Positions 1-64,000 of a stretch of DNA of 64,000 nt are shown here, one piece after another. Every line of letters starts with the position of its first letter. The first letter of the stretch is position 1. Where the stretch lies: NCBI GenBank assembly GCA_965116495.1, contig OZ220696.1, positions 1,504,001-1,568,000 on the forward strand. Direction: 5' to 3'. The translations under genes were made by a program, and so were the position numbers. Under the pieces are notes generated by a model. The model ran no database searches. It had not been told where the DNA came from and saw only the letters and a program-made list of their open reading frames with translations. Source of the DNA: Gammaproteobacteria bacterium. GTDB lineage: Bacteria > Pseudomonadota > Gammaproteobacteria > Eutrophobiales > Eutrophobiaceae.

Positions 1-2
1 GG

Positions 3-437
3 GCGCGCTATGACTTCGACCTGCCCATCAACGGCGGGACCGGCGCTTATATTTCCGCCGGCCTCAGCTACACCGGCGAGAGCAAGTCGGGCATCGCCGG
101 TAGCGCCTTCTCCGTTGAAGACACGCTCAGGCGCACCCACGGCGGCCGCGGGTCAGGACTCAAGATTGCCAATGAGGGCGGCAATTTTGCTGCCGGCAAC
201 TGCGGCGCCTACGACGCGCCCGTCGCCTGCCCGAACGGCAGGTACGTGCAGGATGACTATGTCCTGCTGGACCTTGCGGTCGGTTTCAGGAGTGATACCT
301 GGGGTGCGGAACTGTTCGTAAACAACGTGACGGACGAACGGGCCGAACTGCATGTCGATACCTTGCAGTACGTACCCAAGGTGGTAACCAACCGGCCGCG
401 TACCTTTGGCGTGCGTTTCTCCTACGACTACAACTAG
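3..437 (+). CDS. TonB-dependent receptor, C-terminal part (5' end outside window)
   Basis: Frame open from base 3 (ARYDFDLP...). Ends ELFVNNVTDERA...RPRTFGVRFSYDYN, the typical last beta-strands of a TonB receptor. Confidence 0.85.
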   Translation, partial: ARYDFDLPINGGTGAYISAGLSYTGESKSGIAGSAFSVEDTLRRTHGGRGSGLKIANEGGNFAAGNCGAYDAPVACPNGRYVQDDYVLLDLAVGFRSDTWGAELFVNNVTDERAELHVDTLQYVPKVVTNRPRTFGVRFSYDYN

Positions 438-456
438 CGTCAAAAAAAAGGAAGCG

Positions 457-495
457 AAAAAAGCCGGCGTGTCCATCAAACACGCCGGCTTTTTT
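457..495. terminator. Intrinsic (probably bidirectional) terminator
   Basis: AAAAAAGCCGGCGTGT-7 nt loop-ACACGCCGGCTTTTTT perfect hairpin with A and T tracts, just after the receptor stop. Confidence 0.85.
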
Positions 496-547
496 GTGCT
501 ACAATCGAGCCGTCGTAAACAACAATGGACTATAAGGAGATATCAAG

Positions 548-886
548 ATGGCTGTAGCGATGTTTGACACACATGTATTTGTAAAAGAACTTGTGCAGGT
601 TGGCATGCCGGAAGAGCAGGCAGAGGTTTTGGCGCGAACCCATACAACGCTGATTGACGAAAAGCTTGCGACCAAGAGGGGTTTGAAAGAACTGGAGCTG
701 GCTACGAAGAGGGATTTGAAAGAATTGGAAACTGGCCTCAAACGCGACATGAAAGGAATGGAAACCGGCCTCAAACGCGATATGAAAGAAATGGAGCTGC
801 GGTTGAAACACGATTTGACGGTGCGCCTCGGTTCCATGATGGTGCTTGCAATCGGTGTAGTCGCCGCGCTGGTCAAATTGCTGTGA
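548..886 (+). CDS. DUF1640/CCDC90-family coiled-coil protein
   Basis: FDTHxFVKxL...G.PEEQAE, LATKRDL, 11-aa repeats, C-terminal TM helix; AGGAG RBS upstream. Confidence 0.8.
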   Translation: MAVAMFDTHVFVKELVQVGMPEEQAEVLARTHTTLIDEKLATKRGLKELELATKRDLKELETGLKRDMKGMETGLKRDMKEMELRLKHDLTVRLGSMMVLAIGVVAALVKLL

Positions 887-2961
887 AACCGGGGCAAGCC
901 GGCACATCTGAAAATCTCACCCAAGCAAAAGAACTGATCCGGACAGCCAGGTTTGGTGATGCAATCTTTTGGCTGAAACAACTGCTTGCCTCAGAACCGG
1001 AAGACGACGACCGGGTGGAGGCCCTGTATATGCTGGCCGTCGCACAGCGTTACGGCAATCAGCCCGGCAAGGCTTTGACGACACTCGATACCCTGCTTGC
1101 CGATAATTCCGAATATGCACGAGCCCACCAGGAACGCGGCCACCTCTTTTTATCCCTTAACCGCGGCGAAGACGCTGCCCGGGCTTATGCCAGGGCGGTT
1201 GAATTAAACCCTGCCCTGAAAGCAAGCCTGAATGCGCTCGTCAACCTGGAAGAACGCGCCGGCAGGAAGGAACTGGCCCTGCCGGCCCGTGAAAGGCTGG
1301 ATTTTCTCAACCGGCTGCCTGCGGAACTGGTCAACGTGCTGGACCTCGTCCACGAGAATAAACTCTACAAGGCCGAACAGTTGTGCAGGGATTACCTGCA
1401 AAAACACAAACACCACATCGAAGCCATGCGTCTCCTGGCCGAAATAGGAGTACGGCTGAGCATTTACGATGATGCTGAATTCCTGCTGGAAAGCTGCGTG
1501 GAATTTGCGCCGGACCACGTTCAGGCCCGCATCGATTACGTCAATATCCTGATCCGGAAAACCCGGTTCGAGAAGGCACACGAACAAGCCAAAATCCTGC
1601 TGGATCTGGAACCGGATAATCCGGGCTTCCAAAGCACCCTGGCCGGCACGCTCGTCGGCCTGGGCAGGTTCGATGAAGGCATTGCCCTGTACGAAAAGGT
1701 ATTGGACACCCACCCCGGCCGCGCCGAGTTGCATGTTCAGGTGGGCCATGCCCGGAAAACCACGGGCCTGCTGGATAACGCGATTCAATCCTACCGGGAC
1801 GCGTACAGTCGCAGACCCGATTTCGGCGATGCCTACTGGAGTCTCGCCAACACCAAGACCTATCAGTTTACGGATGATGAGATCGACCTCATCAGGCATA
1901 ATGCCGACGCCCCGGGCGTATCGTTAAACGACAGGATTCACCTGTGTTTTGCCGGCGGCAAGGCGCTGGAAGACCGCGGTGAATATGCCGCTTCATTCGC
2001 CAGTTATGAGAAAGGCAATAATCTCAAGATGAGGCAGACCGGCTACAGGATTGAAAAGATGGAAGCGCGCGTCCAGGCGCAGACAGAGACCTGTACCAGC
2101 GAACTCTTTGAGAACCGGCAAGGTGTTGGGCTCGATTGCAGAGATCCGATCTTCATTGTCGGCCTGCCCCGCTCCGGTTCCACCCTGCTGGAACAGATCC
2201 TGGCGTCTCACAGTATGGTGGACGGCACCATGGAACTGCATAACATACTTGCCCTGGCGCAGAAACTGCGCGGAAGGGAATCTGAGAAGACCTCCAGATA
2301 TCCCGCTATCCTGCATGAATTGGAAGAAGACTATTTCCGTCGCTTTGGGGAGCAATTTATCAGGGATACCCGGATCTATCGCGCCGATGCGCCCCTGTTC
2401 ATCGACAAGATGCCGAATAACTTCATGCACGTCGGACTCATCCGCCTCATATTGCCGAATGCCAGGGTGATCGACGCCCGGCGCGAACCCATGGCCTGTT
2501 GTTTCAGTTGCTTCAAGCAGTTATTCGGTGAGGGCCAGGAGTTTACCTACGGCCTGGAGGAAGTAGGACGCTATTACCGCGCCTACGTGCGGTTGATGGA
2601 CCACTGGGACCGTGTACTGCCCGGTTTTGTCCTGCGTGTGATGCACGAAGACGTGGTCAACGACCTGGAAACCCAGGTGCGACGCATCCTCGATTTCTGC
2701 GACTTGCCTTTTGAAGAGGCCTGTATCAACTTCCACGAAACCGAACGCAGCGTCAGGACGCCCAGTTCCGAACAGGTCAGGCAACCCATCTACCGCAGCG
2801 GCCTGGAGCAATGGCGTAATTTCGAACCCTGGCTGGACCCACTGAAACAGGCGCTGGGGCCTGAGATCCTCGGAGTTCGTCATTCCGGCGAAAGCCCCTC
2901 TCGTCATTCCGGCGAAAGCCCCTCTCGTCGTTCCGGCGAAAGCCGGAATCCAGCGAAATAA
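883..2961 (+). CDS. TPR-repeat sulfotransferase (Sulfotransfer_3 type)
   Basis: N-terminal TPR helices; PAPS motifs PIFIVGLPRSGSTLLEQIL, DKMPNNF, RREPMACCFS. C-terminal tail comes from a REP-like repeat. Confidence 0.92.
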   Translation: MKPGQAGTSENLTQAKELIRTARFGDAIFWLKQLLASEPEDDDRVEALYMLAVAQRYGNQPGKALTTLDTLLADNSEYARAHQERGHLFLSLNRGEDAARAYARAVELNPALKASLNALVNLEERAGRKELALPARERLDFLNRLPAELVNVLDLVHENKLYKAEQLCRDYLQKHKHHIEAMRLLAEIGVRLSIYDDAEFLLESCVEFAPDHVQARIDYVNILIRKTRFEKAHEQAKILLDLEPDNPGFQSTLAGTLVGLGRFDEGIALYEKVLDTHPGRAELHVQVGHARKTTGLLDNAIQSYRDAYSRRPDFGDAYWSLANTKTYQFTDDEIDLIRHNADAPGVSLNDRIHLCFAGGKALEDRGEYAASFASYEKGNNLKMRQTGYRIEKMEARVQAQTETCTSELFENRQGVGLDCRDPIFIVGLPRSGSTLLEQILASHSMVDGTMELHNILALAQKLRGRESEKTSRYPAILHELEEDYFRRFGEQFIRDTRIYRADAPLFIDKMPNNFMHVGLIRLILPNARVIDARREPMACCFSCFKQLFGEGQEFTYGLEEVGRYYRAYVRLMDHWDRVLPGFVLRVMHEDVVNDLETQVRRILDFCDLPFEEACINFHETERSVRTPSSEQVRQPIYRSGLEQWRNFEPWLDPLKQALGPEILGVRHSGESPSRHSGESPSRRSGESRNPAK
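2878..2953. repeat. REP/RPE-like palindromic repeat, tandem, inside coding sequence
   Basis: Two copies of 24-bp CGTCATTCCGGCGAAAGCCCCTCT, then CGTCGTTCCGGCGAAAGCCGGAATCCAG. Confidence 0.85.
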
Positions 2962-4814
2962 TGAACAAACTCGCACAATCAACCATTAAATCCTTATTCG
3001 AGTTATACCGGTCCGGCGATTACCGAACATTGCTGGAACGGACGCGCTCCCTGCTCGAGACAAACCCCGATGAGTTGGCCCTGCACAGCCTGTCAGGTTC
3101 GGCCTGTCTGGAACTGGAAGAGTATGACGCTGCAATCCACAGCTACCAGGCGGCGCTGTCCATCAAACCGGACTTCACCAAGATACATAACAGCCTGGGG
3201 ATCGCTTTTCTCCGTAACGGACAACTGAAGGAAGCGGCCGGCAGTTTTCACAATGCCGTCAGGTATGACTCGCAATTCGCCCAGGCCTGGTTCAATCTCG
3301 GCATCGTCTACGAGAACCGGCAGCGACTGCCGGAAGCCGCCGGTTACTATAAGAAGGCAACGCTGCTCAACCCGGTTTATTACCAGGCCTTCAGTTCACT
3401 GGCAAAACTGCTGTGGGAATTACGGGAGCCTGATCAGGTTGAGACGTATTTTGAAAAAGCGCTGGCCATCCAGGAATCTTACCTGCCCGCGCACCTGGGG
3501 TTAATGCACTTCCTTGAACAAAGCAATCAACATGACAAGTTACGCAATGCCGTAGCCCGGGCCCGCGACGCGTTTGGTTCACATGTTCAGGTCAGGCTCT
3601 ACGAAGGTATCCTGACCGATATCAAGGGCGAGCATGAAAAAGCGAGATCGTTACTGGAGGCATTCTCCATCGAACCGGCAGACGCCTTGACCAGACACGG
3701 AGAGAGAACGCGGCTGGCCCGTCTGACCCATCTCTGCGACAGGCTGCATGATACCGCCGCAGCGATTCGATACGCGCAAAGAGCTAATGACCTGTCCCGG
3801 GAGATGAGCACCGCCAAGGGTATCGACAAGTCGGGATTCCTGCAATTTGTAGAAAACCGGCGGCGCTATTTTGTCGCCGTGAACATCAACCAATGGCCTG
3901 TTCATAATCCCGGCGAAAGCCCCTCTCGTCGTTCCGGCGAAAGCCGGAACCCAGTAAAACACAGAGTCGCCTCCAGCGACACATCTTTCGACAAGATACC
4001 GGGTCAAGCCCGGCATGACGACCCGGCAGGTCAAGCCCGGCATGACGAAAGAAATGATCCCGTGTTCATCATCGGCTTCCCCCGCTCCGGCAGCACGTTG
4101 CTCGACACGCTGCTGCGGGGACACCCGGACATTCGGGTGGCGGAAGAGTCCGACGCTGTGTCTGCAATGGTGAATCGGCTCTCGGGGCAATCGGATGAAC
4201 GACTCGAAACTCTGGCTGACCTGCCGGACCAGGACATTGAGGATTTCAGGCAACACTATTTCAATGCGCTGGCTCGCCACGTAAAACCAGATGACGGCGT
4301 CGTGCTCATCGACCGGTTTGCCCTCGACATCATTTACGCCGGCGAAATAGTTCGCCTGTTCCCGCAGGCCAGGTTCGTCCTCCTGTTACGCCACCCCGCC
4401 GATTGTGTATTGAGTTGCCTCATGCAAACCTTCTACGAAACTTCGGCAAACGCCAGTTTTTTCACCCTGGAAGACAGCGCCCACCTGTATGACCAGGTAT
4501 TCGGCCTGTGGCGGCAATACACCGACACCCTGCAATTGAACGTGCTCCAGGTGAAATACGAAGAGTTGATCGCGGACGTCGAATCAACCTGCCGCCGGAT
4601 AACGGACTTTCTGGAAATGCCCTGGCACCCGGGTATCCTGGAACACGAGCGAACCGCCATGGACAGGCCCCTCATCGGCACCGCAAGCTATAACCAGGTA
4701 ACCCGTCCCCTGTATGCCGAAGCGCAGGGCCGCTGGCAGCGCTACCGCGCTGAGATGCAGGCGGTGCTGCCGGTACTCGAGCCCTGGATACGTTATTTTG
4801 AATATGAAGAATGA
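2961..4814 (+). CDS. TPR-repeat sulfotransferase, second paralogue
   Basis: TPRs; VFIIGFPRSGSTLLDTLL and RHPADCVLS motifs; start overlaps the previous stop. Confidence 0.9.
   Translation: MNKLAQSTIKSLFELYRSGDYRTLLERTRSLLETNPDELALHSLSGSACLELEEYDAAIHSYQAALSIKPDFTKIHNSLGIAFLRNGQLKEAAGSFHNAVRYDSQFAQAWFNLGIVYENRQRLPEAAGYYKKATLLNPVYYQAFSSLAKLLWELREPDQVETYFEKALAIQESYLPAHLGLMHFLEQSNQHDKLRNAVARARDAFGSHVQVRLYEGILTDIKGEHEKARSLLEAFSIEPADALTRHGERTRLARLTHLCDRLHDTAAAIRYAQRANDLSREMSTAKGIDKSGFLQFVENRRRYFVAVNINQWPVHNPGESPSRRSGESRNPVKHRVASSDTSFDKIPGQARHDDPAGQARHDERNDPVFIIGFPRSGSTLLDTLLRGHPDIRVAEESDAVSAMVNRLSGQSDERLETLADLPDQDIEDFRQHYFNALARHVKPDDGVVLIDRFALDIIYAGEIVRLFPQARFVLLLRHPADCVLSCLMQTFYETSANASFFTLEDSAHLYDQVFGLWRQYTDTLQLNVLQVKYEELIADVESTCRRITDFLEMPWHPGILEHERTAMDRPLIGTASYNQVTRPLYAEAQGRWQRYRAEMQAVLPVLEPWIRYFEYEE
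3909..4047. repeat. REP-like doublet inserted in frame in the domain linker
   Basis: Left arm ...CGTCGTTCCGGCGAAAGCCGGAACCCAG (to 3954); right arms GATACCGGGTCAAGCCCGGCATGACG (3995-4020) and GGTCAAGCCCGGCATGACG (4029-4047). Confidence 0.8.
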
Positions 4815-4818
4815 GAAG

Positions 4819-4840
4819 GGGACGGACTTAAGTCCGTCCC
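4819..4840. repeat. GGGACGGA-type palindrome between convergent genes
   Basis: GGGACGGACTTAAGTCCGTCCC; related copy at 32009-32031. Confidence 0.7.
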
Positions 4841-4859
4841 TGATTGAGGTGGCAGGGTC

Positions 4860-5035
4860 GTTAAAAACGGTAAACGAATTCTTGCTCTGGTAGTTGAAAT
4901 CACCCTGTCCATGACGCGCAGCCAACCGATTACCCGCTCCGCCTGGTGTGACCCGTTCACGACATCGTGGGTAAAAACCAGGTCGTAATCCTCACGGGTG
5001 CCGTGGTCCATTACGGTAAAATTCACTTCACTCAC
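4860..5035 (-). pseudogene. N-terminal remnant of an HD-domain protein (PhnZ/TmpB-like)
   Basis: MSEVNFTVMDHGTREDY resembles the N-terminus of these HD proteins. Similarity ends after about 45 aa, before any HD motif. Confidence 0.55.
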
Positions 5036-5049
5036 AACTGTTACCTCAT

Positions 5050-6045
5050 TCAGTTCTCCACATGCTCGACAAATTGATCGTAGATGTCGGACGCCAGGGC
5101 CGCGCGCAGTATACGTTGTACGATGACGGGGTTCACGCCGATTTCGTTGGACGCAATAAGCAGGGCGCGGCGGTCCGGGTGTAATTCACTTTTTACCCGG
5201 TCAATCAGGCGCCGGTAATGGGGCAGCCCCTGTTTGCGTATACCGTAACGGTGCCAGGCTTCCCGCCAGTCGCTGGCAAAATCCGTCAATAACTGTGTAT
5301 AACGTTCCACCAGGACTGGGTCATTAGCGGGATGATCCTCGAATTCACGGACCAGGTCAGCTACCAGTGCATCAATTTCCCCGGGCGCCATGACCGGTGA
5401 AATATTGTAATTCTCGGTGAGGATGTTCACCTGCTTGTCCGGCTCGTACGGCACGAATTCAACTTGCCTGCCGACGTCTGCGCGGTCCCCAGCGGGATCG
5501 GCTTCAAGTGCCTGGCTTACCAGCCTCCAGAAACGTGATGAACCCGCCAGGTCTATCACCAGGTGTATCCGGTCCTGCGCGCCGGCGTTGATCACGTTGT
5601 GCCGGCGCCAGTTATCGAAGATCCAGCATTCGCCCTCCCGCATGTGGACGTTTTCGGCGCCGCAATAAAATACTACTCCGGGATTCGTACTGGTCGGTAT
5701 GTGTATGCGTACCCGGGAATACCAGTGGTAATTAAAATCGACGTGGTACTGCACTTCGCAGCCCGCATCCAGTTTCATCAGGCGGGAGCGCGCCAATACC
5801 TCGCCAAAACTCGCCATGACCTGGCAGTGGTATGGACAATGATCAAGGTGGGGGGTGGCCGCCATGCGCCCACCGAATTCATCGTTGTCCCCGCCGGCCC
5901 TGGAAATGAGCGCAACGGCCGAGTTGCCCTTCAGTCCCAACGGGTGCGGCCTCCAGGCAACCTGTTCCAGGTGCGCAGCTTCCTGCGCCAGGCGGGCGGC
6001 GTCAAAGGCCAGTGGAAGGCGGATGAAGGGTCTGGCGAGTTTCAT
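5050..6045 (-). CDS. Aspartyl/asparaginyl beta-hydroxylase domain protein (Fe/2OG oxygenase)
   Basis: HVD...RIHIP...FDNWRRH.V.N...RIHLVID; additional helical C-terminal region. Confidence 0.88.
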   Translation of the reverse strand: MKLARPFIRLPLAFDAARLAQEAAHLEQVAWRPHPLGLKGNSAVALISRAGGDNDEFGGRMAATPHLDHCPYHCQVMASFGEVLARSRLMKLDAGCEVQYHVDFNYHWYSRVRIHIPTSTNPGVVFYCGAENVHMREGECWIFDNWRRHNVINAGAQDRIHLVIDLAGSSRFWRLVSQALEADPAGDRADVGRQVEFVPYEPDKQVNILTENYNISPVMAPGEIDALVADLVREFEDHPANDPVLVERYTQLLTDFASDWREAWHRYGIRKQGLPHYRRLIDRVKSELHPDRRALLIASNEIGVNPVIVQRILRAALASDIYDQFVEHVEN

Positions 6046-6746
6046 GGCGTGTCCGGCGTGTACTCCTTGCTTGTCAACGGTACGGTGGCAATCTTTCCTG
6101 CATCATAACCGAAAAGTTCGAAATCCATGCGGTAATAGTCGGCAATCGACTCCTGCAGGGCAGCGTCATAATAACACTCGTAATCCCGGTGCCGGGACTC
6201 ATTCCTGCGACTCAATCCCGATGGGACAAGACCTACCTGGCGACAGATCTCATCGAATGACTCCTGCAGGGTCTCATAGTGTCCCACGTAGTCCATCATG
6301 AGCCGATCATTCTCATCCGTGAGTAACCGGTACTGGGGTTTCACCAGGACCCGCTGCCGGAAGCGCGTATTGTCAAGGGCCTGGCGCATGAATTTGACCT
6401 CGTTTCCGGCAAACCCGCGGTTGCGGCGATTAAGAAAAAAACAGGTCGAAACATACCGGTCAAAGGGATTCCGGACAAAACCGAATTTGAAATAGGAAGA
6501 CCAGGTTTGCGCCGGCAGACACGCCCTGACCTGCCGGAAGGAAACATGACCGTGCTTGAGGGCGGCGATGTCCGGAACCGGGATGCGCTGTTCACCGAAC
6601 AACGCCTGCTGCTCCCAGTCGTCCTCACCCAGGTGCGGCCTGAGCGCCTGGCGCACGGCATGGGTTGCCGTCCTGGGGACGGCAAAGAAAATAAACCGAT
6701 GTTTATGAGAGATGATCACTGATGAATATATAGACTTTGCCATCAT
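6042..6746 (-). CDS. Sulfotransferase family 2 protein
   Basis: IISHKHRFIFFAVPRTA, FVRNPFDRYVS, Y..DFELFGY; overlaps the hydroxylase start by 4 bp. Confidence 0.88.
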   Translation of the reverse strand: MMAKSIYSSVIISHKHRFIFFAVPRTATHAVRQALRPHLGEDDWEQQALFGEQRIPVPDIAALKHGHVSFRQVRACLPAQTWSSYFKFGFVRNPFDRYVSTCFFLNRRNRGFAGNEVKFMRQALDNTRFRQRVLVKPQYRLLTDENDRLMMDYVGHYETLQESFDEICRQVGLVPSGLSRRNESRHRDYECYYDAALQESIADYYRMDFELFGYDAGKIATVPLTSKEYTPDTP

Positions 6747-6820
6747 CCACCCTGGCCGGGTGGGTCTTCAGGTCAATGCATACCGGCGCGCCTTTCGCCT
6801 TGCCGTAAGGAACAGGTCAT

Positions 6821-7786
6821 TCATGCTTCGGAATACTTGGCGCGCTCCTGGGTAGGCCTGAGCTTGAAATACTCGTGGTAACATTTGCTGAAGTGCTGTA
6901 AGGATTTGAAGCCGGTTTCTATTGCGATCCCACGTACGTTCGTGCCGGTGTGACGCAGGAGATTACGCGCGGCAATCAGCCGCAACCTCAGGTAATACTG
7001 GCTCGGGGAATAGTGGAAATATTGCCGAAACGCTCGCTCCAGTTGCCGTGTGGATACATTGAGGTATTTGGCAATCTCTTCTACGAACAACGGTTCGGAA
7101 ATATTATTGCGCATGAGCAGCACGGCTTCATTCAGGTAATCCGGCGCGCCTGGGGCCTGGCTGCGTACCGATATATACTGGGGCTCTCCCCGCTCCCTGA
7201 TGCGGTCAACCGTAAACTGTTCGGAAATAGCCGAGGCGACCTCCCGGTTGTAGTCGCGTCGAATCAGGAACAGCATCAGGTCCAGCGGCGCCGTGCCGCC
7301 GGCACAGGTAAAACGCCGGCGGTCAATCTCAAACAACTCGTCGGTCACCTTCAACCGGGGAAATTCTTCTCGCAGGCTGCCTATGTTTTCCCAGTGTATC
7401 GTGCAGCGGTGATCGTTAAGCACACCGGATTTTGCCAACAGGTATGAGCCGGTACATAACGCACCCATAGGTAAACTGGTACAGGCAAGCCGGCGCAATG
7501 CCTTGCCCAGCGGCGGATTCCAGGAGTCCTTGACATGGACACCGGCACAGACGAACAGCATGTCCAGTTTTTTTGCCTGGTCAAACGGAAGTGTAGGCTG
7601 GATTTGCAGGTTGGCGCTTGATGTGACGGGGGCGTCGTCAAAAGTCAAAACGGACCAGCGATACAGCTCCTGCTCCGAGGTTAGATTTGCCATACGCAAC
7701 GCTTCAACCGCCGAGGAAAACGCTATCAGCGTAAAGTTGGGCACCAGCAGGAATCCGTAATGGAGTGGTTGTTTGGCAGCTACCAC
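6821..7786 (-). CDS. GlxA/GbdR-family transcriptional regulator (DJ-1/PfpI + AraC)
   Basis: FLLVPNFTLIAFSSAVEALRMAN, CTIHWEN, TCAGGTAPLDLML, AraC HTH. Start moved to GTG 7786, which has a GGAGGG RBS. Confidence 0.92.
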   Translation of the reverse strand: MVAAKQPLHYGFLLVPNFTLIAFSSAVEALRMANLTSEQELYRWSVLTFDDAPVTSSANLQIQPTLPFDQAKKLDMLFVCAGVHVKDSWNPPLGKALRRLACTSLPMGALCTGSYLLAKSGVLNDHRCTIHWENIGSLREEFPRLKVTDELFEIDRRRFTCAGGTAPLDLMLFLIRRDYNREVASAISEQFTVDRIRERGEPQYISVRSQAPGAPDYLNEAVLLMRNNISEPLFVEEIAKYLNVSTRQLERAFRQYFHYSPSQYYLRLRLIAARNLLRHTGTNVRGIAIETGFKSLQHFSKCYHEYFKLRPTQERAKYSEA

Positions 7787-7822
7787 AAATCCCTCCGAAT
7801 CATTGTAATAATAGCACGGAGG

Positions 7823-7943
7823 AATGGGGTCAGGTCGCACATTGCACACACTGCCGAAATGGGTGCGAACATGTGACAAACCTCAGTGTGTGCAATGTGC
7901 GACCTGACCCCATTTTACTCTGCGACCTGACCCCATTTTACTC
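7823..7943. repeat. 31-bp perfect inverted repeat (GGGGTCAG family) plus 23-bp tandem duplication
   Basis: 7823-7853 is the exact reverse complement of 7884-7914. TGCGACCTGACCCCATTTTACTC occurs at 7898-7920 and 7921-7943. Confidence 0.85.
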
Positions 7944-7947
7944 TGGA

Positions 7948-9537
7948 TTAAATCTCGCGTACTTCCGTTGCGCCGTCCTGACGGTGTTCAAGTGCATATT
8001 TAACCGACCTGAGCGTATTACCAAAGTCCTTATGCAGCCATTTGAATAAGGATACCTGAAGGATAACCAGAACCGGGATCAACGGCAATGCGGCAATTAC
8101 CGTTGACGTCTGTACAGTCTTCAAGCCGCCGGCCGCGATCAGTCCGACCGCTATGACGGCAAGAGCAAAGGCCCAGGCAAAACGGTTCCAGCGGGCCGGT
8201 TGCCCCTCGCCGGTCAGGTTCTTGGTACTCATGCTGGACAGTACGTAAGCGGCGGAGTCCAGCGTCGTAGCGAGGAAAATAATGCACAGGAGAGTAAATA
8301 TGAACAGCGTGAGCGACCCGCCCGGAAGGCTGCCGACGATGGCAACGACAGCGGCGGGGATACCTGATTCGTTCAGCACAGAGGATATGTCCAGAGTGCC
8401 GTTGATCTCCATATCCAGGGAATACCCGCCACCGATTGCAAAAAAGGCCATGCAACCAAGGCTCCCCCATATCATCTGGCCGATGATGACCTCCCTGATC
8501 GTACGCCCCCTGGAAATGCGCGCCACGAACAGTCCGACCATCGGCGCATAAGCAATCCACCAGCCCCAGTAGAACACCGTCCAATCCTCGGGGAAGCCGC
8601 TTTTTGTAACCGGATCCATCCAGAAACTCATGCGGAACAGGTTGTCCAGCAGCAGGCCGAAACTGTTTACAGACATATTCAGGATGAATACGGTCGGACC
8701 GACAACCAGCACGAATATCAGGAACAGGATGGCGAACACTGCGTTCACGTCGGCCAGGATCCGGATACCCTTCTCCAGTCCCATGTAAACGCTTGTTACA
8801 AAGATGGCGGTCCACACCACCAGGACGCCGAATTGCAACATACGCGTATCCGGCAGGGAAAAAGATTCGGCGACAAGTGCAGAGACAAGGGGAAGACCCA
8901 GTCCCAGACTGGTGCCGGTACCGCCTATGATGGCGATGATCACAATCACATCGATTCCGGTGCCAAACCAGCCGGCGCTGTGCCGGCCGAGCACACCGGC
9001 GCTTGCGGTGCTGATCCTGCAGAAAGGCTGTTTTCGCACATACAGGGAATAGGCAATCGGTAACGCCGGCAACGCGTAGAAAGCCCAGGGAACTATCGAC
9101 CAGTGAAACTGGCCGTACATGTGCGCCCACTCGGCCGCCTCCGGTGTACCTGCCCCGACTCCGAACGGGGGCGATTGGAAATAATATATAGGTTCGACAA
9201 ATGCCCAGTTGGTAAGGCCGATGCCTATCCCCACGGTAAACATCATGGCAATCCAGCTTAGCTTCGAGAACTCGGGGCCGTCGTCAGGGGCGCCTAATTT
9301 TACCCGTCCGTAACGACTGAACGCCAGCCAGGTAAGCACCGCGATGGTGCTGAAGCCCACCAGGAGATACAACCAGCCGAAATAGCCGGTAACCACCTGC
9401 AGCGCATCATCGAGAAGCAACTGGGCACGCTCGGGTTTCAGGACCAGCAACGCGGCGATGATCATGACCAGGATAAAGGTCGGCAGGAAAACCCTTTTAT
9501 CCAGGGCCGGTTGCAGGGATGGAGGGCTTGAATTCAC
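7948..9537 (-). CDS. BCCT family transporter
   Basis: WIAMMFTVGIGIG, WTVFYWGWWIAYAPMVGLFVARISRGRTIRE. Confidence 0.95.
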   Translation of the reverse strand: MNSSPPSLQPALDKRVFLPTFILVMIIAALLVLKPERAQLLLDDALQVVTGYFGWLYLLVGFSTIAVLTWLAFSRYGRVKLGAPDDGPEFSKLSWIAMMFTVGIGIGLTNWAFVEPIYYFQSPPFGVGAGTPEAAEWAHMYGQFHWSIVPWAFYALPALPIAYSLYVRKQPFCRISTASAGVLGRHSAGWFGTGIDVIVIIAIIGGTGTSLGLGLPLVSALVAESFSLPDTRMLQFGVLVVWTAIFVTSVYMGLEKGIRILADVNAVFAILFLIFVLVVGPTVFILNMSVNSFGLLLDNLFRMSFWMDPVTKSGFPEDWTVFYWGWWIAYAPMVGLFVARISRGRTIREVIIGQMIWGSLGCMAFFAIGGGYSLDMEINGTLDISSVLNESGIPAAVVAIVGSLPGGSLTLFIFTLLCIIFLATTLDSAAYVLSSMSTKNLTGEGQPARWNRFAWAFALAVIAVGLIAAGGLKTVQTSTVIAALPLIPVLVILQVSLFKWLHKDFGNTLRSVKYALEHRQDGATEVREI

Positions 9538-9688
9538 TTAGTGTACAGTCTGTGGGTTGGCGCCAGCATACCATTACCAGGGTAATATTAAAAGAAATCC
9601 CGGCCGGCATAAGGGTTCATCCGGACCCGGCGGCAGGGAATTAATGGAGTCAGACTCGATTGATTTTCAAAATGGGGTCTGCTCCCAT

Positions 9689-11314
9689 TTATTCCCCAGC
9701 TTCGGAACGCAGACCCAGTACCAGGCACAGGCAGGACAGGAGCAGTACCAGGGTAAACGGCACGGCCATGGTGATGGTGCCTGCCTGTAATGCGCTCAAG
9801 GCGTCGTCGCCGCCGCCGATTAGCAGGGCTGCCGCAATGAGACCCAGCAAAACCGCCCAGAAGGCGCGCTGGTAGCGGGGTGAATCCAGTTTTCCTCCGA
9901 CAGTGATGATGTCTACAACCAGCGAACCGGAATCGGCCGAGGTGATAAAAAAAGTCAGTACCAGCACCACGGCCACCAGTGAAGCAAGGATGGTAAACGG
10001 CAGGTTCTCCAGCATATGGAACAGCGCCAGGGAGGGATCGTCAATGCCGCCCGCCAGTGCCCCGACACCCTGCTGGACCTGGTCCAGCGCAATGGCGCCG
10101 AACACCGACATCCAGATGGCGCTGACCAGTGCCGGCAGCAGCAACACTGCCGTTACGAACTCCCTGACTGTACGGCCCCTGGAAATACGGGCGATAAACA
10201 CGCCGACAAAAGGCGACCAGGAGATCCACCAGGCCCAATAAAACACGGTCCAGCCCTTGTACCATGCCTCATCTTCCCGACTGACCCAGTGGCTCAATGG
10301 AATGAAGTATGTCAGGTAGTGTGACAGGTTCTCACCGACGGCGGAAACAGCCGGTAAAGTGGGGCCGGCAACGACAACGAAAACAAGGAGCGACAGGGCA
10401 ACCGCTATATTGAAGTTGCTCAATACCTTGACACCCCGGTTCAGGCCGCGCATGACCGATATGATGGCAATCGCCGTGATCACGGCGATAATCAACAGTT
10501 GTGTCGTCAACCCGTTGTCAACGCCAAATACTGAGTGCAGCCCTCCAGTGGCTTGCTTCGCGCCCAGGCCAAGGGAAGTAGCCAGACCGAAGATGGTGGC
10601 AAAGACAGCCACCACGTCAATGACATGGCCCGGCCAGCGCCAGCAATACTCACCGAACAACGGATAAAATATGGAGCGGGTCACCAGCGGCAATCCCTTG
10701 TTGAATGAAAAAAAGGCCAGGGACAGCGCCACCACGGCAAAGATAGCCCAGGGGTGCAGGCCCCAGTGGAACAGTGTCGCCCCCATCGCAACGGCTGCCG
10801 CTTCCGGCGAATGGGGCTGTACATTCAGCGGCGTACCCGACCAGTTCGTGTAATAGGCGACCGGTTCGGCTACGCACCAGAACATCAGGCCGATACCCAT
10901 ACCTGCGGCAAACAGCATGGAAAACCAGGATAGCCGGGAAAACTCTGGTACCGCCGCCTCTCCGCCCAGGCGTACCTTCCCCCAGGGCAGCACGATCAAC
11001 AGCAGGCAAAAGATAACAAAAAAATTGCCGGAGATCATGACCAGCCAGTCGAAGTTTCCTATTGACCAGCTCTTGGCCTGTTCAAGAATCGCCTTCGCGT
11101 CCCGGGGGAATAATAACGTCCCTATTACGAAACCGATGGTGATGACCGCAGTGATAAAAAACACCGGGTTATGCAGTTCCATTCCAAACATGCGGACGTT
11201 GTCCTGGCCCACTTTATGAGAACTGTCGTAACGATTGCCGGATTGCACTATATATCTGATTGAACGAAGTTTTTCTTCCCTGACACTATAACCCGGAACA
11301 GGATGTAAATCCAT
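9689..11314 (-). CDS. BCCT family transporter (start uncertain)
   Basis: WFSMLFAAGMGIGLMFW, FHWGLHPWA, WTVFYWAWWISWSPFVG. Confidence 0.93.
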   Translation of the reverse strand: MDLHPVPGYSVREEKLRSIRYIVQSGNRYDSSHKVGQDNVRMFGMELHNPVFFITAVITIGFVIGTLLFPRDAKAILEQAKSWSIGNFDWLVMISGNFFVIFCLLLIVLPWGKVRLGGEAAVPEFSRLSWFSMLFAAGMGIGLMFWCVAEPVAYYTNWSGTPLNVQPHSPEAAAVAMGATLFHWGLHPWAIFAVVALSLAFFSFNKGLPLVTRSIFYPLFGEYCWRWPGHVIDVVAVFATIFGLATSLGLGAKQATGGLHSVFGVDNGLTTQLLIIAVITAIAIISVMRGLNRGVKVLSNFNIAVALSLLVFVVVAGPTLPAVSAVGENLSHYLTYFIPLSHWVSREDEAWYKGWTVFYWAWWISWSPFVGVFIARISRGRTVREFVTAVLLLPALVSAIWMSVFGAIALDQVQQGVGALAGGIDDPSLALFHMLENLPFTILASLVAVVLVLTFFITSADSGSLVVDIITVGGKLDSPRYQRAFWAVLLGLIAAALLIGGGDDALSALQAGTITMAVPFTLVLLLSCLCLVLGLRSEAGE

Positions 11315-11479
11315 GTACCGATTGTACTTGACTACCTGCAAAATTAATGGAAAATTGCGCCACCTGCCGATAAGGAGGTGACAGAAGCCACCCATAAACT
11401 CAGGGGTTCAGACACTAATCGGGTTACTACTCTTGAAGCATTCAGGTCAACAAATAAAAAAAGCCGCGGATCCTGGCAG

Positions 11480-11790
11480 AGCGGTTTTTCCGTTGCCGAA
11501 AGCGCCTTGCTGGTAGGCACCCTGATGTTCGGCGGGTTGGCGCTGCTGCTGCCGGTCGGCGGGTTGTCAGGCCCCGTACTCAGTACCCAGGTGATGAAGT
11601 TCTTCGGTCCGGGCAGCCTGTATTACTTCGTGGCCCTGGTTTACCTGTTCATGGCGCTGTTCACCCTGTACCGGATGTCGGTGCGAGCGCCGATTACCGC
11701 CGGGGAGCAATCCCACGGCATGGCGGTCATATTGCAGACCTCACAGGTCATCGTGGCCGAGGCGATGTATGAAACGACCCAAAATCCTCT
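11480..11790 (+). pseudogene. C-terminal remnant of an MFS transporter (YcaD-like), apparently internally deleted
   Basis: GFSVAESALL...GGLALLLPVG joined directly to GLSGP...GPGSLYYF...YRMSVRAP; no N-terminal half. Confidence 0.5.
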
Positions 11791-11850
11791 CAGCTTCCTT
11801 CGTCAGGACCATCAACCAACCCGGCCGCTACGGCGACGGCCGCGGAGGTC
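11769..11850 (+). pseudogene. N-terminal stub of a P4-like tyrosine integrase (arm-binding domain)
   Basis: MKRPKILSASFVRTINQPGRYGDGRGG matches the LxxxxV...PGRYxDGxG start of arm-binding domains; truncated at the RTX gene stop. Confidence 0.6.
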
Positions 11851-14482
11851 AGTGCATTACCGTCACTTCGTCCACAAAGAACACAAAATGGGCGTCCATC
11901 AAATCTGCCACATCCAAGTCCTTAAGCGTAACCGTTCCGCCACCATGGGAAGCCAAATCGATGACGAGACCGTTATCCTGTTGTAGTATGTCCAGGTCTT
12001 CCACAGACTGAATGTCCACAAACGCGGCAAGGTCCAATTTGTCTTCGCCATTGCCGAAATCCAGGATAGTGTCATTACCCTCCCCGGTGGCGAAAAAGGT
12101 ATCATCGCCTTCACCCCCATCCAGCACATCATCATCGGGGCCGCCCCGAAGCCGGTCATCGCCGGGACCACCTTCCAGGGTATCATTGCCGATGCCCCCG
12201 TAAAGCTTGTCATCACCGGGCCCGCCCAGCAACAAATCATCGCCGCCGCCGGGACCGCCGTACAACACGTCATTGCCGGCATCAGCGTCGATCCTGTTGT
12301 CTCTGAGATCACCCGCCAATACATCATCGAAGGTGGAGCCCAGGAGATTTTCTATGTCAGGCACCTCCATGGTCTGTACGTTGCCCTCGGAGTCGGTATA
12401 TTCGACTACATCCGTGCCCGCAAAAATATCACCTTCGGCCTCACCACCACTGGCCGTGCCGTCATGCAAACGCACTACCACACCTTCAGAGAAAAATATG
12501 GCCCCAAACAGGTAGGTAGCAGTGTCATTGCCTTCTCCGCCACGCAGCAGGTCCGCACCGGGACCCCCATTCAGCCAGTCATCACCTTCCCTGCCGTCCA
12601 ACTCGTCATCACCTCGGTCGCCACTGATGCGGTTGGGGCCATGGGCGCCGACCAATATGTCATCATAGACAGAACCTACCAGATCTTCGACATCAGGCAC
12701 TTCAATCTCCACGGTATCACCCGCGGAATTTATGTGCTCAACTGTCTTGCGACCGGGAAAGCTGTCGCCCTCAGCATCACCGCCCAGAGCCGTGCCATCA
12801 TACAAACGCACTTCCACAGCCTCGTCTGAATACAAATAATAGGCCAGATCATTACCAGCGCCGCCCCGCAGCACGTCGGCGCCTGCGCGGCCTTCCAGCA
12901 GATCATGGCCGCCTCTGCCGTCCAACTCATCATCGCCCCCGCGGCCTACCAATCGGTTCGACCCATCAGAGCCGACCAGTATGTCATCATGATAATAGCT
13001 GCCATACAGGTTCTCGATGTCAGGGATCTCAATTTCCACGCTATCACCCGCGGCGTTTTCGTACTCAATCGTCTGCTTGCCGGGAAAGGTATCGCCATCG
13101 GCATAGCCTCCGCGAGCCACACCGTCATGCAGGCTTACTTCCACCCCTTCATTCGATGAGAAGTAGCCGACTGTATCATTGCCCTCACCACCAATAAGCA
13201 CATCCGCGCCAGCGCCGCCCCAAAGCCTGTCATTGCCTTCCTTGCCATCCAGCGTATCATCACCGTAATAACCCCACAGCCAGTTTGCATCCTGGTTACC
13301 GACCAGCACGTCTTCATGGACAGAGCCAAACAGGTCGGAGATATCAAGAATCTCGATTTCCGTTACTTCCTTATCCGCACCAGGGAAGTAAAATGAAAGC
13401 AAGCCCTCCACAGAACCGGGTAAGTCGAAGTCCCACTCCACGGCTCCACCCCGCGTTTGCTCTATGGTCTTCGTGTTAGGAAATGTATCTCCTTCTGCAT
13501 CGCCACCACGAGCCGTGCCGTCATCCAGGCGCACCTCCACGCCGGCGTCGGAATACTGGTAGGAAGCAATATCCCAGTTGCCACTGCCAATGAGGGTGTC
13601 CGCGCCGGGACCGCCTTCGAGCCAGTCCCATCCTGCCCCGCCGTCCAGTACGTCATTACCGGGACCACCGATGAGCCGGGTGTGAAAGTAGTCGCTTGCC
13701 TCCGTGCCGGTAAGGCTCAGCGCTTCCGCGTTAATGTCATACACTGCCAACTGGTAGCGGCCGGAATTGTCCTGGGTCGGGTTACCCGTGAAGGCGCCGA
13801 CGCTGAGGTAGTACGTGGCCGTGACCTCGGGTGAGAACATCAGCTTTGAATTAACCATCCCCGCGGCATAGTCCACGTCGTCATGAAAGCCCACCTGCTC
13901 CCCTGCCTGGTTGTAAATCCTGAGCACTGTATCCGTGTCCGCATCAGGCCCGATACCTTGCAGCCTGATGTCATAGGTTTTCCCTTCGCTCAGCTCTACC
14001 TTGATCCAGTCCTGGTCAAACTTGCTGTCCAGCGTGCCCTGGAATCGCCCGCCCACAGAAACTGTCAGGAGGGTCTCAAGGTTATCGTCTGCCTCGTCAA
14101 ATACGGTAATTTCATAAGTGCCGACGTTATCCCTGCGCTGGCTCGGATAACCGCTGGCGCTGAGGTAATACGCACCGGTGTGTTCCGGGCTGAACTCCAG
14201 CATGGAGAAGAGGTTGTAGGATTCATTTTCGATATCGTCATTGCTGGCAACCTCCTGGCCCTCGGAGTCGTAAATCGTCAGCACGGTATCCGTCACTGCA
14301 TCGGGCCCGGTGCCGCTGAGCCTGATGTTATAGTTTCTCCCTTCCACCAGCTCAACCCTGATCCAGTCCTCATCAGACCTGTCCGATATAACGCCTTCAA
14401 AGCCCTCACCGACGGATATTGTGTATGCCGTGTCAATAGATGCGGTCGCATCCCGAGTATTGTCTTCAGTCGAATGTGTCAT
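11849..14482 (-). CDS. RTX/haemolysin-type Ca-binding repeat protein with two N-terminal PPC-like domains
   Basis: Many GGxGxDxL nonapeptides; four SDxGVxVxL.DGTA.GG.AEGD.F modules; two DxDW...L..G..Y...DTVL.IY domains; C-terminal DxIxDF...DKLDL; very acidic. Confidence 0.9.
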   Translation of the reverse strand: MTHSTEDNTRDATASIDTAYTISVGEGFEGVISDRSDEDWIRVELVEGRNYNIRLSGTGPDAVTDTVLTIYDSEGQEVASNDDIENESYNLFSMLEFSPEHTGAYYLSASGYPSQRRDNVGTYEITVFDEADDNLETLLTVSVGGRFQGTLDSKFDQDWIKVELSEGKTYDIRLQGIGPDADTDTVLRIYNQAGEQVGFHDDVDYAAGMVNSKLMFSPEVTATYYLSVGAFTGNPTQDNSGRYQLAVYDINAEALSLTGTEASDYFHTRLIGGPGNDVLDGGAGWDWLEGGPGADTLIGSGNWDIASYQYSDAGVEVRLDDGTARGGDAEGDTFPNTKTIEQTRGGAVEWDFDLPGSVEGLLSFYFPGADKEVTEIEILDISDLFGSVHEDVLVGNQDANWLWGYYGDDTLDGKEGNDRLWGGAGADVLIGGEGNDTVGYFSSNEGVEVSLHDGVARGGYADGDTFPGKQTIEYENAAGDSVEIEIPDIENLYGSYYHDDILVGSDGSNRLVGRGGDDELDGRGGHDLLEGRAGADVLRGGAGNDLAYYLYSDEAVEVRLYDGTALGGDAEGDSFPGRKTVEHINSAGDTVEIEVPDVEDLVGSVYDDILVGAHGPNRISGDRGDDELDGREGDDWLNGGPGADLLRGGEGNDTATYLFGAIFFSEGVVVRLHDGTASGGEAEGDIFAGTDVVEYTDSEGNVQTMEVPDIENLLGSTFDDVLAGDLRDNRIDADAGNDVLYGGPGGGDDLLLGGPGDDKLYGGIGNDTLEGGPGDDRLRGGPDDDVLDGGEGDDTFFATGEGNDTILDFGNGEDKLDLAAFVDIQSVEDLDILQQDNGLVIDLASHGGGTVTLKDLDVADLMDAHFVFFVDEVTVMH

Positions 14483-14747
14483 TGCCTCTCCCCTGTCATG
14501 AAAAAAAACTCAGCCCGCCTATAATGGGCCAACTCAAATAATATACTATTTTAATGATGTTTAGTTTCTCTAGAAATGCAAATTGGTGACCTCCTCCCTA
14601 AATATTTACCCACCTGTCGCTTAATATTTTCCCATAAACAACGATCCATCAATCAGTTCTGATAATAGACAAAGTGATAACTTAATGATTTAATATCATA
14701 TTAATTTACTATAATATCAATGAGTTATAAATTACAAAGGGCGGAAT

Positions 14748-15563
14748 TCAATTCCGTCCCCGTATCCTTGTAACATCGGGGATGAAGAGTTGCTCGCCTG
14801 AAATCCTGAATTCACGAATAATACGCTGCCCCTGCTCTCCCCGGATGAAGTCCACGTATTTCTGCGCCAGCGCCGTTTGGATATGGGGGTGTTTTTCGGG
14901 ATTAATGAGGATAACGTGGTAAGGATTGCGTAGCTCCGCTGCGCCTTGATGGACGATTACCAAATCTGTCTTGCCTTTAAATGCCAGGTACGTGCCCCTG
15001 TCAGACAGCGTGTACGCCTGCCTGTCATCGGTGATCTTCAATACGGCGCCCATTCCCTGGCCGACAGACAAGTACCATTCCCCTTCCGGCATGACGCGGG
15101 CCGCCTGCCAGAGAGCTATTTCTTTCTTGTGTGTCCCCGAAGCATCCCCTCTCGAGATAAAACCGGCAGCGGATTGTGCAATCCGAGTCATGGCGTCTGC
15201 CAGGGAATTCGCCGCGGCCACGGCTGCCGGGTCTGCGGCCGGACCGGCCAGGACAAAATCGTTGTGCATGACAGGCAGACGTTCCACACCGTAGCCGCTC
15301 TGCACGAATTCCTGTTCCGCTGCCGGCGCGTGAACCATGACCACGTCCACGTCGCCGTTCTCCGCCAGACGCAAGGCCTTGCCGCTGCCGACGGCGATCA
15401 CATCCACCGTGACGTTGTACCGCTCTTCAAAAGGCGGGTGCAGCAGGGATAGCAAGCCCGAGTTTTCCGTGCTGGTGGTGGTGGCCAGCCTTAATCGTTG
15501 TTCCGCACAAACAGTGTTTGAAATTAAAACTGCCGAGAGTAATGAGCATAAAACTCTCTTCAT
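14748..15563 (-). CDS. tupA: Tungstate (or vanadate) ABC transporter substrate-binding protein
   Basis: Signal peptide; LATTTSTENSGLL, DVVMVHAP, SRGDASGTHKKE, GQGMG. Confidence 0.88.
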   Translation of the reverse strand: MKRVLCSLLSAVLISNTVCAEQRLRLATTTSTENSGLLSLLHPPFEERYNVTVDVIAVGSGKALRLAENGDVDVVMVHAPAAEQEFVQSGYGVERLPVMHNDFVLAGPAADPAAVAAANSLADAMTRIAQSAAGFISRGDASGTHKKEIALWQAARVMPEGEWYLSVGQGMGAVLKITDDRQAYTLSDRGTYLAFKGKTDLVIVHQGAAELRNPYHVILINPEKHPHIQTALAQKYVDFIRGEQGQRIIREFRISGEQLFIPDVTRIRGRN

Positions 15564-15770
15564 TGCTAATTTAATTTCATGCCATCGGCCATTGTCATCA
15601 CGTCTTGCAGGTATTTGTCATAGTAGTATCTGAGTTGTGAATCTTGTGTACGAAAAGCATAGCAAACATCCCCCTTGTAAATTTTCTACTAATTTCCAGT
15701 GGCTGGAAGATTGTACCAATTTTCACTATGATCTAAATTTTGGTTCTTCAGACTTTTCTGTGGGTTCATA

Positions 15771-18209
15771 TTAAGCTGTGAGGCGTTCGTTGTCGGGGTC
15801 GAACGGGCTCTCCGGGACCACGACGGCCCGGTAGTTTTTGTTGAGGATATCGATCTCCATTTCAGTGCCTGCTACCGCGTATTCCGGCTTAACCATACCC
15901 AACGCCAGGGATTTGCCGACCCGGAAGCCAAAACCGCCTCCGGTGGCGCGCCCGATCAGTTCGCCATCCCTGGTCAGGGCATTGTTTCCCAGCGCATCGG
16001 CATCATCTGTGTCATGGACTTCCAGGGTGGCCAGTCTGTAGTTGAGACCGCGTTCCCTGCCTGCCAGCAGTTGTTCGCGGCCCAGGAAGTCCCCCTTATC
16101 CGGGAATACGAAGCGGTCCATTGCCGATTCCCAGGCGGAGTATTCGATGGACAACTCGGTGCCTACCATGCGATAGGATTTCTCCAGGCGCAGCGAATCC
16201 ATGGCGCGGATGCCGAAAGGCTGCAGACCCAGGTCTTCACCGGCTTTAAACAGCGCATCGAACAACGCGTTCTGCCGGTCGATGGGGTGATGCAGTTCCC
16301 AGCCCAGTTCGCCCACGTAGTTCAGCCGCAGGGCATGCACCGGTATCCCGGCCATATCGACCTGCCTGGCAGCCAGGAACGGGAATGCCCTATTGGACAA
16401 ATCATCAGTAGACACGCGTTGCAACAAGTGACGGGCAAAAGGACCGGCAACGACGAATACGCCGATGTTGTCGGTCAGGTGCTCGTAGTTAACCGAACCG
16501 TCGGCGGGCATAAATTTTGCCAGGTAATCGTGATCCAGTCTTTGCAATGCGGCAGCCGACACCAGGTAGAACGAATCTTCGGCCTCGCGGGTGATGGTAA
16601 ATTCTGAATGGATACCGCCGCGCCGGTTGAGTGAATGGCAGAGACGTATCCGTCCTGTCTTTGCGGGCAACCGGTTGGCGACCATGAAGTCCAGAAACGC
16701 CTCGGCGCCCGGCCCTGATATCCGGCACTTGGCAAATGGCGTCATATCCAGCAGCCCTACTCTCCGGTTCACGTGCAGCGCCTCTTTTCCAATGGCTTCG
16801 AACCAGCGCGACCTGCGGAACGACCATTCATCCTGCCGTAGCATGCCGTCTACGGCAAACCAGTTAGGCCGCTCCCAACCGAATTTCTGCCCGAATACGG
16901 CCCCCATTTCCATCAGACGGCCATAACAGGGCGCGGTCTTCAGCGGGCGGGCCGCCGGCCGCTCCTCATCGGGGTAATGGATGATGAACACATGGGAGTA
17001 GGCTTCCTTATTCTTTTTGACGAGATAATCCTTACTGACGTAATCGCCATAGCGGCGCGGCTCAACCCCCAGCATGTCAATACCGGGTTCACCTTCGACT
17101 ATCCATTCCGCCAGTTGCCTGCCGGCGCCGCCGGCTGCGGTAATACCAAAGCTGTGGCCTTCGTTGAGCCAGAAGTTCCTCAGGCCCCAGGCCGGACCGA
17201 CGATGGGGTTGCCGTCCGGGGTGTAGGCGATAGCACCGTTGTATACCTGCTTGATGCCGCATTCGGCAAAGGCCGGCACCCGGTTCATCGCTGCCTCGAT
17301 ATGGGGTTCCAGGCGCTCGATATCTTCCTGGAACAGTTCATATTCTGCGGTCTCGTCGGGACCGTCCACGTAACAGCAGGGCGCACCTCTCTCATAGGGA
17401 CCCAGGATAAATCCCTGGTTTTCCTCGCGCAGGTACCAGGAGCCGTCGGATTCACGCAGGACAGCCATCTCAGGCAGGTCCTGCCCGGCCCGGGCAACCA
17501 GGTCGGGGTGGGATTCCGTCACGATATACTGGTGTTCAACCGGCATCACCGGGATGTCCAGACCGACCATGGCCCCGGTGCGGCGGGCATAGTTGCCCGT
17601 CGCGGAGACGACGTGTTCGCAGGTGATGTCGCCTCTTGCGGTCCTGACCCGCCATTCCCCCGTGGCGCTGCGTTCAATGCCTTCGACCATGGTGTTGCGG
17701 TAAATCAGCGCACCGCGCGCCCGGGCGCCTTTTGCCAGGGCCTGGGTCAGGTCAGCCGGCTGGATATAACCGTCTTCAGGATGGAACAGCGCGCCGACCA
17801 ACCCGTCCGTATTGCACAGGGGCCAGATTTCTCCTATTTGTCCCGGTGTCAGGAATTCAACATTGACCCCAATAGTGCGGGCAGTCGCCGCGTATTGATA
17901 GTACTCATCCATACGCTCCCGGTTCATGGCCAGGCGCAGGTTGCCGACCCGCTTGAAGCCGACCTGTTGTCCGGTTTCAGCCTCAAGTTGCTGGTAAAGA
18001 TTTACCGAATATTTGTGGATCTGGCCGACGCTGTAGCTCATGTTGAACAGCGGCAGCAGGCCGGCAGCATGCCAGGTGGAACCGGACGTCAGTTCCGCTT
18101 TTTCCACCAGCACGACATCTTCCCCCCAGCCTTTTAGGGCCAGGTGATACAGGGTGCTGACACCGACAACACCGCCGCCTATAACCACTACCCGGGCGTG
18201 TGTTTTCAT
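15771..18209 (-). CDS. GcvT-family FAD-dependent oxidoreductase (dimethylglycine dehydrogenase-like)
   Basis: GGGVVG, STWHAAG, YTPDGNP, GWERPNWF, GELGWELH, SLRLEK. Confidence 0.92.
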   Translation of the reverse strand: MKTHARVVVIGGGVVGVSTLYHLALKGWGEDVVLVEKAELTSGSTWHAAGLLPLFNMSYSVGQIHKYSVNLYQQLEAETGQQVGFKRVGNLRLAMNRERMDEYYQYAATARTIGVNVEFLTPGQIGEIWPLCNTDGLVGALFHPEDGYIQPADLTQALAKGARARGALIYRNTMVEGIERSATGEWRVRTARGDITCEHVVSATGNYARRTGAMVGLDIPVMPVEHQYIVTESHPDLVARAGQDLPEMAVLRESDGSWYLREENQGFILGPYERGAPCCYVDGPDETAEYELFQEDIERLEPHIEAAMNRVPAFAECGIKQVYNGAIAYTPDGNPIVGPAWGLRNFWLNEGHSFGITAAGGAGRQLAEWIVEGEPGIDMLGVEPRRYGDYVSKDYLVKKNKEAYSHVFIIHYPDEERPAARPLKTAPCYGRLMEMGAVFGQKFGWERPNWFAVDGMLRQDEWSFRRSRWFEAIGKEALHVNRRVGLLDMTPFAKCRISGPGAEAFLDFMVANRLPAKTGRIRLCHSLNRRGGIHSEFTITREAEDSFYLVSAAALQRLDHDYLAKFMPADGSVNYEHLTDNIGVFVVAGPFARHLLQRVSTDDLSNRAFPFLAARQVDMAGIPVHALRLNYVGELGWELHHPIDRQNALFDALFKAGEDLGLQPFGIRAMDSLRLEKSYRMVGTELSIEYSAWESAMDRFVFPDKGDFLGREQLLAGRERGLNYRLATLEVHDTDDADALGNNALTRDGELIGRATGGGFGFRVGKSLALGMVKPEYAVAGTEMEIDILNKNYRAVVVPESPFDPDNERLTA

Positions 18210-18277
18210 GGTTTTAGGTACCTGGTAATGAGATCACACAGACACGCATATTAAGCGGCAGAAAATGACCGCTTAAT

Positions 18278-18313
18278 CACGAGAACGACCGGGATTAGTC
18301 AAAATACGCCATC
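18278..18313 (-). promoter_or_regulatory. Possible GlxA/GbdR-type binding site
   Basis: On the minus strand, TGGCGT and GGTCGT lie 21 bp apart upstream of the dehydrogenase; resemblance only. Confidence 0.3.
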
Positions 18314-18356
18314 AGAAAGGGAATCCTGATCCTGATGGCCATCCCTGGCTCTCTCC

Positions 18357-18395
18357 AATTCCTGCTTCCTAATTCCTAATTCTTAATTCCTAATT
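18357..18395. repeat. Heptamer tandem array (AATTCCT variants)
   Basis: About 5 units; contains the stop codon of the Dke1-like gene. Confidence 0.8.
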
Positions 18396-18857
18396 TTCTT
18401 CTTTTGCTGCCTGCGCGGCATCCCAGGCTTCCTGGACGGTCTGCCAGGTCACCAGGGCAACGGTATTACCATCATCGTCAACAAAATTCAGGGGGCCGAG
18501 AAACGTCATGTAAAACTCACTGTCTTCAAGAAAGTTTGTCAACCCATGAAAAGCCTGGCATGCCTCGTAGCCGTAGGCGGGGGCTTTTACGCTGACGCCA
18601 CCTTCTTCTTCGCCGCCCCGGACTTCCATGTGACCTTTCGTCAGGAAATATTCGCCGGGACCGATATGTACGTGGCTGGCAAAAGACGAGCCTTTCGGGC
18701 AATCGTATATGGCTGCCCAGGAACCCAGTTCGGGCGCCACGTTCAACAATTTCCAGCGTATGCCGCCCTGGCTCAACGGCCCCGGAAAATCTACCCAGTC
18801 AACTTCATCGATCTGCACAGAACGGCCGGGGACAGGGTCATACTTTTGTGGATTCAT
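18390..18857 (-). CDS. dke1: Acetylacetone-cleaving (beta-diketone) dioxygenase, 3-His cupin
   Basis: Long blocks match Acinetobacter Dke1 as I recall it: GSSFASH.H.GPGEYFLTKG.MEVRGGE.EGG and FYMTFLGPLNF.DD.G. The three His ligands are present. Confidence 0.88.
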   Translation of the reverse strand: MNPQKYDPVPGRSVQIDEVDWVDFPGPLSQGGIRWKLLNVAPELGSWAAIYDCPKGSSFASHVHIGPGEYFLTKGHMEVRGGEEEGGVSVKAPAYGYEACQAFHGLTNFLEDSEFYMTFLGPLNFVDDDGNTVALVTWQTVQEAWDAAQAAKEEN

Positions 18858-18893
18858 GTTATTACCTCCTCATATATCAGGTTTTTTTACTGG

Positions 18894-19430
18894 TTACTGG
18901 TTACATAAAGCTGCCGATATTCCTGCTTCCAGTATTTCAATCCAGTATCCGTCCGGATCTTTAATGAAAGCGATACCCTTCATCTTGCCGTCATCCGGCC
19001 GCTTGACGAATTCTACCCCTAACTCCTCGAAGCGGCTACAGGCTTGATAAACATCGGGAACGGACAGTCCTATGTGGCCGTAACCACGCGGGTCATTGTT
19101 ACCGTTATGGTAACCATCAAATGATTCGTCATTTTCCGTGCCCCAGTTATGGGTCAGTTCCAGTAACGCTTTTTGCTCAAACGTGTAGGTTGTCCGTTCC
19201 AGCGGGTCCTGTGGAACAGGCCCATCTTCCGGCCGGACATAGCCCATAAAGAACAACGAGAATTCCATCTCGGGGAAGTCAAGTTTCTTGACCAGGGTCA
19301 TGCCCAGCACGTCCCGGTAAAACGCAAGGGAACGTTCCGGGTCCTTGATGCGAAGCATGGTCTGGTTGAATACAAACCCTTCCGTTTCAGGGGACTTCGT
19401 AATGCCGCCCTCTTGAACCGTATCACTCAT
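18894..19430 (-). CDS. gloA: Lactoylglutathione lyase (glyoxalase I, long Zn-type)
   Basis: [46 protein letters not shown]. Confidence 0.95.
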
Positions 19431-19526
19431 TGCGTATATACCCTTTTCAATCTCTCACAGAGCCTTACATGACCCGTCCCTGGGCATAACTTTAACCCGT
19501 GACTGCGTTTACAGGAACCGTATCCA

Positions 19527-21812
19527 TTAGAAATGGTACTGTACCGAACCGACTACGCGGCGCGGCTGCTCCAGGGTGCCGATGATGATATAACCTGGAG
19601 CTCCGGGCAGTTTGCTACCCGCAAAGTTCGGGAATTCCTGCACGTCGATGTAGTAGTCCTCGTCGAACAGGTTCTCTATATGAACGCCGAACTCCCAGTT
19701 GTTCCACTCCACCCCGGCGCCCAGGTCCACGACGGTAAAATCAGGGTTCGTCCAGAACGGAAAATCATCCCCGGGAGAATCCCATAGTTGGGCATTGGTG
19801 GAAGCCTCCCCCTTGTAGCGCAGTTGCAGGCGCCCGAACAGGCGCATGTCATCGTTCACCTGCTGGTCGTAATCCAGGGCCGCGGTCGCGCTCCACTTTG
19901 CGGTGTTGGGCGGTCTCCTTCCCGAAAGGTCGGAGAGATAATCGCTTGGGGTCACGAATTCAGTACCATCGACCCATTCCGCGTCCACATAGCCAAACCC
20001 GGCGGACAGGGTCCAGTTCTCATGCATGGACAGGACCATATCGCCCTCCAGTCCCCATTGCTCTGAATCGCCGATATTGAAAATGCCCTCAAGTACGGTA
20101 CCGGTTTGAGGGTTCTTCGTCTGAAGTTCGAACTGCCGGCCCTCGTAATCGATATAGAAACCCGCCAGGGTCAATATCAGGCGGTCATCCAGCAACCTTC
20201 CCTTGTAGCCGATTTCAACCTGTGTTGCCTCTTCCGGTTCAATGTCGAACAGGGCGTTCTCGCCCTCCAGGTCGAACGCATTAAAACTCCCCGGCTCAAA
20301 ACCCTGGGAGAACGTCGCGTAGACCATTGACCGGTCATCATCAAAGAACATGGAGACGGACGCACGGCCCAATACCTCGGTGTTGGACTGATTTCCGGTG
20401 GTGCCACTGTCACGGTTGTGCGCGTCGAATTCCCAGTGGTCCACGCGCACACCGCCACCAATCTCGATGTTGTTCATGCGATAACTGAAGTTGGCAAAAC
20501 CCGCCACCTGTTCGCGTTTTTCGCTGAGGTTCTCGAAAGGAACTACTGCAATTATTGTCTCCTCGTCGCCGGGCGGTGGCAACTGGTAACCATGGAACTC
20601 GCTATAGTAAGGCGGAGTCAAGCTGTCTTCACAAGCGTTATCCAGGAAATAGCAGAAACTCAGGGGAACCGGAAGTTCCCCGAACTTGTGCCTCTTCCAG
20701 TCCAGGTAGTAGGCGCCGGCCTGCCATTGCAAGGGACTGTCATCCGTGGAGGTAAAGCGCAATTCCTGGGTCCATACCTCGACCGGCCATGACCGTGTCA
20801 GGTCGAGCACGAACTCCTGATCGATATCAAGATCGGTCTCGCGGTACGAGTCCGTGTCCGTATAGGAGGTAAGATATGTGGCGTCGAAGTTGCCGAAATC
20901 ATAGGTCAGTTCTATGCTGCCCGCGACGGTTTCCCGCTCGTGGCCCGCATTGTAGCTGGTGTCGATGATGTTGGTGTGGGTGAGATCACCGCTCATCTCC
21001 CGGTTCCAGATGTTGTTGGGCCCGTCGTACTCGTTGTAACGCAGGGTAGCGTAGAGCGAAAGCTGTTCGCTGATACTGCCGGCCAGGGCCGCGCGCACGC
21101 CGTATTTCTCCGTGTGCCCCACGTCGGGATCAACGTCCGGAACGCCGCCGTTCAGGCGCGGGGTGTTGGGGTTGACCAGGTACGAATCATCGGTCATGGC
21201 AAACCCATACAGCGCCAGTGCCCAATCATTGCCCAGCGGCACATTCAACTGGATCTCGCCATCATAGTAATTGTCTTCACCGGCCTGCGCTTTAACCCGG
21301 CCCGAAAAGGCTTCCGGGTCCGGCCGCCTGGTAACAAATTTGATCGCGCCGCCGATGTTGGCGCCGCCATACAGGATGCCCTGCGGCCCTTTCAACACCT
21401 CGATCCGTTCGAAATTGCCGAAGCGGGACGAAGCATCCCCGAACAACTGCACGTCATCCAGGTAAAACCCGGCCCCCTGGGTATTGCCGAATCCCCCCAG
21501 ACTGCGAATGGAGACATTGGGGTAACCGTCCAGGCGCCGGCTCATCCAGAGATTCGGCACGAGCAGCCCGATATCTTCCAGGCCGTTGATATTTGCGCTC
21601 TCCACCATGTCACCGGTGAAAGTGGTCAGCGATTCCGGTATCTCCAGCACGTTTTCCTGACGCTTACGGGCGGTAACGATGATCTCCTCCAACAGCGTAT
21701 CCCCTTGTGCCATGACTGCCTGACTGCTCAATAGCGCCCCCGCCGGTGTGAGCAACGTAATTGCGAGCATTGTCGTTGCCAACGCAGTGCTGCTGAAATG
21801 GTATCTGTTCAT
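19527..21812 (-). CDS. TonB-dependent receptor
   Basis: Signal peptide, LEEIIVTARKR, ERIEVLKGPQG.LYG, NLFDEDY, terminal F. Confidence 0.95.
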   Translation of the reverse strand: MNRYHFSSTALATTMLAITLLTPAGALLSSQAVMAQGDTLLEEIIVTARKRQENVLEIPESLTTFTGDMVESANINGLEDIGLLVPNLWMSRRLDGYPNVSIRSLGGFGNTQGAGFYLDDVQLFGDASSRFGNFERIEVLKGPQGILYGGANIGGAIKFVTRRPDPEAFSGRVKAQAGEDNYYDGEIQLNVPLGNDWALALYGFAMTDDSYLVNPNTPRLNGGVPDVDPDVGHTEKYGVRAALAGSISEQLSLYATLRYNEYDGPNNIWNREMSGDLTHTNIIDTSYNAGHERETVAGSIELTYDFGNFDATYLTSYTDTDSYRETDLDIDQEFVLDLTRSWPVEVWTQELRFTSTDDSPLQWQAGAYYLDWKRHKFGELPVPLSFCYFLDNACEDSLTPPYYSEFHGYQLPPPGDEETIIAVVPFENLSEKREQVAGFANFSYRMNNIEIGGGVRVDHWEFDAHNRDSGTTGNQSNTEVLGRASVSMFFDDDRSMVYATFSQGFEPGSFNAFDLEGENALFDIEPEEATQVEIGYKGRLLDDRLILTLAGFYIDYEGRQFELQTKNPQTGTVLEGIFNIGDSEQWGLEGDMVLSMHENWTLSAGFGYVDAEWVDGTEFVTPSDYLSDLSGRRPPNTAKWSATAALDYDQQVNDDMRLFGRLQLRYKGEASTNAQLWDSPGDDFPFWTNPDFTVVDLGAGVEWNNWEFGVHIENLFDEDYYIDVQEFPNFAGSKLPGAPGYIIIGTLEQPRRVVGSVQYHF

Positions 21813-22092
21813 GTACTTACCCCCGTTGCTGATATATTAGGGAAGCTCTGATTTAATCAGAGGTTCCTTTGTTGTATTTTAGCCAGGCGAGTGTACTAGA
21901 TAATACAGTAACCGGCTTGTTTACCGGTGAAACTGTAGCTGTCTGAACGTGCAATCAACCCGGAACAGGGGCTTTTGCCGGTCAACCCGGTAGCCCCCGC
22001 AGCTTGACGTTGGCCATTCCCGTCTATCAGTTGCCAACTCTGGATTAATCTTGACCCGTCAATCGATCGATCAGAATTAAATGGAAAGAGTA

Positions 22093-23139
22093 CTAGAAAC
22101 TGTACCTCATCGACAACACGGCCCTGGTGTCTTTGGTATCAATGAAATTCAGGTGTCCGACGTCTGCCCGGGCGTCTTCGTGGTTGAGGCCGAGGTTGGC
22201 AGACAGGCCGCGTGCCACGTCATACCGGAGTCCCAGCGCGGCGGAGATTTTATCCTCGCCTTCCAGTTGGCCGTAATGGCCTTCCACGGATAAAGTGAGC
22301 ATGCGGATCTTGAGATGGGCGCCGGATGAAACATACCATTGCATCGTGTCCGGGACCAGCGGCAGCGTTGCGGAAAAATGTTCATAGCCGGCGCCGATAT
22401 CGAACAACATGCTGCCGTAGACCAACTCGCCGACGAGGCCCGCTCCCTTGGTCTCGTATCGGTAGGTGGTATGCTCGGGGGTATAGGTTCCCTGGGTATA
22501 GCGCGCGGTGAAACGGTAGTCCCGGGTACCGAGGGGACGCTGGAACATGGCGCCCAGGTCGAAATTGCTTTCTTCATCTACTACGGCGCTCATTACCACC
22601 GGCCCGAAACGGCCCACGTAAGCGCCGCCCCAGTTTTCCAGCCCACCGAACGCGTCATCGAAAGCCAGGAAGGCATTGCCGGCGCCACGCAAGCGCCGTG
22701 TCTGTTCGCGCACTATACCGGAGAGATTACCGCCCAGCACCGTGCCCCAGGCGCCGCCCACGGACAGCGCGACGTTGTCCTGATAGTTTTCTCCCATATC
22801 AACGGCCATTTCCGGGTCGGTGGTGTACTGGCCGAAATACGCCAGGTTGACGCGCCAGCGGTTCGGCAATTGGGTGGTAGCGCTGACCTGGAAATTGCCA
22901 ATGAAACCTTCGTCGTCATTCCCGTCTCCATCCAGACCGAAACTCACCGGGGTGTCTACCAGGCCGTTCAGCCTTAATGTAACGTCTGCCAGTTCAAGCG
23001 CCAGCGGCTCCTCCAGCGACGACAAGCGGTCATAATTCAGGGACGCGCCCTGTGCCGCCGCCGTATTGAAGACGGCGTTTGCGCCGACGCAGGCCACGAG
23101 GAAAACAAGTACGGCGTGCAATTTGCTGTAAACGTTCAT
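22093..23139 (-). CDS. Putative porin / outer-membrane beta-barrel protein
   Basis: Signal peptide, alternating amphipathic strands, terminal MRYSF; starts 4 bp after the haloperoxidase stop. Confidence 0.7.
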   Translation of the reverse strand: MNVYSKLHAVLVFLVACVGANAVFNTAAAQGASLNYDRLSSLEEPLALELADVTLRLNGLVDTPVSFGLDGDGNDDEGFIGNFQVSATTQLPNRWRVNLAYFGQYTTDPEMAVDMGENYQDNVALSVGGAWGTVLGGNLSGIVREQTRRLRGAGNAFLAFDDAFGGLENWGGAYVGRFGPVVMSAVVDEESNFDLGAMFQRPLGTRDYRFTARYTQGTYTPEHTTYRYETKGAGLVGELVYGSMLFDIGAGYEHFSATLPLVPDTMQWYVSSGAHLKIRMLTLSVEGHYGQLEGEDKISAALGLRYDVARGLSANLGLNHEDARADVGHLNFIDTKDTRAVLSMRYSF

Positions 23140-23143
23140 GACG

Positions 23144-24520
23144 TCAGACCTTTTTTGGGAAGGTGGAATGGAAGGCCTGACGGGCGATGGCGCGGCCGGC
23201 CTTCATTGCTTGGGTATGATCCAGCTCCCAGTGCACTCCGCCGTAGAGACGGCTCATGCCATTCTCTTCCGCCGCCTGGCTCAGACTGCTCCAATGCCGG
23301 GTAACGCCCCTTAACTGCGGCCACAGTACTTCATCAGGTGAACGTGCTGAAAACGCAACGTCGTCACGATCGCAAAACAGCCCTATCATCTCTGCGCCAG
23401 CGCTGCCAAAAGTGGAGTGTCCCGCAGTGTAGGAAGGAAATTCCGGAGTCGGGATAAAACTGAGCCAATCAGGCTGCAGCTTGACGCGCGGGTCCGGGTT
23501 TTGAAACTCCGGCGCTCGAACCCGAATGGCGGTTTCCGGTCGAATGATATCATGGTGGTACTTGCTGTCCCAGGCGCTGATGGAGGCATCGCACTGGGTC
23601 ATGCCAATTAAGGCAAAGGCACGCGCCAGGTCTATGAAACTGAGATCGAGGTACTGCAACAGTTGTATCGCGATATAGATAAAGTGTCCCGCTGGGGTGA
23701 TGCCCCATGGACCGTCCTCCCAGAACAGCGCTATCTCCTCCTCGGCGGCAGTCCGGATCTTGCTATCCATGCCGCCCAGCCTCCTTATATTATTGAATTC
23801 ATTAGCAAATTCCGGGCTTTCCGGGTCATGGAAGTCAACTGCGCGAAATTGTGACCCGCTTTTCATGGTCCAGGGTTTGATGTGACCGTGGCCGGGATAC
23901 AGGCAACGCGTGAAGGAAGAAAAAGCCGGCCCCGGCCTGGCGCCGTAGAACGGGCCGGTGGGACTCCAGCGCAACGAGTCGCCACGCCGGGGATAACGCC
24001 CGAGATAATAGGTGGCTTCCTCAGGCTCACTCCCGTCGTTGGTACGCATTTTGACCACATGCAAACCGACCGCGCGTCCCCATTCCGCCCCCAGGGATTT
24101 GGCTTCACCAGCGGGGAATCGACTCTGGAACGCGAGACGTTCAATCAGAAACGGTTGTTGAAACGCTTCCGCGGCGGCTATCGCGAACGCAGCGCCATAG
24201 GCTACCTCCGGGTCTGCGCCACTCGGACCATGACCGATACCAAATGGTTCCTCATAAGCCTGGACGATCCCGTTGGCAGCCAGAAACCCGGCGGCCATGG
24301 GCATGGCATAGTTATACGCCGCCCGGGGCGGTGTGACGCGCTGGTCGCGTACCTGCTGCAACACAATATCCACCCAGTGAAACACCGTGTTCCGGTTCTG
24401 CGGTTCAAGAATCTGACTCAGGTACGATGCTCTGCTGCCGTAAGCACTGGCGCATCCTTTGGCCAGCAAGGCAGACGCAGCGCCCGCTCCGGCCAGGAAT
24501 TGTCTTCGTGAAAATTTCAT
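23144..24520 (-). CDS. Vanadium-dependent haloperoxidase, Tat-exported
   Basis: SRRQFL Tat motif; PAP2/VHPO motifs W.SKY....RP, P.FPSYTAGH, SRLYGGVHW. Confidence 0.88.
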   Translation of the reverse strand: MKFSRRQFLAGAGAASALLAKGCASAYGSRASYLSQILEPQNRNTVFHWVDIVLQQVRDQRVTPPRAAYNYAMPMAAGFLAANGIVQAYEEPFGIGHGPSGADPEVAYGAAFAIAAAEAFQQPFLIERLAFQSRFPAGEAKSLGAEWGRAVGLHVVKMRTNDGSEPEEATYYLGRYPRRGDSLRWSPTGPFYGARPGPAFSSFTRCLYPGHGHIKPWTMKSGSQFRAVDFHDPESPEFANEFNNIRRLGGMDSKIRTAAEEEIALFWEDGPWGITPAGHFIYIAIQLLQYLDLSFIDLARAFALIGMTQCDASISAWDSKYHHDIIRPETAIRVRAPEFQNPDPRVKLQPDWLSFIPTPEFPSYTAGHSTFGSAGAEMIGLFCDRDDVAFSARSPDEVLWPQLRGVTRHWSSLSQAAEENGMSRLYGGVHWELDHTQAMKAGRAIARQAFHSTFPKKV

Positions 24521-24728
24521 TGTTAAGGCCCTCCCAAATCAACAAAATCACTCACATCCATACAACAATTTATTTTCTGAGAAAGTAATTATAATTATAT
24601 CAATATGATATGTCAACATTATTATAAAATAAATTAAAAACCCTTGCTAACTGCGCATAATGAGGTGTGCGCCTGCTTGCCCCGGTTGACATAGCCCTGC
24701 CCCGGCAACTCCTATATAATTCCCCGTT

Positions 24729-25079
24729 ATGCCTGAGTACCTAATCGCGCCGTCAATACTCTCCGCCGACATGGCCCGCCTGGGTGAGGAGGTGGAGACC
24801 GTCGTTGCCGCGGGCGCCGACTACATCCACGTGGATGTGATGGATAACCACTACGTGCCGAACCTGACGTTTGGCCTGGTGGCGGCGCACGCGCTGCGGG
24901 AACACGGTATTACCGCACCCCTGGACGTGCACCTGATGATTGAACCGGTGGACCGGATCATCCCGGACTTTGCCGCGGCCGGTGCGGATACGTTTGTGGC
25001 GGGTTCAGCGATATTCGGCAGCGCTGATTACGCCACCACTATCGCAGCGATGAGAGCAGCATTGACCACGGCAGGGTAA
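24729..25079 (+). pseudogene. rpe: Ribulose-phosphate 3-epimerase with large in-frame internal deletion
   Basis: [31 protein letters not shown] joined via AAAGAD to FVAGSAIF; 116 aa, about half the normal length. Confidence 0.85.
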
Positions 25080-25085
25080 CAGGCC

Positions 25086-25607
25086 ATGCTGTTGATGATT
25101 GACAATTACGATTCCTTTACCTACAACCTGGTTCAATACTTCGGCGAACTGGGCCAGGAGGTTGATGTCTACCGCAATGACCAGGTTTCCCCGGAGCGGA
25201 TCCACGAACTGGGGCCGGAACACATCGTGATCTCCCCGGGACTCTGCACACCGAGCGAAGCCGGCATATCGGTTGACGTGATCAACGAGTTCATGGATAA
25301 GGTCCCGATCCTGGGGGTGTGCCTGGGGCACCAGAGCATCGGCCAGGCATTGGGCGGACGCATCGTCCATGCCAACCGCATCATGCACGGCAAGACCTCT
25401 GACATACATCATCGAAATACGGATGTTTTTACCGGCCTGGACTGCCTGCAGGTGACGGCCTGGACCTGCTCTGAAGCTGGGGATGTCGATGAAATCATGG
25501 GAGTAAGGCACAAGAATTATCCCGTTTACGGCGTGCAGTTCCATCCCGAGTCGATCCTGACCACTTTCGGCCATGACCTGCTCAGGAATTTCCTGCAAAT
25601 CAACTAG
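25086..25607 (+). pseudogene. trpG: Anthranilate/aminodeoxychorismate synthase component II with internal deletion
   Basis: [18 protein letters not shown] and QFHPES present. The RYHSL segment is missing (FTGL joined to DCLQVTAW) and SPGP reads SPGL. Confidence 0.75.
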
Positions 25608-25618
25608 TGCGGAGGGCA

Positions 25619-26596
25619 ATGGCAAAGACTAATTCACAATCGTGCGTCAATACCTGGTCCACGGACAGCCTGGCGAAGAGCGACCGCTTCGATGCCTGGG
25701 CAACCGTTCTCAATGAGGCGTATGGCCGCTGGGAAATGGATCGGGCGCAGGCGCCCGACTTCTTCAGCCGCGTCAAGCATTACGACGACACCCTGCTGAA
25801 GGTCATTGAATGCACCTGCGACCCGTGCGGCGCGACCCGCACCCGCGCCAGCATCCGCGCCGACGGGCTGGAGAACCTGACCGTACAGGCGGTACTGGCT
25901 GGCCGGGAATATATCAACTTCAACGGCGAGGACATCCTACTGAAAGCAGGCGATCTCCTGATCTGGGACAGCACCCGGCCCATGACGTTCCAGGTGCAGA
26001 ACCGCTTGCACAAGATCTCCGTGATGCTGCCCTTGCCGCGCTTTCAATCCTGGCTGCCCCGCTCCTGGTTCTCCATTCGCCACTCGCTGGATGGGCAATC
26101 AAACAGCGGCCTGTTATTGACCAACCATATCAAATCACTGCGGGATTCGGTCTTCGACGGCGGCTGCAAGGACAACCATGCCTTGGTTGATGCGACCATC
26201 GGCGTGCTGGTCAACGCACTGGAGATGGGCAGCGCGGATGATCCGACCCCGCTGCGCGTCACCCAGTTACGCTATATCAAGGAATACATCCGGGCCAACA
26301 TTCGCGACCCTGAGCTGTCCCCGGCCTTGATCGCCAAGGCCGGCGGCATGTCCTCCCGTTACCTGCACTGGCTGTTCAATGCCAACGAGGATGAGGATAC
26401 GGTCAAACAGTATATTTTCCACCAGCGCCTGGACCTGTGCGCCCGTGACCTGTCGAATCCGCACATGAAACACAGGAAAATCTCCGATATTGCCTTCTAC
26501 TGGGGTTTCCAGGACACCGCCCATTTCAACAAACGCTTCAAGCAGCAGCACCAGTTGTCGCCGGGCGCGTTTCGGGAGAAGATGCAGAAGGATTAA
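25619..26596 (+). CDS. AraC-family regulator (AraC_binding_2, FeaR-like)
   Basis: WST...RF.AW N-terminus; DPELSP..IA...GMS.RYLH; ISDIAF.WGF.D.AHF; GGAGG RBS before ATG 25619. Confidence 0.9.
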   Translation: MAKTNSQSCVNTWSTDSLAKSDRFDAWATVLNEAYGRWEMDRAQAPDFFSRVKHYDDTLLKVIECTCDPCGATRTRASIRADGLENLTVQAVLAGREYINFNGEDILLKAGDLLIWDSTRPMTFQVQNRLHKISVMLPLPRFQSWLPRSWFSIRHSLDGQSNSGLLLTNHIKSLRDSVFDGGCKDNHALVDATIGVLVNALEMGSADDPTPLRVTQLRYIKEYIRANIRDPELSPALIAKAGGMSSRYLHWLFNANEDEDTVKQYIFHQRLDLCARDLSNPHMKHRKISDIAFYWGFQDTAHFNKRFKQQHQLSPGAFREKMQKD

Positions 26597-26747
26597 GAAT
26601 TAGGAATTAAGAATTACGAATTAGGAATTAAGAATTAGGAATTGGAGTTGTTGCATTACCGTGTTTCCTACTCCGGCCTGCGGAAGTTCTTTGATTAACA
26701 GGTAAACAGCCGCCACCGGCGGCACATTCATTCTTAATTCCTAATTC
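26591..26747. repeat. Heptamer array (AATTAGG/AATTAAG/AATTACG) with short inverted partner array
   Basis: About 7 units at 26591-26646; reverse-complement units TTCTTAATTCCTAATTC at 26731-26747. Confidence 0.8.
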
Positions 26748-26791
26748 ACAGTGATAAACTATTATGGCCTTTCCGGCCCCAGGGGAACAAC

Positions 26792-28747
26792 ATGACAAAA
26801 CCGCACAACACCCGTGAAGACAAACTGCTCGGCTTCGACGCCGATATCACCCGCCGGGATTTTATCGGCAGCACCATAATCGGCACCGGCGCCGGTTTGT
26901 TATACGCCAATGCGCCCGGTCTGATGCGCAGCGCAAACGCCCAGACGCTGCCTGTTCCCCTGACCGGCGTAGGTCCCGACTGGACCGGGCCCGGCGGCAT
27001 CGGCGACTACAGGGACGCAAACGGCAATACCCATCAGGTAATGAACGACGGCCACGGCATCCGCAATGGCGCCTACGAAAAAGCCTTCAAGGACGCTGTT
27101 GATTCCGGCGAAGTCTATGATCTGGTCGTAGTCGGCGGCGGTTTTGCCGGCCTCGCGGCCGCATACCGTTACCACGAGGACAGACCGGACGCGCCGGTAT
27201 TGATCCTGGACAACCATGCCATGTTTGGCGGGGAGGCCAAACAGAACGAGTTCGAAGTGGACGGCGTCCATTTATGGGCGCCGCAAGGCTCGAATGGCAG
27301 CGTATTCCCGCCCAACCGCACCAAGCCCATCGGCTGGCATCATGATTACTGGGACAAGCTGGGATTGCCCATGGAGTTTAAATACCAGGCCGCAAAAGGC
27401 CTGGACAAGGACCTGAAAATCCCCAGGGACGTGTACAGCCCCATGCACATCGCCTGGGAACACGCTGACCTGGCCCATTATCATGAAAACCATGGCATGG
27501 TGATGAACCCCTGGAACAGCGGATTCAAGGATGCACCGATAGCGGACAGCCTGAAGCGCGAGCTGTTGCAGATGGAGCTTTACAAGGATGTGCCGTACCG
27601 GAAGGAAGACTGGCACCACTGGCTGGACACCATGACCTATGAGGAGTTCCTGACCCGTTACGTAGGCGTCTCAAAAGAGGTGACGCCTTATCTCAACCCG
27701 CAGACTGCGGCCATGGGCTGCGGCCTGGGCGCAGACGTCATTTCCGCGTATTCCGCCTACGAGTTCGTCCAGCCCGGGGTGATTACCTACAAGCGCCATG
27801 CCGGCCTGGAAGACCCATCCGAGTATGTTTACCTGGCCAGTTTCCCGGGCGGCAACACGGGAATCGCCCGCCATTTCGTCAAGGCCATGATCCCGGCTGC
27901 CATCGAGGGGGATAACTCCCTGTCCGCGGTGCTGTTCAATAATATCAACTGGAACGAACTGGACCGGGCCGGCCAGCCTACGCGCATGCGCCTGTCCGCC
28001 ACCGTTGCCGGCGTTATGCACGACGGCTCGCCGAATTCCGCCAAAAGCGTATCGGTAATCTATTACCGGGACGGCAAACTGCACAAGGTCAAGGCGAAAA
28101 ACGTCGTTATGGCAAGCGGCCAGTGGGTGAACCGGTTGGTCTGCAAGGACCTGCCGCCAAAATACCAGGACGCCATGGCCACGTTCCACCATGCGCCCAT
28201 GCACACCGTCAACGTGGCGTTGCGCAACTGGAAGTTCCTGGAGAAACTGGGCGCGACTGCGGTACGCTGGTTCGAAGGTTACGGCTGGTTCTTCAGCATG
28301 CGCCGGCAGATGATCATCGACGGCAAGGAGCCCATGCCCCTGGACCCCTCCAAGCCGACAGTGCTCACCATGTACAACTCGTTCTGCAACCCGGGCATCC
28401 CCATGCCGCAGCAGGCAACCACAGCCCGCATGCAGTTGTTCGGCCTGTCTTATGCAGACGTAGAACGCGGGGTGCGAGAGCAATTCACCAAAATGTTTTC
28501 GGAGTACGGCTTCGACGCCAAACGCGATATCGCCGGCATCGTATCAAACCGCTGGGGACATGCTTACGTCGTATCGCCGCCCGGGTTTTATTACGGCAAA
28601 CACGGCGAACCGTCAGCCAGTGACGTTATCCGCGAGCCACACGGCCGTATTGCCTTCGGCCATTCCGAACTGACCGGCGCCCAGCTCTGGGGGACGGCCG
28701 CGGAAGAAGGAGCGCGGGCGGCCAGCCAGGCTCTGGATATGACGTAG
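26792..28747 (+). CDS. Tat-exported FAD-dependent oxidoreductase, spermidine dehydrogenase (SpdH)-like
   Basis: ITRRDFIG, VVVGGGFAGL, ILDNH..FGGEAK.NEF, FPGGN.GIAR, NRWGHAY. Confidence 0.8.
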   Translation: MTKPHNTREDKLLGFDADITRRDFIGSTIIGTGAGLLYANAPGLMRSANAQTLPVPLTGVGPDWTGPGGIGDYRDANGNTHQVMNDGHGIRNGAYEKAFKDAVDSGEVYDLVVVGGGFAGLAAAYRYHEDRPDAPVLILDNHAMFGGEAKQNEFEVDGVHLWAPQGSNGSVFPPNRTKPIGWHHDYWDKLGLPMEFKYQAAKGLDKDLKIPRDVYSPMHIAWEHADLAHYHENHGMVMNPWNSGFKDAPIADSLKRELLQMELYKDVPYRKEDWHHWLDTMTYEEFLTRYVGVSKEVTPYLNPQTAAMGCGLGADVISAYSAYEFVQPGVITYKRHAGLEDPSEYVYLASFPGGNTGIARHFVKAMIPAAIEGDNSLSAVLFNNINWNELDRAGQPTRMRLSATVAGVMHDGSPNSAKSVSVIYYRDGKLHKVKAKNVVMASGQWVNRLVCKDLPPKYQDAMATFHHAPMHTVNVALRNWKFLEKLGATAVRWFEGYGWFFSMRRQMIIDGKEPMPLDPSKPTVLTMYNSFCNPGIPMPQQATTARMQLFGLSYADVERGVREQFTKMFSEYGFDAKRDIAGIVSNRWGHAYVVSPPGFYYGKHGEPSASDVIREPHGRIAFGHSELTGAQLWGTAAEEGARAASQALDMT

Positions 28748-28749
28748 TT

Positions 28750-28791
28750 AATTACGAATTAGGAATTAGGAATTAGGAATTAGGAATTAGG
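28750..28791. repeat. Heptamer array, left arm
   Basis: AATTACG followed by five AATTAGG. Confidence 0.9.
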
Positions 28792-29157
28792 GATGAATTT
28801 TGCTTCTTTCTGTCTCATTGTTTTGGTGATTGAGCCAGATAGTTTTAGAAGTTCCTCACAGTCTGCGACAACGGGGTTGATCTGTGCAGGTGTGAGTATG
28901 CCTGAATCCCGGAGTAAACGGAGCCAGTAGTGTGTTTCCCGGGCTTCCTTATAGGCAATGCTCATCTTGGAAATAAAATCCTTTGTTGACTGACCGCCGA
29001 TGGCCTCTTCCACGTTTGCGCCAATAGAGGTACCACTGCGAACCACCTGCTTTGACAAAACAAATTCCTTTTTCTCCTCTCGCAAATGACGGTAAACTTT
29101 CATAATACTCAGCGAAAAAGCATACGATTTTTCGCGTACAGGATTGTCCATTTTCAT
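28780..29157 (-). CDS. Four-helix-bundle protein (23S rRNA IVS protein / Avd-like fold family)
   Basis: KSY.F, LSKQVVRSGTSIGANVEEA, DFISKMSIAYKEARETHYWLRLL; probable start ATG 29157. Confidence 0.92.
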   Translation of the reverse strand: MKMDNPVREKSYAFSLSIMKVYRHLREEKKEFVLSKQVVRSGTSIGANVEEAIGGQSTKDFISKMSIAYKEARETHYWLRLLRDSGILTPAQINPVVADCEELLKLSGSITKTMRQKEAKFIPNS

Positions 29158-29185
29158 CCTTGACTCACTCCAATTCGTAGTCCCC

Positions 29186-29259
29186 AATTCCTAATTCGTA
29201 ATTCCTAATTCGTAATTCGTAATTCCTAATTCGTAATTCCTAATTCCTAATTCGTAATT
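29186..29259. repeat. Heptamer array, right arm (inverted relative to left arm)
   Basis: 10 units of AATTCCT/AATTCGT, plus one more unit at 29172. Confidence 0.9.
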
Positions 29260-30590
29260 GTATTTATCACCTTGCGTACCGTGTCGAAGGTCTGGTCAAG
29301 CAGGTCCGGCGTGAATGTTAAAAACGGCGAGAACGCCAGGGTATCCATGCCGTGGCGCACCATCAGTCCCTGCTCAAAACATTTGACGTGGGCTTCCATT
29401 CCCCGGGCGCCCGGCGCGCCGGGACGCGGTTTCATTTCGATGGCGCCCATCAGGCCGAAATTACGTACGTCTATGACGTGGGGGGCATTCCGCAAGTCAT
29501 GCAACGCGGACTCAAAAATCGGTTCAAGCTCTCTCACCCTGGCGCCAATATCTTCCTCAACATAAATATCCAGCGCGGCGAGGCCTGCGGCTGCGGCTAC
29601 CGGGTGACCCGAATAGGTATAACCGTGGAAAAACTCGATGGCATGCTCGGGACCGTTCATGAAACTCCGGTAGATGTCATCACTGACCAGCACCGCGCCC
29701 ATGGGAATGACCCCGTTGGTAATCCCCTTGGCCGTGGTGATGATATCCGGCATCACGCCGAAGCGCTGGCAGCCGAATGGCGCGCCGATGCGATGGAACG
29801 CGGTAATCACTTCGTCAAATATCAGCAGGATACCGTGCTGCGTACAGATTTCCCGCAGGCGCTCCAGGTAACCCAGGGGTGGCACCAGCACGCCGGCTGA
29901 GCCGGATACGGGCTCCACGATTACCGCTGCAATATTTTCCGCATCATGCAACGCGACAATGCGTTCCAGTTCGTCGGCCAGGTGCCGGCCCCACTTGGGC
30001 TGGCCCTTGCTGAAGGCATTATGTTCCAGGTCAAGGACGTGGGGAAGATGGTCTACGTTCGGTAGCATGGCGTTGCCGAACATCTTGCGGTTTCCCGGGA
30101 TACCGCCCACCGACATCCCGCCGAAGTTGACACCATGGTAACCTCTCTCTCGCCCGATCAGCTTGATCCGGGTCCCGTCCCCGCGCACCCGGTGCCAGCC
30201 CAAGGCAATCTTCAAAGCGGTGTCTACGGCTTCCGAACCGGAATTGGTGAAGAACACATGGTCAAACCCGTCCGGCGCGAAATTGATTACCTTCTCTGCC
30301 AGTTCGAACGCCCCGGTATGGCCCACCTGGAAGGCTGCAGCGTAATCCAGCCTGGCAACCTGGTCCTGCACCGCCTTGACGATCCTGGGATGGCAGTGGC
30401 CCAGGCCGGTGCTCCATAACCCTGAAAAGGAATCCAGGACAGTCCGCCCTTCCCGGGTCCGGTAATAAAACCCCTGAGCGGACTCGATGATACGCGGGTC
30501 GTTCTTGAAGGCGCGATTCGCCGTATAGGGCAGCCAGTATGGCTCCAGGTTCAACTTAGTGCCGGTAACCGGCTTTGCAATATCGTCCAT
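29247..30590 (-). CDS. Omega-amino acid:pyruvate aminotransferase (class III, BauA-like)
   Basis: FFTNSGSEAVDTALK, YHGVNFGG, LIFDEVIT, TTAKG, HGYTYSGHP. Confidence 0.93.
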   Translation of the reverse strand: MDDIAKPVTGTKLNLEPYWLPYTANRAFKNDPRIIESAQGFYYRTREGRTVLDSFSGLWSTGLGHCHPRIVKAVQDQVARLDYAAAFQVGHTGAFELAEKVINFAPDGFDHVFFTNSGSEAVDTALKIALGWHRVRGDGTRIKLIGRERGYHGVNFGGMSVGGIPGNRKMFGNAMLPNVDHLPHVLDLEHNAFSKGQPKWGRHLADELERIVALHDAENIAAVIVEPVSGSAGVLVPPLGYLERLREICTQHGILLIFDEVITAFHRIGAPFGCQRFGVMPDIITTAKGITNGVIPMGAVLVSDDIYRSFMNGPEHAIEFFHGYTYSGHPVAAAAGLAALDIYVEEDIGARVRELEPIFESALHDLRNAPHVIDVRNFGLMGAIEMKPRPGAPGARGMEAHVKCFEQGLMVRHGMDTLAFSPFLTFTPDLLDQTFDTVRKVINTITN

Positions 30591-30721
30591 TAAACCAATT
30601 AAACAGAAACAGGTAATAAAAAGATAGCTGATTTAACCCGAAGAATAAAGACACGGGCGCGGATTAACAATACAATGTTTCCTCGCAGGAATTTATCCTT
30701 AATCGACACATTTAAGGCTGG

Positions 30722-31972
30722 ATGAACATGAGCGCAGTTATCAAGACCGATATTGACCGAATGATTGCCGGCTACCGCGACGGCCATTCCCTGGAGCAGC
30801 CATTTTACCTGTCGCCGGACATCTTTGCCCATGACATGGAGCGCCTGCTTTTCCGCAGATGGCTCCTGGTCGACCATGAATCACGCATCCCCGACAAGGG
30901 CGACTATTTCCTGTTTTACATTGCAAACGAGTCCCTCATCATCATTCGCGAGTCCGATGACAGGGTCAATGCTTTTTTCAACGTCTGCCGGCATCGCGGT
31001 TCGCGGGTGTGCCTGGAACAGCAGGGCAATAAAAGACTGCTCACCTGCCCCTACCACGCCTGGACCTACGACCTGAACGGGGAATTGCGGCCGCCGCAGT
31101 TGATGCCGGATGGTTTTGACAGGTCGCAACACAACCTGCATAAATGCCATGTGACCGTCTTCCACGGCTTTATCTTCGTGTGCCTGTCCGGGGATACTCC
31201 GCCTGATTTTGCCGAGGAATACGCACCCTTCGAAGAAATGCTGGGTTTTCACGGGTTCAAGGACGCGAAGATCGCAGTGAAGCGTGATTATCCGAACCGC
31301 TGCAACTGGAAACTGGTGGTGGAAAACTTTCTCGAATGCTACCACTGCGCCCCGTCGCACCCGGAATATTGCAGTGTCCATCCGCCCGACCAGTTGCTGG
31401 CGCTGGGGGCAGGTCCGGGCTCGGGCCCCGAGGAAGCCGTGGAGAAATACCAGCCCATACTGGATGAATGGACGGAAAAGACCCTGGCTATGGGCCACCC
31501 CGTCCCTGAGTTTGAACGGGATGAGTATTCCATTGATTTTGCACAGCTATCAAGAGTCCCGATCAATGACCGCAACTTTGCCTCGGAGACCCGGGACGGT
31601 AAACCCGGTTGCAGGAAACTGATGGGCGAATTCAGGGAATGCGATCACGGGGAAACGGCTTTCGTATTCAACCCGACCAATTACATCCTTGCGTTCAACG
31701 ATTTTGCGCTCATGGTGCGCTTCACGCCGCGGGATACCGTCAATACCGACGTGCAGTTCAGTTGGCTGGTGCACAAGGATGCCGAGGAAGGCGTGGATTA
31801 TGACCCGGAAAACCTGACCTGGGTGTGGCACGTGACCACACTACAAGACAAGAAGATCACCGAAGACAATAACGCAGGGATCATGTCCAGCCGTTACCGG
31901 CCCGGCCCTTATTCCATGCATGAAGGTAAGGTTGCGACGTTTATCCGCTGGTATTTGCACGGCATACGCTGA
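30722..31972 (+). CDS. Rieske non-haem iron oxygenase alpha subunit (GbcA/Stc2 betaine demethylase-like)
   Basis: CRHRG...CPYHAW; NWKLVVENFLECYHC..H; WLVHKDAEEGVDYD; Y.PGPYS. Confidence 0.9.
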   Translation: MNMSAVIKTDIDRMIAGYRDGHSLEQPFYLSPDIFAHDMERLLFRRWLLVDHESRIPDKGDYFLFYIANESLIIIRESDDRVNAFFNVCRHRGSRVCLEQQGNKRLLTCPYHAWTYDLNGELRPPQLMPDGFDRSQHNLHKCHVTVFHGFIFVCLSGDTPPDFAEEYAPFEEMLGFHGFKDAKIAVKRDYPNRCNWKLVVENFLECYHCAPSHPEYCSVHPPDQLLALGAGPGSGPEEAVEKYQPILDEWTEKTLAMGHPVPEFERDEYSIDFAQLSRVPINDRNFASETRDGKPGCRKLMGEFRECDHGETAFVFNPTNYILAFNDFALMVRFTPRDTVNTDVQFSWLVHKDAEEGVDYDPENLTWVWHVTTLQDKKITEDNNAGIMSSRYRPGPYSMHEGKVATFIRWYLHGIR

Positions 31973-32008
31973 TAAATACCGGGAAACACCAATGGGGAGG
32001 ACTCTACG

Positions 32009-32031
32009 GGGACGGATTTGAAATCCGTCCC
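32009..32031. repeat. GGGACGGA-type palindrome between convergent genes
   Basis: GGGACGGATTTGAAATCCGTCCC. Confidence 0.7.
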
Positions 32032-32033
32032 AT

Positions 32034-33185
32034 TTAACCGGCAAGCCGGGGCATGGTATCCGCCGGTTTGACAAGGATGAACGCCAGCGCGGCCAGCAGG
32101 CACAAGGCACAGGAAAACCAGCCGATGGCTGCGTAAGAGAACCAGGTTGCAATATAACCGCCGCAGGCGGGTCCGATTGCAAAGGTAAGCGATATGGCGC
32201 CGGCGGCCAGGGTGGCAGCGCGGCCACTCGGGTCCATGGCCGCGCCGGTGCCGATCATCAGGGGTAACAGGAACATATACGTCACCCAGTAAAGGTTGAC
32301 GCCGGTGATATAGCTGGTGCTGTCCGTAGCGCCCCCCAAAATCATATACCCCAGGCCCGCCAGGGCCAGGGCGAGTATTACGGGCCGCCTGCGGCCCCAC
32401 CTGTCACCCAGCCACCCGGCAAACAGCGAGCCTATCACACCGCTGACAGCGCCGGTTGCGATGATAAAGCCCGCTTCCTCGACGGAAAAACCCGCCTGCA
32501 GACCGAAGCGATAGGAAAAGCTCCAGATGGCGCCGGAACCGATATTGAAAAAGCCAATGCATAACAACAGGCCGGCCAGGGATTGCAGCGGCAAATCCGC
32601 TGTCTTGCCCGCCTCCGCTGCCTGCGCTTGCCCCTGCCCCAGCCATCTCATTACGGGAATCAGCATGATGACCAGCACACCCAGGGCAATATACGCGCCT
32701 TTATAGCCGGTGGCCGTAACCACCATGGCAAAACAGGGCAGGAGGACGACAATCGCCAGCAAACCGGCGGTAACCCCGTAACCCAGCACCCGGTCAGGGT
32801 TCGCGGTTGCCGCAGCGGCCATGGCTGCAGCCGCGTAGGCCAACCCGAGTCCGGCGCCGGCGATGACCCTCAAACCAACCAGCGGGTATAAACCGTCCAC
32901 GGCCGCGCTGAGAAACTGCGCCGCCACCGCGAGCAGGCAACCGAATACAGCCAGTTTCCTGTTGGATACTTTTCCGGCCAGCGGAGCAGCGGCCAGGGCC
33001 GCAATAGCCACGGCAAGCAATTCAACCGTTCCCAATACCCCGACTTCCGCTTCGGTAATTGCCAGGCCATCGATCAGGGCGCTGATAATAACCGGTATGG
33101 AATTGGCGCTCAACACGCCCAGGAACATGCCGAAGCTGATGGCGAGCAGGAGTCTTATCGGGATACGCTGATTGGCTGCCGTCAT
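32034..33185 (-). CDS. MFS transporter
   Basis: About 12 hydrophobic segments; GWLGDRWGRR motif. Confidence 0.88.
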   Translation of the reverse strand: MTAANQRIPIRLLLAISFGMFLGVLSANSIPVIISALIDGLAITEAEVGVLGTVELLAVAIAALAAAPLAGKVSNRKLAVFGCLLAVAAQFLSAAVDGLYPLVGLRVIAGAGLGLAYAAAAMAAAATANPDRVLGYGVTAGLLAIVVLLPCFAMVVTATGYKGAYIALGVLVIMLIPVMRWLGQGQAQAAEAGKTADLPLQSLAGLLLCIGFFNIGSGAIWSFSYRFGLQAGFSVEEAGFIIATGAVSGVIGSLFAGWLGDRWGRRRPVILALALAGLGYMILGGATDSTSYITGVNLYWVTYMFLLPLMIGTGAAMDPSGRAATLAAGAISLTFAIGPACGGYIATWFSYAAIGWFSCALCLLAALAFILVKPADTMPRLAG

Positions 33186-33237
33186 GGTAAGGACCGGACT
33201 AATGATGTTCCTTGCTGATTGCCTTGGAGTTTGGGGT

Positions 33238-33277
33238 GATATTTGGGGTCAGAGCATTTAGTCTGACCCCAAATATC
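33238..33277. repeat. GGGGTCAGA-family hairpin
   Basis: GATATTTGGGGTCAGA-8 nt-TCTGACCCCAAATATC. Confidence 0.75.
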
Positions 33278-34322
33278 AATCAGTGAAAAGCGTTTCGTGG
33301 TGCTCCCTGAGAAACCTGGTGCGGTAATCCTTGACCACATCCTCAGCCCCCAGGACCGCATGCTTTGCAATATCCGGCGAGTACCGGCTTGCCGGGACTT
33401 CCTTACCAATCGCTTCGGCCATGGCCCGGACATGGTGCGGGGCGCCGCCGCAACAGACGCCGATATAGCGCACACCCAGGTCTCTGGCGGCCAGGGCAAA
33501 CTCCGCCATCTCAGAACGGGTCAACACGAACGGGTCCAGTTCTGCCGGGAATCCCGCTTCCCTGCCCTCCTGTTTCAGGTCGATAAAAGTCAGGTGATCC
33601 GTATCAGTCCGGTAGGCAACAGGTAGCGCCGCAACGGGACACTGGACGCTTTCGACGACCTTGGCCAATACCGGCAGCAAGGTGGCCGGTCCCCGTCCGC
33701 AATTCAATCCCACCACGTCGGCGCCTTTATCACTCAAGATCCGGCAGGCATCGTCAAAGGCATAGCCGTCCGCCGTCGTGGGTGTCACGGCCGTAAAGGT
33801 AATCACGGCAGGCAGGTTGTAACTATTGATCACGTCGAGTGCAATGTCTGCTTCCGCAAACCAGTCGAAGGTTTCCGCCACGACGTAATCGACACCCTCA
33901 TCCACCGCCCAGGAGAGTTGCTCCTCGTACATGGCGCGTACCTGCTTGCCGGTCTCCAGCGGGTTGCCGGGATCATAGACCCAGGTATTGCAGATATTCG
34001 CGGCGACCAGCTTGCCCGACTCGCGGGCCACCTCCCCGGCCAACCTGACGGCCTGGCGGTTCAACCTTTCGGCATCGAGTTCACGTCCCACTACTTTCAT
34101 CTTGTCCCGGTGTGCATAGTACGTCAGCGCCAGCACCACGTCCGAACCTGCGCGCACGAATTCCCGGTGCAATTCCTTGACTGCCTCGGGAAAATCGAGC
34201 ACCACCTCAGGTACATATGGGCCTGATTTTACATAGCCCCGCCGTTCCAGTTCGAACACATAGCCTTCGGCGCAGATGAGGATGTCATCTTGCAGTTTTT
34301 CGAGAAGAGTATTTGTATCCAT
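33276..34322 (-). CDS. Homocysteine S-methyltransferase family protein (BHMT-like)
   Basis: AEGYVFELERRGY, VVGLNC, IGVCCG Zn ligands; probable start ATG 34322. Confidence 0.9.
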   Translation of the reverse strand: MDTNTLLEKLQDDILICAEGYVFELERRGYVKSGPYVPEVVLDFPEAVKELHREFVRAGSDVVLALTYYAHRDKMKVVGRELDAERLNRQAVRLAGEVARESGKLVAANICNTWVYDPGNPLETGKQVRAMYEEQLSWAVDEGVDYVVAETFDWFAEADIALDVINSYNLPAVITFTAVTPTTADGYAFDDACRILSDKGADVVGLNCGRGPATLLPVLAKVVESVQCPVAALPVAYRTDTDHLTFIDLKQEGREAGFPAELDPFVLTRSEMAEFALAARDLGVRYIGVCCGGAPHHVRAMAEAIGKEVPASRYSPDIAKHAVLGAEDVVKDYRTRFLREHHETLFTD

Positions 34323-34372
34323 TGTTTCCAACCTTTTAAAAGTCAAAATTGTAAAATCAATGTAACATTGAT

Positions 34373-34439
34373 GGGGTCAGAGTAAAATCTTAAGGAACAT
34401 TGCCGATGGCAGGATTCGGGGTGATTTTACTCTGACCCC
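34373..34439. repeat. 67-bp hairpin element, copy 1
   Basis: Terminal inverted repeats GGGGTCAGAGTAAAATC / GATTTTACTCTGACCCC. Confidence 0.85.
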
Positions 34440-34448
34440 TGAATTTGA

Positions 34449-35546
34449 TTGAGAGCTTATCACGTTATGCAGGAAATCCGGGTCAATACTGATAAGAGCT
34501 ATTCTTCTTCGGCCAGAACCGCATTAAGCGGGGACGACAAGTCACTGGTCAAGACTTTTGAGCATATCCGTTCGGGACAGGATTTACCCGAAATCGTGCG
34601 CGTGGAAGATCACGATAACCTGATTTGCAGCAGACGGATTACGCTTGCGCCGGAGGAAGGATCCGGTTACTGGGAATTCATCCATCTCTCGCCCGATCTC
34701 TACCTCATCGCATCGGACTTCCAGTACCGGGAGACCCGAGTGGAAACCGTCAAGGGAGAAGGATTGCTTGACCTTCATTTCAAGGTCTCCGGCGAACTGT
34801 TGCTGGAACTCGATCCTGAAAATAAATTGAGTGTACGCGGCCCGTCATTACTCATCTGGAACCAACCAACAGATATAACATGCAAGGAATGGATCGTGGG
34901 CGGCGCACATGAATCCTCATTCACTCTCTATTGCAGGCCTGGGTTATTTTTGAACCAGCTCGGAATGGACAGGAACAGGTTGCCGGGGATCATCAATTCG
35001 TTCCTGGATGGGAAAAACAAGACGACTGAATATGAAATTATCAATCTCAACCCGGCAATGGCATTTTCCATCACGAGTTTTCTGCGCTCCGGTTTTACCA
35101 GCAAGTTTCATTTGTTGCACGCCAAGTCGAAAGCCTATCAGCTGTTATGCGATACGCTGCAGTTTCTCTGCACGGCAGACATCGATGATGATAAAAATAT
35201 CAAGTCGCTCTCTTCTTATGAAAATATGCGTCTGCAGGAGGCGCGGGACATAATGTCCACTCAATTCAACCCGCCGCCCACAATCAGGGAACTTGCCAGG
35301 ACGGTCGGGCTGAACGAGACCAAACTCAAACGCGGCTTCAAACAGTTGTTCGGCGCCACGATTCACGATTACGGAAATTATCACCGCATGCAGAAAGCGC
35401 TGGAACTGCTGCAAACTACGGAAATGTCCATTACCGATGTGGGGCAGACAGTCGGCTACGAATACCAGACCAGTTTCACTGCGGCGGTAAAACATTTCTT
35501 CGGGGTGACGCCGAGACAACTAAGAAGCAGGGCGAAAAGGAATTAG
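34449..35546 (+). CDS. AraC-family regulator (PchR-like C-terminus; start uncertain)
   Basis: PPTIRELARTVGLNETKLKRGFKQLFG; VGYEYQTSF...FG.TP. Confidence 0.9.
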   Translation: MRAYHVMQEIRVNTDKSYSSSARTALSGDDKSLVKTFEHIRSGQDLPEIVRVEDHDNLICSRRITLAPEEGSGYWEFIHLSPDLYLIASDFQYRETRVETVKGEGLLDLHFKVSGELLLELDPENKLSVRGPSLLIWNQPTDITCKEWIVGGAHESSFTLYCRPGLFLNQLGMDRNRLPGIINSFLDGKNKTTEYEIINLNPAMAFSITSFLRSGFTSKFHLLHAKSKAYQLLCDTLQFLCTADIDDDKNIKSLSSYENMRLQEARDIMSTQFNPPPTIRELARTVGLNETKLKRGFKQLFGATIHDYGNYHRMQKALELLQTTEMSITDVGQTVGYEYQTSFTAAVKHFFGVTPRQLRSRAKRN

Positions 35547-35565
35547 TCAGAAATCGCGCCCCGTT

Positions 35566-35707
35566 CGTCATTCCTGCGAATGCAGGAATCCAGTGGGCAA
35601 TAAAACTCCTCATAAGGAGTGTTTTTTCACTGGATTCCCGCTTGCGCGGGAATGACGGACGAGAAGGAATGTTTTTTCACTGGATTCCCGCCTGCGCGGG
35701 AATGACG
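35566..35707. repeat. REP-like cluster (GTCATTCC...GGAATCCAG family)
   Basis: CGTCATTCCTGCGAATGCAGGAATCCAG, then two inverted CTGGATTCCCGCyTGCGCGGGAATGACG units 50 bp apart. Confidence 0.85.
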
Positions 35708-35733
35708 AACGAGATGGCTAATGACGAAATTCC

Positions 35734-35800
35734 GGGGTCAGAGTAAAATCACCATCAATCCTGCCATCGACCTCGATAATGGCGATTTTACTCTGACCCC
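35734..35800. repeat. 67-bp hairpin element, copy 2 (opposite orientation)
   Basis: Same terminal repeats; its core AATCCTGCCATCG matches the reverse complement of the copy 1 core. Confidence 0.85.
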
Positions 35801-35802
35801 AC

Positions 35803-37236
35803 CTATCTGGTTTTTAGTCTGACCCCATTGATTTTGACAATGAGCTGGTGGGTGATCAAGCCCGCGATGAAGCTGGGGGCTGCTTCGAGGACATGCTGAC
35901 TCAGCCCGAACTGGCGCCAGAATAATGCCGTCAACAAGGCCGCTGCGAGTCCGACGAGCAGCGCAGATACCGAGGTGCGCCAGCGCATCAAGGTTATAAA
36001 AAAGGCCAGACCGACAGTTCCCCCCAATGCTGATGCCGTCATGACAATGACGTCGAATACATTGGTGCTGCCCCTGAGGAGAATAGCGGCTGTACCTACG
36101 GCACAGGAAACGAAAATTGTAACCATGGCCTGGTAGCGCAAGCCGAAGCGCCTGGTCATGCGCTGGTAAAACCCCGGAGATACATCCACGGCAAACGAAC
36201 TTGATACCACCAGTATCTGCCCGTCCAGCGTGGATGCTACCGATGCGAAGATCCCTGCCATGACCGCGCCACTGATTACAGGATGGAGGTAATCCTGAGA
36301 AAACACCGGCAATGCCTGCTCCGGATCTCCAATCTCCGGCAATAACACGTTCATCAGCAAACCGAAAAGGCTCATACTCCACCAGGTCGCCTGCATGAAG
36401 CCCATATAAATCCAGCGGCTTTTTACCGCTTCTTCCGGACTTCTGGCAGCCATGATGCGCACGAGCAGGTTGGGGGTACCCATATTGAAAGTGAAAGCCG
36501 CGCCCGCAAATCCCGAGAAAAACAGCAGCGAGAGCCACCAGGACTGCCCGACCTTGAAAGACAGCAATTCCGGATGCGTCGATTGCAGCGTTTCAAGCAA
36601 CTGCGCAGGACCGCCGCCAAACCAGGTGGCTACTGAGAGCATGCCTATCGTAGTCATAAGCATCACCAGCGCCTGAAAGAACTGTGTAGGTATCGACGAC
36701 TCGAGGCCACCCTTCGCCGAATAGGCCAGTATTACCACCCCGGATATGATTATCGCGGCCGGCGTGGAAACGTCAAAAACGACGCTGACGGCTTTCCCCA
36801 CTGCCAGGTACTGGCCCACTGCATAGCCGCCAACGAGTACGATAATGGCAACGGCCAGGTATTTCCTGATTACGGAATCCCGACGTTCGGTGGCACTCTC
36901 GCTGATAAATTCAGGGACAGTGTTACAGTTATGGTCACGGGAGCGCCGGTTAATACGACCGGGGAATAAATTCCAGAACATCAGGTCGCCAAAAAACCAG
37001 CCCAGGGGCATCATAAGCGCGAGCACGCCCATGGTATACCCGGCGCCGACCGCCCCGATCATGATAAAACCGCTTACTGCCGAAGACGCGGCGCTCAAGG
37101 CAACCATGAACCTGCCGTGCGTGCGGCCGGCCATCAGGTAATCCTCGACGCTGTGTTTCCGTTTGCGCCTGGCGGAGATATTGCCCACCGCCACCATGAG
37201 CATGATAAAGAAGCAGAAACTTAGCGCTATAGCCAT
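35803..37236 (-). CDS. Sodium:solute symporter (PutP-like)
   Basis: DYLMAGR, ALSAASSAVSGF, Y.AKGG, ASTLDGQIL. Confidence 0.9.
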   Translation of the reverse strand: MAIALSFCFFIMLMVAVGNISARRKRKHSVEDYLMAGRTHGRFMVALSAASSAVSGFIMIGAVGAGYTMGVLALMMPLGWFFGDLMFWNLFPGRINRRSRDHNCNTVPEFISESATERRDSVIRKYLAVAIIVLVGGYAVGQYLAVGKAVSVVFDVSTPAAIIISGVVILAYSAKGGLESSIPTQFFQALVMLMTTIGMLSVATWFGGGPAQLLETLQSTHPELLSFKVGQSWWLSLLFFSGFAGAAFTFNMGTPNLLVRIMAARSPEEAVKSRWIYMGFMQATWWSMSLFGLLMNVLLPEIGDPEQALPVFSQDYLHPVISGAVMAGIFASVASTLDGQILVVSSSFAVDVSPGFYQRMTRRFGLRYQAMVTIFVSCAVGTAAILLRGSTNVFDVIVMTASALGGTVGLAFFITLMRWRTSVSALLVGLAAALLTALFWRQFGLSQHVLEAAPSFIAGLITHQLIVKINGVRLKTR

Positions 37237-37366
37237 TCTGATTTAACTCAATAATGGCGCCAATATTCCATCTCCGTCCGTCATTCCTGCGGAGGTTGCC
37301 TGATTCCTGCGTCCACAGAAATGGCGAACGGAGGGGAAGAACGGAAAAGTGTGCTGACCCTGCATA

Positions 37367-39502
37367 CTACGCAAGGTCCCTGGGTATACTGTCCTTCCAT
37401 TCCTTCGAAAAAATGACGCTGTTCTGTTCGTACGCTACAAGGTCGGTGGTTATATGGAAATCCGTCTTGTCTGAGGTCAGGTCAAAATTGGAAATCGTTT
37501 TAATATCCCAGTCTCCTCTTTTGAACTCTATGGAGAAGTAACCACCCCATGCGGAACTGTTCGGATCAGCTCTTTCTATTTCGGAAGTCCAGTCATACCG
37601 TATCCTGAACTCGGTGCCGATAGCGTTTATGCGTAAGCCACCTGTATCACTGACAGTACGAATATGGACCACCCCGTTATCGTCCGGTCCGTTCACTTCA
37701 TGTGAATAATTTCCCGGAACCGTCGGCGTAATGACACTTCGATCATAAAGAGCCGGGTCGGTAAAAGTCAGGTTTTCCAGGTCCGGCGGCCCCACTGGTC
37801 TTTCGGGCAGGAGTAACCGGCTAAGTCCGGTATGAAGTGTTAATTCAACAGCTTCCGGAGAAGGCCAGATCTGCGGCCAGTAGCTTTCCGAAATGGACAC
37901 CCTGATTTTATGACCCTGCTTAAAACGATGAGCGATAACATTCAACGGTACTTCAATTTCATAAACCTGCCCCGGCACCAGCGCTTGCGGCTCTGCATGT
38001 CCATGTCTATGGGTTAAATTCAGGTAACCGGCAGTGACATACCAGGATGAACCATCAGGCTGAATTTCATTCAGGCGCACTGATACCTTTGCAACAGGCT
38101 TGTTGACAGAAAACACAAGTTTGGCCACAGGATGACCGCAGATTTCAATGTCCTGCGTCAGCGCCCCGGAATCAAATGTCAGTGACTTTTCATCATCTTC
38201 AGACTGGTCCCGCGGCAATTCCGTTTCCATGGCAAAGGGAAGCCAGGCGGCATTTTTGAGTCCGACCGTCTGATCCGGTTCCAGGGTTATGACTTGTTCT
38301 TCATCCGGCTCATGCGCCAGACCCGTCCAGTTCAAGAACCAGGTCGTATCCTTTATTCGTTCAGAGGGCCATGTCCGTTCTCCTACCCAACGACCGGGAA
38401 GAGGCTCCGGCCAAACCTGTCCGGGTACCTTTTCCTGTATATATACCTGTAACATGGGTTCTTCCATAATGCCTGTATCAATGCCCTTTAACCAATGATC
38501 CCACCAGCGTACTTCCTCATGGAAGAAGCCAATTGCCGGTCCCGGATCCGCTTCATCAGGCACATTATGGCCGTGTGGTCCGATCAATCCTTTCCTGGGC
38601 GCGTCAAGATTTTCCAGAAGGCGTGGTACTGCATTTGTATAGCCATCGACAAAACCACCAACGGCATAAACTGCGCATTTGATCAGACTGTAGTCCTCAT
38701 TCACCGAACCATGTTGCCAATAACCGTCTCTGCGCTGGTGTTTCATCCAGTTGTGACTTACCGGGCCCACCGCTTCAAGCCGTTTCATCCACTCCTTGCG
38801 CCAACCTGGCCCAAATGTCTCCGGGTCAGGCGGCAGAGACAGGACATTCATAAACAATTGCCCCCATTCCCAGTTCACCCGGCCCAGTGACCCGCCAATA
38901 TAATGCGCATCATCGGTGTAGCGGTCATCAGTACTGCCGTGGGTGACTATCGCCTTGAGTTCCGGTGGATTGAGTGCGGCAATTTGCAGTGAATTAAATC
39001 CTCCCCATGAAATACCGCGCATGCCGACGTTCCCCGTACACCACGGTTGTTGCGCCAGCCATTTCAGCACGTCGAGTCCATCGAGCTGTTCCTGTTTCTC
39101 ATACTCATCCTTCATGATGCCATCGGAATCACCCGTTCCCCGAATATCCACCCTCACTCCTGCGTAGCCGCGTGCTGCGGCGTAGACATGCGCGGGTTCT
39201 GACTTGTTACGATCCATGTCGCGCTTGCGATAGGGAAGATATTCCAGGACCGCCGGCACCGGGGATGCTTCGGCATTGGTCGGCAACCAGATCCTGGCTG
39301 CCAGACGCCTGCCGTCCGGCAGCGGTATCCAGGTGTGCTCGATGTTGCGTATTGCCAGCTTTTCCCTGAGCCTGGCGGCGCGCTTTTTGTCGGACGGTGT
39401 GGATTGGCCACAGGCGCCCAGCACAGTGAGCGAAGCCAGGGCCAGCGCTGATTTCAATAGAACTCGTCTTGATTGATTATGATTAATGTACGAATGCTTC
39501 AT
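37367..39502 (-). CDS. CocE/NonD (peptidase S15) family hydrolase, probable Tat lipoprotein
   Basis: SRRVLLK plus LGAC lipobox; YLPYR, VDIRGTG.S.G, GISWGG nucleophile elbow, PepX_C-like C-terminus. Confidence 0.9.
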   Translation of the reverse strand: MKHSYINHNQSRRVLLKSALALASLTVLGACGQSTPSDKKRAARLREKLAIRNIEHTWIPLPDGRRLAARIWLPTNAEASPVPAVLEYLPYRKRDMDRNKSEPAHVYAAARGYAGVRVDIRGTGDSDGIMKDEYEKQEQLDGLDVLKWLAQQPWCTGNVGMRGISWGGFNSLQIAALNPPELKAIVTHGSTDDRYTDDAHYIGGSLGRVNWEWGQLFMNVLSLPPDPETFGPGWRKEWMKRLEAVGPVSHNWMKHQRRDGYWQHGSVNEDYSLIKCAVYAVGGFVDGYTNAVPRLLENLDAPRKGLIGPHGHNVPDEADPGPAIGFFHEEVRWWDHWLKGIDTGIMEEPMLQVYIQEKVPGQVWPEPLPGRWVGERTWPSERIKDTTWFLNWTGLAHEPDEEQVITLEPDQTVGLKNAAWLPFAMETELPRDQSEDDEKSLTFDSGALTQDIEICGHPVAKLVFSVNKPVAKVSVRLNEIQPDGSSWYVTAGYLNLTHRHGHAEPQALVPGQVYEIEVPLNVIAHRFKQGHKIRVSISESYWPQIWPSPEAVELTLHTGLSRLLLPERPVGPPDLENLTFTDPALYDRSVITPTVPGNYSHEVNGPDDNGVVHIRTVSDTGGLRINAIGTEFRIRYDWTSEIERADPNSSAWGGYFSIEFKRGDWDIKTISNFDLTSDKTDFHITTDLVAYEQNSVIFSKEWKDSIPRDLA

Positions 39503-39754
39503 GGTATTCCCGGCTTACATTTCCAGACCTTAGCTGTTGCGGTGCGCCCGGATCAAGAGCCATCACCGCGAGAGGAATATCCTACTCTACAGGATAAAAA
39601 AAACTATCAAAAATTCCATTAAACTAAAAACTAGACCGGTATTGCTAAATCTAAATCCATCGGACTTACATAATTAACGGGTTTGAAATGTTTAACGGTC
39701 ATTTTGCGGGGACCAGTACTCTTTCAACCTGAAATTGAGCGGAGCTATATAATT

Positions 39755-42037
39755 ATGTCCAAATTGAAAAATGGCATGTCCCACATTGCGTTAGCCGGCG
39801 CTTCGCTGGCTTCGATAATTGCCTTTACAGCATTTCCATCACCTGGTTATGCGCAGATTGAAGAGATAGTAGTTACCGCAAACAGACGAGGTGATGCAAT
39901 GCTTCAGGACATTCCTCTGTCGGTTTCTGCTGTGTCTGCCGACGATATTATCAGTTCGGGCGTAGGCAGTATTGTTGATTTTGTCAAGGCCGTTCCGTCG
40001 GTCAATATCATTCAGAATGGACCAGGGCAGACTCAAACTACCATCCGCGGTATTGCCAATGGAAACTACCGGCCCTCTGAAACTGCAGACCGGCCTCTAA
40101 CCGCAATTTATCTGGATGATGTGCCTATTTCCATCCAGGGCGCAACTCCGGATTTAAAAGTTGTTGATCTTGAACGAGTTGAGATTCTGCGTGGTCCCCA
40201 GGGGACTCTGTTCGGTGCAGGCTCAATGGCAGGGACCATACGTTACATAACGAAGAAGCCGGACACTGATGAATTCAGTGGCCAAATTCAGGGAGTCTTG
40301 TCTGAAGTTGCTGCTTCGGATGACGTGGGTTGGAATGTATCCGGGTCAGTAAACGTTCCGATTACCGAAACACTGGCGTTCCTGGGATCCGTGTACCAGG
40401 GCGAAGATGCCGGATTTATCGACAATGTTGGAACCGGTGAGGACAATGCAAACAGTGTCGAAACTACCCAGGTGCGAGGCGCATTGAGATTTACCGGCAT
40501 TGAAGGGTTGACTTTGGATGCGAGTATCATTCATTCCAATGTAGAGGCTGATGGGAACACTAATGCTTATTTTGGCACAGGTACTCATGACAGGATAATT
40601 GAGACAATTACTCCCGAAAGCTATGACGATGATTTTCTTCTGGTAAATATCACGGCGGAGATAGATATTGCCGGGATGACTCTGGTGTCATCCACAGGCT
40701 ATACCGATCGCGAAATGGATCTTCGTCCTACGGGGACCTTTGAGAATCTTATAGGTGGCCTCCTCCCGCTTCGGGAAAACGATTCATTACTTTCCAATCG
40801 AATTGAAACCTTTACACAGGAAATCCGTTTGCTGTCTGCTCAAGAAAACAGGTTTACCTGGCAATTAGGAGCGTTCTATGAAGATACTGAACGTGTTTAT
40901 GACCAGAATAATATCGCTCCCGGAGTAGACGCGGTTACCGAACTTGACTCGATCCTGTTCTTCGGCGCTGACGCAGCTGATACTTTATTCTTTGGACAAC
41001 ATGACATCGACGAACAGCAACTGGCTTTTTTTGTTGACGTCAATTTCAGGTTTAACGATCAATGGAACATATCTGTTGGCACTCGTTATTTTGATTTTGA
41101 GCAGGAATTTGATCTCTTCTTCAGTGGTCTGGCTGGTTCGGAATATATCCCTAGTCCAAATCCACCACCCGTGTTTTTACCGTTAACAACCGCCGGGAAT
41201 CCCAAGGAAGATGGTTTTACCTCCCGGGTTAATCTCTCTTATGCGCCGAATGACGATGTGCTGTTGTTTGCCGAAGTCTCGGAAGGGTTCAGGTACGGCG
41301 CTGTGAACGAGCCTGTGGCAACGACATTCTGTGGTGGATTAAAAGGCCCCGTATCATTCGGATCAGATGAACTCACCAACTATGCCCTGGGCGCCAAAAG
41401 TCAGATGGCCGACCAAAGAGTTACGCTTAATGCAACGGTATTTTTTATTGACTGGACTGATGTACAGTCAGAGTTTGCATTGGATTGTGGCTATTACTAC
41501 CGCGTAAATGAGGGTACCGTGCACAGTGCAGGTGTCGAGCTGGAAACTGCGTTCCAGTTAACTGAAAACTGGATGGTAGGACTGAATTCCAGTTATACAA
41601 ACGCCGAAGCCCAGGATGACGTCTTTTCCCCGGGTGCATTCGGCCCTCCAGGAGTTGTGGCTCTGGATGGGCAAAAAGCACCGTTGTTTCCTGAGTGGAT
41701 TGTATCGTTTCACACAGAATACAGCGTACCTCTCGCCATTGCCGGAGGTGGGAGTTTGACCTTGAGAGGAGATATTCAGTATCGCGATGAATACGGTAAT
41801 ATATTTGCCACGGGGAATTCACTATATAGAGTGACTCCAAGTCAAACACTACTGAACGCTTCCGTGAATTACGTGTCAGATCGTTGGGAGGTTGGCCTGT
41901 TTGGCACCAATTTGACCGATAGCAAGAATGTTGCGATTATCACTGCCAATCCTGGAGGAGCCTTTCCAGGGTATGAAGACAGTCGTTTCCACGGTAGTCC
42001 CAGGACGATTGGTATACGAAGGAAGGTAAACTTCTGA
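39755..42037 (+). CDS. TonB-dependent receptor
   Basis: IEEIVVTA, DLERVEILRGPQGTLFG, NLTD...PRTIG, terminal F; start ATG 39755 with GGAG upstream. Confidence 0.94.
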   Translation: MSKLKNGMSHIALAGASLASIIAFTAFPSPGYAQIEEIVVTANRRGDAMLQDIPLSVSAVSADDIISSGVGSIVDFVKAVPSVNIIQNGPGQTQTTIRGIANGNYRPSETADRPLTAIYLDDVPISIQGATPDLKVVDLERVEILRGPQGTLFGAGSMAGTIRYITKKPDTDEFSGQIQGVLSEVAASDDVGWNVSGSVNVPITETLAFLGSVYQGEDAGFIDNVGTGEDNANSVETTQVRGALRFTGIEGLTLDASIIHSNVEADGNTNAYFGTGTHDRIIETITPESYDDDFLLVNITAEIDIAGMTLVSSTGYTDREMDLRPTGTFENLIGGLLPLRENDSLLSNRIETFTQEIRLLSAQENRFTWQLGAFYEDTERVYDQNNIAPGVDAVTELDSILFFGADAADTLFFGQHDIDEQQLAFFVDVNFRFNDQWNISVGTRYFDFEQEFDLFFSGLAGSEYIPSPNPPPVFLPLTTAGNPKEDGFTSRVNLSYAPNDDVLLFAEVSEGFRYGAVNEPVATTFCGGLKGPVSFGSDELTNYALGAKSQMADQRVTLNATVFFIDWTDVQSEFALDCGYYYRVNEGTVHSAGVELETAFQLTENWMVGLNSSYTNAEAQDDVFSPGAFGPPGVVALDGQKAPLFPEWIVSFHTEYSVPLAIAGGGSLTLRGDIQYRDEYGNIFATGNSLYRVTPSQTLLNASVNYVSDRWEVGLFGTNLTDSKNVAIITANPGGAFPGYEDSRFHGSPRTIGIRRKVNF

Positions 42038-42079
42038 CAATATCGTAGCTATTGATAACCGGCACATTCTGCCGCACTT

Positions 42080-42560
42080 TCAGTAATTTACCGTCACTAT
42101 CCCGGCGGGTATTTGCATTCCCCGCACTTCCCAGATAATAACTAACACTTTCTCTCTCTGGCGGCCATTGTTTGAATTGTTTCCATGCGTTGAGCCCATG
42201 GATATATATCTCAGCCTGAGGTCGTTGTAGCGCGTCGTTTTCCTTGCCCTTTATCCAGAAGTCAAACCAGTCTGTATATACGGAGAGATAATCGTATCGC
42301 GCATCGCCAATGGGACGTTCACCATTGATCGTCTGTTCGGATTCCCTGCCCATGCTGCAATGGTCCAGACCTGAAATAATTGTCTTCTGGTCAGCATCGA
42401 CATCGGCTTCACCCGCGCGGGAAACAACATGTTCAAAGGTGGCCATATTGGCATCAAGACCGATACCATGAACCTGGAACACCCATAGCGCAGGCACACC
42501 AAAGGGATCGCCTTCATTATAGAAATTCTCCTCTGCCCAGCGTGGGTCATTGGGGTACCG
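42080..42560 (-). pseudogene. Internal fragment of a second CocE/NonD hydrolase
   Basis: VPALW...GER.IGDARYDY...WFDFWIKG.EN...N.W....WPP....YYL...G.AN; catalytic N-terminus and C-terminus absent. Confidence 0.65.
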
Positions 42561-42629
42561 CTGCTGACTAAAATAAGTGTTATTTTGGAATGGTCTTGAC
42601 CAAAATAAAATCTTATTTATAATAGTCGA

Positions 42630-43751
42630 ATGCGATACTTGCTGCCCAAGCTGCAAAAAGACCTGGAAAAGAAAATGGTCATACTGGCCGGCCCGCGCCA
42701 GTGCGGCAAGACGACCCTGGCCAAATCATTGCTGGATAAAGACGGTGAATACCTCAACTGGGACATCGTTAAAGACCGCAGGATTATCCGGGACATTGCC
42801 TGGCCCAAGGATGCCTCCCTGGTGGTGCTGGATGAATTGCATAAGGCCCCCAAGTGGAAAAACCTGCTGAAAGGCGTGGCGGACGAATTCGGCAACAACC
42901 CGCCCGTGCTCGTCACCGGCAGTGCCCGTCTTGACAGCTTCCGCAGAACCGGTGACGCTTTGACCGGCAGGCACTACTTTTATCGGCTGCACCCCATCGA
43001 CGTCGCCGAATCGAAACGCTTCCTGCCCAAGCTTGATCTCGCTGATCGCGTACAGCGATTGCTGCAAACCGGAGGATTTCCCGAGGCCTTTCTCAACCCG
43101 AGTGAAGCTGCCCGGTTGCTCAATGACCGCCTGGAACTGGTCGTCAAGGAAGATAGCCGCGACCTGTCCCGGATCAGTTCCTGGCGCGGCGCTGCCGACC
43201 TGGTGGAACTGCTGCGCGAATGCGTGGGGAAACCGGTCAAGTACGACAGTCTTGCCCGGGATTTGAGGATATCACCACCAACGGTCAGAAGTTGGATTGA
43301 ACTGTTGGAGAAACTTTATATCGTTTTTTTGCTGCCGCCATATTCAAGCCGTCTTTCCCGCAGTATTCGTAAGGAAAAACGGGTGTTCTTTTTCGATTGC
43401 GCCGCGGCTTATGATGAGACACAGGGCGCACAACTGGAAAACCTGGTCGCCTGCTGCCTGTTGAAGCACATCCAGTTCAGAAAAGACACCACCGGGGAAA
43501 ACTGGGATTTATTCTATTTACGGGATAAGGAAAAACGGGAAGTGGATTTCGTCGTCACGCTCAACCGGCGGGTGTATTGGCTTATTGAGGTTAAAAAATC
43601 GGATGACAGCATCAGCAACAGCCTCAGGTATTACACAGACAGGCTGCAGCCGGAAGAATCCATACAACTTGTATTACAACTCGACCGCGCCCGGGAAAAG
43701 TACGGGATTAAGACTTTGCCTCTCGGAAAGTGGTTGGAGAGTGTTGGTTAA
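42630..43751 (+). CDS. AAA_14 ATPase with DUF4143 domain
   Basis: GPRQCGKTT, LDELH, VTGS, LTGR, GGFP, REVDFV...IEVK. Confidence 0.92.
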   Translation: MRYLLPKLQKDLEKKMVILAGPRQCGKTTLAKSLLDKDGEYLNWDIVKDRRIIRDIAWPKDASLVVLDELHKAPKWKNLLKGVADEFGNNPPVLVTGSARLDSFRRTGDALTGRHYFYRLHPIDVAESKRFLPKLDLADRVQRLLQTGGFPEAFLNPSEAARLLNDRLELVVKEDSRDLSRISSWRGAADLVELLRECVGKPVKYDSLARDLRISPPTVRSWIELLEKLYIVFLLPPYSSRLSRSIRKEKRVFFFDCAAAYDETQGAQLENLVACCLLKHIQFRKDTTGENWDLFYLRDKEKREVDFVVTLNRRVYWLIEVKKSDDSISNSLRYYTDRLQPEESIQLVLQLDRAREKYGIKTLPLGKWLESVG

Positions 43752-43755
43752 TGCC

Positions 43756-44220
43756 TCAACTTCGAACGGCGATACATTCAACTTCCACCTGCGCGCCGAT
43801 AGCGAGTCCGTTGGCGCCGAACGCGCTCCTGGCCGGGTAGCGCTCATCAAACCAGGTTTTGTAGACCTCGTTGAACGTTGCCCATTGGGATATATCCGCC
43901 AGCATGACCAGGCACTTGACGAGGTCGTTCATGGAATAGCCGTGCGCTTCCAGGCTCGTTTTGATGTTCTCCATTGTCTGCCGTGTCTCTCCTTCCAGCC
44001 CCCCGGGCGCGAGATTCATGGTGCCGGGGACAATGCCGACCTGGCCGGACAGGTATAGCGTGTCGCCCACACGCACTGCTTCGGACAGGGGGAGGCCGGC
44101 GGGGAAAACCTTGCCGGAATTGAGATACTCTGCAGAAGCTGCGTCATCAGCCGATAGCGGCGCAGCTATACTGCTTATAATAACCGCACAAATAATCAAT
44201 ATATTGCTTGTTTTACTCAT
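43756..44220 (-). CDS. RidA/YjgF-family protein with signal peptide
   Basis: LYLSGQVG, FNEVY, PARS, VEVECIA; hydrophobic N-terminal leader. Confidence 0.9.
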   Translation of the reverse strand: MSKTSNILIICAVIISSIAAPLSADDAASAEYLNSGKVFPAGLPLSEAVRVGDTLYLSGQVGIVPGTMNLAPGGLEGETRQTMENIKTSLEAHGYSMNDLVKCLVMLADISQWATFNEVYKTWFDERYPARSAFGANGLAIGAQVEVECIAVRS

Positions 44221-44361
44221 GTTTGTTGCTCACTTGTTTGAATTTGGGTTTTTTTACTCTGTGCCGGCATGAATCACATAACTCTCAGCAAAGGCAGCAG
44301 TGCTCAGTAATAGCACAACAACGGTAAGTAAGTGTTTCATTAAATTCGCTCCGTTATTTCC

Positions 44362-44385
44362 GGGGACAGAATTAATTCTGTCCCC
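44362..44385. repeat. Perfect 24-bp palindrome (GGGGACAG family)
   Basis: GGGGACAGAATTAATTCTGTCCCC. Confidence 0.75.
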
Positions 44386-44452
44386 AATGATGTGGGTTAT
44401 ATGCTACCGGGGTGAACTGAGCCCTGATCATGAGGTTTTGCTCCGTTATGTA

Positions 44453-45643
44453 TTAATGATGTATATCACAAACAGGCAATTCCGGCAGCGATTCTCCGGC
44501 CTCACCGTTCGCGGCAAGCATCTTGCGTGCAATCAGTTGCTGGAACTGCAGGGTTGATTGCTCCTGTGCCGGCGCAAACACGCCGCCGCTGAATGCCTCC
44601 GATCCCCTGCCATGCTGGGCCAGTTCACAGATGCCGATGTCCTCGCTGTTGACCTGGGCAAGCAGGTCCATGAGTTTCTGCCGTTCAGACTGCAGGTCCG
44701 GACTTGTGGCGTCTTCACCGATGAGAAACATTTCGATGCGTTCGGCTGTCCGGCCCGGCGACTCCGGTATGAGGATATTGGCAAACATGAAGTCGGACAT
44801 GGTTATCAGGATAAGATTGGTGGGTACATACATGGATTCACCCATACCCTGTTCATCCTCTTTCAAGGCGGGAAAGCTTTTGAACCTACCGGCATAGACA
44901 TCGTCCGGGTTGTTTGCTTTTACACCTTGACCTATATAGTGATCCGCTCCCAGTATCTGGTAGTGCTCGCCCATGGGATTGAACGCATTCATGGAGGGGT
45001 GGACCCACGGCAGGTGATAGCTCTCCACGAAATTCTCCACAATCAGTTTCCAGTTGGCGTTGACGACCGGCCGCTGCCCCAGGTCCGGCACGTGCCCAAG
45101 CAATGACAGGTCAATCCGCCTCCAGCGTTCGGTCAGGGGTTGCAGGTGTTGTTCCAGGCCGGCTGCATCACTAGACAGGTTAACGAATACGAGGCCCGCC
45201 CAGGTCGATGAGCGCACTTCCTTCAACCCCAGCCGGCTTTTATCAATATCATCGCACTCATGGACGTCTACCCCGCCGGCATGGGGTGTCTGTTTCAATT
45301 GCCCGTCGAGTCCGTAGGCCCAGGCATGGTAGGGGCAGACGATGGTGGCACATTTGCGCGCATCGCTGATGAGTTGCGTGCCGCGATGGCTGCACACGTT
45401 GTGAAACACGCGCAACGCGGCATCGCGCCCGCGCACGATAAGCAACGGCTGGCCCAGAATGGTCACCGGGTAGACGTCGCCCGGTTCTTGCGCGTCATCG
45501 GCAAGACCGATACAGAGCCAGGAGTTGCGGAAGAAGTACTCTTTTTCGAATGCCAGCACCTCATTTGAAGTAAAAAACCAGCCGGGCATGCCCTCGCCGT
45601 CAAACAGCGTTTCCCTGAGTCGATCAGTTACTTTGCGGAGCAC
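44453..45643 (-). CDS. Rieske oxygenase alpha subunit (choline monooxygenase-like)
   Basis: CSHRG...CPYHAW; NWKLIVENFVESYHLPWVHP; ED...E..Q.G. Confidence 0.9.
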   Translation of the reverse strand: MLRKVTDRLRETLFDGEGMPGWFFTSNEVLAFEKEYFFRNSWLCIGLADDAQEPGDVYPVTILGQPLLIVRGRDAALRVFHNVCSHRGTQLISDARKCATIVCPYHAWAYGLDGQLKQTPHAGGVDVHECDDIDKSRLGLKEVRSSTWAGLVFVNLSSDAAGLEQHLQPLTERWRRIDLSLLGHVPDLGQRPVVNANWKLIVENFVESYHLPWVHPSMNAFNPMGEHYQILGADHYIGQGVKANNPDDVYAGRFKSFPALKEDEQGMGESMYVPTNLILITMSDFMFANILIPESPGRTAERIEMFLIGEDATSPDLQSERQKLMDLLAQVNSEDIGICELAQHGRGSEAFSGGVFAPAQEQSTLQFQQLIARKMLAANGEAGESLPELPVCDIHH

Positions 45644-45647
45644 GGCC

Positions 45648-48068
45648 TCATTTCCTCAGTTTCTCTCCGCCGGGGTCGTAGGCCGGGACATCCAGCACTG
45701 ATGCGCGCCGGCGTTCTCCCAGAATCGATACTTCCAGCTCTTTTTGCTCCATGTGTTCGGCATACAGGTAACCCATGGCCAGGCTTTTCCCTGTCGTGTG
45801 CCCGTACCCGCCTGATGTGGTATAGCCGGCGACCTTGTCAGCGACCCAGAGCGGTTCAAAACCACCGGCTTCGGTTTTTTCGGTGTCTATTTCCAACGTC
45901 ACCAGTTTCTGTGCCGGGTCCGTATCCCGGTCCCGCAGCGCCGCAGTGCGACCGATAAATCCCGGTTTGTCGTAATCGACAAACCCGTCCAGTCCGCAGG
46001 CAACCGGTGTATAGTCGGGGCTGAACTCACGGGACCAGATACCGTAGGATTTTTCCAGGCGCAGGGACAGCAGCGCATAAATGCCGTAGGTGCGAAGTTC
46101 ACAACCCATATCCTGTGCCGCGGATTTTAATTTGCCGTACACGGGCGTCAGGTCTTCCGGCCGCAGGTACAGTTCATAACCCATTTCACCTGTAAGGGAG
46201 ATGCGTCCGACCAGGGCATTACATCCTCCAACCTGCATCTCCTGCATTGCCAGAAAGCCAAATTCCCTGTTATTCACCGATGATTCGGTCACTGCCTGCA
46301 CAATCTCCCGGGCGTTCGGACCGGAGACTGCCAGACCGGCGCGCGTATCCGTCAGGTCCTCGATGCTTACCTTCTCCTTGTTGAGATGGTCATGAAACCA
46401 GCGCAGGTGAAAGCGCTGCAGGTAACCGGAACCGAACAGGCAGAAGCGATCTTCAGCGGGGCGCCAAACGGTCAGGTCGCCCATCAGGCGGCCGTTCTGC
46501 GCCAGCATAGGCGCCAGGCGGATGCGCCCGGGCTCCGGCAGTCCGGATGCGAGAAGACGGTCCAGCCAGGCTTCAGCGCCGGCGCCGGAGACCTCGTACT
46601 TGCCGTAGCCGGAGATATCCAGGATTCCCGCCGAGGCCCGTACGGCGCGGCATTCCTCTCCCACCGTCGGGAAGGCATTGGAACGATGGAAGCCGGGCGT
46701 TTCAACGGGTGCTTCCTGCTCAGGTGCGAAGAACATGGGCAGTTCAAGACCGTCGCTGACTCCGAACACGGCGTTGTCCTGTCGAAACGTATCATGGAGG
46801 GGCGTGGTCCGTGCCGGGCGTCCGGCCGGCCAGAATTCGTTGGGATACGTCATACGCATGCGCCGTTCGTAGAATTCGCCGGCCCTGGCCCGGGTATAGA
46901 CCTTGTCCGCGTAAGCGCCGAAACGGGCAATGTCCATGCCGAACACGTCCCCGTCCGGCTGGCCGTCGATCAGCCACTGGGCCAGCGTGAGGCCGATACC
47001 GCCGCCCTGGGCAAAACCGGCCATGACCCCGCAGGCGACCCAGTAGTTATCAATTCCAGGTACCGGGCCCACCAGGGGATTGCCGTCCGGCGAGAATGTA
47101 AAAGGGCCGTTGACCACCCGCTTGATACCGGCGTCGGCAACCTCGGGAAAGCGGGCGAAACCTTTTTCCAGCGCACCGTACAGCCGCTCAATATTTTCCG
47201 GCAACAAATCATTTTCGCCGAACTCCCACGGGGTCCCGTCCACTGCCCATGGAGTTGCCGGCGTTTCGTACACGCCCAGCAGGACGCCATTTTGCTCCTG
47301 GCGCAGGTATATCTCGCCGTCCAGGTCCACGATGGTGGGTAATTCCCGGGAGCGATCCTGTAAGCCGGGCAAGCCGCCGCTGATCAGGTAGTGATGTTCA
47401 AATGGTAATAACGGCAACTGCACACCTGCCATCTCGCCCACTTCCCGCGCCCACAGGCCCGCGGCGTTGACCACGTGTTCCGCCGTGATGTTGCCCTTGT
47501 CGGTAATGACCTCCCAGCCGCCGTCCCGTAGCGGTTTTAAGGCATCCACCCTGGTATGCCGGTAGACGGCGGCGCCCTGCTGCCTGGCAGCTTTTGCATA
47601 GCCATGGGTAATCCGGTAGGGGTCGATATGACCCTCGTCGGCCATGTAGATGCCGCCTTTCAGTCCTGTCACGTCGACGATGGGGCAGAGTTCGCGTATT
47701 TCCGCAGGACCGATGAGCTCCGATTCTATGCCCATGAACCTGTGCCGCGCGGCCTCGTTTTTCAGAAAGTCCCACCAGGCATCGGTAGCGGCAAGATTGA
47801 TGCCGCCGGTCAGGCGTATGCCGACCGGCTCACCTGTGATCTTTTCGATTTCGTGGTACAGGTCGATGGTGTATTTCTGCAGGCGGGCAACATTCGGATC
47901 ACCGTTGAGGGTATGGAACCCCCCGGCAGCATGCCAGGTGGACCCGGCGGTCAATTCCTTGCGTTCCAGCAGGACCACGTCCTGCCAGCCCAGCCTGGCA
48001 AGGTGGTACAGAATACTGCAGCCGACGACGCCGCCGCCGATCACAACGACCCTGGAATGTGTCTTCAC
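45648..48068 (-). CDS. GcvT-family FAD-dependent oxidoreductase, second paralogue
   Basis: GGGVVG, STWHAAGGFH, FSPDGNP, GEMGYE, SLRLEK. Confidence 0.92.
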   Translation of the reverse strand: MKTHSRVVVIGGGVVGCSILYHLARLGWQDVVLLERKELTAGSTWHAAGGFHTLNGDPNVARLQKYTIDLYHEIEKITGEPVGIRLTGGINLAATDAWWDFLKNEAARHRFMGIESELIGPAEIRELCPIVDVTGLKGGIYMADEGHIDPYRITHGYAKAARQQGAAVYRHTRVDALKPLRDGGWEVITDKGNITAEHVVNAAGLWAREVGEMAGVQLPLLPFEHHYLISGGLPGLQDRSRELPTIVDLDGEIYLRQEQNGVLLGVYETPATPWAVDGTPWEFGENDLLPENIERLYGALEKGFARFPEVADAGIKRVVNGPFTFSPDGNPLVGPVPGIDNYWVACGVMAGFAQGGGIGLTLAQWLIDGQPDGDVFGMDIARFGAYADKVYTRARAGEFYERRMRMTYPNEFWPAGRPARTTPLHDTFRQDNAVFGVSDGLELPMFFAPEQEAPVETPGFHRSNAFPTVGEECRAVRASAGILDISGYGKYEVSGAGAEAWLDRLLASGLPEPGRIRLAPMLAQNGRLMGDLTVWRPAEDRFCLFGSGYLQRFHLRWFHDHLNKEKVSIEDLTDTRAGLAVSGPNAREIVQAVTESSVNNREFGFLAMQEMQVGGCNALVGRISLTGEMGYELYLRPEDLTPVYGKLKSAAQDMGCELRTYGIYALLSLRLEKSYGIWSREFSPDYTPVACGLDGFVDYDKPGFIGRTAALRDRDTDPAQKLVTLEIDTEKTEAGGFEPLWVADKVAGYTTSGGYGHTTGKSLAMGYLYAEHMEQKELEVSILGERRRASVLDVPAYDPGGEKLRK

Positions 48069-48192
48069 GCCTGTTCTTTCTTCTTATGCTTTCAGCAGGA
48101 TGAGCAGAATATTGCAACGATGCGCCGGAAAAATAGTGAAGCCGTTTTGTTTTTTTGGAGGATAGGTGTTGCGATATTCGCCGTGACAACAA

Positions 48193-49311
48193 CTATACAA
48201 GGTTTTTCAGAAATCCGATGCCAGGAGACACACGTACGCCGGTGTCACTGATATAATCTTTCTTTCCCACCGCGGATAACTGCCAGGCTTGTGCTTCCGG
48301 GAATTTCGCTTTCAGGTATCGGAGGCTGCGGTCTATATCTCTGTCCATCCATTTACATTCAATGAGCATTATGGGCTGACGGCGCTCAGTGACAACAAAG
48401 TCAACCTCACGACCATCGGTATCCCTGAAATAATTCAGATCGTAATCTAGCCCTTCGACGTCCTGCCGGTAGTGTACCCATTTCAGTAAATGGCACGCGA
48501 CAAGGTTCTCAAAACGGGAGGCGTCGTCTCCAATTACTGACCAGTCAAAATGATAATGTTTACGTTCTTTTTTCACTGCCCTGATTTTTGGACTGCCAAT
48601 GGGGGCTAACCGAAAAATGGCGTAAAGCCTTTCCATGATATCCAGCCATGATGATGCGGTTTTATGGCTGATTTGCAAATCTTCACGAATGGCATTGATG
48701 GATAAGGGCGAACCTACCAATTCGGGTAAACGCAACATCAATAGTTCCAGTTGTCCCAGATCCTGCACCCGCTCAAGTGATACGACCTCTTCACTGATCA
48801 GACGTGTACGATGTTCACGAGACCAGCGTCGCGCTTCAGTCTTGCTGCCGCTCAGGAACGGTTCAGGAAAGCCACCCAGAGACGATAATTCCAATAGCTG
48901 CTGACTTGATTCAAGACCCAACTCCGAAACAGTAAATGGATGTAACCGCAACAGATGATATCGTCCCTGCAGGGAATCTCCGCTAAAGCGATAATAATCA
49001 AGACGACCGCTTCCCGTCACCAGTATCTGTTGTCCGGAACAACGCTGGTCATAAAGACCCTTTAAATAATTGCGCCACTGTCGATATTTATGGATTTCGT
49101 CGAAGATCCATAAATTTGATGCGGGTAATTCTCGTTTAAGTATCTGTTCGCGGTGTTCAGCCACATCCCAGTTAAGATAACCTGTGCCTGCCCCCGGTAA
49201 ACCCTGAGATAAGGTGGTTTTACCGACCTGACGGGGACCGGCCACGAATACCATCTTTTTTTCGAGATCCTGTTTTATCTGTCCAGTCAAATAACGTGGG
49301 ATCGTACTCAT
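48193..49311 (-). CDS. AAA_14 ATPase with DUF4143 domain, second copy
   Basis: GPRQVGKTT, FDEIH, GGFP, REVDFV...IECK. Confidence 0.92.
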   Translation of the reverse strand: MSTIPRYLTGQIKQDLEKKMVFVAGPRQVGKTTLSQGLPGAGTGYLNWDVAEHREQILKRELPASNLWIFDEIHKYRQWRNYLKGLYDQRCSGQQILVTGSGRLDYYRFSGDSLQGRYHLLRLHPFTVSELGLESSQQLLELSSLGGFPEPFLSGSKTEARRWSREHRTRLISEEVVSLERVQDLGQLELLMLRLPELVGSPLSINAIREDLQISHKTASSWLDIMERLYAIFRLAPIGSPKIRAVKKERKHYHFDWSVIGDDASRFENLVACHLLKWVHYRQDVEGLDYDLNYFRDTDGREVDFVVTERRQPIMLIECKWMDRDIDRSLRYLKAKFPEAQAWQLSAVGKKDYISDTGVRVSPGIGFLKNLV

Positions 49312-49439
49312 CAGGCAATTTTACTGATATTTTCTCCTATAGTCAAAAATACTCACGGCTATTTTCTACTAATATCAGGGCAACCGCATACTTTTATATG
49401 TTTTCTTGAAAAACAGCAATCCAACCCGGAAACCCGGCG

Positions 49440-49548
49440 CGTCATTCCTGCGGAAGTTTAACCCTGCGAAGGCAGGGACCAGAATCCAGTAAGTAAACCG
49501 GTCTTTTATCGTTTTTTCGACTGGATTCCCGCTTGCGCGGGAATGACG
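49440..49548. repeat. REP-like doublet (GTCATTCC family)
   Basis: CGTCATTCCTGCG...AATCCAG and CTGGATTCCCGCTTGCGCGGGAATGACG, the latter identical to the unit at 35630. Confidence 0.8.
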
Positions 49549-49658
49549 TTGGGCTGTTTTTCGGTTGTATTTCTGAATATTCAAAAGTATGCGGCTGCCC
49601 TGTATTACCCCCGGCATTCATGGCTGTGGCTGCAGTATCCGGATAGCCTGTCTCCAGT

Positions 49659-52076
49659 ATGTATTATACTGTGTGTCGGACAGTTACCGCCATGAATCCA
49701 GCCAGTCACCCAAAATCAACGCCTTGCAGATACATCAGCAATCTTGTGTCGATATTCGTTAAAACCCTGCTGGTTTTGTTTGCCACCCTGCCCGCTTTGC
49801 TGCATGCGGAAATAATCCCGGGAAATCCGGCTACAGGAGAATTCGAACTCGACCTGGGCCCACAGGGAAAAGAACTTAACCGGGACCTGTACGGATACGG
49901 TAGCCTGCCGGAACAGGGAAATATAGAGGCCGGTGAATGGGGTACCTGGGAACTTGTTTATCATGTCGGACGCCTGGGTGTGGATGACGGCGGACGCATC
50001 TTCCTGCTGTTCAATGCCGTAGCGGACTGGGGTTCGTTTCAATTTGACAATCCCGGGGGCGCCGGGTATGTGTCCGTACGCACGGATGGGAATGCCCGGG
50101 TGTTTGCCCATGGAAACTCGCGCCATGCAGGACCCAGACCCTACTGGGGCGGCATTGTAATAACCGTCCGGGAAGGTAACCTCATCATGGGAGATAAAGT
50201 GTTTATCAGGCTCGGCGATCAAAGCGGCGGCAGTCCCGGCATACGCGCACCTACAATCGTTTCGCACCTTGCCCATGAATTCCGCTTTATGGTGGATCCG
50301 CTGAACGCGGTCAATCCTGTTCGAGTGAACGATTCGCCCAGCACCAGTATCATCGGTGGTGAAACCGTCAGGTTACAGGCCCTGTGGCCGTCTGAAGCCA
50401 CCTCCGGGGGGCGCACATGGCTGCTGGTCAAAGCCAAGGACAGGTGGGGCAACCCGGCGGAATCGTACAACGGAATCATCAGGATCAGCGCGCCGGGATC
50501 CATGAACCTCCCGGCCACTTACGGCTTCACGGAAAATGACAAGGGTTATCATCGATTTGAGGATATCCCCGTTCTGGAAACCGGTGAACACGTCATCGGA
50601 ATCTCAGACATCGGGAATAGCAAGCTGGCCGCGCAAACCAACATAATGACGGTTAAAAATGACGGCGACCTCCGCCCCTATTGCGGTGATCTGCACGGCC
50701 AGCATATTCGCGGTTCGTCCAACCTCAATCAATACGCCTCCTATGCCCGGGGCTTTGCCGGTATCGACTTCATGTCCTGGGCTGTCAATGATTTCCACAT
50801 AACCGGCGCAACCTGGGATGCTATCCAGAAAACCAGCAGGGAGTTCGATCAACCCGGCCGCTTCGTCGTATTTCCCGGTTATGAATGGTCGGGCATTACG
50901 GGGCGGGGCGGGGACCATAACGTCATCTACCTGACGGAAAACCAGCCGCTGTACCGTAGCGCCTACGTGGAAGAAGACCTGCGCGGCTACGATCACACCA
51001 TGGACCGCTACACGGTCGACTCGTTGATCAGGTCGCTTACAGCCGATAATGTATTCCTTATGCCGCACATCGGCGGTCGCCGGGCTAATCTTGATTATTA
51101 TGATCCCGCCATGATGCCGTTCATCGAGATCTATTCAGACCACGGTCAGTTTGAGTGGTTTCTTGAAGAAGCGTTAACACGCGGATTAAAGGTCGGGGTT
51201 ACAGCCAGCAGTGATGATGTATATGGAAAGCTGGGCGACTCAATCCCCGGTGTCAGGTTGTTTGCAGTACACGGCGGCCTGACATGCGTCTATGCAAAGG
51301 CCCTCAGCCGGCACGATCTGTGGCGGGCATTCAAGGCGCGGCGCGTCTACGGCACGACCGGCGAACGCATGCAGTTGCGATTTAAATCCGGCGATCACTG
51401 GCTGGGGGAAGAGATTAACGAGACAGAACCTCCCGTTTTTACCGTGGAAGCAGGCGGCACAGCAGGTATCGAGCGCATAGACATCATGCGCGGTACGGAG
51501 GTCGCTTATACTCACAGACCGAAGGCGGGGACAAACAATGACAGGATTAAGATTATCTGGCGCGGCGCGGCCTCAAGGGAAAGGGCGAGACAGACCATCT
51601 GGCGAGGAAAGATAAGGGTTGACGGGGCTGAAATAAAGAAGATCACACGATACCGGCTCGATTACCCCACCGAATTACTCGTGCAGGAAAGTGGTAATGC
51701 AGTCAGTTTCGATACCTTTACGGCAGGCGACGAGGATGGCGTGATCCTGGACCTGGATTCCACGGCTGCCGGAACGCTGTATTTTGATGCGATGATTAAC
51801 GCACGAAGCCAATTCGGCGCCGGCGGCAAGGAAAAAAATGCCGTCAACCTGGAGATACCACTAGTGGAAACAAGCGAGCGGGACCTGGTCTATGACACCG
51901 GCGGCATTGACCGGGAGATCGTTGTCAGAAAAGTGGCAAGCGATTATCCCGGACGCGTCACGTTTACCTGGACGGATAAGCAACTGCACAGTCAAACAAC
52001 GGCATACTGGGTGCGTGTTTTACAGGAAGACGGGGCAACAGCCTGGTCGAGTCCGATATTCGTTACTCCTGAATGA
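49659..52076 (+). CDS. DUF3604 / PHP-like metallohydrolase domain protein (start uncertain)
   Basis: GDLHGQH, GYEWS...GGDHNV, PH.GG, E..S.HG, RRVYGTTG, C-terminal YWVRVLQEDG..AWSSPI. Confidence 0.8.
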   Translation: MYYTVCRTVTAMNPASHPKSTPCRYISNLVSIFVKTLLVLFATLPALLHAEIIPGNPATGEFELDLGPQGKELNRDLYGYGSLPEQGNIEAGEWGTWELVYHVGRLGVDDGGRIFLLFNAVADWGSFQFDNPGGAGYVSVRTDGNARVFAHGNSRHAGPRPYWGGIVITVREGNLIMGDKVFIRLGDQSGGSPGIRAPTIVSHLAHEFRFMVDPLNAVNPVRVNDSPSTSIIGGETVRLQALWPSEATSGGRTWLLVKAKDRWGNPAESYNGIIRISAPGSMNLPATYGFTENDKGYHRFEDIPVLETGEHVIGISDIGNSKLAAQTNIMTVKNDGDLRPYCGDLHGQHIRGSSNLNQYASYARGFAGIDFMSWAVNDFHITGATWDAIQKTSREFDQPGRFVVFPGYEWSGITGRGGDHNVIYLTENQPLYRSAYVEEDLRGYDHTMDRYTVDSLIRSLTADNVFLMPHIGGRRANLDYYDPAMMPFIEIYSDHGQFEWFLEEALTRGLKVGVTASSDDVYGKLGDSIPGVRLFAVHGGLTCVYAKALSRHDLWRAFKARRVYGTTGERMQLRFKSGDHWLGEEINETEPPVFTVEAGGTAGIERIDIMRGTEVAYTHRPKAGTNNDRIKIIWRGAASRERARQTIWRGKIRVDGAEIKKITRYRLDYPTELLVQESGNAVSFDTFTAGDEDGVILDLDSTAAGTLYFDAMINARSQFGAGGKEKNAVNLEIPLVETSERDLVYDTGGIDREIVVRKVASDYPGRVTFTWTDKQLHSQTTAYWVRVLQEDGATAWSSPIFVTPE

Positions 52077-52124
52077 TTCGATAGCTGATCTCTCCCCGTA
52101 AAAGAAGATTTTCGTCCAATCCAG

Positions 52125-52487
52125 CTAAAAAAACAGGGCTGGACTTATATTGAATCGTTTACTTAATGCTTCAATATGATTACGCGTCAGCCTGCGTTCA
52201 CCGCTTAATATTCTGGATACCAGTGATTTACTCCCAATCTCCGGCAGGTCGGCTACCCCGGGTTTATGTTGTTCCATAATGACTCTCAGCGTTGTTATAC
52301 CACCGTTGAGTTTTTCAATACGGTCATTGAATGATTTAAACTCGGGAGATGTATCCTCCCAGCGAGCGATAGAAGCAGAAAGCATGTCAATAAGTGGTTT
52401 TTGGTTATCGTAATCCTCCATCAATTCATCCATAAGGGCCAAAGCCTGTGCATAGTCAGCCTCGTTGCTGATAATGAACTTCTGCAT
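52125..52487 (-). CDS. higA: HigA-type XRE antitoxin, no cognate toxin adjacent
   Basis: I.NEADY..AL.L.DEL; DLPEIGSKSLVSRILSGERRLT..HI..LS.RF.ISPA.F. Confidence 0.8.
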   Translation of the reverse strand: MQKFIISNEADYAQALALMDELMEDYDNQKPLIDMLSASIARWEDTSPEFKSFNDRIEKLNGGITTLRVIMEQHKPGVADLPEIGSKSLVSRILSGERRLTRNHIEALSKRFNISPALFF

Positions 52488-52488
52488 C

Positions 52489-55400
52489 TCATTCCACCCC
52501 GGCATTCAATCTATCAAATATTTTTTTCATCATCAGTTCCTTGACAAGTCCTCCAAACGGTTGGTCTTCAATAATCTTTTCAAATATCTCCTGGTTCTGG
52601 TCCATTCTGTCAATCAGCTTGTCGATGAATATTTCTTCAAATGCGTATTTGAAGGTATCCAGTTTATTGACCCTGGCCTGGGTTTGCAGTTTGGCGTCCT
52701 GCATCAATTCTGTTTCTATCTGCTCAAAGAAAAGTCGGTCGGCTTCCTCAAACTCGGTGCCGAAACGGTCATTCAATACATCGATGATTTCTGATAAGGC
52801 CGCTTTCTCTTCTTTGCCGCGCTTGATGCCGGCTTCCGTCAAACCATCCAGTTCGCCTTCTTCGCCGGCTACCAGGTCGATAGAGCCATCATTGATTTTT
52901 TTCAGGCGATAGTATTCCAGGGCCACCTCATCGGTCAGCTTCATGCTTTCCGATAAATCGCGCTTCGGCAGCTTGGTCAGAAGCAATTTGGCATAGGCAT
53001 AGAACTTCTCAAACTCAACTTCACGAAAGGGCATGATCTGGGCCATGAAGGCATACAAATTGGTCCAGGTACGCAAACTCTTTTTGAACGCTTCCTGTTC
53101 CTCTTGCGTTTCGAGATTCTTATAACGATCTACCGCCGGGTCGATATGGCGGTATAACCGGGCCTGTGCGCCCGCGGTCATTCGTGTCGCCGGATTGAAA
53201 TACACCCTGGCCAGCGCGTCGACCTCCGTATCCAGGTAAATTTGCTGCTCGTCAAGTTTGGTCTTCAGGTCATACAGGTGGTTGGGCTCCGGCTCGTCGG
53301 TGACGGTCGTTATTTCGTAATAAGGCTGAAACGAATCCAGGATCGTCTGCCGGTCATTGACGAAATCCAGAATAAAGGTATCCTCTTTCCCCGGCGCGGT
53401 CCGGTTCAGGCGTGACAGGGTTTGTACCGCCCTGACACCGGCCAAGGCCTTGTCCACGTACATGGTATGCAGTAAAGGCTGGTCGAAACCGGTCTGGAAT
53501 TTATCTGCCGCAATCAGGATCTTGTAATCATCTTCGGCAAATTTCTGTGGGAGTTCTTTTTCACTGTAGCCCGTCAACTGTGGTTCCGTCACTCCTTCCG
53601 GAAAGTTGTCATCCTTTACCTTGCCGGAAAAGGCCACCAGAATTTTGATGTGTTGTTCGTAGCCATTTTTGTTGATATAGCGTTCAAGCTCTTCAAAGTA
53701 ACGTTTTGCGTGGAGACGTGAACCAGTTACCAACATGGCCTTGGCTTTTCCGCCAATCTTGCCGGCGACTACCTGCCGGAAATGTTCGACGATGATTTCT
53801 GTCTTCTGCGCCAGGTTATGCGGGTGCAGCGAGACAAAACGCCCCATCGCCTGTACGGCTTTCTTCTTGTTTAGCTTGGGGTCGTCTGCTATTGCCTTGC
53901 ACAGGTTGAAGTAGAGTTGATAGGTGGTGTAATGCTGCAATACATCCAGGATAAAGCCCTCTTCAATGGCCTGCCGCATTGAGTACAGGTGAAACGGTTG
54001 CGGCTTTCCCTGGGCATCTTTATAACCGAATACCGCCAGCGTTTTGTATTTTGGCGTCGCAGTAAAGGCAAAAAAGGACAAGTTGGATTGCGGCCCGCGA
54101 CTGGCGGCAGATTGTTCAATATAGTCAGTGACCATATCCTGTGAATCTATCCCTTCGTCTTCTTCCTCCTCGGCGGGTCCCGGATACGGTTCCTGCGCTT
54201 TCGATGAACCGTCGTCAGTCTCTTCCAACGCATTGGTATTACCCAACACCTGCTTCATCTTTTTGCTGGCTTCACCACCTTGTGAGCTATGGGCCTCGTC
54301 AATGATCACCGCATAGTTGCGGTCCGGAAGACTGCCCACCTTCTCGACGATAAACGAGAATTTCTGCAGCGTCGTAATGATGATATTTGCCCCACCGCCA
54401 ATGGCATCGGCCAGTTGCTGTGAGTCTTTATCGATGCGCTGTACCACACCTGATTTATGTTCAAACTGGTAGATGGTGTTTTGCAGTTGGGAATCCAGCA
54501 CCCGCCGGTCTGTCACCACAATCACGCTGTCAAAAATCCGTTGATCATCGGCATTGTGCAGACCGGATAAGCGGTAGGACAGCCAGGCGATGGAATTGCT
54601 TTTGCCGGAACCGGCTGAATGCTGGACCAGGTAATTCCGGCCCGCGCCATGCTCCTGCGCATGGCGGGTGATTTTCCGTACGGCATCCAACTGGTGGTAA
54701 CGCGGGAAAATCAGTGTTTCCTTTTTGCGGGTGCGTCCTTCAAACTCAAACTCTTCCGTCTGCAAGTGGATAAAGCGCCCGATGATCTCCAGCCAGCTTT
54801 CTTTGCTGAGAATGTCGCGCCACAGGTAATCGCTGCGATAGCCTGCCGGGTTGGGCGCATTGCCGGCGCCGTGGTGGTGGCCTTTGTTGAACGGCAACCA
54901 ATTGGTTTTGCCGCCATCAACGCGTGTGGTCATGTAAACGGCTTCATCATCCACCGCAAAGTGCACCAGGGCGCGTTTTCTGAAAGCAATCAACAACTCT
55001 TTATTATCGCGGGTGGCGCCGTACTGTTTTTTTGCATCTGCGGTACTTTGCCCGGTAAAGCGATTCTTCAATTCCAACGTCGCTACCGGCAGACCGTTCA
55101 GCGACAACACCAAATCCACCGAATTCCTGTTTTTCCCGCTGTAATAGACCTGCCGAATCACCTTGAGCCGATTCTGTTCATACAGCGCAAGCGTATCCGG
55201 GTTCAAGCCCGATTCCGGCTTGAAAAAAGCCATTTTAAAACGCACACCGTAATCGACAAAGCCATTGCGGATCACATCCAGCGCCCCGCGCAAGTCCATC
55301 TCCTTATATAGCCGTCCAACGATACGGTCGGATACATCCTCCCCATGAATCGCCGCAAGCCTGTCCCACTGTCTGGCCTGGGTCGTCTGCAAGAACTGTA

Positions 55401-55530
55401 ATACCTCCGCCTTGAACATGCCCAGTTCCGGGCTGTAGGCGCCGGCTTCGCCTTCGTGGTAACCCCCTGAAGCTACCAGGCTTTCAATGATGGCGGTTTC
55501 AAAGGTATTTTCGGACGTGACCTCCATCAA
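52489..55530 (-). CDS. hsdR: Type I restriction endonuclease subunit R
   Basis: DLVL.LNGLP...ELK, QHSAGSGKS, DEAH, FTATP, QTLSRLNR. Confidence 0.95.
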   Translation of the reverse strand: MMEVTSENTFETAIIESLVASGGYHEGEAGAYSPELGMFKAEVLQFLQTTQARQWDRLAAIHGEDVSDRIVGRLYKEMDLRGALDVIRNGFVDYGVRFKMAFFKPESGLNPDTLALYEQNRLKVIRQVYYSGKNRNSVDLVLSLNGLPVATLELKNRFTGQSTADAKKQYGATRDNKELLIAFRKRALVHFAVDDEAVYMTTRVDGGKTNWLPFNKGHHHGAGNAPNPAGYRSDYLWRDILSKESWLEIIGRFIHLQTEEFEFEGRTRKKETLIFPRYHQLDAVRKITRHAQEHGAGRNYLVQHSAGSGKSNSIAWLSYRLSGLHNADDQRIFDSVIVVTDRRVLDSQLQNTIYQFEHKSGVVQRIDKDSQQLADAIGGGANIIITTLQKFSFIVEKVGSLPDRNYAVIIDEAHSSQGGEASKKMKQVLGNTNALEETDDGSSKAQEPYPGPAEEEEDEGIDSQDMVTDYIEQSAASRGPQSNLSFFAFTATPKYKTLAVFGYKDAQGKPQPFHLYSMRQAIEEGFILDVLQHYTTYQLYFNLCKAIADDPKLNKKKAVQAMGRFVSLHPHNLAQKTEIIVEHFRQVVAGKIGGKAKAMLVTGSRLHAKRYFEELERYINKNGYEQHIKILVAFSGKVKDDNFPEGVTEPQLTGYSEKELPQKFAEDDYKILIAADKFQTGFDQPLLHTMYVDKALAGVRAVQTLSRLNRTAPGKEDTFILDFVNDRQTILDSFQPYYEITTVTDEPEPNHLYDLKTKLDEQQIYLDTEVDALARVYFNPATRMTAGAQARLYRHIDPAVDRYKNLETQEEQEAFKKSLRTWTNLYAFMAQIMPFREVEFEKFYAYAKLLLTKLPKRDLSESMKLTDEVALEYYRLKKINDGSIDLVAGEEGELDGLTEAGIKRGKEEKAALSEIIDVLNDRFGTEFEEADRLFFEQIETELMQDAKLQTQARVNKLDTFKYAFEEIFIDKLIDRMDQNQEIFEKIIEDQPFGGLVKELMMKKIFDRLNAGVE

Positions 55531-57209
55531 TCCACGCGCCAGGTTCTTACCGCCTGGTCAGCAAGCCAGGATTGATAATGGTTCAGGTTTGCCAGGTCCC
55601 AATGATCATATTCGGCCACTTTCCTGGCCAGCCTGAAAGGAGTCTTCAGGTAATGCACTTTCTTGGCGTCAAAGTCAGCCTGTCCGAGATCATCCTGTTC
55701 CAGCAACACCATATTGCCCAACCGGTCTGCAATGTCATTCGCCCCCTCGCCAAAATCCTGGTGCCACGCCTGCTCCGGATTGTAAGGACAAACGTGCTCA
55801 AGCGTCGTATCGAGGTATCTCACGTTACGACCTGCGTTATTTTCTATCTCGGCCAGCAAAAAGCGGATTTTTTTGGATGAGCGGCGGCTTGGCATTTTGT
55901 AGTACTCAAAGATATTTTTGAATGCCTCATCAGCCGGGTAGAGCGCCTGGTAATCGGGGCTGTTCTTGATATGGCTGGCGCGCTGAAATTCCCCTTCGGC
56001 TATCTTTATGGCTATGTTGTTATAACGTTTTTCCTGTTCGCTGGGGGAAAAACTGCAAATCACGTTGTAGCGGATAGATAAGACGTAAAGATATTTCAGC
56101 GTTTTAATAAACTCATCCGGCGAGAAATCCCGAAGAAATGCCGCCATTAATATCGTATAGGGTTGTCGGATACCAAACAGCTTCAAGCCATCCAGGAAAT
56201 GAACGGCCTCCCGGTATTTGCCGTCTTCCTGTTGCCACCACTCATCATAAGGGTTGGATAAAGACGCATAGACCGGAACCGCCTCCGTTAATGCTCTTAA
56301 ATAGCCATGCGCATTTTCGGGTGTTCTGTAAAGCTGCCTGACGGATTTAAACAACTCCTTCTTGCTTACCAGGGGACGATGGGAATTATGCTGGTAGCGG
56401 ACAAAATCAGTGAAGTCATTTTCGCCCAGTTGCGTCAGGATAGCTGACCATGTTTCATCAAGCTCATCCAGCATTTCGTCGGGCACGTCATCATTTTGGG
56501 TGACTACCGAAAAAATATAGTTTTTCAACAAATCAGGCGTGGAAAGCTGCACTCCCCTGGCATTTAATGTTTCAAATACCTTGTAAGCATTCAGGCTGTC
56601 TTGCACCACAATTTTTGTAAAAATCAACCTGGATGAAAAGCTGTTGATAAACTCACCGATTTCCTCGCCAGTGTTACCTGTGTTTTTGTCGCAGAAAAAA
56701 TTGAATGCCCATCTCAGCAGGTTGTTGGTTGCGGTAATGCCCCGGACCTGGGGCGGACGCAGGTTGGAACAGATATCTTTGTAGAAACGCCCATTATTGC
56801 GGTTCAGCGTCAGCCTGCTGCTCACTCTTAATGAGACGATGTCTTTCGACCCGATATAGCGCCCGGTAATTTCCTGCAAACGTTCCAGGTTGTTTTCGGC
56901 ATCTTCATTGTTATCGATTAAGCGCTGAATATGTTGCATCGTGGCCAAGACCAACAAAGACAGTGTAACCAGGCGTTGTTGTCCGTCTATCACCTCAAAA
57001 TCCTGCTGGCTTTTACGTTGCAACACGATATAGCCCATATAGTGGAAGCCTTCCTGGTCCAGACCTTCGATATCCGCCCACAGGTCTTCCCACTGTTCCT
57101 GTTCCCACGAGTAATCCCGCTGGAAACGCGGCACAGTATATTTAACCCCGTTACTCAGCAGCTCGGAAAAGGTCTGGTTGGCAGGTTCCATTAGCATAAA
57201 TTCGCTCAT
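55527..57209 (-). CDS. DUF262 + DUF1524 protein (GmrSD-like)
   Basis: PRFQRDYSW, IDGQQR, FETLNARG; C-terminal LEHVCP...LGNMVLL. Confidence 0.88.
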   Translation of the reverse strand: MSEFMLMEPANQTFSELLSNGVKYTVPRFQRDYSWEQEQWEDLWADIEGLDQEGFHYMGYIVLQRKSQQDFEVIDGQQRLVTLSLLVLATMQHIQRLIDNNEDAENNLERLQEITGRYIGSKDIVSLRVSSRLTLNRNNGRFYKDICSNLRPPQVRGITATNNLLRWAFNFFCDKNTGNTGEEIGEFINSFSSRLIFTKIVVQDSLNAYKVFETLNARGVQLSTPDLLKNYIFSVVTQNDDVPDEMLDELDETWSAILTQLGENDFTDFVRYQHNSHRPLVSKKELFKSVRQLYRTPENAHGYLRALTEAVPVYASLSNPYDEWWQQEDGKYREAVHFLDGLKLFGIRQPYTILMAAFLRDFSPDEFIKTLKYLYVLSIRYNVICSFSPSEQEKRYNNIAIKIAEGEFQRASHIKNSPDYQALYPADEAFKNIFEYYKMPSRRSSKKIRFLLAEIENNAGRNVRYLDTTLEHVCPYNPEQAWHQDFGEGANDIADRLGNMVLLEQDDLGQADFDAKKVHYLKTPFRLARKVAEYDHWDLANLNHYQSWLADQAVRTWRVD

Positions 57210-58507
57210 GCGGTTGCCTCCTGGGTTGGTAATTCCGGTACTTTAATCTTGCCTGTGACTACCTCGGAAATCAACGCGGTTCGGTATTCTTTCTGGAGTT
57301 CGATGATGCGTTGGGTTTTGGTGATTTTGGTGTCTATGCGGGCGGTTTCGGTTTTAATATATTGAACAATGGCAGTTTGCTCTTTTGGCGATGGAATAAT
57401 AACTTCTAAACTGCCAATGGCATCTTGTGAGATAGTGCTCATTGTTGTTGTAATTGATAAAGAAATCAGTTTATGTCTCAACAAATCAGAATTTAGGTAA
57501 TAGTTTAAATATTGATGGGCTATGTCTTCAGGAGTGACCTTTATAAGATGACATTCAAAAACAATCGATTCATTTCTCCCTTCAAGGCATGCTGTCTTTG
57601 CTATACCCTCTCGTTTCAACGATGATCTGACAAAAAAAATGTCTCCGGCAATTACCTCGTATTTAGTTACCTCACTTGCAGTACACGCAACTCTTTCCAG
57701 TGAGCTTTCATCAATTAAAAAGTTATGTGTATAAACATCACCAACATTGATCAGTTTAATTCCACTACCAAAATCTGTGGATTTCTTAAAAATACCGTTT
57801 TGTAAACCGTGTTTAGTTACATACTTCAGATTCTTAAGCTTCCACCCCACCGGAATTTCGCCTAACCACTCAACCCCGCTATCTTTGAGTTCTGCGTTGG
57901 GGTCGAGGCCTTTGGTGACGGCGTGGTTGATAATGGCGGTCTTTTCTTCCTCGTACAGTTCCAGTAAACGCTCTTTTTGGGCGATCAGCGCATCAACCTC
58001 TGCTGTCTTGCGGTCAAGAAAGTTGGCGATGGTGGTTTGTTCCTCCAGCAAAGGCCACGGAATGAATAGATTGCAAATAGCTTCAACCGAAAGCCCCGGC
58101 TGTGCCGCAGCAACAGAATATTGATTCAGATTCATAATGCGTAATACTTCACCCAGCCAAACAAGTTTGTAATTCGATAGTGGTTCAACTACAACAGCAT
58201 GATCAGTAGCCCAAAACTTATTGGCTGGATAATTAATATTTCCGCAAAGAGCACCTTGGCGGCCTATTAGAATGAAGTCACCTTCATGGGTAAATTCATG
58301 GTAATAACCACGAAGTCCATTTCCGCCATATACTGGATATGCGCCATCTTCTTTAATTTGATTAGATGTTAAATTATCGCCGGATTTTAGATTTGCAACA
58401 TACTTCAACTTCTTAATTTCCCAGTCCATCGGAATCTCCCCAATCCAGCCAATCCCACTATCCTTCATTAACGGATAATGTCTAATGGAAAATTCTGAAT
58501 TTTGCAT
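57206..58507 (-). CDS. hsdS: Type I R-M specificity subunit S
   Basis: Two KDSG..W.GEIP conserved repeats, EQ..I..F/Y helices, two AT-rich TRDs. Confidence 0.93.
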   Translation of the reverse strand: MQNSEFSIRHYPLMKDSGIGWIGEIPMDWEIKKLKYVANLKSGDNLTSNQIKEDGAYPVYGGNGLRGYYHEFTHEGDFILIGRQGALCGNINYPANKFWATDHAVVVEPLSNYKLVWLGEVLRIMNLNQYSVAAAQPGLSVEAICNLFIPWPLLEEQTTIANFLDRKTAEVDALIAQKERLLELYEEEKTAIINHAVTKGLDPNAELKDSGVEWLGEIPVGWKLKNLKYVTKHGLQNGIFKKSTDFGSGIKLINVGDVYTHNFLIDESSLERVACTASEVTKYEVIAGDIFFVRSSLKREGIAKTACLEGRNESIVFECHLIKVTPEDIAHQYLNYYLNSDLLRHKLISLSITTTMSTISQDAIGSLEVIIPSPKEQTAIVQYIKTETARIDTKITKTQRIIELQKEYRTALISEVVTGKIKVPELPTQEATA

Positions 58508-58776
58508 TATTGGACTCTCAGTTTACTGCGCACCCGAAAGCCAACCGCCAGAATCATCTCCAGCGAATAGTGGATAACCTGATATTTCTTTCCGTCAGCG
58601 GCAGTTGTAAAGTAATTCTTTACAACTGAATGTTCATCTAACTCCCTTTCATTCAGTATGTTAGCGACATGTTGCCCCTGGCTCATCCAGACCATGCCAT
58701 CCCGCGCATGGAGCTCGACACTGGCCTTGCCGTCTGCGGTGTTATAAATAATGATATTTTGCTGTTCCTGGTTCAT
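58507..58776 (-). pseudogene. Truncated RhuM-family protein
   Basis: IIIY.T.DG, VW.SQ, TTAADGK.Y....YSL.MILAVGFRV.S; lacks the LAELF helix and the C-terminal two-thirds. Confidence 0.75.
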
Positions 58777-60608
58777 TCCAGCACCTTCTTTTCCAGTTCC
58801 AGGCTGCTTTCTTCCAAGGCCAGGATATCGGCCTTGATCTCGGCCAGAGAGCGCAGAGGTTTGAACTCGTAAAAGTATTTGGTGAAGTTAATCTCATAGC
58901 CCGTTTTAGTCTTGCTCTCGTCAATCCAAGCATCGGGAAGATGTGGTTTGACCTCGTGCTGGAAATATTCATCGATGCTTTGCGGGATCAATTTACCGCC
59001 AGCATCTTCAGGGTCTTTTCGCAAAAACGGAATGTTCTCGTAGTCCCTCAGGCTGGTATCCGCTTTGGGTGAGCCGTCACGCCCGGTGACAATGGCGCCG
59101 TTTTCATCTTTTTGTGGTCGCTCAACCACCACGCGCCAGTAGCCAAAAAATTCATTCGGCAGGATCTTCACGAAATCGTTTTCTGCAAAATCGCCATAGA
59201 GTCTGGTGATAAAGCCGATCCCTTTAGCTTCGCCGTTTTCTGCTACCTGCTTGCGTTTGTTGCCCAGTGAACGCGGCATTCTCTCCCAGAAGCGGTTGAA
59301 ACTGCGTTCGCCGGATTGCATCAGTTCTTCATCCTTGTTGCCGGTGGCGTTGATCAGTTGTAACTTGCCTTTGCGCTCGGCGCTTTTGTGGTTGTTCAGT
59401 ATCCAGACGTAGGTGGAAATGCCGGTATTGTAGAACAGTTGATCCGGCAGGGCGATAATCGCTTCCAGCCAGTCGTTTTCGATAATCCACTGACGGATGT
59501 TGCTCTCGCCGCTGCCGGCCTGGCCGGTAAACAGGGGAGAACCGTTAAAGACAATCCCGATACGACTGCCGCCAGGTTCTTCCGGTTTCCGTGGCGGGGG
59601 TTTCGTTTTGCTGATCATGTGCTGCAAGAACAGTAACGAACCGTCATTAATGCGCGGCAACCCTGCGCCGAAACGTCCGGCATGGCCTTGGTTGTCGTGT
59701 TCGTCGGCAATGATTTTTTTTGCTTTTTTCCAGTCCACGCCAAAGGGTGGATTGGACAGCATGTAATCAAACCGTTCATCCCGCAGACCATCTATCGTAA
59801 ATGTATTGCCGAACTTGATATTGGCGGGGTTTTGCCCCTTGATCAGCATGTCGGATTTGCAGATGGCGTAGGACTCCGGGTTGATCTCCTGGCCGAACAC
59901 CTCCAGCCTGGCGTCAGGGTTGAACTCCTTGAGGCGCTGTTCGCCGATGGAGAGCATGCCGCCGGTGCCGCAGGCAGGATCGTAGAGTGTTTTGACGATA
60001 CCGGCCTGGGTCAGTGATTGGCTGTCCGCGTTGAACAGCACGTTCACCATCAGTTTGATCACCTCTCTGGGGGTGAAATGCTCCCCGGCCGTCTCGTTGG
60101 ATTGTTCCGCAAAGCGCCGGATCAAGTCTTCAAACACATAGCCCATTTGCATGGAATCCATCCCGGCCAGATCAATCCCGGCAAACCTCTTTACCACCTG
60201 AAACAGGATATCCGCCTTGGGATCATCCATGCGTTCAATCTGGTCATCAAAGTTGAAATACTCAATAATCTCCCGGGCCGAAGCCGAATAGCCATTGATA
60301 TGGTTGCGCAGGTTGGCCGCCACGTGGTTGGGGTCAGCCACGATTTTTGCAAAATCAAACGGGCTGCGGTTATGGAAATTGACCCCGGCAATTTTGTTCA
60401 AGGTGAGGTCTTTGGCGCTGTCGGAGAATTTTTCCACCCGGGGCAAATAATCAAGGACTTTTTGTTTGGTGGGCGCCAGCACGCAATCCAGACGGCGTAA
60501 CACCGTCATCGGCAGGATAACCTTGCCATAATCAGACTGCTTGTAATCACCGCGCAACAGGTCAGCCACATCCCAGATAAGGTTGGCTTTATCCTTGAAA
60601 TCTGTCAT
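58773..60608 (-). CDS. hsdM: Type I R-M methyltransferase subunit M
   Basis: GEHFTPREV, YDPACGTGGML, NPPF. Confidence 0.95.
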   Translation of the reverse strand: MTDFKDKANLIWDVADLLRGDYKQSDYGKVILPMTVLRRLDCVLAPTKQKVLDYLPRVEKFSDSAKDLTLNKIAGVNFHNRSPFDFAKIVADPNHVAANLRNHINGYSASAREIIEYFNFDDQIERMDDPKADILFQVVKRFAGIDLAGMDSMQMGYVFEDLIRRFAEQSNETAGEHFTPREVIKLMVNVLFNADSQSLTQAGIVKTLYDPACGTGGMLSIGEQRLKEFNPDARLEVFGQEINPESYAICKSDMLIKGQNPANIKFGNTFTIDGLRDERFDYMLSNPPFGVDWKKAKKIIADEHDNQGHAGRFGAGLPRINDGSLLFLQHMISKTKPPPRKPEEPGGSRIGIVFNGSPLFTGQAGSGESNIRQWIIENDWLEAIIALPDQLFYNTGISTYVWILNNHKSAERKGKLQLINATGNKDEELMQSGERSFNRFWERMPRSLGNKRKQVAENGEAKGIGFITRLYGDFAENDFVKILPNEFFGYWRVVVERPQKDENGAIVTGRDGSPKADTSLRDYENIPFLRKDPEDAGGKLIPQSIDEYFQHEVKPHLPDAWIDESKTKTGYEINFTKYFYEFKPLRSLAEIKADILALEESSLELEKKVLE

Positions 60609-60817
60609 TTACGCTCCGGTTTGAAATTGTTTTGCGCGTGGGACCCTTCATGATTATACATCTCCCGCCAATGTTCAATCCTGGCGCAACAGCCCGTGAG
60701 ATGACTCTGTCAAACCCTACGAGGGGATGGTCCCGTTGTTATGGATGAGTCCTTACCAATAAGGGTGAGTATTTGATTTCCAGTTTCTGGTCAATTTTCT
60801 GGTAATGGATATGCGGT

Positions 60818-61147
60818 TCAGTACGCAAATAATTCCTGGAGGCGCCTGCACGACTCCTTCCGGGTGGTCTCATCAATAACACCCAGTTTTTTTACTAACC
60901 GTGATTTATCAACCGCCCTGATTTGATCAAGGAGGATCATCCCTTCCTTCCCTTGAAATTCACACCTTACGCGACAGGGCAAATGAAAACTCTTTGTTGT
61001 CATCGGAGCTACCAGCACAGTAGATAAGGCTGCCATTTCATCGGGTGAAATCACGATACATGGCCTTGTTTTGCTGATTTCCCTGCCCTTGGTCGGATTA
61101 AGCTTGACGAGCCAGACTTCGAAGCGGGCAACTTCCGGGATTACCAT
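60818..61147 (-). CDS. mazF: PemK/MazF-family toxin
   Basis: L.PT.G.EI.KTRPC.VISP, APMT, DQIRAVDK.RL. Confidence 0.92.
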   Translation of the reverse strand: MVIPEVARFEVWLVKLNPTKGREISKTRPCIVISPDEMAALSTVLVAPMTTKSFHLPCRVRCEFQGKEGMILLDQIRAVDKSRLVKKLGVIDETTRKESCRRLQELFAY

Positions 61148-61413
61148 TCCAATTCTTCATCGGATGTTAATGTTGCATCCAGCCATTCATTATCTATTGC
61201 CTCAACACCGTGTACAGCTATTGCCGCCTCAATGGATTCTTTCCAGCCTTCCCTTGCCCTCTTGTTTGGAGTAACCAGGAGGCCATTGCTGACTACCTGT
61301 AATTTAAGCTCTCTTCCTTCCAACTGAGCCTGTTCTACGAGTGGTTTCGGAATTCTGATGCCCTGCGAATTACCAATTTTGACCAAGTGAGCCATGATCG
61401 TGACCTTGTACAT
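61141..61413 (-). CDS. mazE: AbrB/MazE-family antitoxin
   Basis: KIGNSQGIRIPK; overlaps the toxin start; true start may be the second Met. Confidence 0.9.
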   Translation of the reverse strand: MYKVTIMAHLVKIGNSQGIRIPKPLVEQAQLEGRELKLQVVSNGLLVTPNKRAREGWKESIEAAIAVHGVEAIDNEWLDATLTSDEELEW

Positions 61414-61466
61414 TAAACGATTTTAAGTAAGCATAATGTAATTACATCCGGCGTTCAAGAGTTAGC

Positions 61467-61549
61467 AGAAAAGGGGACAGATTTATTTTTCAGTATAATG
61501 GAGTGCAGCTCTGGAATGGCCTGGAAAAAATAAATCTGTCCCCTTTTCT
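61467..61549. repeat. 24-bp inverted repeat element (GGGGACAGATTTATT family)
   Basis: AGAAAAGGGGACAGATTTATTTTT ... AAAAATAAATCTGTCCCCTTTTCT. Confidence 0.8.
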
Positions 61550-61550
61550 T

Positions 61551-63572
61551 TTAATACCGATACTCAAACCCTGCCCCGGTCTTGAAGTCTGAATCATAGC
61601 CGGCGGTGATGGCCATTTTCTTGTTGATTTCATAAGACAGTATCACCCGGTACTCATCTTCGGTATTCCAGTTCCAGTCAAATCGAAGCCGGTTCGTCAA
61701 CTGCAGGGCGCTTTCCAGCTCCAGGCGAACATGGCCGGTGCTGTCGAAGCGCAACTCTGAATCGATCAACAGCGGCAACGTGTAATTGATACCTGCTATC
61801 GCCAGGTCGTCGGTCTCGCCTTCGTCCCGTTCAAAGTTGGCGCCCGCAAACAGTAATAAGAAGCGTGTTATCTGTCGTTGGTAGCTGACCTCAACATCGT
61901 ATTCAGCGTCGTAATCGTAGTCATACTCCACCTCAACACCATTGCGCCGGTTGTACGCCCATAACCGCCCGGCCATCATGTGGGATTGAAACGACGTATC
62001 CGCAAAGCGATACCAGGGATTACCGTTTTCAACGTGATACCGGTAGAACCTCGAGTTGCGATAATCATCCCCTGCGGCAGGCACATAACTCACCACCCGC
62101 GCCATGCCGCTCTTCATGTGATACAGGTTGTGGCAATGGAAAAACCAGTCCTTTTCCTCATCGGCGGCGAACTCAATAATGACCGTATCCAGCGGCGGCA
62201 CGTTCACCGTGTGTTTTAACGGCGCGTAATCATGCTCACCATTCAGTACCCGGAAGAAATGGCCATGCAAATGGATGGGATGGTGCATCATCGTCTCGTT
62301 GATTAACCTGAAACGGACGACTTCACCCTTTTTAATCCTGATCTTGTCAACTTCGGTCAGGGTTTTATCATCAAACGACCAGGTATATCTTTCCATAGTA
62401 CCGGTCAGGCGCAGGGGTATTTCCCTGGTTTTCCGTTCCGCATCGAACGACGTCGGGGTTTTCGCCCTCAAACCGGCATATTCACTGGTGCCGTGCATGG
62501 AACCATGCCGGTCAGCGTGAACTACCCTGCCGCGCCTGCGACTATGGCTTGCGTGCCCCACCAGGTAAAGATTGGGTTTTGGCGCGGGGATAACGGAAAC
62601 CGGTTCACCCGAACCCAGGTACCAGGACGCATACCCCGAGCCGTCTTCCGCCGTTGCCCGCACCTCATAGCGTCTGCCGGCGCGGATATCTACGACCACG
62701 TCATAGGTTTCAGCGGTTGCCAGCCGCAACCTCTCCACCGCCCTCTCCACGACGGGCACGCCGTCCGCCTCTATCATGGTCATGTCGCCGCCGCTGAACT
62801 CGACGTGGAAATAACTGGATGCCGAAGCATTGATGATCCTGAGCCTGAGCCTCTCGCCCGGTTTGATTTCAGTATTATGCAGGCTTTGTTTTCCATTGAT
62901 CAGGAACGCGTCGTAACCTACATCGGACAGGTCCATGGGACCCATACGTATCAAGGCGCCGTTGATCCTGTTTTTCAGCGCCTGCCTGCCGTTTCGAAAA
63001 ACACCCTGCCAGGACTGGACGGTATTTTTTTTCAGCGCATAATAATCGTCTTCACGCTTGAGGTTCCTCAGCACCGTTCCCGGGTGTTCATCGGTCCAGT
63101 CCGACAGGACCAGGACCAGTTCCTTATCGTAATAATATGTCTCTGCCGGGTCGCGGAACACCAGCGCGCCGTAAAGCCCCCGTTGCTCCTGCAATCCGGT
63201 GTGGGCGTGATACCAGTAGGTGCCGGAATGGGTAACGGGATACTCAAAGGTCAACGATCCTCCGGCTGCTATGGGCGGTGTCGTCAGGTATGGTACGCCA
63301 TCCTGGTCGTTCGGCAGGAGAACGCCATGCCAGTGAATGGAGGTCTCCACGTCCATCCGGTTGTTAAAGGTAACTCTTAGCGTGTCATTCAGGTTTGCCT
63401 GTATGGTCGGGCCGGGAATGTTGCCGTCGATCACCATGGCAGGCACCCGTTTGCCGGTAATATTGACATCCAGGTAGTCAATATCAAACTCATAACTGAC
63501 CATCTCAGCCATACTCCAGCCCGGTACGGACAGGATGTGCCACAGCAGTGCTGATAACAAAAACTTGTGCAT
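61551..63572 (-). CDS. Multicopper oxidase (CopA/PcoA-like) with C-terminal beta-barrel-like extension
   Basis: HWHG, WYHAH, HPIHLHGH, HCHNLYHM; last ~160 aa are aromatic amphipathic strands ending YRY. Confidence 0.92.
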   Translation of the reverse strand: MHKFLLSALLWHILSVPGWSMAEMVSYEFDIDYLDVNITGKRVPAMVIDGNIPGPTIQANLNDTLRVTFNNRMDVETSIHWHGVLLPNDQDGVPYLTTPPIAAGGSLTFEYPVTHSGTYWYHAHTGLQEQRGLYGALVFRDPAETYYYDKELVLVLSDWTDEHPGTVLRNLKREDDYYALKKNTVQSWQGVFRNGRQALKNRINGALIRMGPMDLSDVGYDAFLINGKQSLHNTEIKPGERLRLRIINASASSYFHVEFSGGDMTMIEADGVPVVERAVERLRLATAETYDVVVDIRAGRRYEVRATAEDGSGYASWYLGSGEPVSVIPAPKPNLYLVGHASHSRRRGRVVHADRHGSMHGTSEYAGLRAKTPTSFDAERKTREIPLRLTGTMERYTWSFDDKTLTEVDKIRIKKGEVVRFRLINETMMHHPIHLHGHFFRVLNGEHDYAPLKHTVNVPPLDTVIIEFAADEEKDWFFHCHNLYHMKSGMARVVSYVPAAGDDYRNSRFYRYHVENGNPWYRFADTSFQSHMMAGRLWAYNRRNGVEVEYDYDYDAEYDVEVSYQRQITRFLLLFAGANFERDEGETDDLAIAGINYTLPLLIDSELRFDSTGHVRLELESALQLTNRLRFDWNWNTEDEYRVILSYEINKKMAITAGYDSDFKTGAGFEYRY

Positions 63573-63690
63573 AAATAATGTCCCCGTATAGGTAACAGGT
63601 TGACCTCTTGCGCAAAAGCCATACAGGATTGAACCGGCGTTTCTCCCGCAAGGGATACGCGTTCGGAACTTCTCTATTCAGACAGACGGA

Positions 63691-63999
63691 CTACGGGTGA
63701 AGTTTTGGGGGATGGAAAATAGCGTCCGGACGGGAATATAGATAGGCGGTAACGGAGTAGGCAATAAGCGTGCTATTGATATTCGGCCCGCTGCCACCAA
63801 GTTGGAACATGGCAGAAAAGCCCGTGCCGATACAGCAATGCCGGGCATCGCAGGATTCAGTTGAATTGGTTTCGCCGGCCTGTGCCTGGTGGCAATCGTC
63901 CGTGACTTCAGCGATGTCTTCCCGGCTTTCCAACCGGGAGTTGTCCCGGGATGTCTGGGAACAAAATTCAAACACGCCTGCAGGGACCTGGAAGACGAG
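63691..63999 (-). CDS. Small Cys/His-rich putative metal-binding protein (CopL-like; 5' end outside window)
   Basis: Frame open to the window edge with hydrophobic LVFQVPAG; DCH...C..HCC; C-terminal HPP; upstream of the copper oxidase. Confidence 0.55.
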   Translation of the reverse strand, partial: LVFQVPAGVFEFCSQTSRDNSRLESREDIAEVTDDCHQAQAGETNSTESCDARHCCIGTGFSAMFQLGGSGPNINSTLIAYSVTAYLYSRPDAIFHPPKLHP

Positions 64000-64000
64000 T

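What the first reader, a model, noticed from the sequence alone, without database searches (positions are those of the whole stretch)
18390..21812. TonB receptor - glyoxalase I - Dke1: putative beta-diketone uptake, cleavage and detoxification operon
Seen: three co-oriented genes with gaps of 96 and 36 bp. The cupin retains Dke1-like blocks and the 3-His centre. Known: Dke1 cleaves acetylacetone with O2 to acetate plus methylglyoxal, and glyoxalase I removes methylglyoxal. Inference: a coherent catabolic module. The TonB receptor implies a scarce or larger natural beta-dicarbonyl (polyketide fragment or metal chelate). I do not know of a described physiological substrate or of this operon.
Basis: partly seen in the sequence, partly recalled or inferred. 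Interest (0 to 1): 0.72.

Follow-up and report, generated by a model that had tools for sequence, protein, structure and literature searches.

The report
Marine diketone uptake and breakdown module
An outer-membrane importer, a glyoxalase and a close relative of a diketone-splitting enzyme sit together here and in many unrelated sea bacteria, so they likely import and eat a still unidentified natural diketone, which matters because the enzyme's textbook substrate is regarded as man-made.

Summary
Confirmed, and part of a wider conserved module. The cupin is a close Dke1 homologue (79/135 identical; all iron ligands and gate residues kept); the glyoxalase I and TonB receptor are as described. 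Of the 80 closest Dke1 loci, 61 carry this receptor clade, 57 a GloA-type gene (two non-orthologous types) and 25 a D-2-hydroxyacid dehydrogenase (three types), in about ten gene orders. GloA is fused to Dke1 in three loci. Receptor and Dke1 co-occur genome by genome in four families. A second GloA-like gene exists elsewhere in this genome. The window's copy is a trimmed five-gene unit: a second cupin was deleted and a 3.6 kb haloperoxidase cassette displaced the AraC regulator. Likely mechanism: import of a methyl-beta-diketone, cleavage to an acid plus methylglyoxal, then D-lactate and pyruvate; this is catabolism, not only detoxification. No Fur box, so a metal chelate is unlikely; the receptor does not show substrate size. 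A separate Dke1 clade lacks the linkage (75/80 loci, many short). No activity was tested and the substrate is unknown. I found no description in print. The scan earlier noted a different Dke1-like cupin plus TonB receptor cluster, without glyoxalase.

The parts
18390..18857 (-). Dke1-type beta-diketone dioxygenase (cupin, 155 aa, 3-His Fe(II) site)
   Evidence: single copy in the genome
18894..19430 (-). Glyoxalase I (GloA), long type, 178 aa; metal ligands Q23, E91, H119, E165
   Evidence: equivalence to the human ligands is recalled
19485..19490 (.). Junction where about 600 bp holding a second Dke1-like cupin (cupin 2) is missing relative to congeners
   Evidence: blastn against L007: both flanks meet here and L007 4755-5361 is absent; cupin-bearing form in run X13, cupin-less junction in X1, X3, X5
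19527..21812 (-). TonB-dependent receptor of a dedicated clade linked to Dke1-type cupins and glyoxalase
   Evidence: clade support 1.0; own-genome paralogues about 28% identical over full-length alignments
21941..21952 (-). Candidate operator GCAC-N4-AGAC upstream of the receptor (post hoc motif, weak)
   Evidence: 16 of 35 AraC-bearing loci against 2 of 50 without, mostly congeners
21986..25608 (.). 3.6 kb insertion (porin-like gene, vanadium haloperoxidase-like gene, internally deleted rpe and trpG copies) separating the receptor from its regulator; not part of the module
   Evidence: a contig joining 21985 to 25609 in run X3
25607..26596 (+). AraC/FeaR-like regulator, divergent from the receptor in relatives (likely start ATG 25619)
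   Evidence: AraC-type gene in 33 of 80 loci

Best explanation
These genes are a conserved module of marine bacteria that likely imports a methyl-beta-diketone (R-CO-CH2-CO-CH3, acetylacetone or a longer homologue, or its immediate precursor) through the TonB receptor, is predicted to split it with O2 into a carboxylic acid and methylglyoxal, and would turn the methylglyoxal into D-lactate and then pyruvate for carbon and energy. Shown: gene identities, intact Dke1 active site, conserved and repeatedly rearranged linkage, non-orthologous replacement of partners, a GloA-Dke1 fusion. Inferred: the reaction in this enzyme, induction through the AraC regulator, the use of GloB-like, D-2-hydroxyacid dehydrogenase and acetyl-CoA synthetase genes that lie elsewhere in this genome, and the cargo of the receptor. 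The most likely natural source is a polyketide or fatty-acid-synthase fragment (3,5-dioxo acid or pyrone that loses CO2); this last step is my inference only.
For: Dke1 residues intact. In the best 80 of 216 GTDB loci: receptor clade 61, GloA-type 57 (38 long, 19 short), both 51, D-2-hydroxyacid dehydrogenase 25 (11 Dld, 11 FAD-oxidase type, 3 GlcD), AraC 33, acs 4, none 12. With at least 4 kb on both sides: 51, 47 and 20 of 58, none in 3; outside the window's genus: 45, 47 and 25 of 64. Dld passes NF008387 (826 bits, cut-off 391) and Acs passes TIGR02188. The FAD-oxidase type keeps the lactate-moiety residues of human D2HGDH but replaces the C5-carboxylate residues T390/K401/Y432/N443, which fits a neutral 2-hydroxyacid. 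GloA-Dke1 is one 382 aa ORF in L026 and L028 (L027) and in clusters P0121 and P0122. Genome co-occurrence of receptor and Dke1: own family 19 and 18 of 121, the odd genome has Dke1 cut by an N gap; G519 family the same 3 of 201; G521 family 11 shared of 12 and 16 in 121, about 1.6 expected by chance; G520 (SAR86) family 9 shared of 16 and 10 in 47. Independent plasmid records: Paraburkholderia Dke1 with a VOC gene, AraC-like regulator, gloB and dld; Tistrella with gloA and a regulator. Own genome holds GloB-like (182 bits, cut-off 201), FAD-oxidase orthologue (50%), GlcD (55%) and Acs (68%) genes. RNA contigs of relatives bridge the dke1-gloA gap in three runs.
Against: No activity or transport was tested. 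A different Dke1 clade lacks the partners: 75 of 80 metagenome loci have none (only 29 are 8 kb or longer; the query was seeded on that clade), nor do G302 and G129. gloA is absent from the locus in 7 congeners (L008-L010, L012-L014, L175), so it is dispensable there. Haliea G523 has Dke1 and gloA but no receptor match. Seven SAR86 genomes have the receptor clade without Dke1; they keep gloA (7 of 7) and a di-cupin (6 of 7) with Rieske, SnoaL, amidohydrolase and SDR genes, so the receptor is not Dke1-specific and may carry a larger ring compound. The 80 loci are the closest relatives and kin are not independent. The fusion comes from one lineage and is split in L021. PMC7226712 states that acetylacetone is not a natural metabolite, and three algal volatile papers did not mention it.
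Confidence: 0.68

Rival explanations
1. The substrate is a beta-dicarbonyl without a methyl-ketone end (for example malondialdehyde or another 3-oxo-aldehyde from lipid oxidation, or a longer symmetrical diketone), so the product is glyoxal or a longer 2-oxoaldehyde that ends as glycolate or another D-2-hydroxyacid.
For: glcDE(F) lies next to the module in 3 of 80 loci; the linked FAD-oxidases have a hydrophobic pocket that could take larger 2-hydroxyacids; Dke1 accepts 3,5-heptanedione (PMC10947199 passage).
Against: Dld above its curated cut-off in 11 loci and acs in 4 point to D-lactate and acetate; the review says that both ketones are essential.
Confidence: 0.14
2. The receptor imports a larger ring compound that needs the Rieske, SnoaL, amidohydrolase, SDR and di-cupin genes seen in SAR86; the window's genome lacks them, so its three genes are a reduced or decaying remnant.
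For: That upstream set surrounds the same receptor clade in SAR86 and, at a separate locus, in G867; best matches to those enzymes in this genome are only 24-34% and there is none to the di-cupin; the window lost cupin 2 and its regulator is displaced; a congener has a frameshifted Dke1 (G469).
Against: All three ORFs are intact and 88-99% identical to those of the closest congeners; most non-SAR86 loci carry the short module alone across two classes; relatives' sequences are present in RNA libraries.
Confidence: 0.1
3. The receptor takes up a metal-diketonate chelate, and Dke1 destroys the ligand to free the metal; glyoxalase only removes the toxic by-product.
For: Best family and structure matches of the receptor are siderophore receptors; beta-diketones chelate iron (established chemistry).
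Against: All those matches are weak and below cut-off (160 against 223.5 bits); no Fur-like box of 14/19 or better in 57 upstream regions, the same as in shuffles, while the genome has 10 sites at 15/19 or better; the partners are a substrate-type AraC regulator, D-hydroxyacid dehydrogenases and acs.
Confidence: 0.06
4. Chance adjacency: a housekeeping gloA and one of many TonB receptors happen to flank an orphan Dke1.
For: The genome is rich in TonB receptors, and solo Dke1 genes are common in another clade.
Against: The same receptor clade (support 1.0), two GloA types, three dehydrogenase types, about ten gene orders and a fusion; a random 12.5 kb stretch would hold a gloA in under 1% of genomes (my arithmetic), against 57 of 80 observed.
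Confidence: 0.02

Closest known systems
Dke1, acetylacetone dioxygenase of Acinetobacter johnsonii (EC 1.13.11.50; PDB 3bal) and the structural-genomics homologue 2o1q
   Same: Size, cupin family, 3-His site, Y70/R80/E98 gate and T107; about 59% identity. The route acetylacetone to acetate plus methylglyoxal to lactate via glyoxalase is stated in PMC7226712 (passages).
   Different: The known strain came from sewage by growth on acetylacetone. I found no report of a transporter, regulator or gene cluster. Tyr51 here replaces Phe51. I could not see the A. johnsonii gene neighbourhood.
Glyoxalase pathway GloA-GloB-D-lactate dehydrogenase
   Same: GloA above cut-off; gloB and dld beside Dke1 in Paraburkholderia.
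   Different: Here GloA is an extra, pathway-linked copy placed behind a methylglyoxal-generating enzyme, and sometimes fused to it.
DdvT of Sphingobium SYK-6 (TonB receptor for a lignin-derived biphenyl)
   Same: Precedent for a TonB receptor importing a catabolic organic substrate (abstract seen).
   Different: Different substrate; sequence relationship to this receptor clade was not tested.
2,4'-dihydroxyacetophenone dioxygenase (PDB 4p9g, 5bpx) and related Cupin_7 enzymes
   Same: Same Pfam family; weak match (E about 1e-4) to cupin 2 of congeners.
   Different: The window's cupin does not hit them at E up to 1; cupin 2 is deleted in this genome.

Membership tests
Dke1 (diketone dioxygenase) | 3-His Fe(II) site His62/His64/His104 | tested here: met
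Dke1 (diketone dioxygenase) | Hydrophilic gate Tyr70/Arg80/Glu98 and Thr107 | tested here: met
   in register with 3bal and invariant in 86 of 86 sequences
Dke1 (diketone dioxygenase) | About 153-residue single cupin, close to Dke1 rather than to other Cupin_7 enzymes | tested here: met
   155 aa; E 2.6e-53 against 0.026 for the next family
Dke1 (diketone dioxygenase) | Fe(II)- and O2-dependent cleavage of beta-diketones; homotetramer | not testable with these tools
   needs assay; the oligomer was not modelled
Glyoxalase I | Curated equivalog score | tested here: met
   TIGR00068 201.4 bits, cut-off 120
Glyoxalase I | Four metal ligands Gln/Glu/His/Glu | tested here: met
   Q23, E91, H119, E165 aligned with mammalian GLO1 (ligand identity recalled)
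TonB-dependent receptor | Plug plus beta-barrel, N-terminal TonB-box-like motif, C-terminal Phe | tested here: met
Siderophore or metal-chelate receptor | Score above a siderophore-receptor cut-off | tested here: not met
   best TIGR01783 160 against 223.5
Siderophore or metal-chelate receptor | Fur box upstream | tested here: not met
   0 of 57 regions reach 14/19 against a recalled E. coli consensus
Operon | Co-transcription of the three genes | tested here: inconclusive
   short gaps and no terminator-like site between the genes; RNA-library contigs of relatives bridge dke1-gloA in X19, X20, X21, but contigs cannot show one transcript
D-2-hydroxyglutarate dehydrogenase (for the linked FAD-oxidases of relatives) | C5-carboxylate residues Thr390, Lys401, Tyr432, Asn443 | tested here: not met
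   replaced in the aligned Dke1- or gloA-linked sequences
Phloroglucinol/triacetate pathway (PGR, DPGC, TfD, TAL) | Cyclase-family DPGC and beta-keto acid cleavage enzyme nearby | tested here: not met
   neither family appeared among the neighbours scanned (definition from PMC10470551 passages)

The most novel reading that the evidence does not exclude
A dedicated TonB receptor clade, Dke1-type cupins and glyoxalase mark an unrecognised class of marine dissolved organic matter, polyketide-derived methyl-beta-diketones or the pyrones and methylated rings that yield them. SAR86, Azotimanducaceae-type and animal-associated gammaproteobacteria scavenge it, SAR86 adding Rieske, decarboxylase-like and amidohydrolase steps upstream. 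This would give Dke1 its missing natural role and a new carbon route into one of the most abundant surface-ocean lineages.
Probability: 0.45. Interest if true: 0.8.

Novelty: new variant of a known kind. Interest (0 to 1): 0.62.

Why it matters
Dke1 is a much-studied model of 3-His iron chemistry, but its substrate is described as not naturally occurring (PMC7226712), although similar sequences were noted in Sargasso Sea data (PMC4019311). The module turns the question of its natural substrate into direct tests: an AraC sensor for a reporter screen, a specific receptor for ligand capture, and named isolates that carry it (Aurantiacibacter zhengii V18, Altererythrobacter sp. GH1-8, SAR86 HIMB1674). 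It also gives a substrate class to a receptor clade found in 16 of 47 SAR86-family genomes searched.

Tried and rejected
Fur regulation or iron chelate: no signal. Succinylacetone or 4,5-dioxovalerate to D-2-hydroxyglutarate: rejected, because the linked FAD-oxidases lack the C5-carboxylate residues. Phloroglucinol to triacetate route: its diagnostic enzymes were not among scanned neighbours. Haloperoxidase as a partner (haloperoxidases brominate beta-diketones; PMC11106770 passages): rejected, since in three congeners it lies far from Dke1 (G437, G430, G419) and it came with rpe-trpG DNA about 97% identical to G437. The downstream GcvT-like and sarcosine oxidase genes follow Dke1 only in the window's genus. 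AlphaFold model of the receptor from a 3-sequence alignment failed (pLDDT 27); no fold search was run. The promoter/terminator scan gave fewer sites than shuffles. Neighbours of the unlinked Dke1 clade were heterogeneous (not annotated further). RNA depth was not used to rank genes. Three algal volatile papers held no mention of acetylacetone or pentanedione (supplements not read). The original Dke1 paper was not held. No complex prediction was run.
Full report
Observation. The three ORFs, their strand and the gaps of 96 and 36 bp are as reported. The cupin (18390-18857) matches Dke1 (3bal, E 2.6e-53) and 2o1q (E 2.4e-56), with the next family at E 0.026; I count 79 of 135 aligned residues identical to 3bal. 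A review lists His62, His64, His104 as iron ligands and Tyr70, Arg80, Glu98, Thr107 as second-shell residues (PMC4019311, passages). All are in register here and invariant in 86 of 86 sequences. The glyoxalase passes TIGR00068 and is of the long type. The receptor has plug and barrel domains and matches no named receptor family above cut-off. DNA contigs confirm the assembly over 18366-19848.

Own genome. G000 is one 4.34 Mb contig, 99.5% complete. Dke1 is single-copy; a second, short GloA-like gene lies at 2.21 Mb, so the window's gloA is not the only copy. A GloB-like gene (182 bits, cut-off 201), a FAD-linked 2-hydroxyacid dehydrogenase 50% identical to the Dke1-linked type, GlcD and Acs occur elsewhere. 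The genome has dozens of TonB receptors, about 28% identical or less to this one over full-length alignments.

Conservation. A scan of GTDB genomes found 216 Dke1 relatives; the best 80 were kept, so the set leans to close relatives. They include congeners, SAR86, Haliea, Woeseia, Azotimanducaceae, Steroidobacteraceae, Henriciella and erythrobacters, by record title. Within about 6 kb: receptor clade 61, GloA-type gene 57 (38 long, 19 short), both 51, D-2-hydroxyacid dehydrogenase 25 (11 Dld, 11 FAD-oxidase type, 3 GlcD), AraC-type 33, second cupin 17, acs 4, none 12 of 80. For the 58 loci with at least 4 kb on both sides only 3 have none; outside the genus 41 of 64 have both receptor and GloA. 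I count about ten gene orders. The short GloA-like genes score 130 against a cut-off of 165 for NF050074, so they are GloA-like, not certified. GloA and Dke1 form one 382 aa ORF in L026, L027 and L028 and in two database clusters, but are split in L021. Two annotated plasmids (of four hits) show the chemistry without the receptor: Paraburkholderia Dke1 with NTF2-like, three SDR, VOC, regulator, two gloB and dld genes, and Tistrella gloA-Dke1-NTF2-regulator.

Reverse test. Searching whole genomes with the receptor, then with Dke1: own family 19 and 18 of 121, the extra genome having Dke1 interrupted by an N gap; the G519 family the same 3 of 201; the G521 family 12 and 16 of 121 with 11 shared; the SAR86 family of G520 16 and 10 of 47 with 9 shared. 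Many of these genomes are incomplete and kin are not independent. The linked receptors form one clade with FastTree support 1.0 that excludes 14 own-genome paralogues. Dke1 is rare overall: 3 of 400 class-level genomes besides G000.

Limits of the linkage. A metagenome scan seeded on a more distant Dke1 gave 80 of 409 loci; 75 have no partner, 29 of the 80 being 8 kb or longer. On the Dke1 tree these form a separate clade, inside which a small group (L035, L038, L160 and kin) carries the module again. Seven congeners lack gloA at the locus. Haliea G523 has no receptor match. In seven SAR86 genomes the receptor clade occurs without Dke1 but with gloA (7 of 7), a di-cupin (6 of 7), and Rieske, SnoaL, ACMSD-like and other amidohydrolase and SDR genes; a similar set lies at a second locus in G867. 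This genome has no close match to those enzymes. So the receptor clade tracks glyoxalase plus a Dke1-superfamily cupin, and may carry a family of related compounds.

History of this copy. Most congeners have AraC divergent from receptor-cupin 2-gloA-dke1. The window lacks about 600 bp holding cupin 2, with both flanks meeting at 19485-19490, and has 3.6 kb inserted at 21986-25608 between the receptor's upstream region and the AraC gene at 25607-26596. Both ancestral forms appear in DNA runs. The insert holds a porin-like gene, a vanadium haloperoxidase-like gene and internally deleted rpe and trpG copies; the haloperoxidase lies far from Dke1 in three congeners, so I treat it as incidental. 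A motif GCAC-N4-AGAC upstream of the receptor is kept at 21941-21952; it was found post hoc and mostly in congeners.

Mechanism. Dke1 cleaves acetylacetone with O2 to acetate and methylglyoxal and needs two ketones in beta position (PMC4019311, PMC10947199, passages). The need for glyoxalase implies a 2-oxoaldehyde product, hence an unsubstituted central CH2 (inference). Dld and acs as partners point to methylglyoxal and, in some lineages, acetate. The FAD-oxidase partners resemble D-2-hydroxyglutarate dehydrogenase but lack its C5-carboxylate residues (PMC7801405 passages), which fits a neutral D-2-hydroxyacid. No Fur-like box was found upstream of 57 receptors, and TonB import of a catabolic organic compound has precedent (PMC6874591, abstract). 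I therefore favour substrate-induced import and catabolism of a methyl-beta-diketone or its immediate precursor (0.68). Its source is open. A brominated 2,4-dione is reported from Asparagopsis (PMC11106770, passages); that pyrones or 3,5-dioxo acids lose CO2 to give such diketones is my own chemical inference. RNA-library contigs of relatives (mostly 90-99% alike or less) cover all three genes and bridge dke1-gloA in runs X19, X20 and X21; this shows presence, not a single transcript or a level.

Novelty. The enzyme and the biochemical route are known (PMC7226712, passages). Searches for the cluster found no description: (only 3 papers hold 'acetylacetone-cleaving'), seen as listings; the library lacks most subscription papers, the original Dke1 paper was not held, and no supplements were read. 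This scan's notes hold no look-alike by sequence or place; one note, e1-5268015, describes a different Dke1-like cupin with a TonB receptor and a TPP dehydrogenase, which I did not test. Verdict: a real, conserved, apparently undescribed uptake-and-catabolism module built on a known enzyme; new variant of a known kind; interest 0.62.

Noticed in passing
L177-L187, L190-L192 (SAR86 family); L200 (G867:C1:3572000-3588000): A conserved unknown catabolic cluster: Rieske oxygenase, SnoaL-like protein, ACMSD-like and second amidohydrolase, one or two SDRs, di-cupin (two Cupin_7 domains, His site only in the second), gloA, FAD-linked hydroxyacid dehydrogenase and the same receptor clade; present with or without Dke1.
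   Followed up: partly
window 21986-25608: Inserted cassette: porin-like gene without Pfam match (22093-23139), vanadium haloperoxidase-like gene with a twin-arginine-like start (23144-24520), and internally deleted rpe and trpG copies about 97% identical to DNA of congener G437; the native rpe-trpG is at G000 3.03 Mb.
   Followed up: partly
L002:4841-5317 and 16 other loci: Cupin 2: a 150-158 aa Dke1-like 3-His cupin (about 29% identical; Glu69 to His, Tyr70 to Val) between receptor and gloA in congeners; function unknown.
   Followed up: partly
L093 (NC_018696) and L094 (NC_017966): A 110 aa NTF2-like gene follows Dke1 directly in both plasmids; it might be a keto-enol tautomerase, since Dke1 needs the enol form (speculation).
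   Followed up: no
window 18357-18395: Heptamer repeat (AATTCCT-type) overlapping the dke1 stop; tandem pairs occur 52 times in the genome counting both strands.
   Followed up: no
window 7948-18209, 30722-34346, 44453-48068: Methylamine/betaine-type genes: two BCCT transporters, two GcvT-like FAD oxidoreductases, two Rieske oxygenases, homocysteine S-methyltransferase.
   Followed up: no
window 11849-14482: 877 aa protein with PPC domains and RTX-type calcium-binding repeats.
   Followed up: no
window 52489-60608: Type I restriction-modification genes with a GmrSD endonuclease between hsdS and hsdR.
   Followed up: no
L087, L088, L099, L105, L106, L114: In the unlinked Dke1 clade, one lineage keeps Dke1 beside a Ser/Thr kinase, tesB, a haloalkane dehalogenase-like and a citE-like gene; another beside luciferase-like monooxygenases.
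   Followed up: no

Follow-up and report, generated by a model that had tools for sequence, protein, structure and literature searches.

What is a gene for a small four-helix-bundle protein doing between inverted arrays of a seven-base repeat, at the junction of two protein genes, and do gene and arrays spread together? The question is raised by positions 28750..29259 of the window, a stretch of 64,000 nucleotides from a gammaproteobacterial genome (4.34 Mb, here called G000), which was compared with the other genomes of the genus (G001, G007 and so on; 23 genomes with G000). An earlier note, made from the letters alone, had described a ~125-aa bundle gene between six heptamers on the left and ten inverted heptamers on the right, and had proposed that the whole might be a minimal mobile cassette. 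The cassette and its neighbours are composed as follows:

26792..28747, plus strand: left neighbour, an FAD/NAD(P)-binding oxidoreductase of 651 aa, with no NCBIfam family above cut-off
28750..28791, plus strand: left arm, six heptamers, one AATTACG followed by five AATTAGG (6.0 copies by TRF)
28780..29157, minus strand: four-helix-bundle gene (S23p/IVP, TIGR02436/PF05635), 125 aa
29164..29171, minus strand: putative Shine-Dalgarno-like GGAGTGAG, close 5' of the cassette gene's start codon and within the predicted loop
29172..29259, minus strand: right arm, ~11 heptamers and one degenerate unit, the reverse complement of the left arm
29247..30590, minus strand: right neighbour, the omega-aminotransferase AptA (NF052567, 690 bits)

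The described layout is borne out, except that the right arm holds ~11 units instead of ten: its tandem part at 29186-29259 comprises 10.6 copies of AATTC(C/G)T, and the degenerate unit lies at 29172-29182. The cassette gene and aptA share a strand, and oxidoreductase and aptA are convergent. The oxidoreductase stop codon ends 2 nt short of the left arm, the TAA of the cassette gene (28780-82) lies inside the left arm, and the TAG of aptA (29247-49) lies inside the right arm, which has replaced the ancestral last codons of aptA. The arrays do supply both of the latter stops, as the earlier note had it; this is to be expected, since runs of AATTAGG, CCTAATT and CGTAATT hold stop codons in all three frames. 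The proposed pairing of the arms into a long stem with the gene in its loop is likewise upheld. Specifically, the arms are 93% complementary over 45 nt, and the transcript strand folds into a terminal stem of ~40 bp at -157.8 kcal/mol (z -6.3), with none of 100 shuffles as good. No transposase gene is present within the cassette, and an Rfam search of 26400-29400 returned only one chance-level match, away from it. A promoter scan of 28600-29400 on the strand of the cassette gene found none, and our guess is that the gene is transcribed by read-through from aptA. The RNA-library run X23 yielded a 325-nt contig over 28888-29212 with 2 differences and most flank bins uncovered, but DNA carry-over is possible in this run; the contig demonstrates neither transcription nor rank.

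The encoded protein belongs to a very large family (at least 7,999 homologues scored) and scores 104.9 bits against TIGR02436 (cut-off 24) and 94.8 bits against PF05635 (cut-off 33.8). It is basic (pI 9.5), no catalytic domain was detected in it, and its gene has a GC content of 44%, compared with 58-60% in the neighbours. The gene is the only copy of the family in G000, where tblastn found no paralogue. A structure model consists of four helices (pLDDT 91.9) and matches in Foldseek the five-chain structure of BT_0352 (2RLD; 51% identity, TM 0.83, E 3.6e-8), as well as Xcc0516 (2GSC; TM 0.74). A weaker match to Avd of diversity-generating retroelements (DGRs) (4DWL; TM 0.69, 16% identity) agrees with the earlier statement that the family shares this fold. 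After 2RLD, with its five chains and 51% identity, and 2GSC, the cassette protein probably forms a homopentameric ring. The available text of 10.1101/2023.10.23.563531 describes Avd as a positively charged pentamer in which all five protomers touch an RNA stem-loop, and of the cassette protein we predict that it assembles into a basic five-part ring and binds its own repeat. Purifying selection acts on its gene, with a dN/dS of 0.23 between G000 and G007.

The arms belong to a family that is dispersed through the genome. G000 holds 104 arrays of the AATTA(C/G)G-type unit, 76 of which form 38 inverted pairs; a gene lies in one pair alone, the cassette, and the other 37 are gene-less, so heptamer arms are not peculiar to the bundle gene. 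The arrays are not due to chance either, as 2 Mb of order-5 Markov simulation produced no run of at least three perfect units, of which the genome has 62. Among the 40 close opposite pairs, 38 face left-to-right (inward) and 2 right-to-left. Loops of the 38 pairs measure 6-391 nt, with 18 of them between 75 and 100 nt. By crude gene calls, all 46 of the 3' gene ends facing a pair fall inside an arm or within 20 nt of it, and 21 of these genes have their stop within the arm; by the same calls, 22/32, 19/29, 10/16 and 6/21 gene ends lie within 20 nt of four other hairpin families of G000. Gene-less pairs stand flush with stop codons and replace other intergenic DNA, and a check for target duplication found a direct flank match of at least 3 bases outside the palindromic AATT at 1 of the 38 pairs. 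Two further elements of the family lie in the window:

18357..18395, no strand assigned: lone unpaired arm of the AATTA(C/G)G heptamer, at a gene end
26588..26746, no strand assigned: gene-less pair with arms around an 83-nt loop, a member of a paralogous loop family

This family of ~83-nt loops comprises 15 near-full-length copies in G000 (mean identity 64% among the 11 aligned), has a near-constant length and a terminal GC-rich hairpin, and occurs also in G022, G015 and G005. The copy at 26588-26746 has no real match in Rfam, and the family profile matches nothing in 85 homologue loci; the loop could be a structured RNA or a relic of another cargo. The idea that gene-less loops are remnants of the bundle gene was rejected, as a DNA profile of its homologues matches none of the 37 other loops; elsewhere in G000 the profile gives one weak 38-nt match. 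Two kinds of apparent support were also set aside. Array lengths (median 6 units, range 3-24) are too loose to count as pentamer-sized, and the position-wise conservation of units is partly circular, since units were phased on AATT. Other observations on the genome concern a heptamer pair at G000:C1:2158953-2159332, whose loop contains a nested ~270-nt MITE-like element with 29-nt terminal inverted repeats, and a perfect, unpaired array of ~22 copies of the unrelated heptamer GACCGCA at G000:C1:680693-680852. In the window, two short and apparently internally deleted ORFs of 116 aa and 173 aa, which we take to be rpe-like and trpG-like, lie at 24729-25607, and the minus strand of 52489-60608 carries a type I restriction-modification-like cluster, judged by ORF sizes and N-terminal sequences.

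The junction between oxidoreductase and aptA is where the history of the cassette can be followed. The two genes are adjacent in 15 of the 23 genomes of the genus; the other 8 show no adjacency or reach a contig end. Among the 14 congeners with the junction, one carries the gene flipped, two have arms only and 11 have no AATTA arms. Specifically, G007 holds the bundle gene in opposite orientation (88% amino-acid identity), and in G022 and G016 the arms are fused and the loop is absent, with junction bases identical to those of G000. The 11 arm-less congeners have short spacers or other hairpin elements at this position, and 10 of them retain the ancestral ending of aptA, whereas in G000 and G007 the arms join aptA at one and the same Ile codon. 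The empty sites that the earlier note advised looking for are thus present in most of these genomes, and syntenic fixation of the gene, which would have told against mobility, is contradicted by the flipped, arms-only and empty states. The filled genomes at the junction are not monophyletic: they fall in three places of the aptA tree, and AU tests reject both a clade of the four filled genomes (p-AU 4.9e-7) and one of G000, G022 and G016, which share identical junction bases (p-AU 3.6e-6), the groups having been defined by junction state and the tree having been seen before testing. On the far side of the oxidoreductase (26596-26792), five congeners have 3-8 kb of extra DNA between the oxidoreductase and an AraC gene, and in G019 and G014 this DNA contains a Y1 transposase gene; G000 has the gene-less heptamer pair alone there.

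Divergence at the locus indicates that the gene itself moves sideways between species. Between G000 and G007, dS is 0.22 for the cassette gene, compared with 1.02 for aptA and 0.71 for the oxidoreductase. Contigs from 8 of 24 listed sequencing runs were furthermore compared with the G000 locus, and a ~99% identical gene was found in four other runs; in the three of DNA type (X5, X7 and X9) its flanks are ~90% identical. Gene contigs differ from G000 at 3/450 positions in X5, 1/253 and 2/224 in X7, and 5/440 in X9 (13 gap columns), compared with 46/497, 41/398, 26/329 and 28/342 in examples of flank contigs from the three runs (about 6-10% or more); several of the flank positions listed have a base other than that of G000 throughout the covering depth. 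Among the differences listed, those closest to the cassette in X5 and X7 lie at 28720 and 29277, so that the shared tract is limited to roughly the cassette. Contigs end at the arms, so where the gene sits in X5, X7 and X9 is inferred from depth and from overlap of the arms. The gene contig has about single-copy depth in four runs of one study, and joints with readable inserts mostly contain the loops of other pairs; one inserted loop at a contig joint is absent from the G000 assembly. No excised circle, amplification or in-population inversion was seen among these contigs, which leave the arms unphased and so speak neither for nor against such forms. The proposal that gene and arrays spread as a unit gains support from the junction states, the non-monophyly, the low dS of the gene and the near-identical genes beside diverged flanks.

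Are the gene-less pairs exchanged in the same manner? Arrays were sampled, not taken as complete sets, in G022, G015 and G005; of the sites that could be placed, 18/30, 14/27 and 6/10, respectively, are also filled in G000, and the unfilled ones are mostly occupied by another hairpin family. Neither these unfilled sites nor nine G000 sites inspected in up to five congeners revealed a clean pre-insertion site with a target duplication. Six distinct orthologous sites have homologous gene-less loops, which are in opposite orientation at three of them; one G022 loop matches another G000 site at 90% and the site orthologous to it at 69%. Gene-less loops are 94% identical where the flanks beyond 100 nt are 82-83% identical, which is suggestive of element-specific transfer. 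This candidate was dropped under a genome-wide control: near-identical loops with diverged flanks number 5/14, compared with 1/14 for other intergenic regions, which is not significant (p 0.08), and an earlier control at 67% intergenic identity was too lenient for the comparison. In 200 kb of G022 away from arrays, 101 of 478 third-position windows reach an identity of 94% or higher with G000, which indicates extensive recent recombination between the two species. Lateral exchange of loops is therefore real, but given these genome-wide recent tracts and p 0.08 it is not demonstrated to be element-driven. Along loci L588-L597, G000 and G022 share many tracts of 95-100% identity despite an rpoB identity of ~85%.

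Arrays and gene also occur apart. Six genomes of the genus are array-rich and three of the 23 have the bundle gene; no match to TIGR02436/PF05635 was found in the array-rich G005, G015, G016 and G022, which are 97-100% complete. In the gene-less G022 there is a young subfamily of loops that resemble two loops of G000 at 85-96%. Near-homogeneous right arms of more than 100 nt stand at loci L213 and L215 of the gene-less G005, where arms have expanded without the gene. Conversely, a distant homologue in G001 has its own heptamer unit, which in G001 is confined to the neighbourhood of the gene, and this unit is dispersed in G003 (36 matches) and G014 (13), both of them without the gene. The heptamer flanking the G001 gene is of AAAACYA type (G001:C4:517600-518070, L003), and a third heptamer family, GGGGCCA-like, is found at junctions in G014 and G018.

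The association nevertheless extends far beyond the genus. Of 79 GTDB homologue loci examined, 76 had enough flank, and 39 of these lie between inverted 7-mer arms; among metagenomic or viral ones it is 43 of 70 (81 examined), compared with 0 of 266 control ORFs taken from homologue loci. Such arrays are commoner beside homologues than around control ORFs, which is what the earlier note had expected of a true association, and arms kept around homologues across phyla lend further weight to gene and arrays spreading as a unit. Periods of 5, 6, 8 and 9 are absent from the GTDB set, and period 8 occurs at 1/70 loci of the metagenome set. Across 196 loci, units within one mismatch of AATTA(G/C)G are found at 67 of 88 paired loci with at least 50% protein identity and at 1 of 17 below 35%. 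By these sequence comparisons the heptamer unit tracks the protein subfamily, which is no proof of recognition, since kin share units and shared descent alone could suffice. Arm polarity is reversed at 6 of the 88 paired close homologue loci; one such locus, with the homologue inside its reversed arms, is on a viral contig (L426:290-690). The bundle gene stands beside 1 of 119 viral array loci, with 39 of these loci having short flanks only, and most arrays on the IMG/VR contigs (L332-L450) are single or same-orientation repeats, with no inverted partner or gene.

The available data are compatible with a model, held with slightly more belief than doubt, in which the cassette, which at one junction may be in place, inverted, stripped to its arms or missing, moves sideways by host recombination through its arms and encodes a ring protein that binds the repeat. 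The arms would provide 40-75 nt of near-perfect homology amid DNA that is 85-90% identical, and host recombination would cross over there. Crossovers within the arms would swap the loop alone, between species or between sites; pairing of an arm with its partner would flip the loop, and hairpin deletion would remove it. What would make the arms tolerable is that they provide stop codons along with a stem of terminator-like or RNase III type, as rRNA intervening sequences do. Most speculatively, the protein may help to seed new arms, in which case array-rich genomes without the gene would be former hosts; such seeding we regard as conceivable but doubtful. That the protein is the binding partner of the heptamer repeat appears likely, if only just. 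The broader claim of the earlier note, that it may bind or propagate the heptamer arrays, draws only indirect support, from the tracking of units with subfamilies and from purifying selection, and is weakened by the array-rich genomes lacking the gene, by G001 lacking dispersed arrays and by the 118 of 119 viral array loci that lack it. A wider version, tentative and on balance unlikely, would hold for S23p/four-helix-bundle proteins in general: their rings would bind their own seven-base unit and non-enzymatically promote seeding and a cassette-sized 'homing' through host recombination, which would make intervening sequences, orphan arrays and cassettes one class.

Four other explanations were considered. 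The gene might be a passive passenger, captured long ago and unrelated to the repeat, that lies within terminator-like hairpins born by slippage, as of the Xanthomonas kind, and spreads by ordinary homologous recombination in a genus that recombines freely. The genome-wide mosaicism of G000 and G022 agrees with this, as do arrays that persist and diversify without the gene, the many other hairpin families at the same junctions in other species, and the enrichment of convergent junctions (12/37 vs 387/2494, p 0.008). Yet neutral capture should lose the arms, and it counts against it that in many phyla homologues have kept their arms, nearly always of period 7 and with a unit that follows the subfamily, as does purifying selection on the gene, so that we consider it improbable. 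That the cassette goes back to one insertion in an ancestor, was passed on vertically and has since been lost many times over is barely credible: hairpin loops delete easily and the same aptA Ile codon marks the arm junction in G000 and G007, but 10 of the 11 arm-less genomes keep the ancestral aptA ending, the AU tests speak against such a history, and the gene has a fifth to a third of the dS of its neighbours, with 99% identical copies beside flanks of ~90% identity. The contrasts in dS and read mapping largely refute this explanation.

Alternatively, the protein could serve the host as an RNA regulator. Much as TRAP does, its ring could bind heptamer runs transcribed at gene ends throughout the genome and control mRNA processing or stability, with its own arms serving autoregulation. 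Gene ends lie closer to heptamer pairs than to the four other hairpin families, arrays have a median of 6 units, Avd-type proteins bind RNA, and there is the RNA-library contig at 28888-29212, subject to possible DNA carry-over. Such a regulator is nonetheless distinctly improbable, as close relatives have unrelated elements in place of these species-specific sites, the gene occurs in so few genomes of the genus, and loops are freely flipped and deleted. Finally, the pairs could be non-autonomous elements mobilised in trans, whether by a reverse transcriptase or by a Y1 transposase of RAYT type, with the gene as cargo; the REPIN-like layout, with 38 of 40 pairs facing left-to-right, and the intact Y1 gene and broken reverse transcriptase of G000 are in its favour. 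Its probability is very low given that none of the 27 Y1 loci present across the 23 genomes is flanked by heptamer arms (one locus has two degenerate 2-unit matches), that the intact Y1 gene of G000 is flanked by a different palindrome, and that the reverse transcriptase is interrupted and has no array nearby. Movement of the cassette by host recombination through its arms, with a protein that binds the repeat, is the explanation that we carry forward.

These findings join two orphans, a large protein family of unknown function and bacterial seven-base arrays for which the available literature describes no mechanism, and the cassette names a concrete protein-sequence pair for them. The congener series offers comparative evidence of how, at one site, loops are acquired, inverted, exchanged and lost in such units, and of how the last codons of neighbouring genes are rewritten in the process. 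The contribution of this locus is its within-genus evidence; under the wider version above, the genus would be a case in which lateral same-site transfer, flipping, loop exchange and loss are all visible. Should the protein be a mere passenger, the finding would be an AT-rich variant of known heptamer hairpins with a cargo like that of intervening sequences. A literature search, covering main texts and few subscription journals, returned no paper linking TIGR02436/PF05635 to inverted heptamer arrays outside rRNA.

How does the cassette compare with known systems? Intergenic heptamers have been described in Xanthomonas and Nostoc, where GGGAATC units often form convergent inverted pairs at stop codons, 70 of them in Xcc (PMC4692102), and in Beggiatoaceae, with the unit TAACTGA (PMC4679880). 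As far as these available texts go, the repeats share with the present family their location near or overlapping stops, a variable number of units and the lack of a known mechanism, and in a term search neither main text mentions a helix-bundle or intervening-sequence protein. The AT-rich unit of the cassette is unable to form a G-quadruplex, and it is tied to the bundle gene. With Avd, BT_0352 and Xcc0516 the cassette protein shares the four-helix-bundle fold (TM 0.69-0.83) and its basic character, the solved relatives being five-chain assemblies. The adjacent reverse transcriptase of a DGR Avd module is absent, since the RVT_1 matches of G000 are interrupted and lie 2.6 Mb away. The locus is not a MITE or insertion sequence either: it has no transposase and no target-site duplication, and intergenic DNA is replaced.

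REPINs are closer in layout. In the available text of PMC3116915 they are gene-less inverted doublets with a spacer, extragenic and hairpin-forming, alongside a single-copy gene flanked by the same repeat; the heptamer pairs are likewise over-represented, inverted and extragenic doublets with one prevailing orientation (38 left-to-right vs 2 right-to-left). Unlike in REPIN-RAYT systems, the gene encodes a non-catalytic four-helix bundle in place of an HUH/Y1 transposase, tandem 7-mers make up the arms where those systems have REP palindromes, and the cassette gene is laterally mobile and often missing, whereas REPIN-RAYT systems are, in the sources available, described as mostly vertical. G000 has its own intact RAYT-like Y1 gene at G000:C1:403100-404500, and the inverted repeat that flanks it has a core present 103 times across G000; this is likely an ordinary REPIN-RAYT system beside the heptamer family.

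The nearest counterpart in content is the S23p intervening sequence (IVS) that Coxiella burnetii and Leptospira carry in 23S rRNA, for which the available text of PMC4990558 reports an S23p/PF05635 ORF, a 28-bp stem and RNase III, as well as tandem GACAGAT heptamers in variable number upstream of the start codon. Judged by that text, both elements have one S23p ORF in the loop of a terminal stem, carry heptamers, are sporadic and horizontally moved, and replace a pre-existing small hairpin. The cassette has the stem of terminal arms around its S23p ORF (~40 bp, z -6.3), but it lies between two protein genes and not in rRNA, and it differs from the intervening sequences so described in that both arms are pure heptamer arrays, that it has 37 gene-less relatives and that its gene is under purifying selection. 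Taken together, these comparisons suggest that the cassette works like an S23p-bearing intervening sequence placed at a protein-gene junction and is laid out like a member of a REPIN family.
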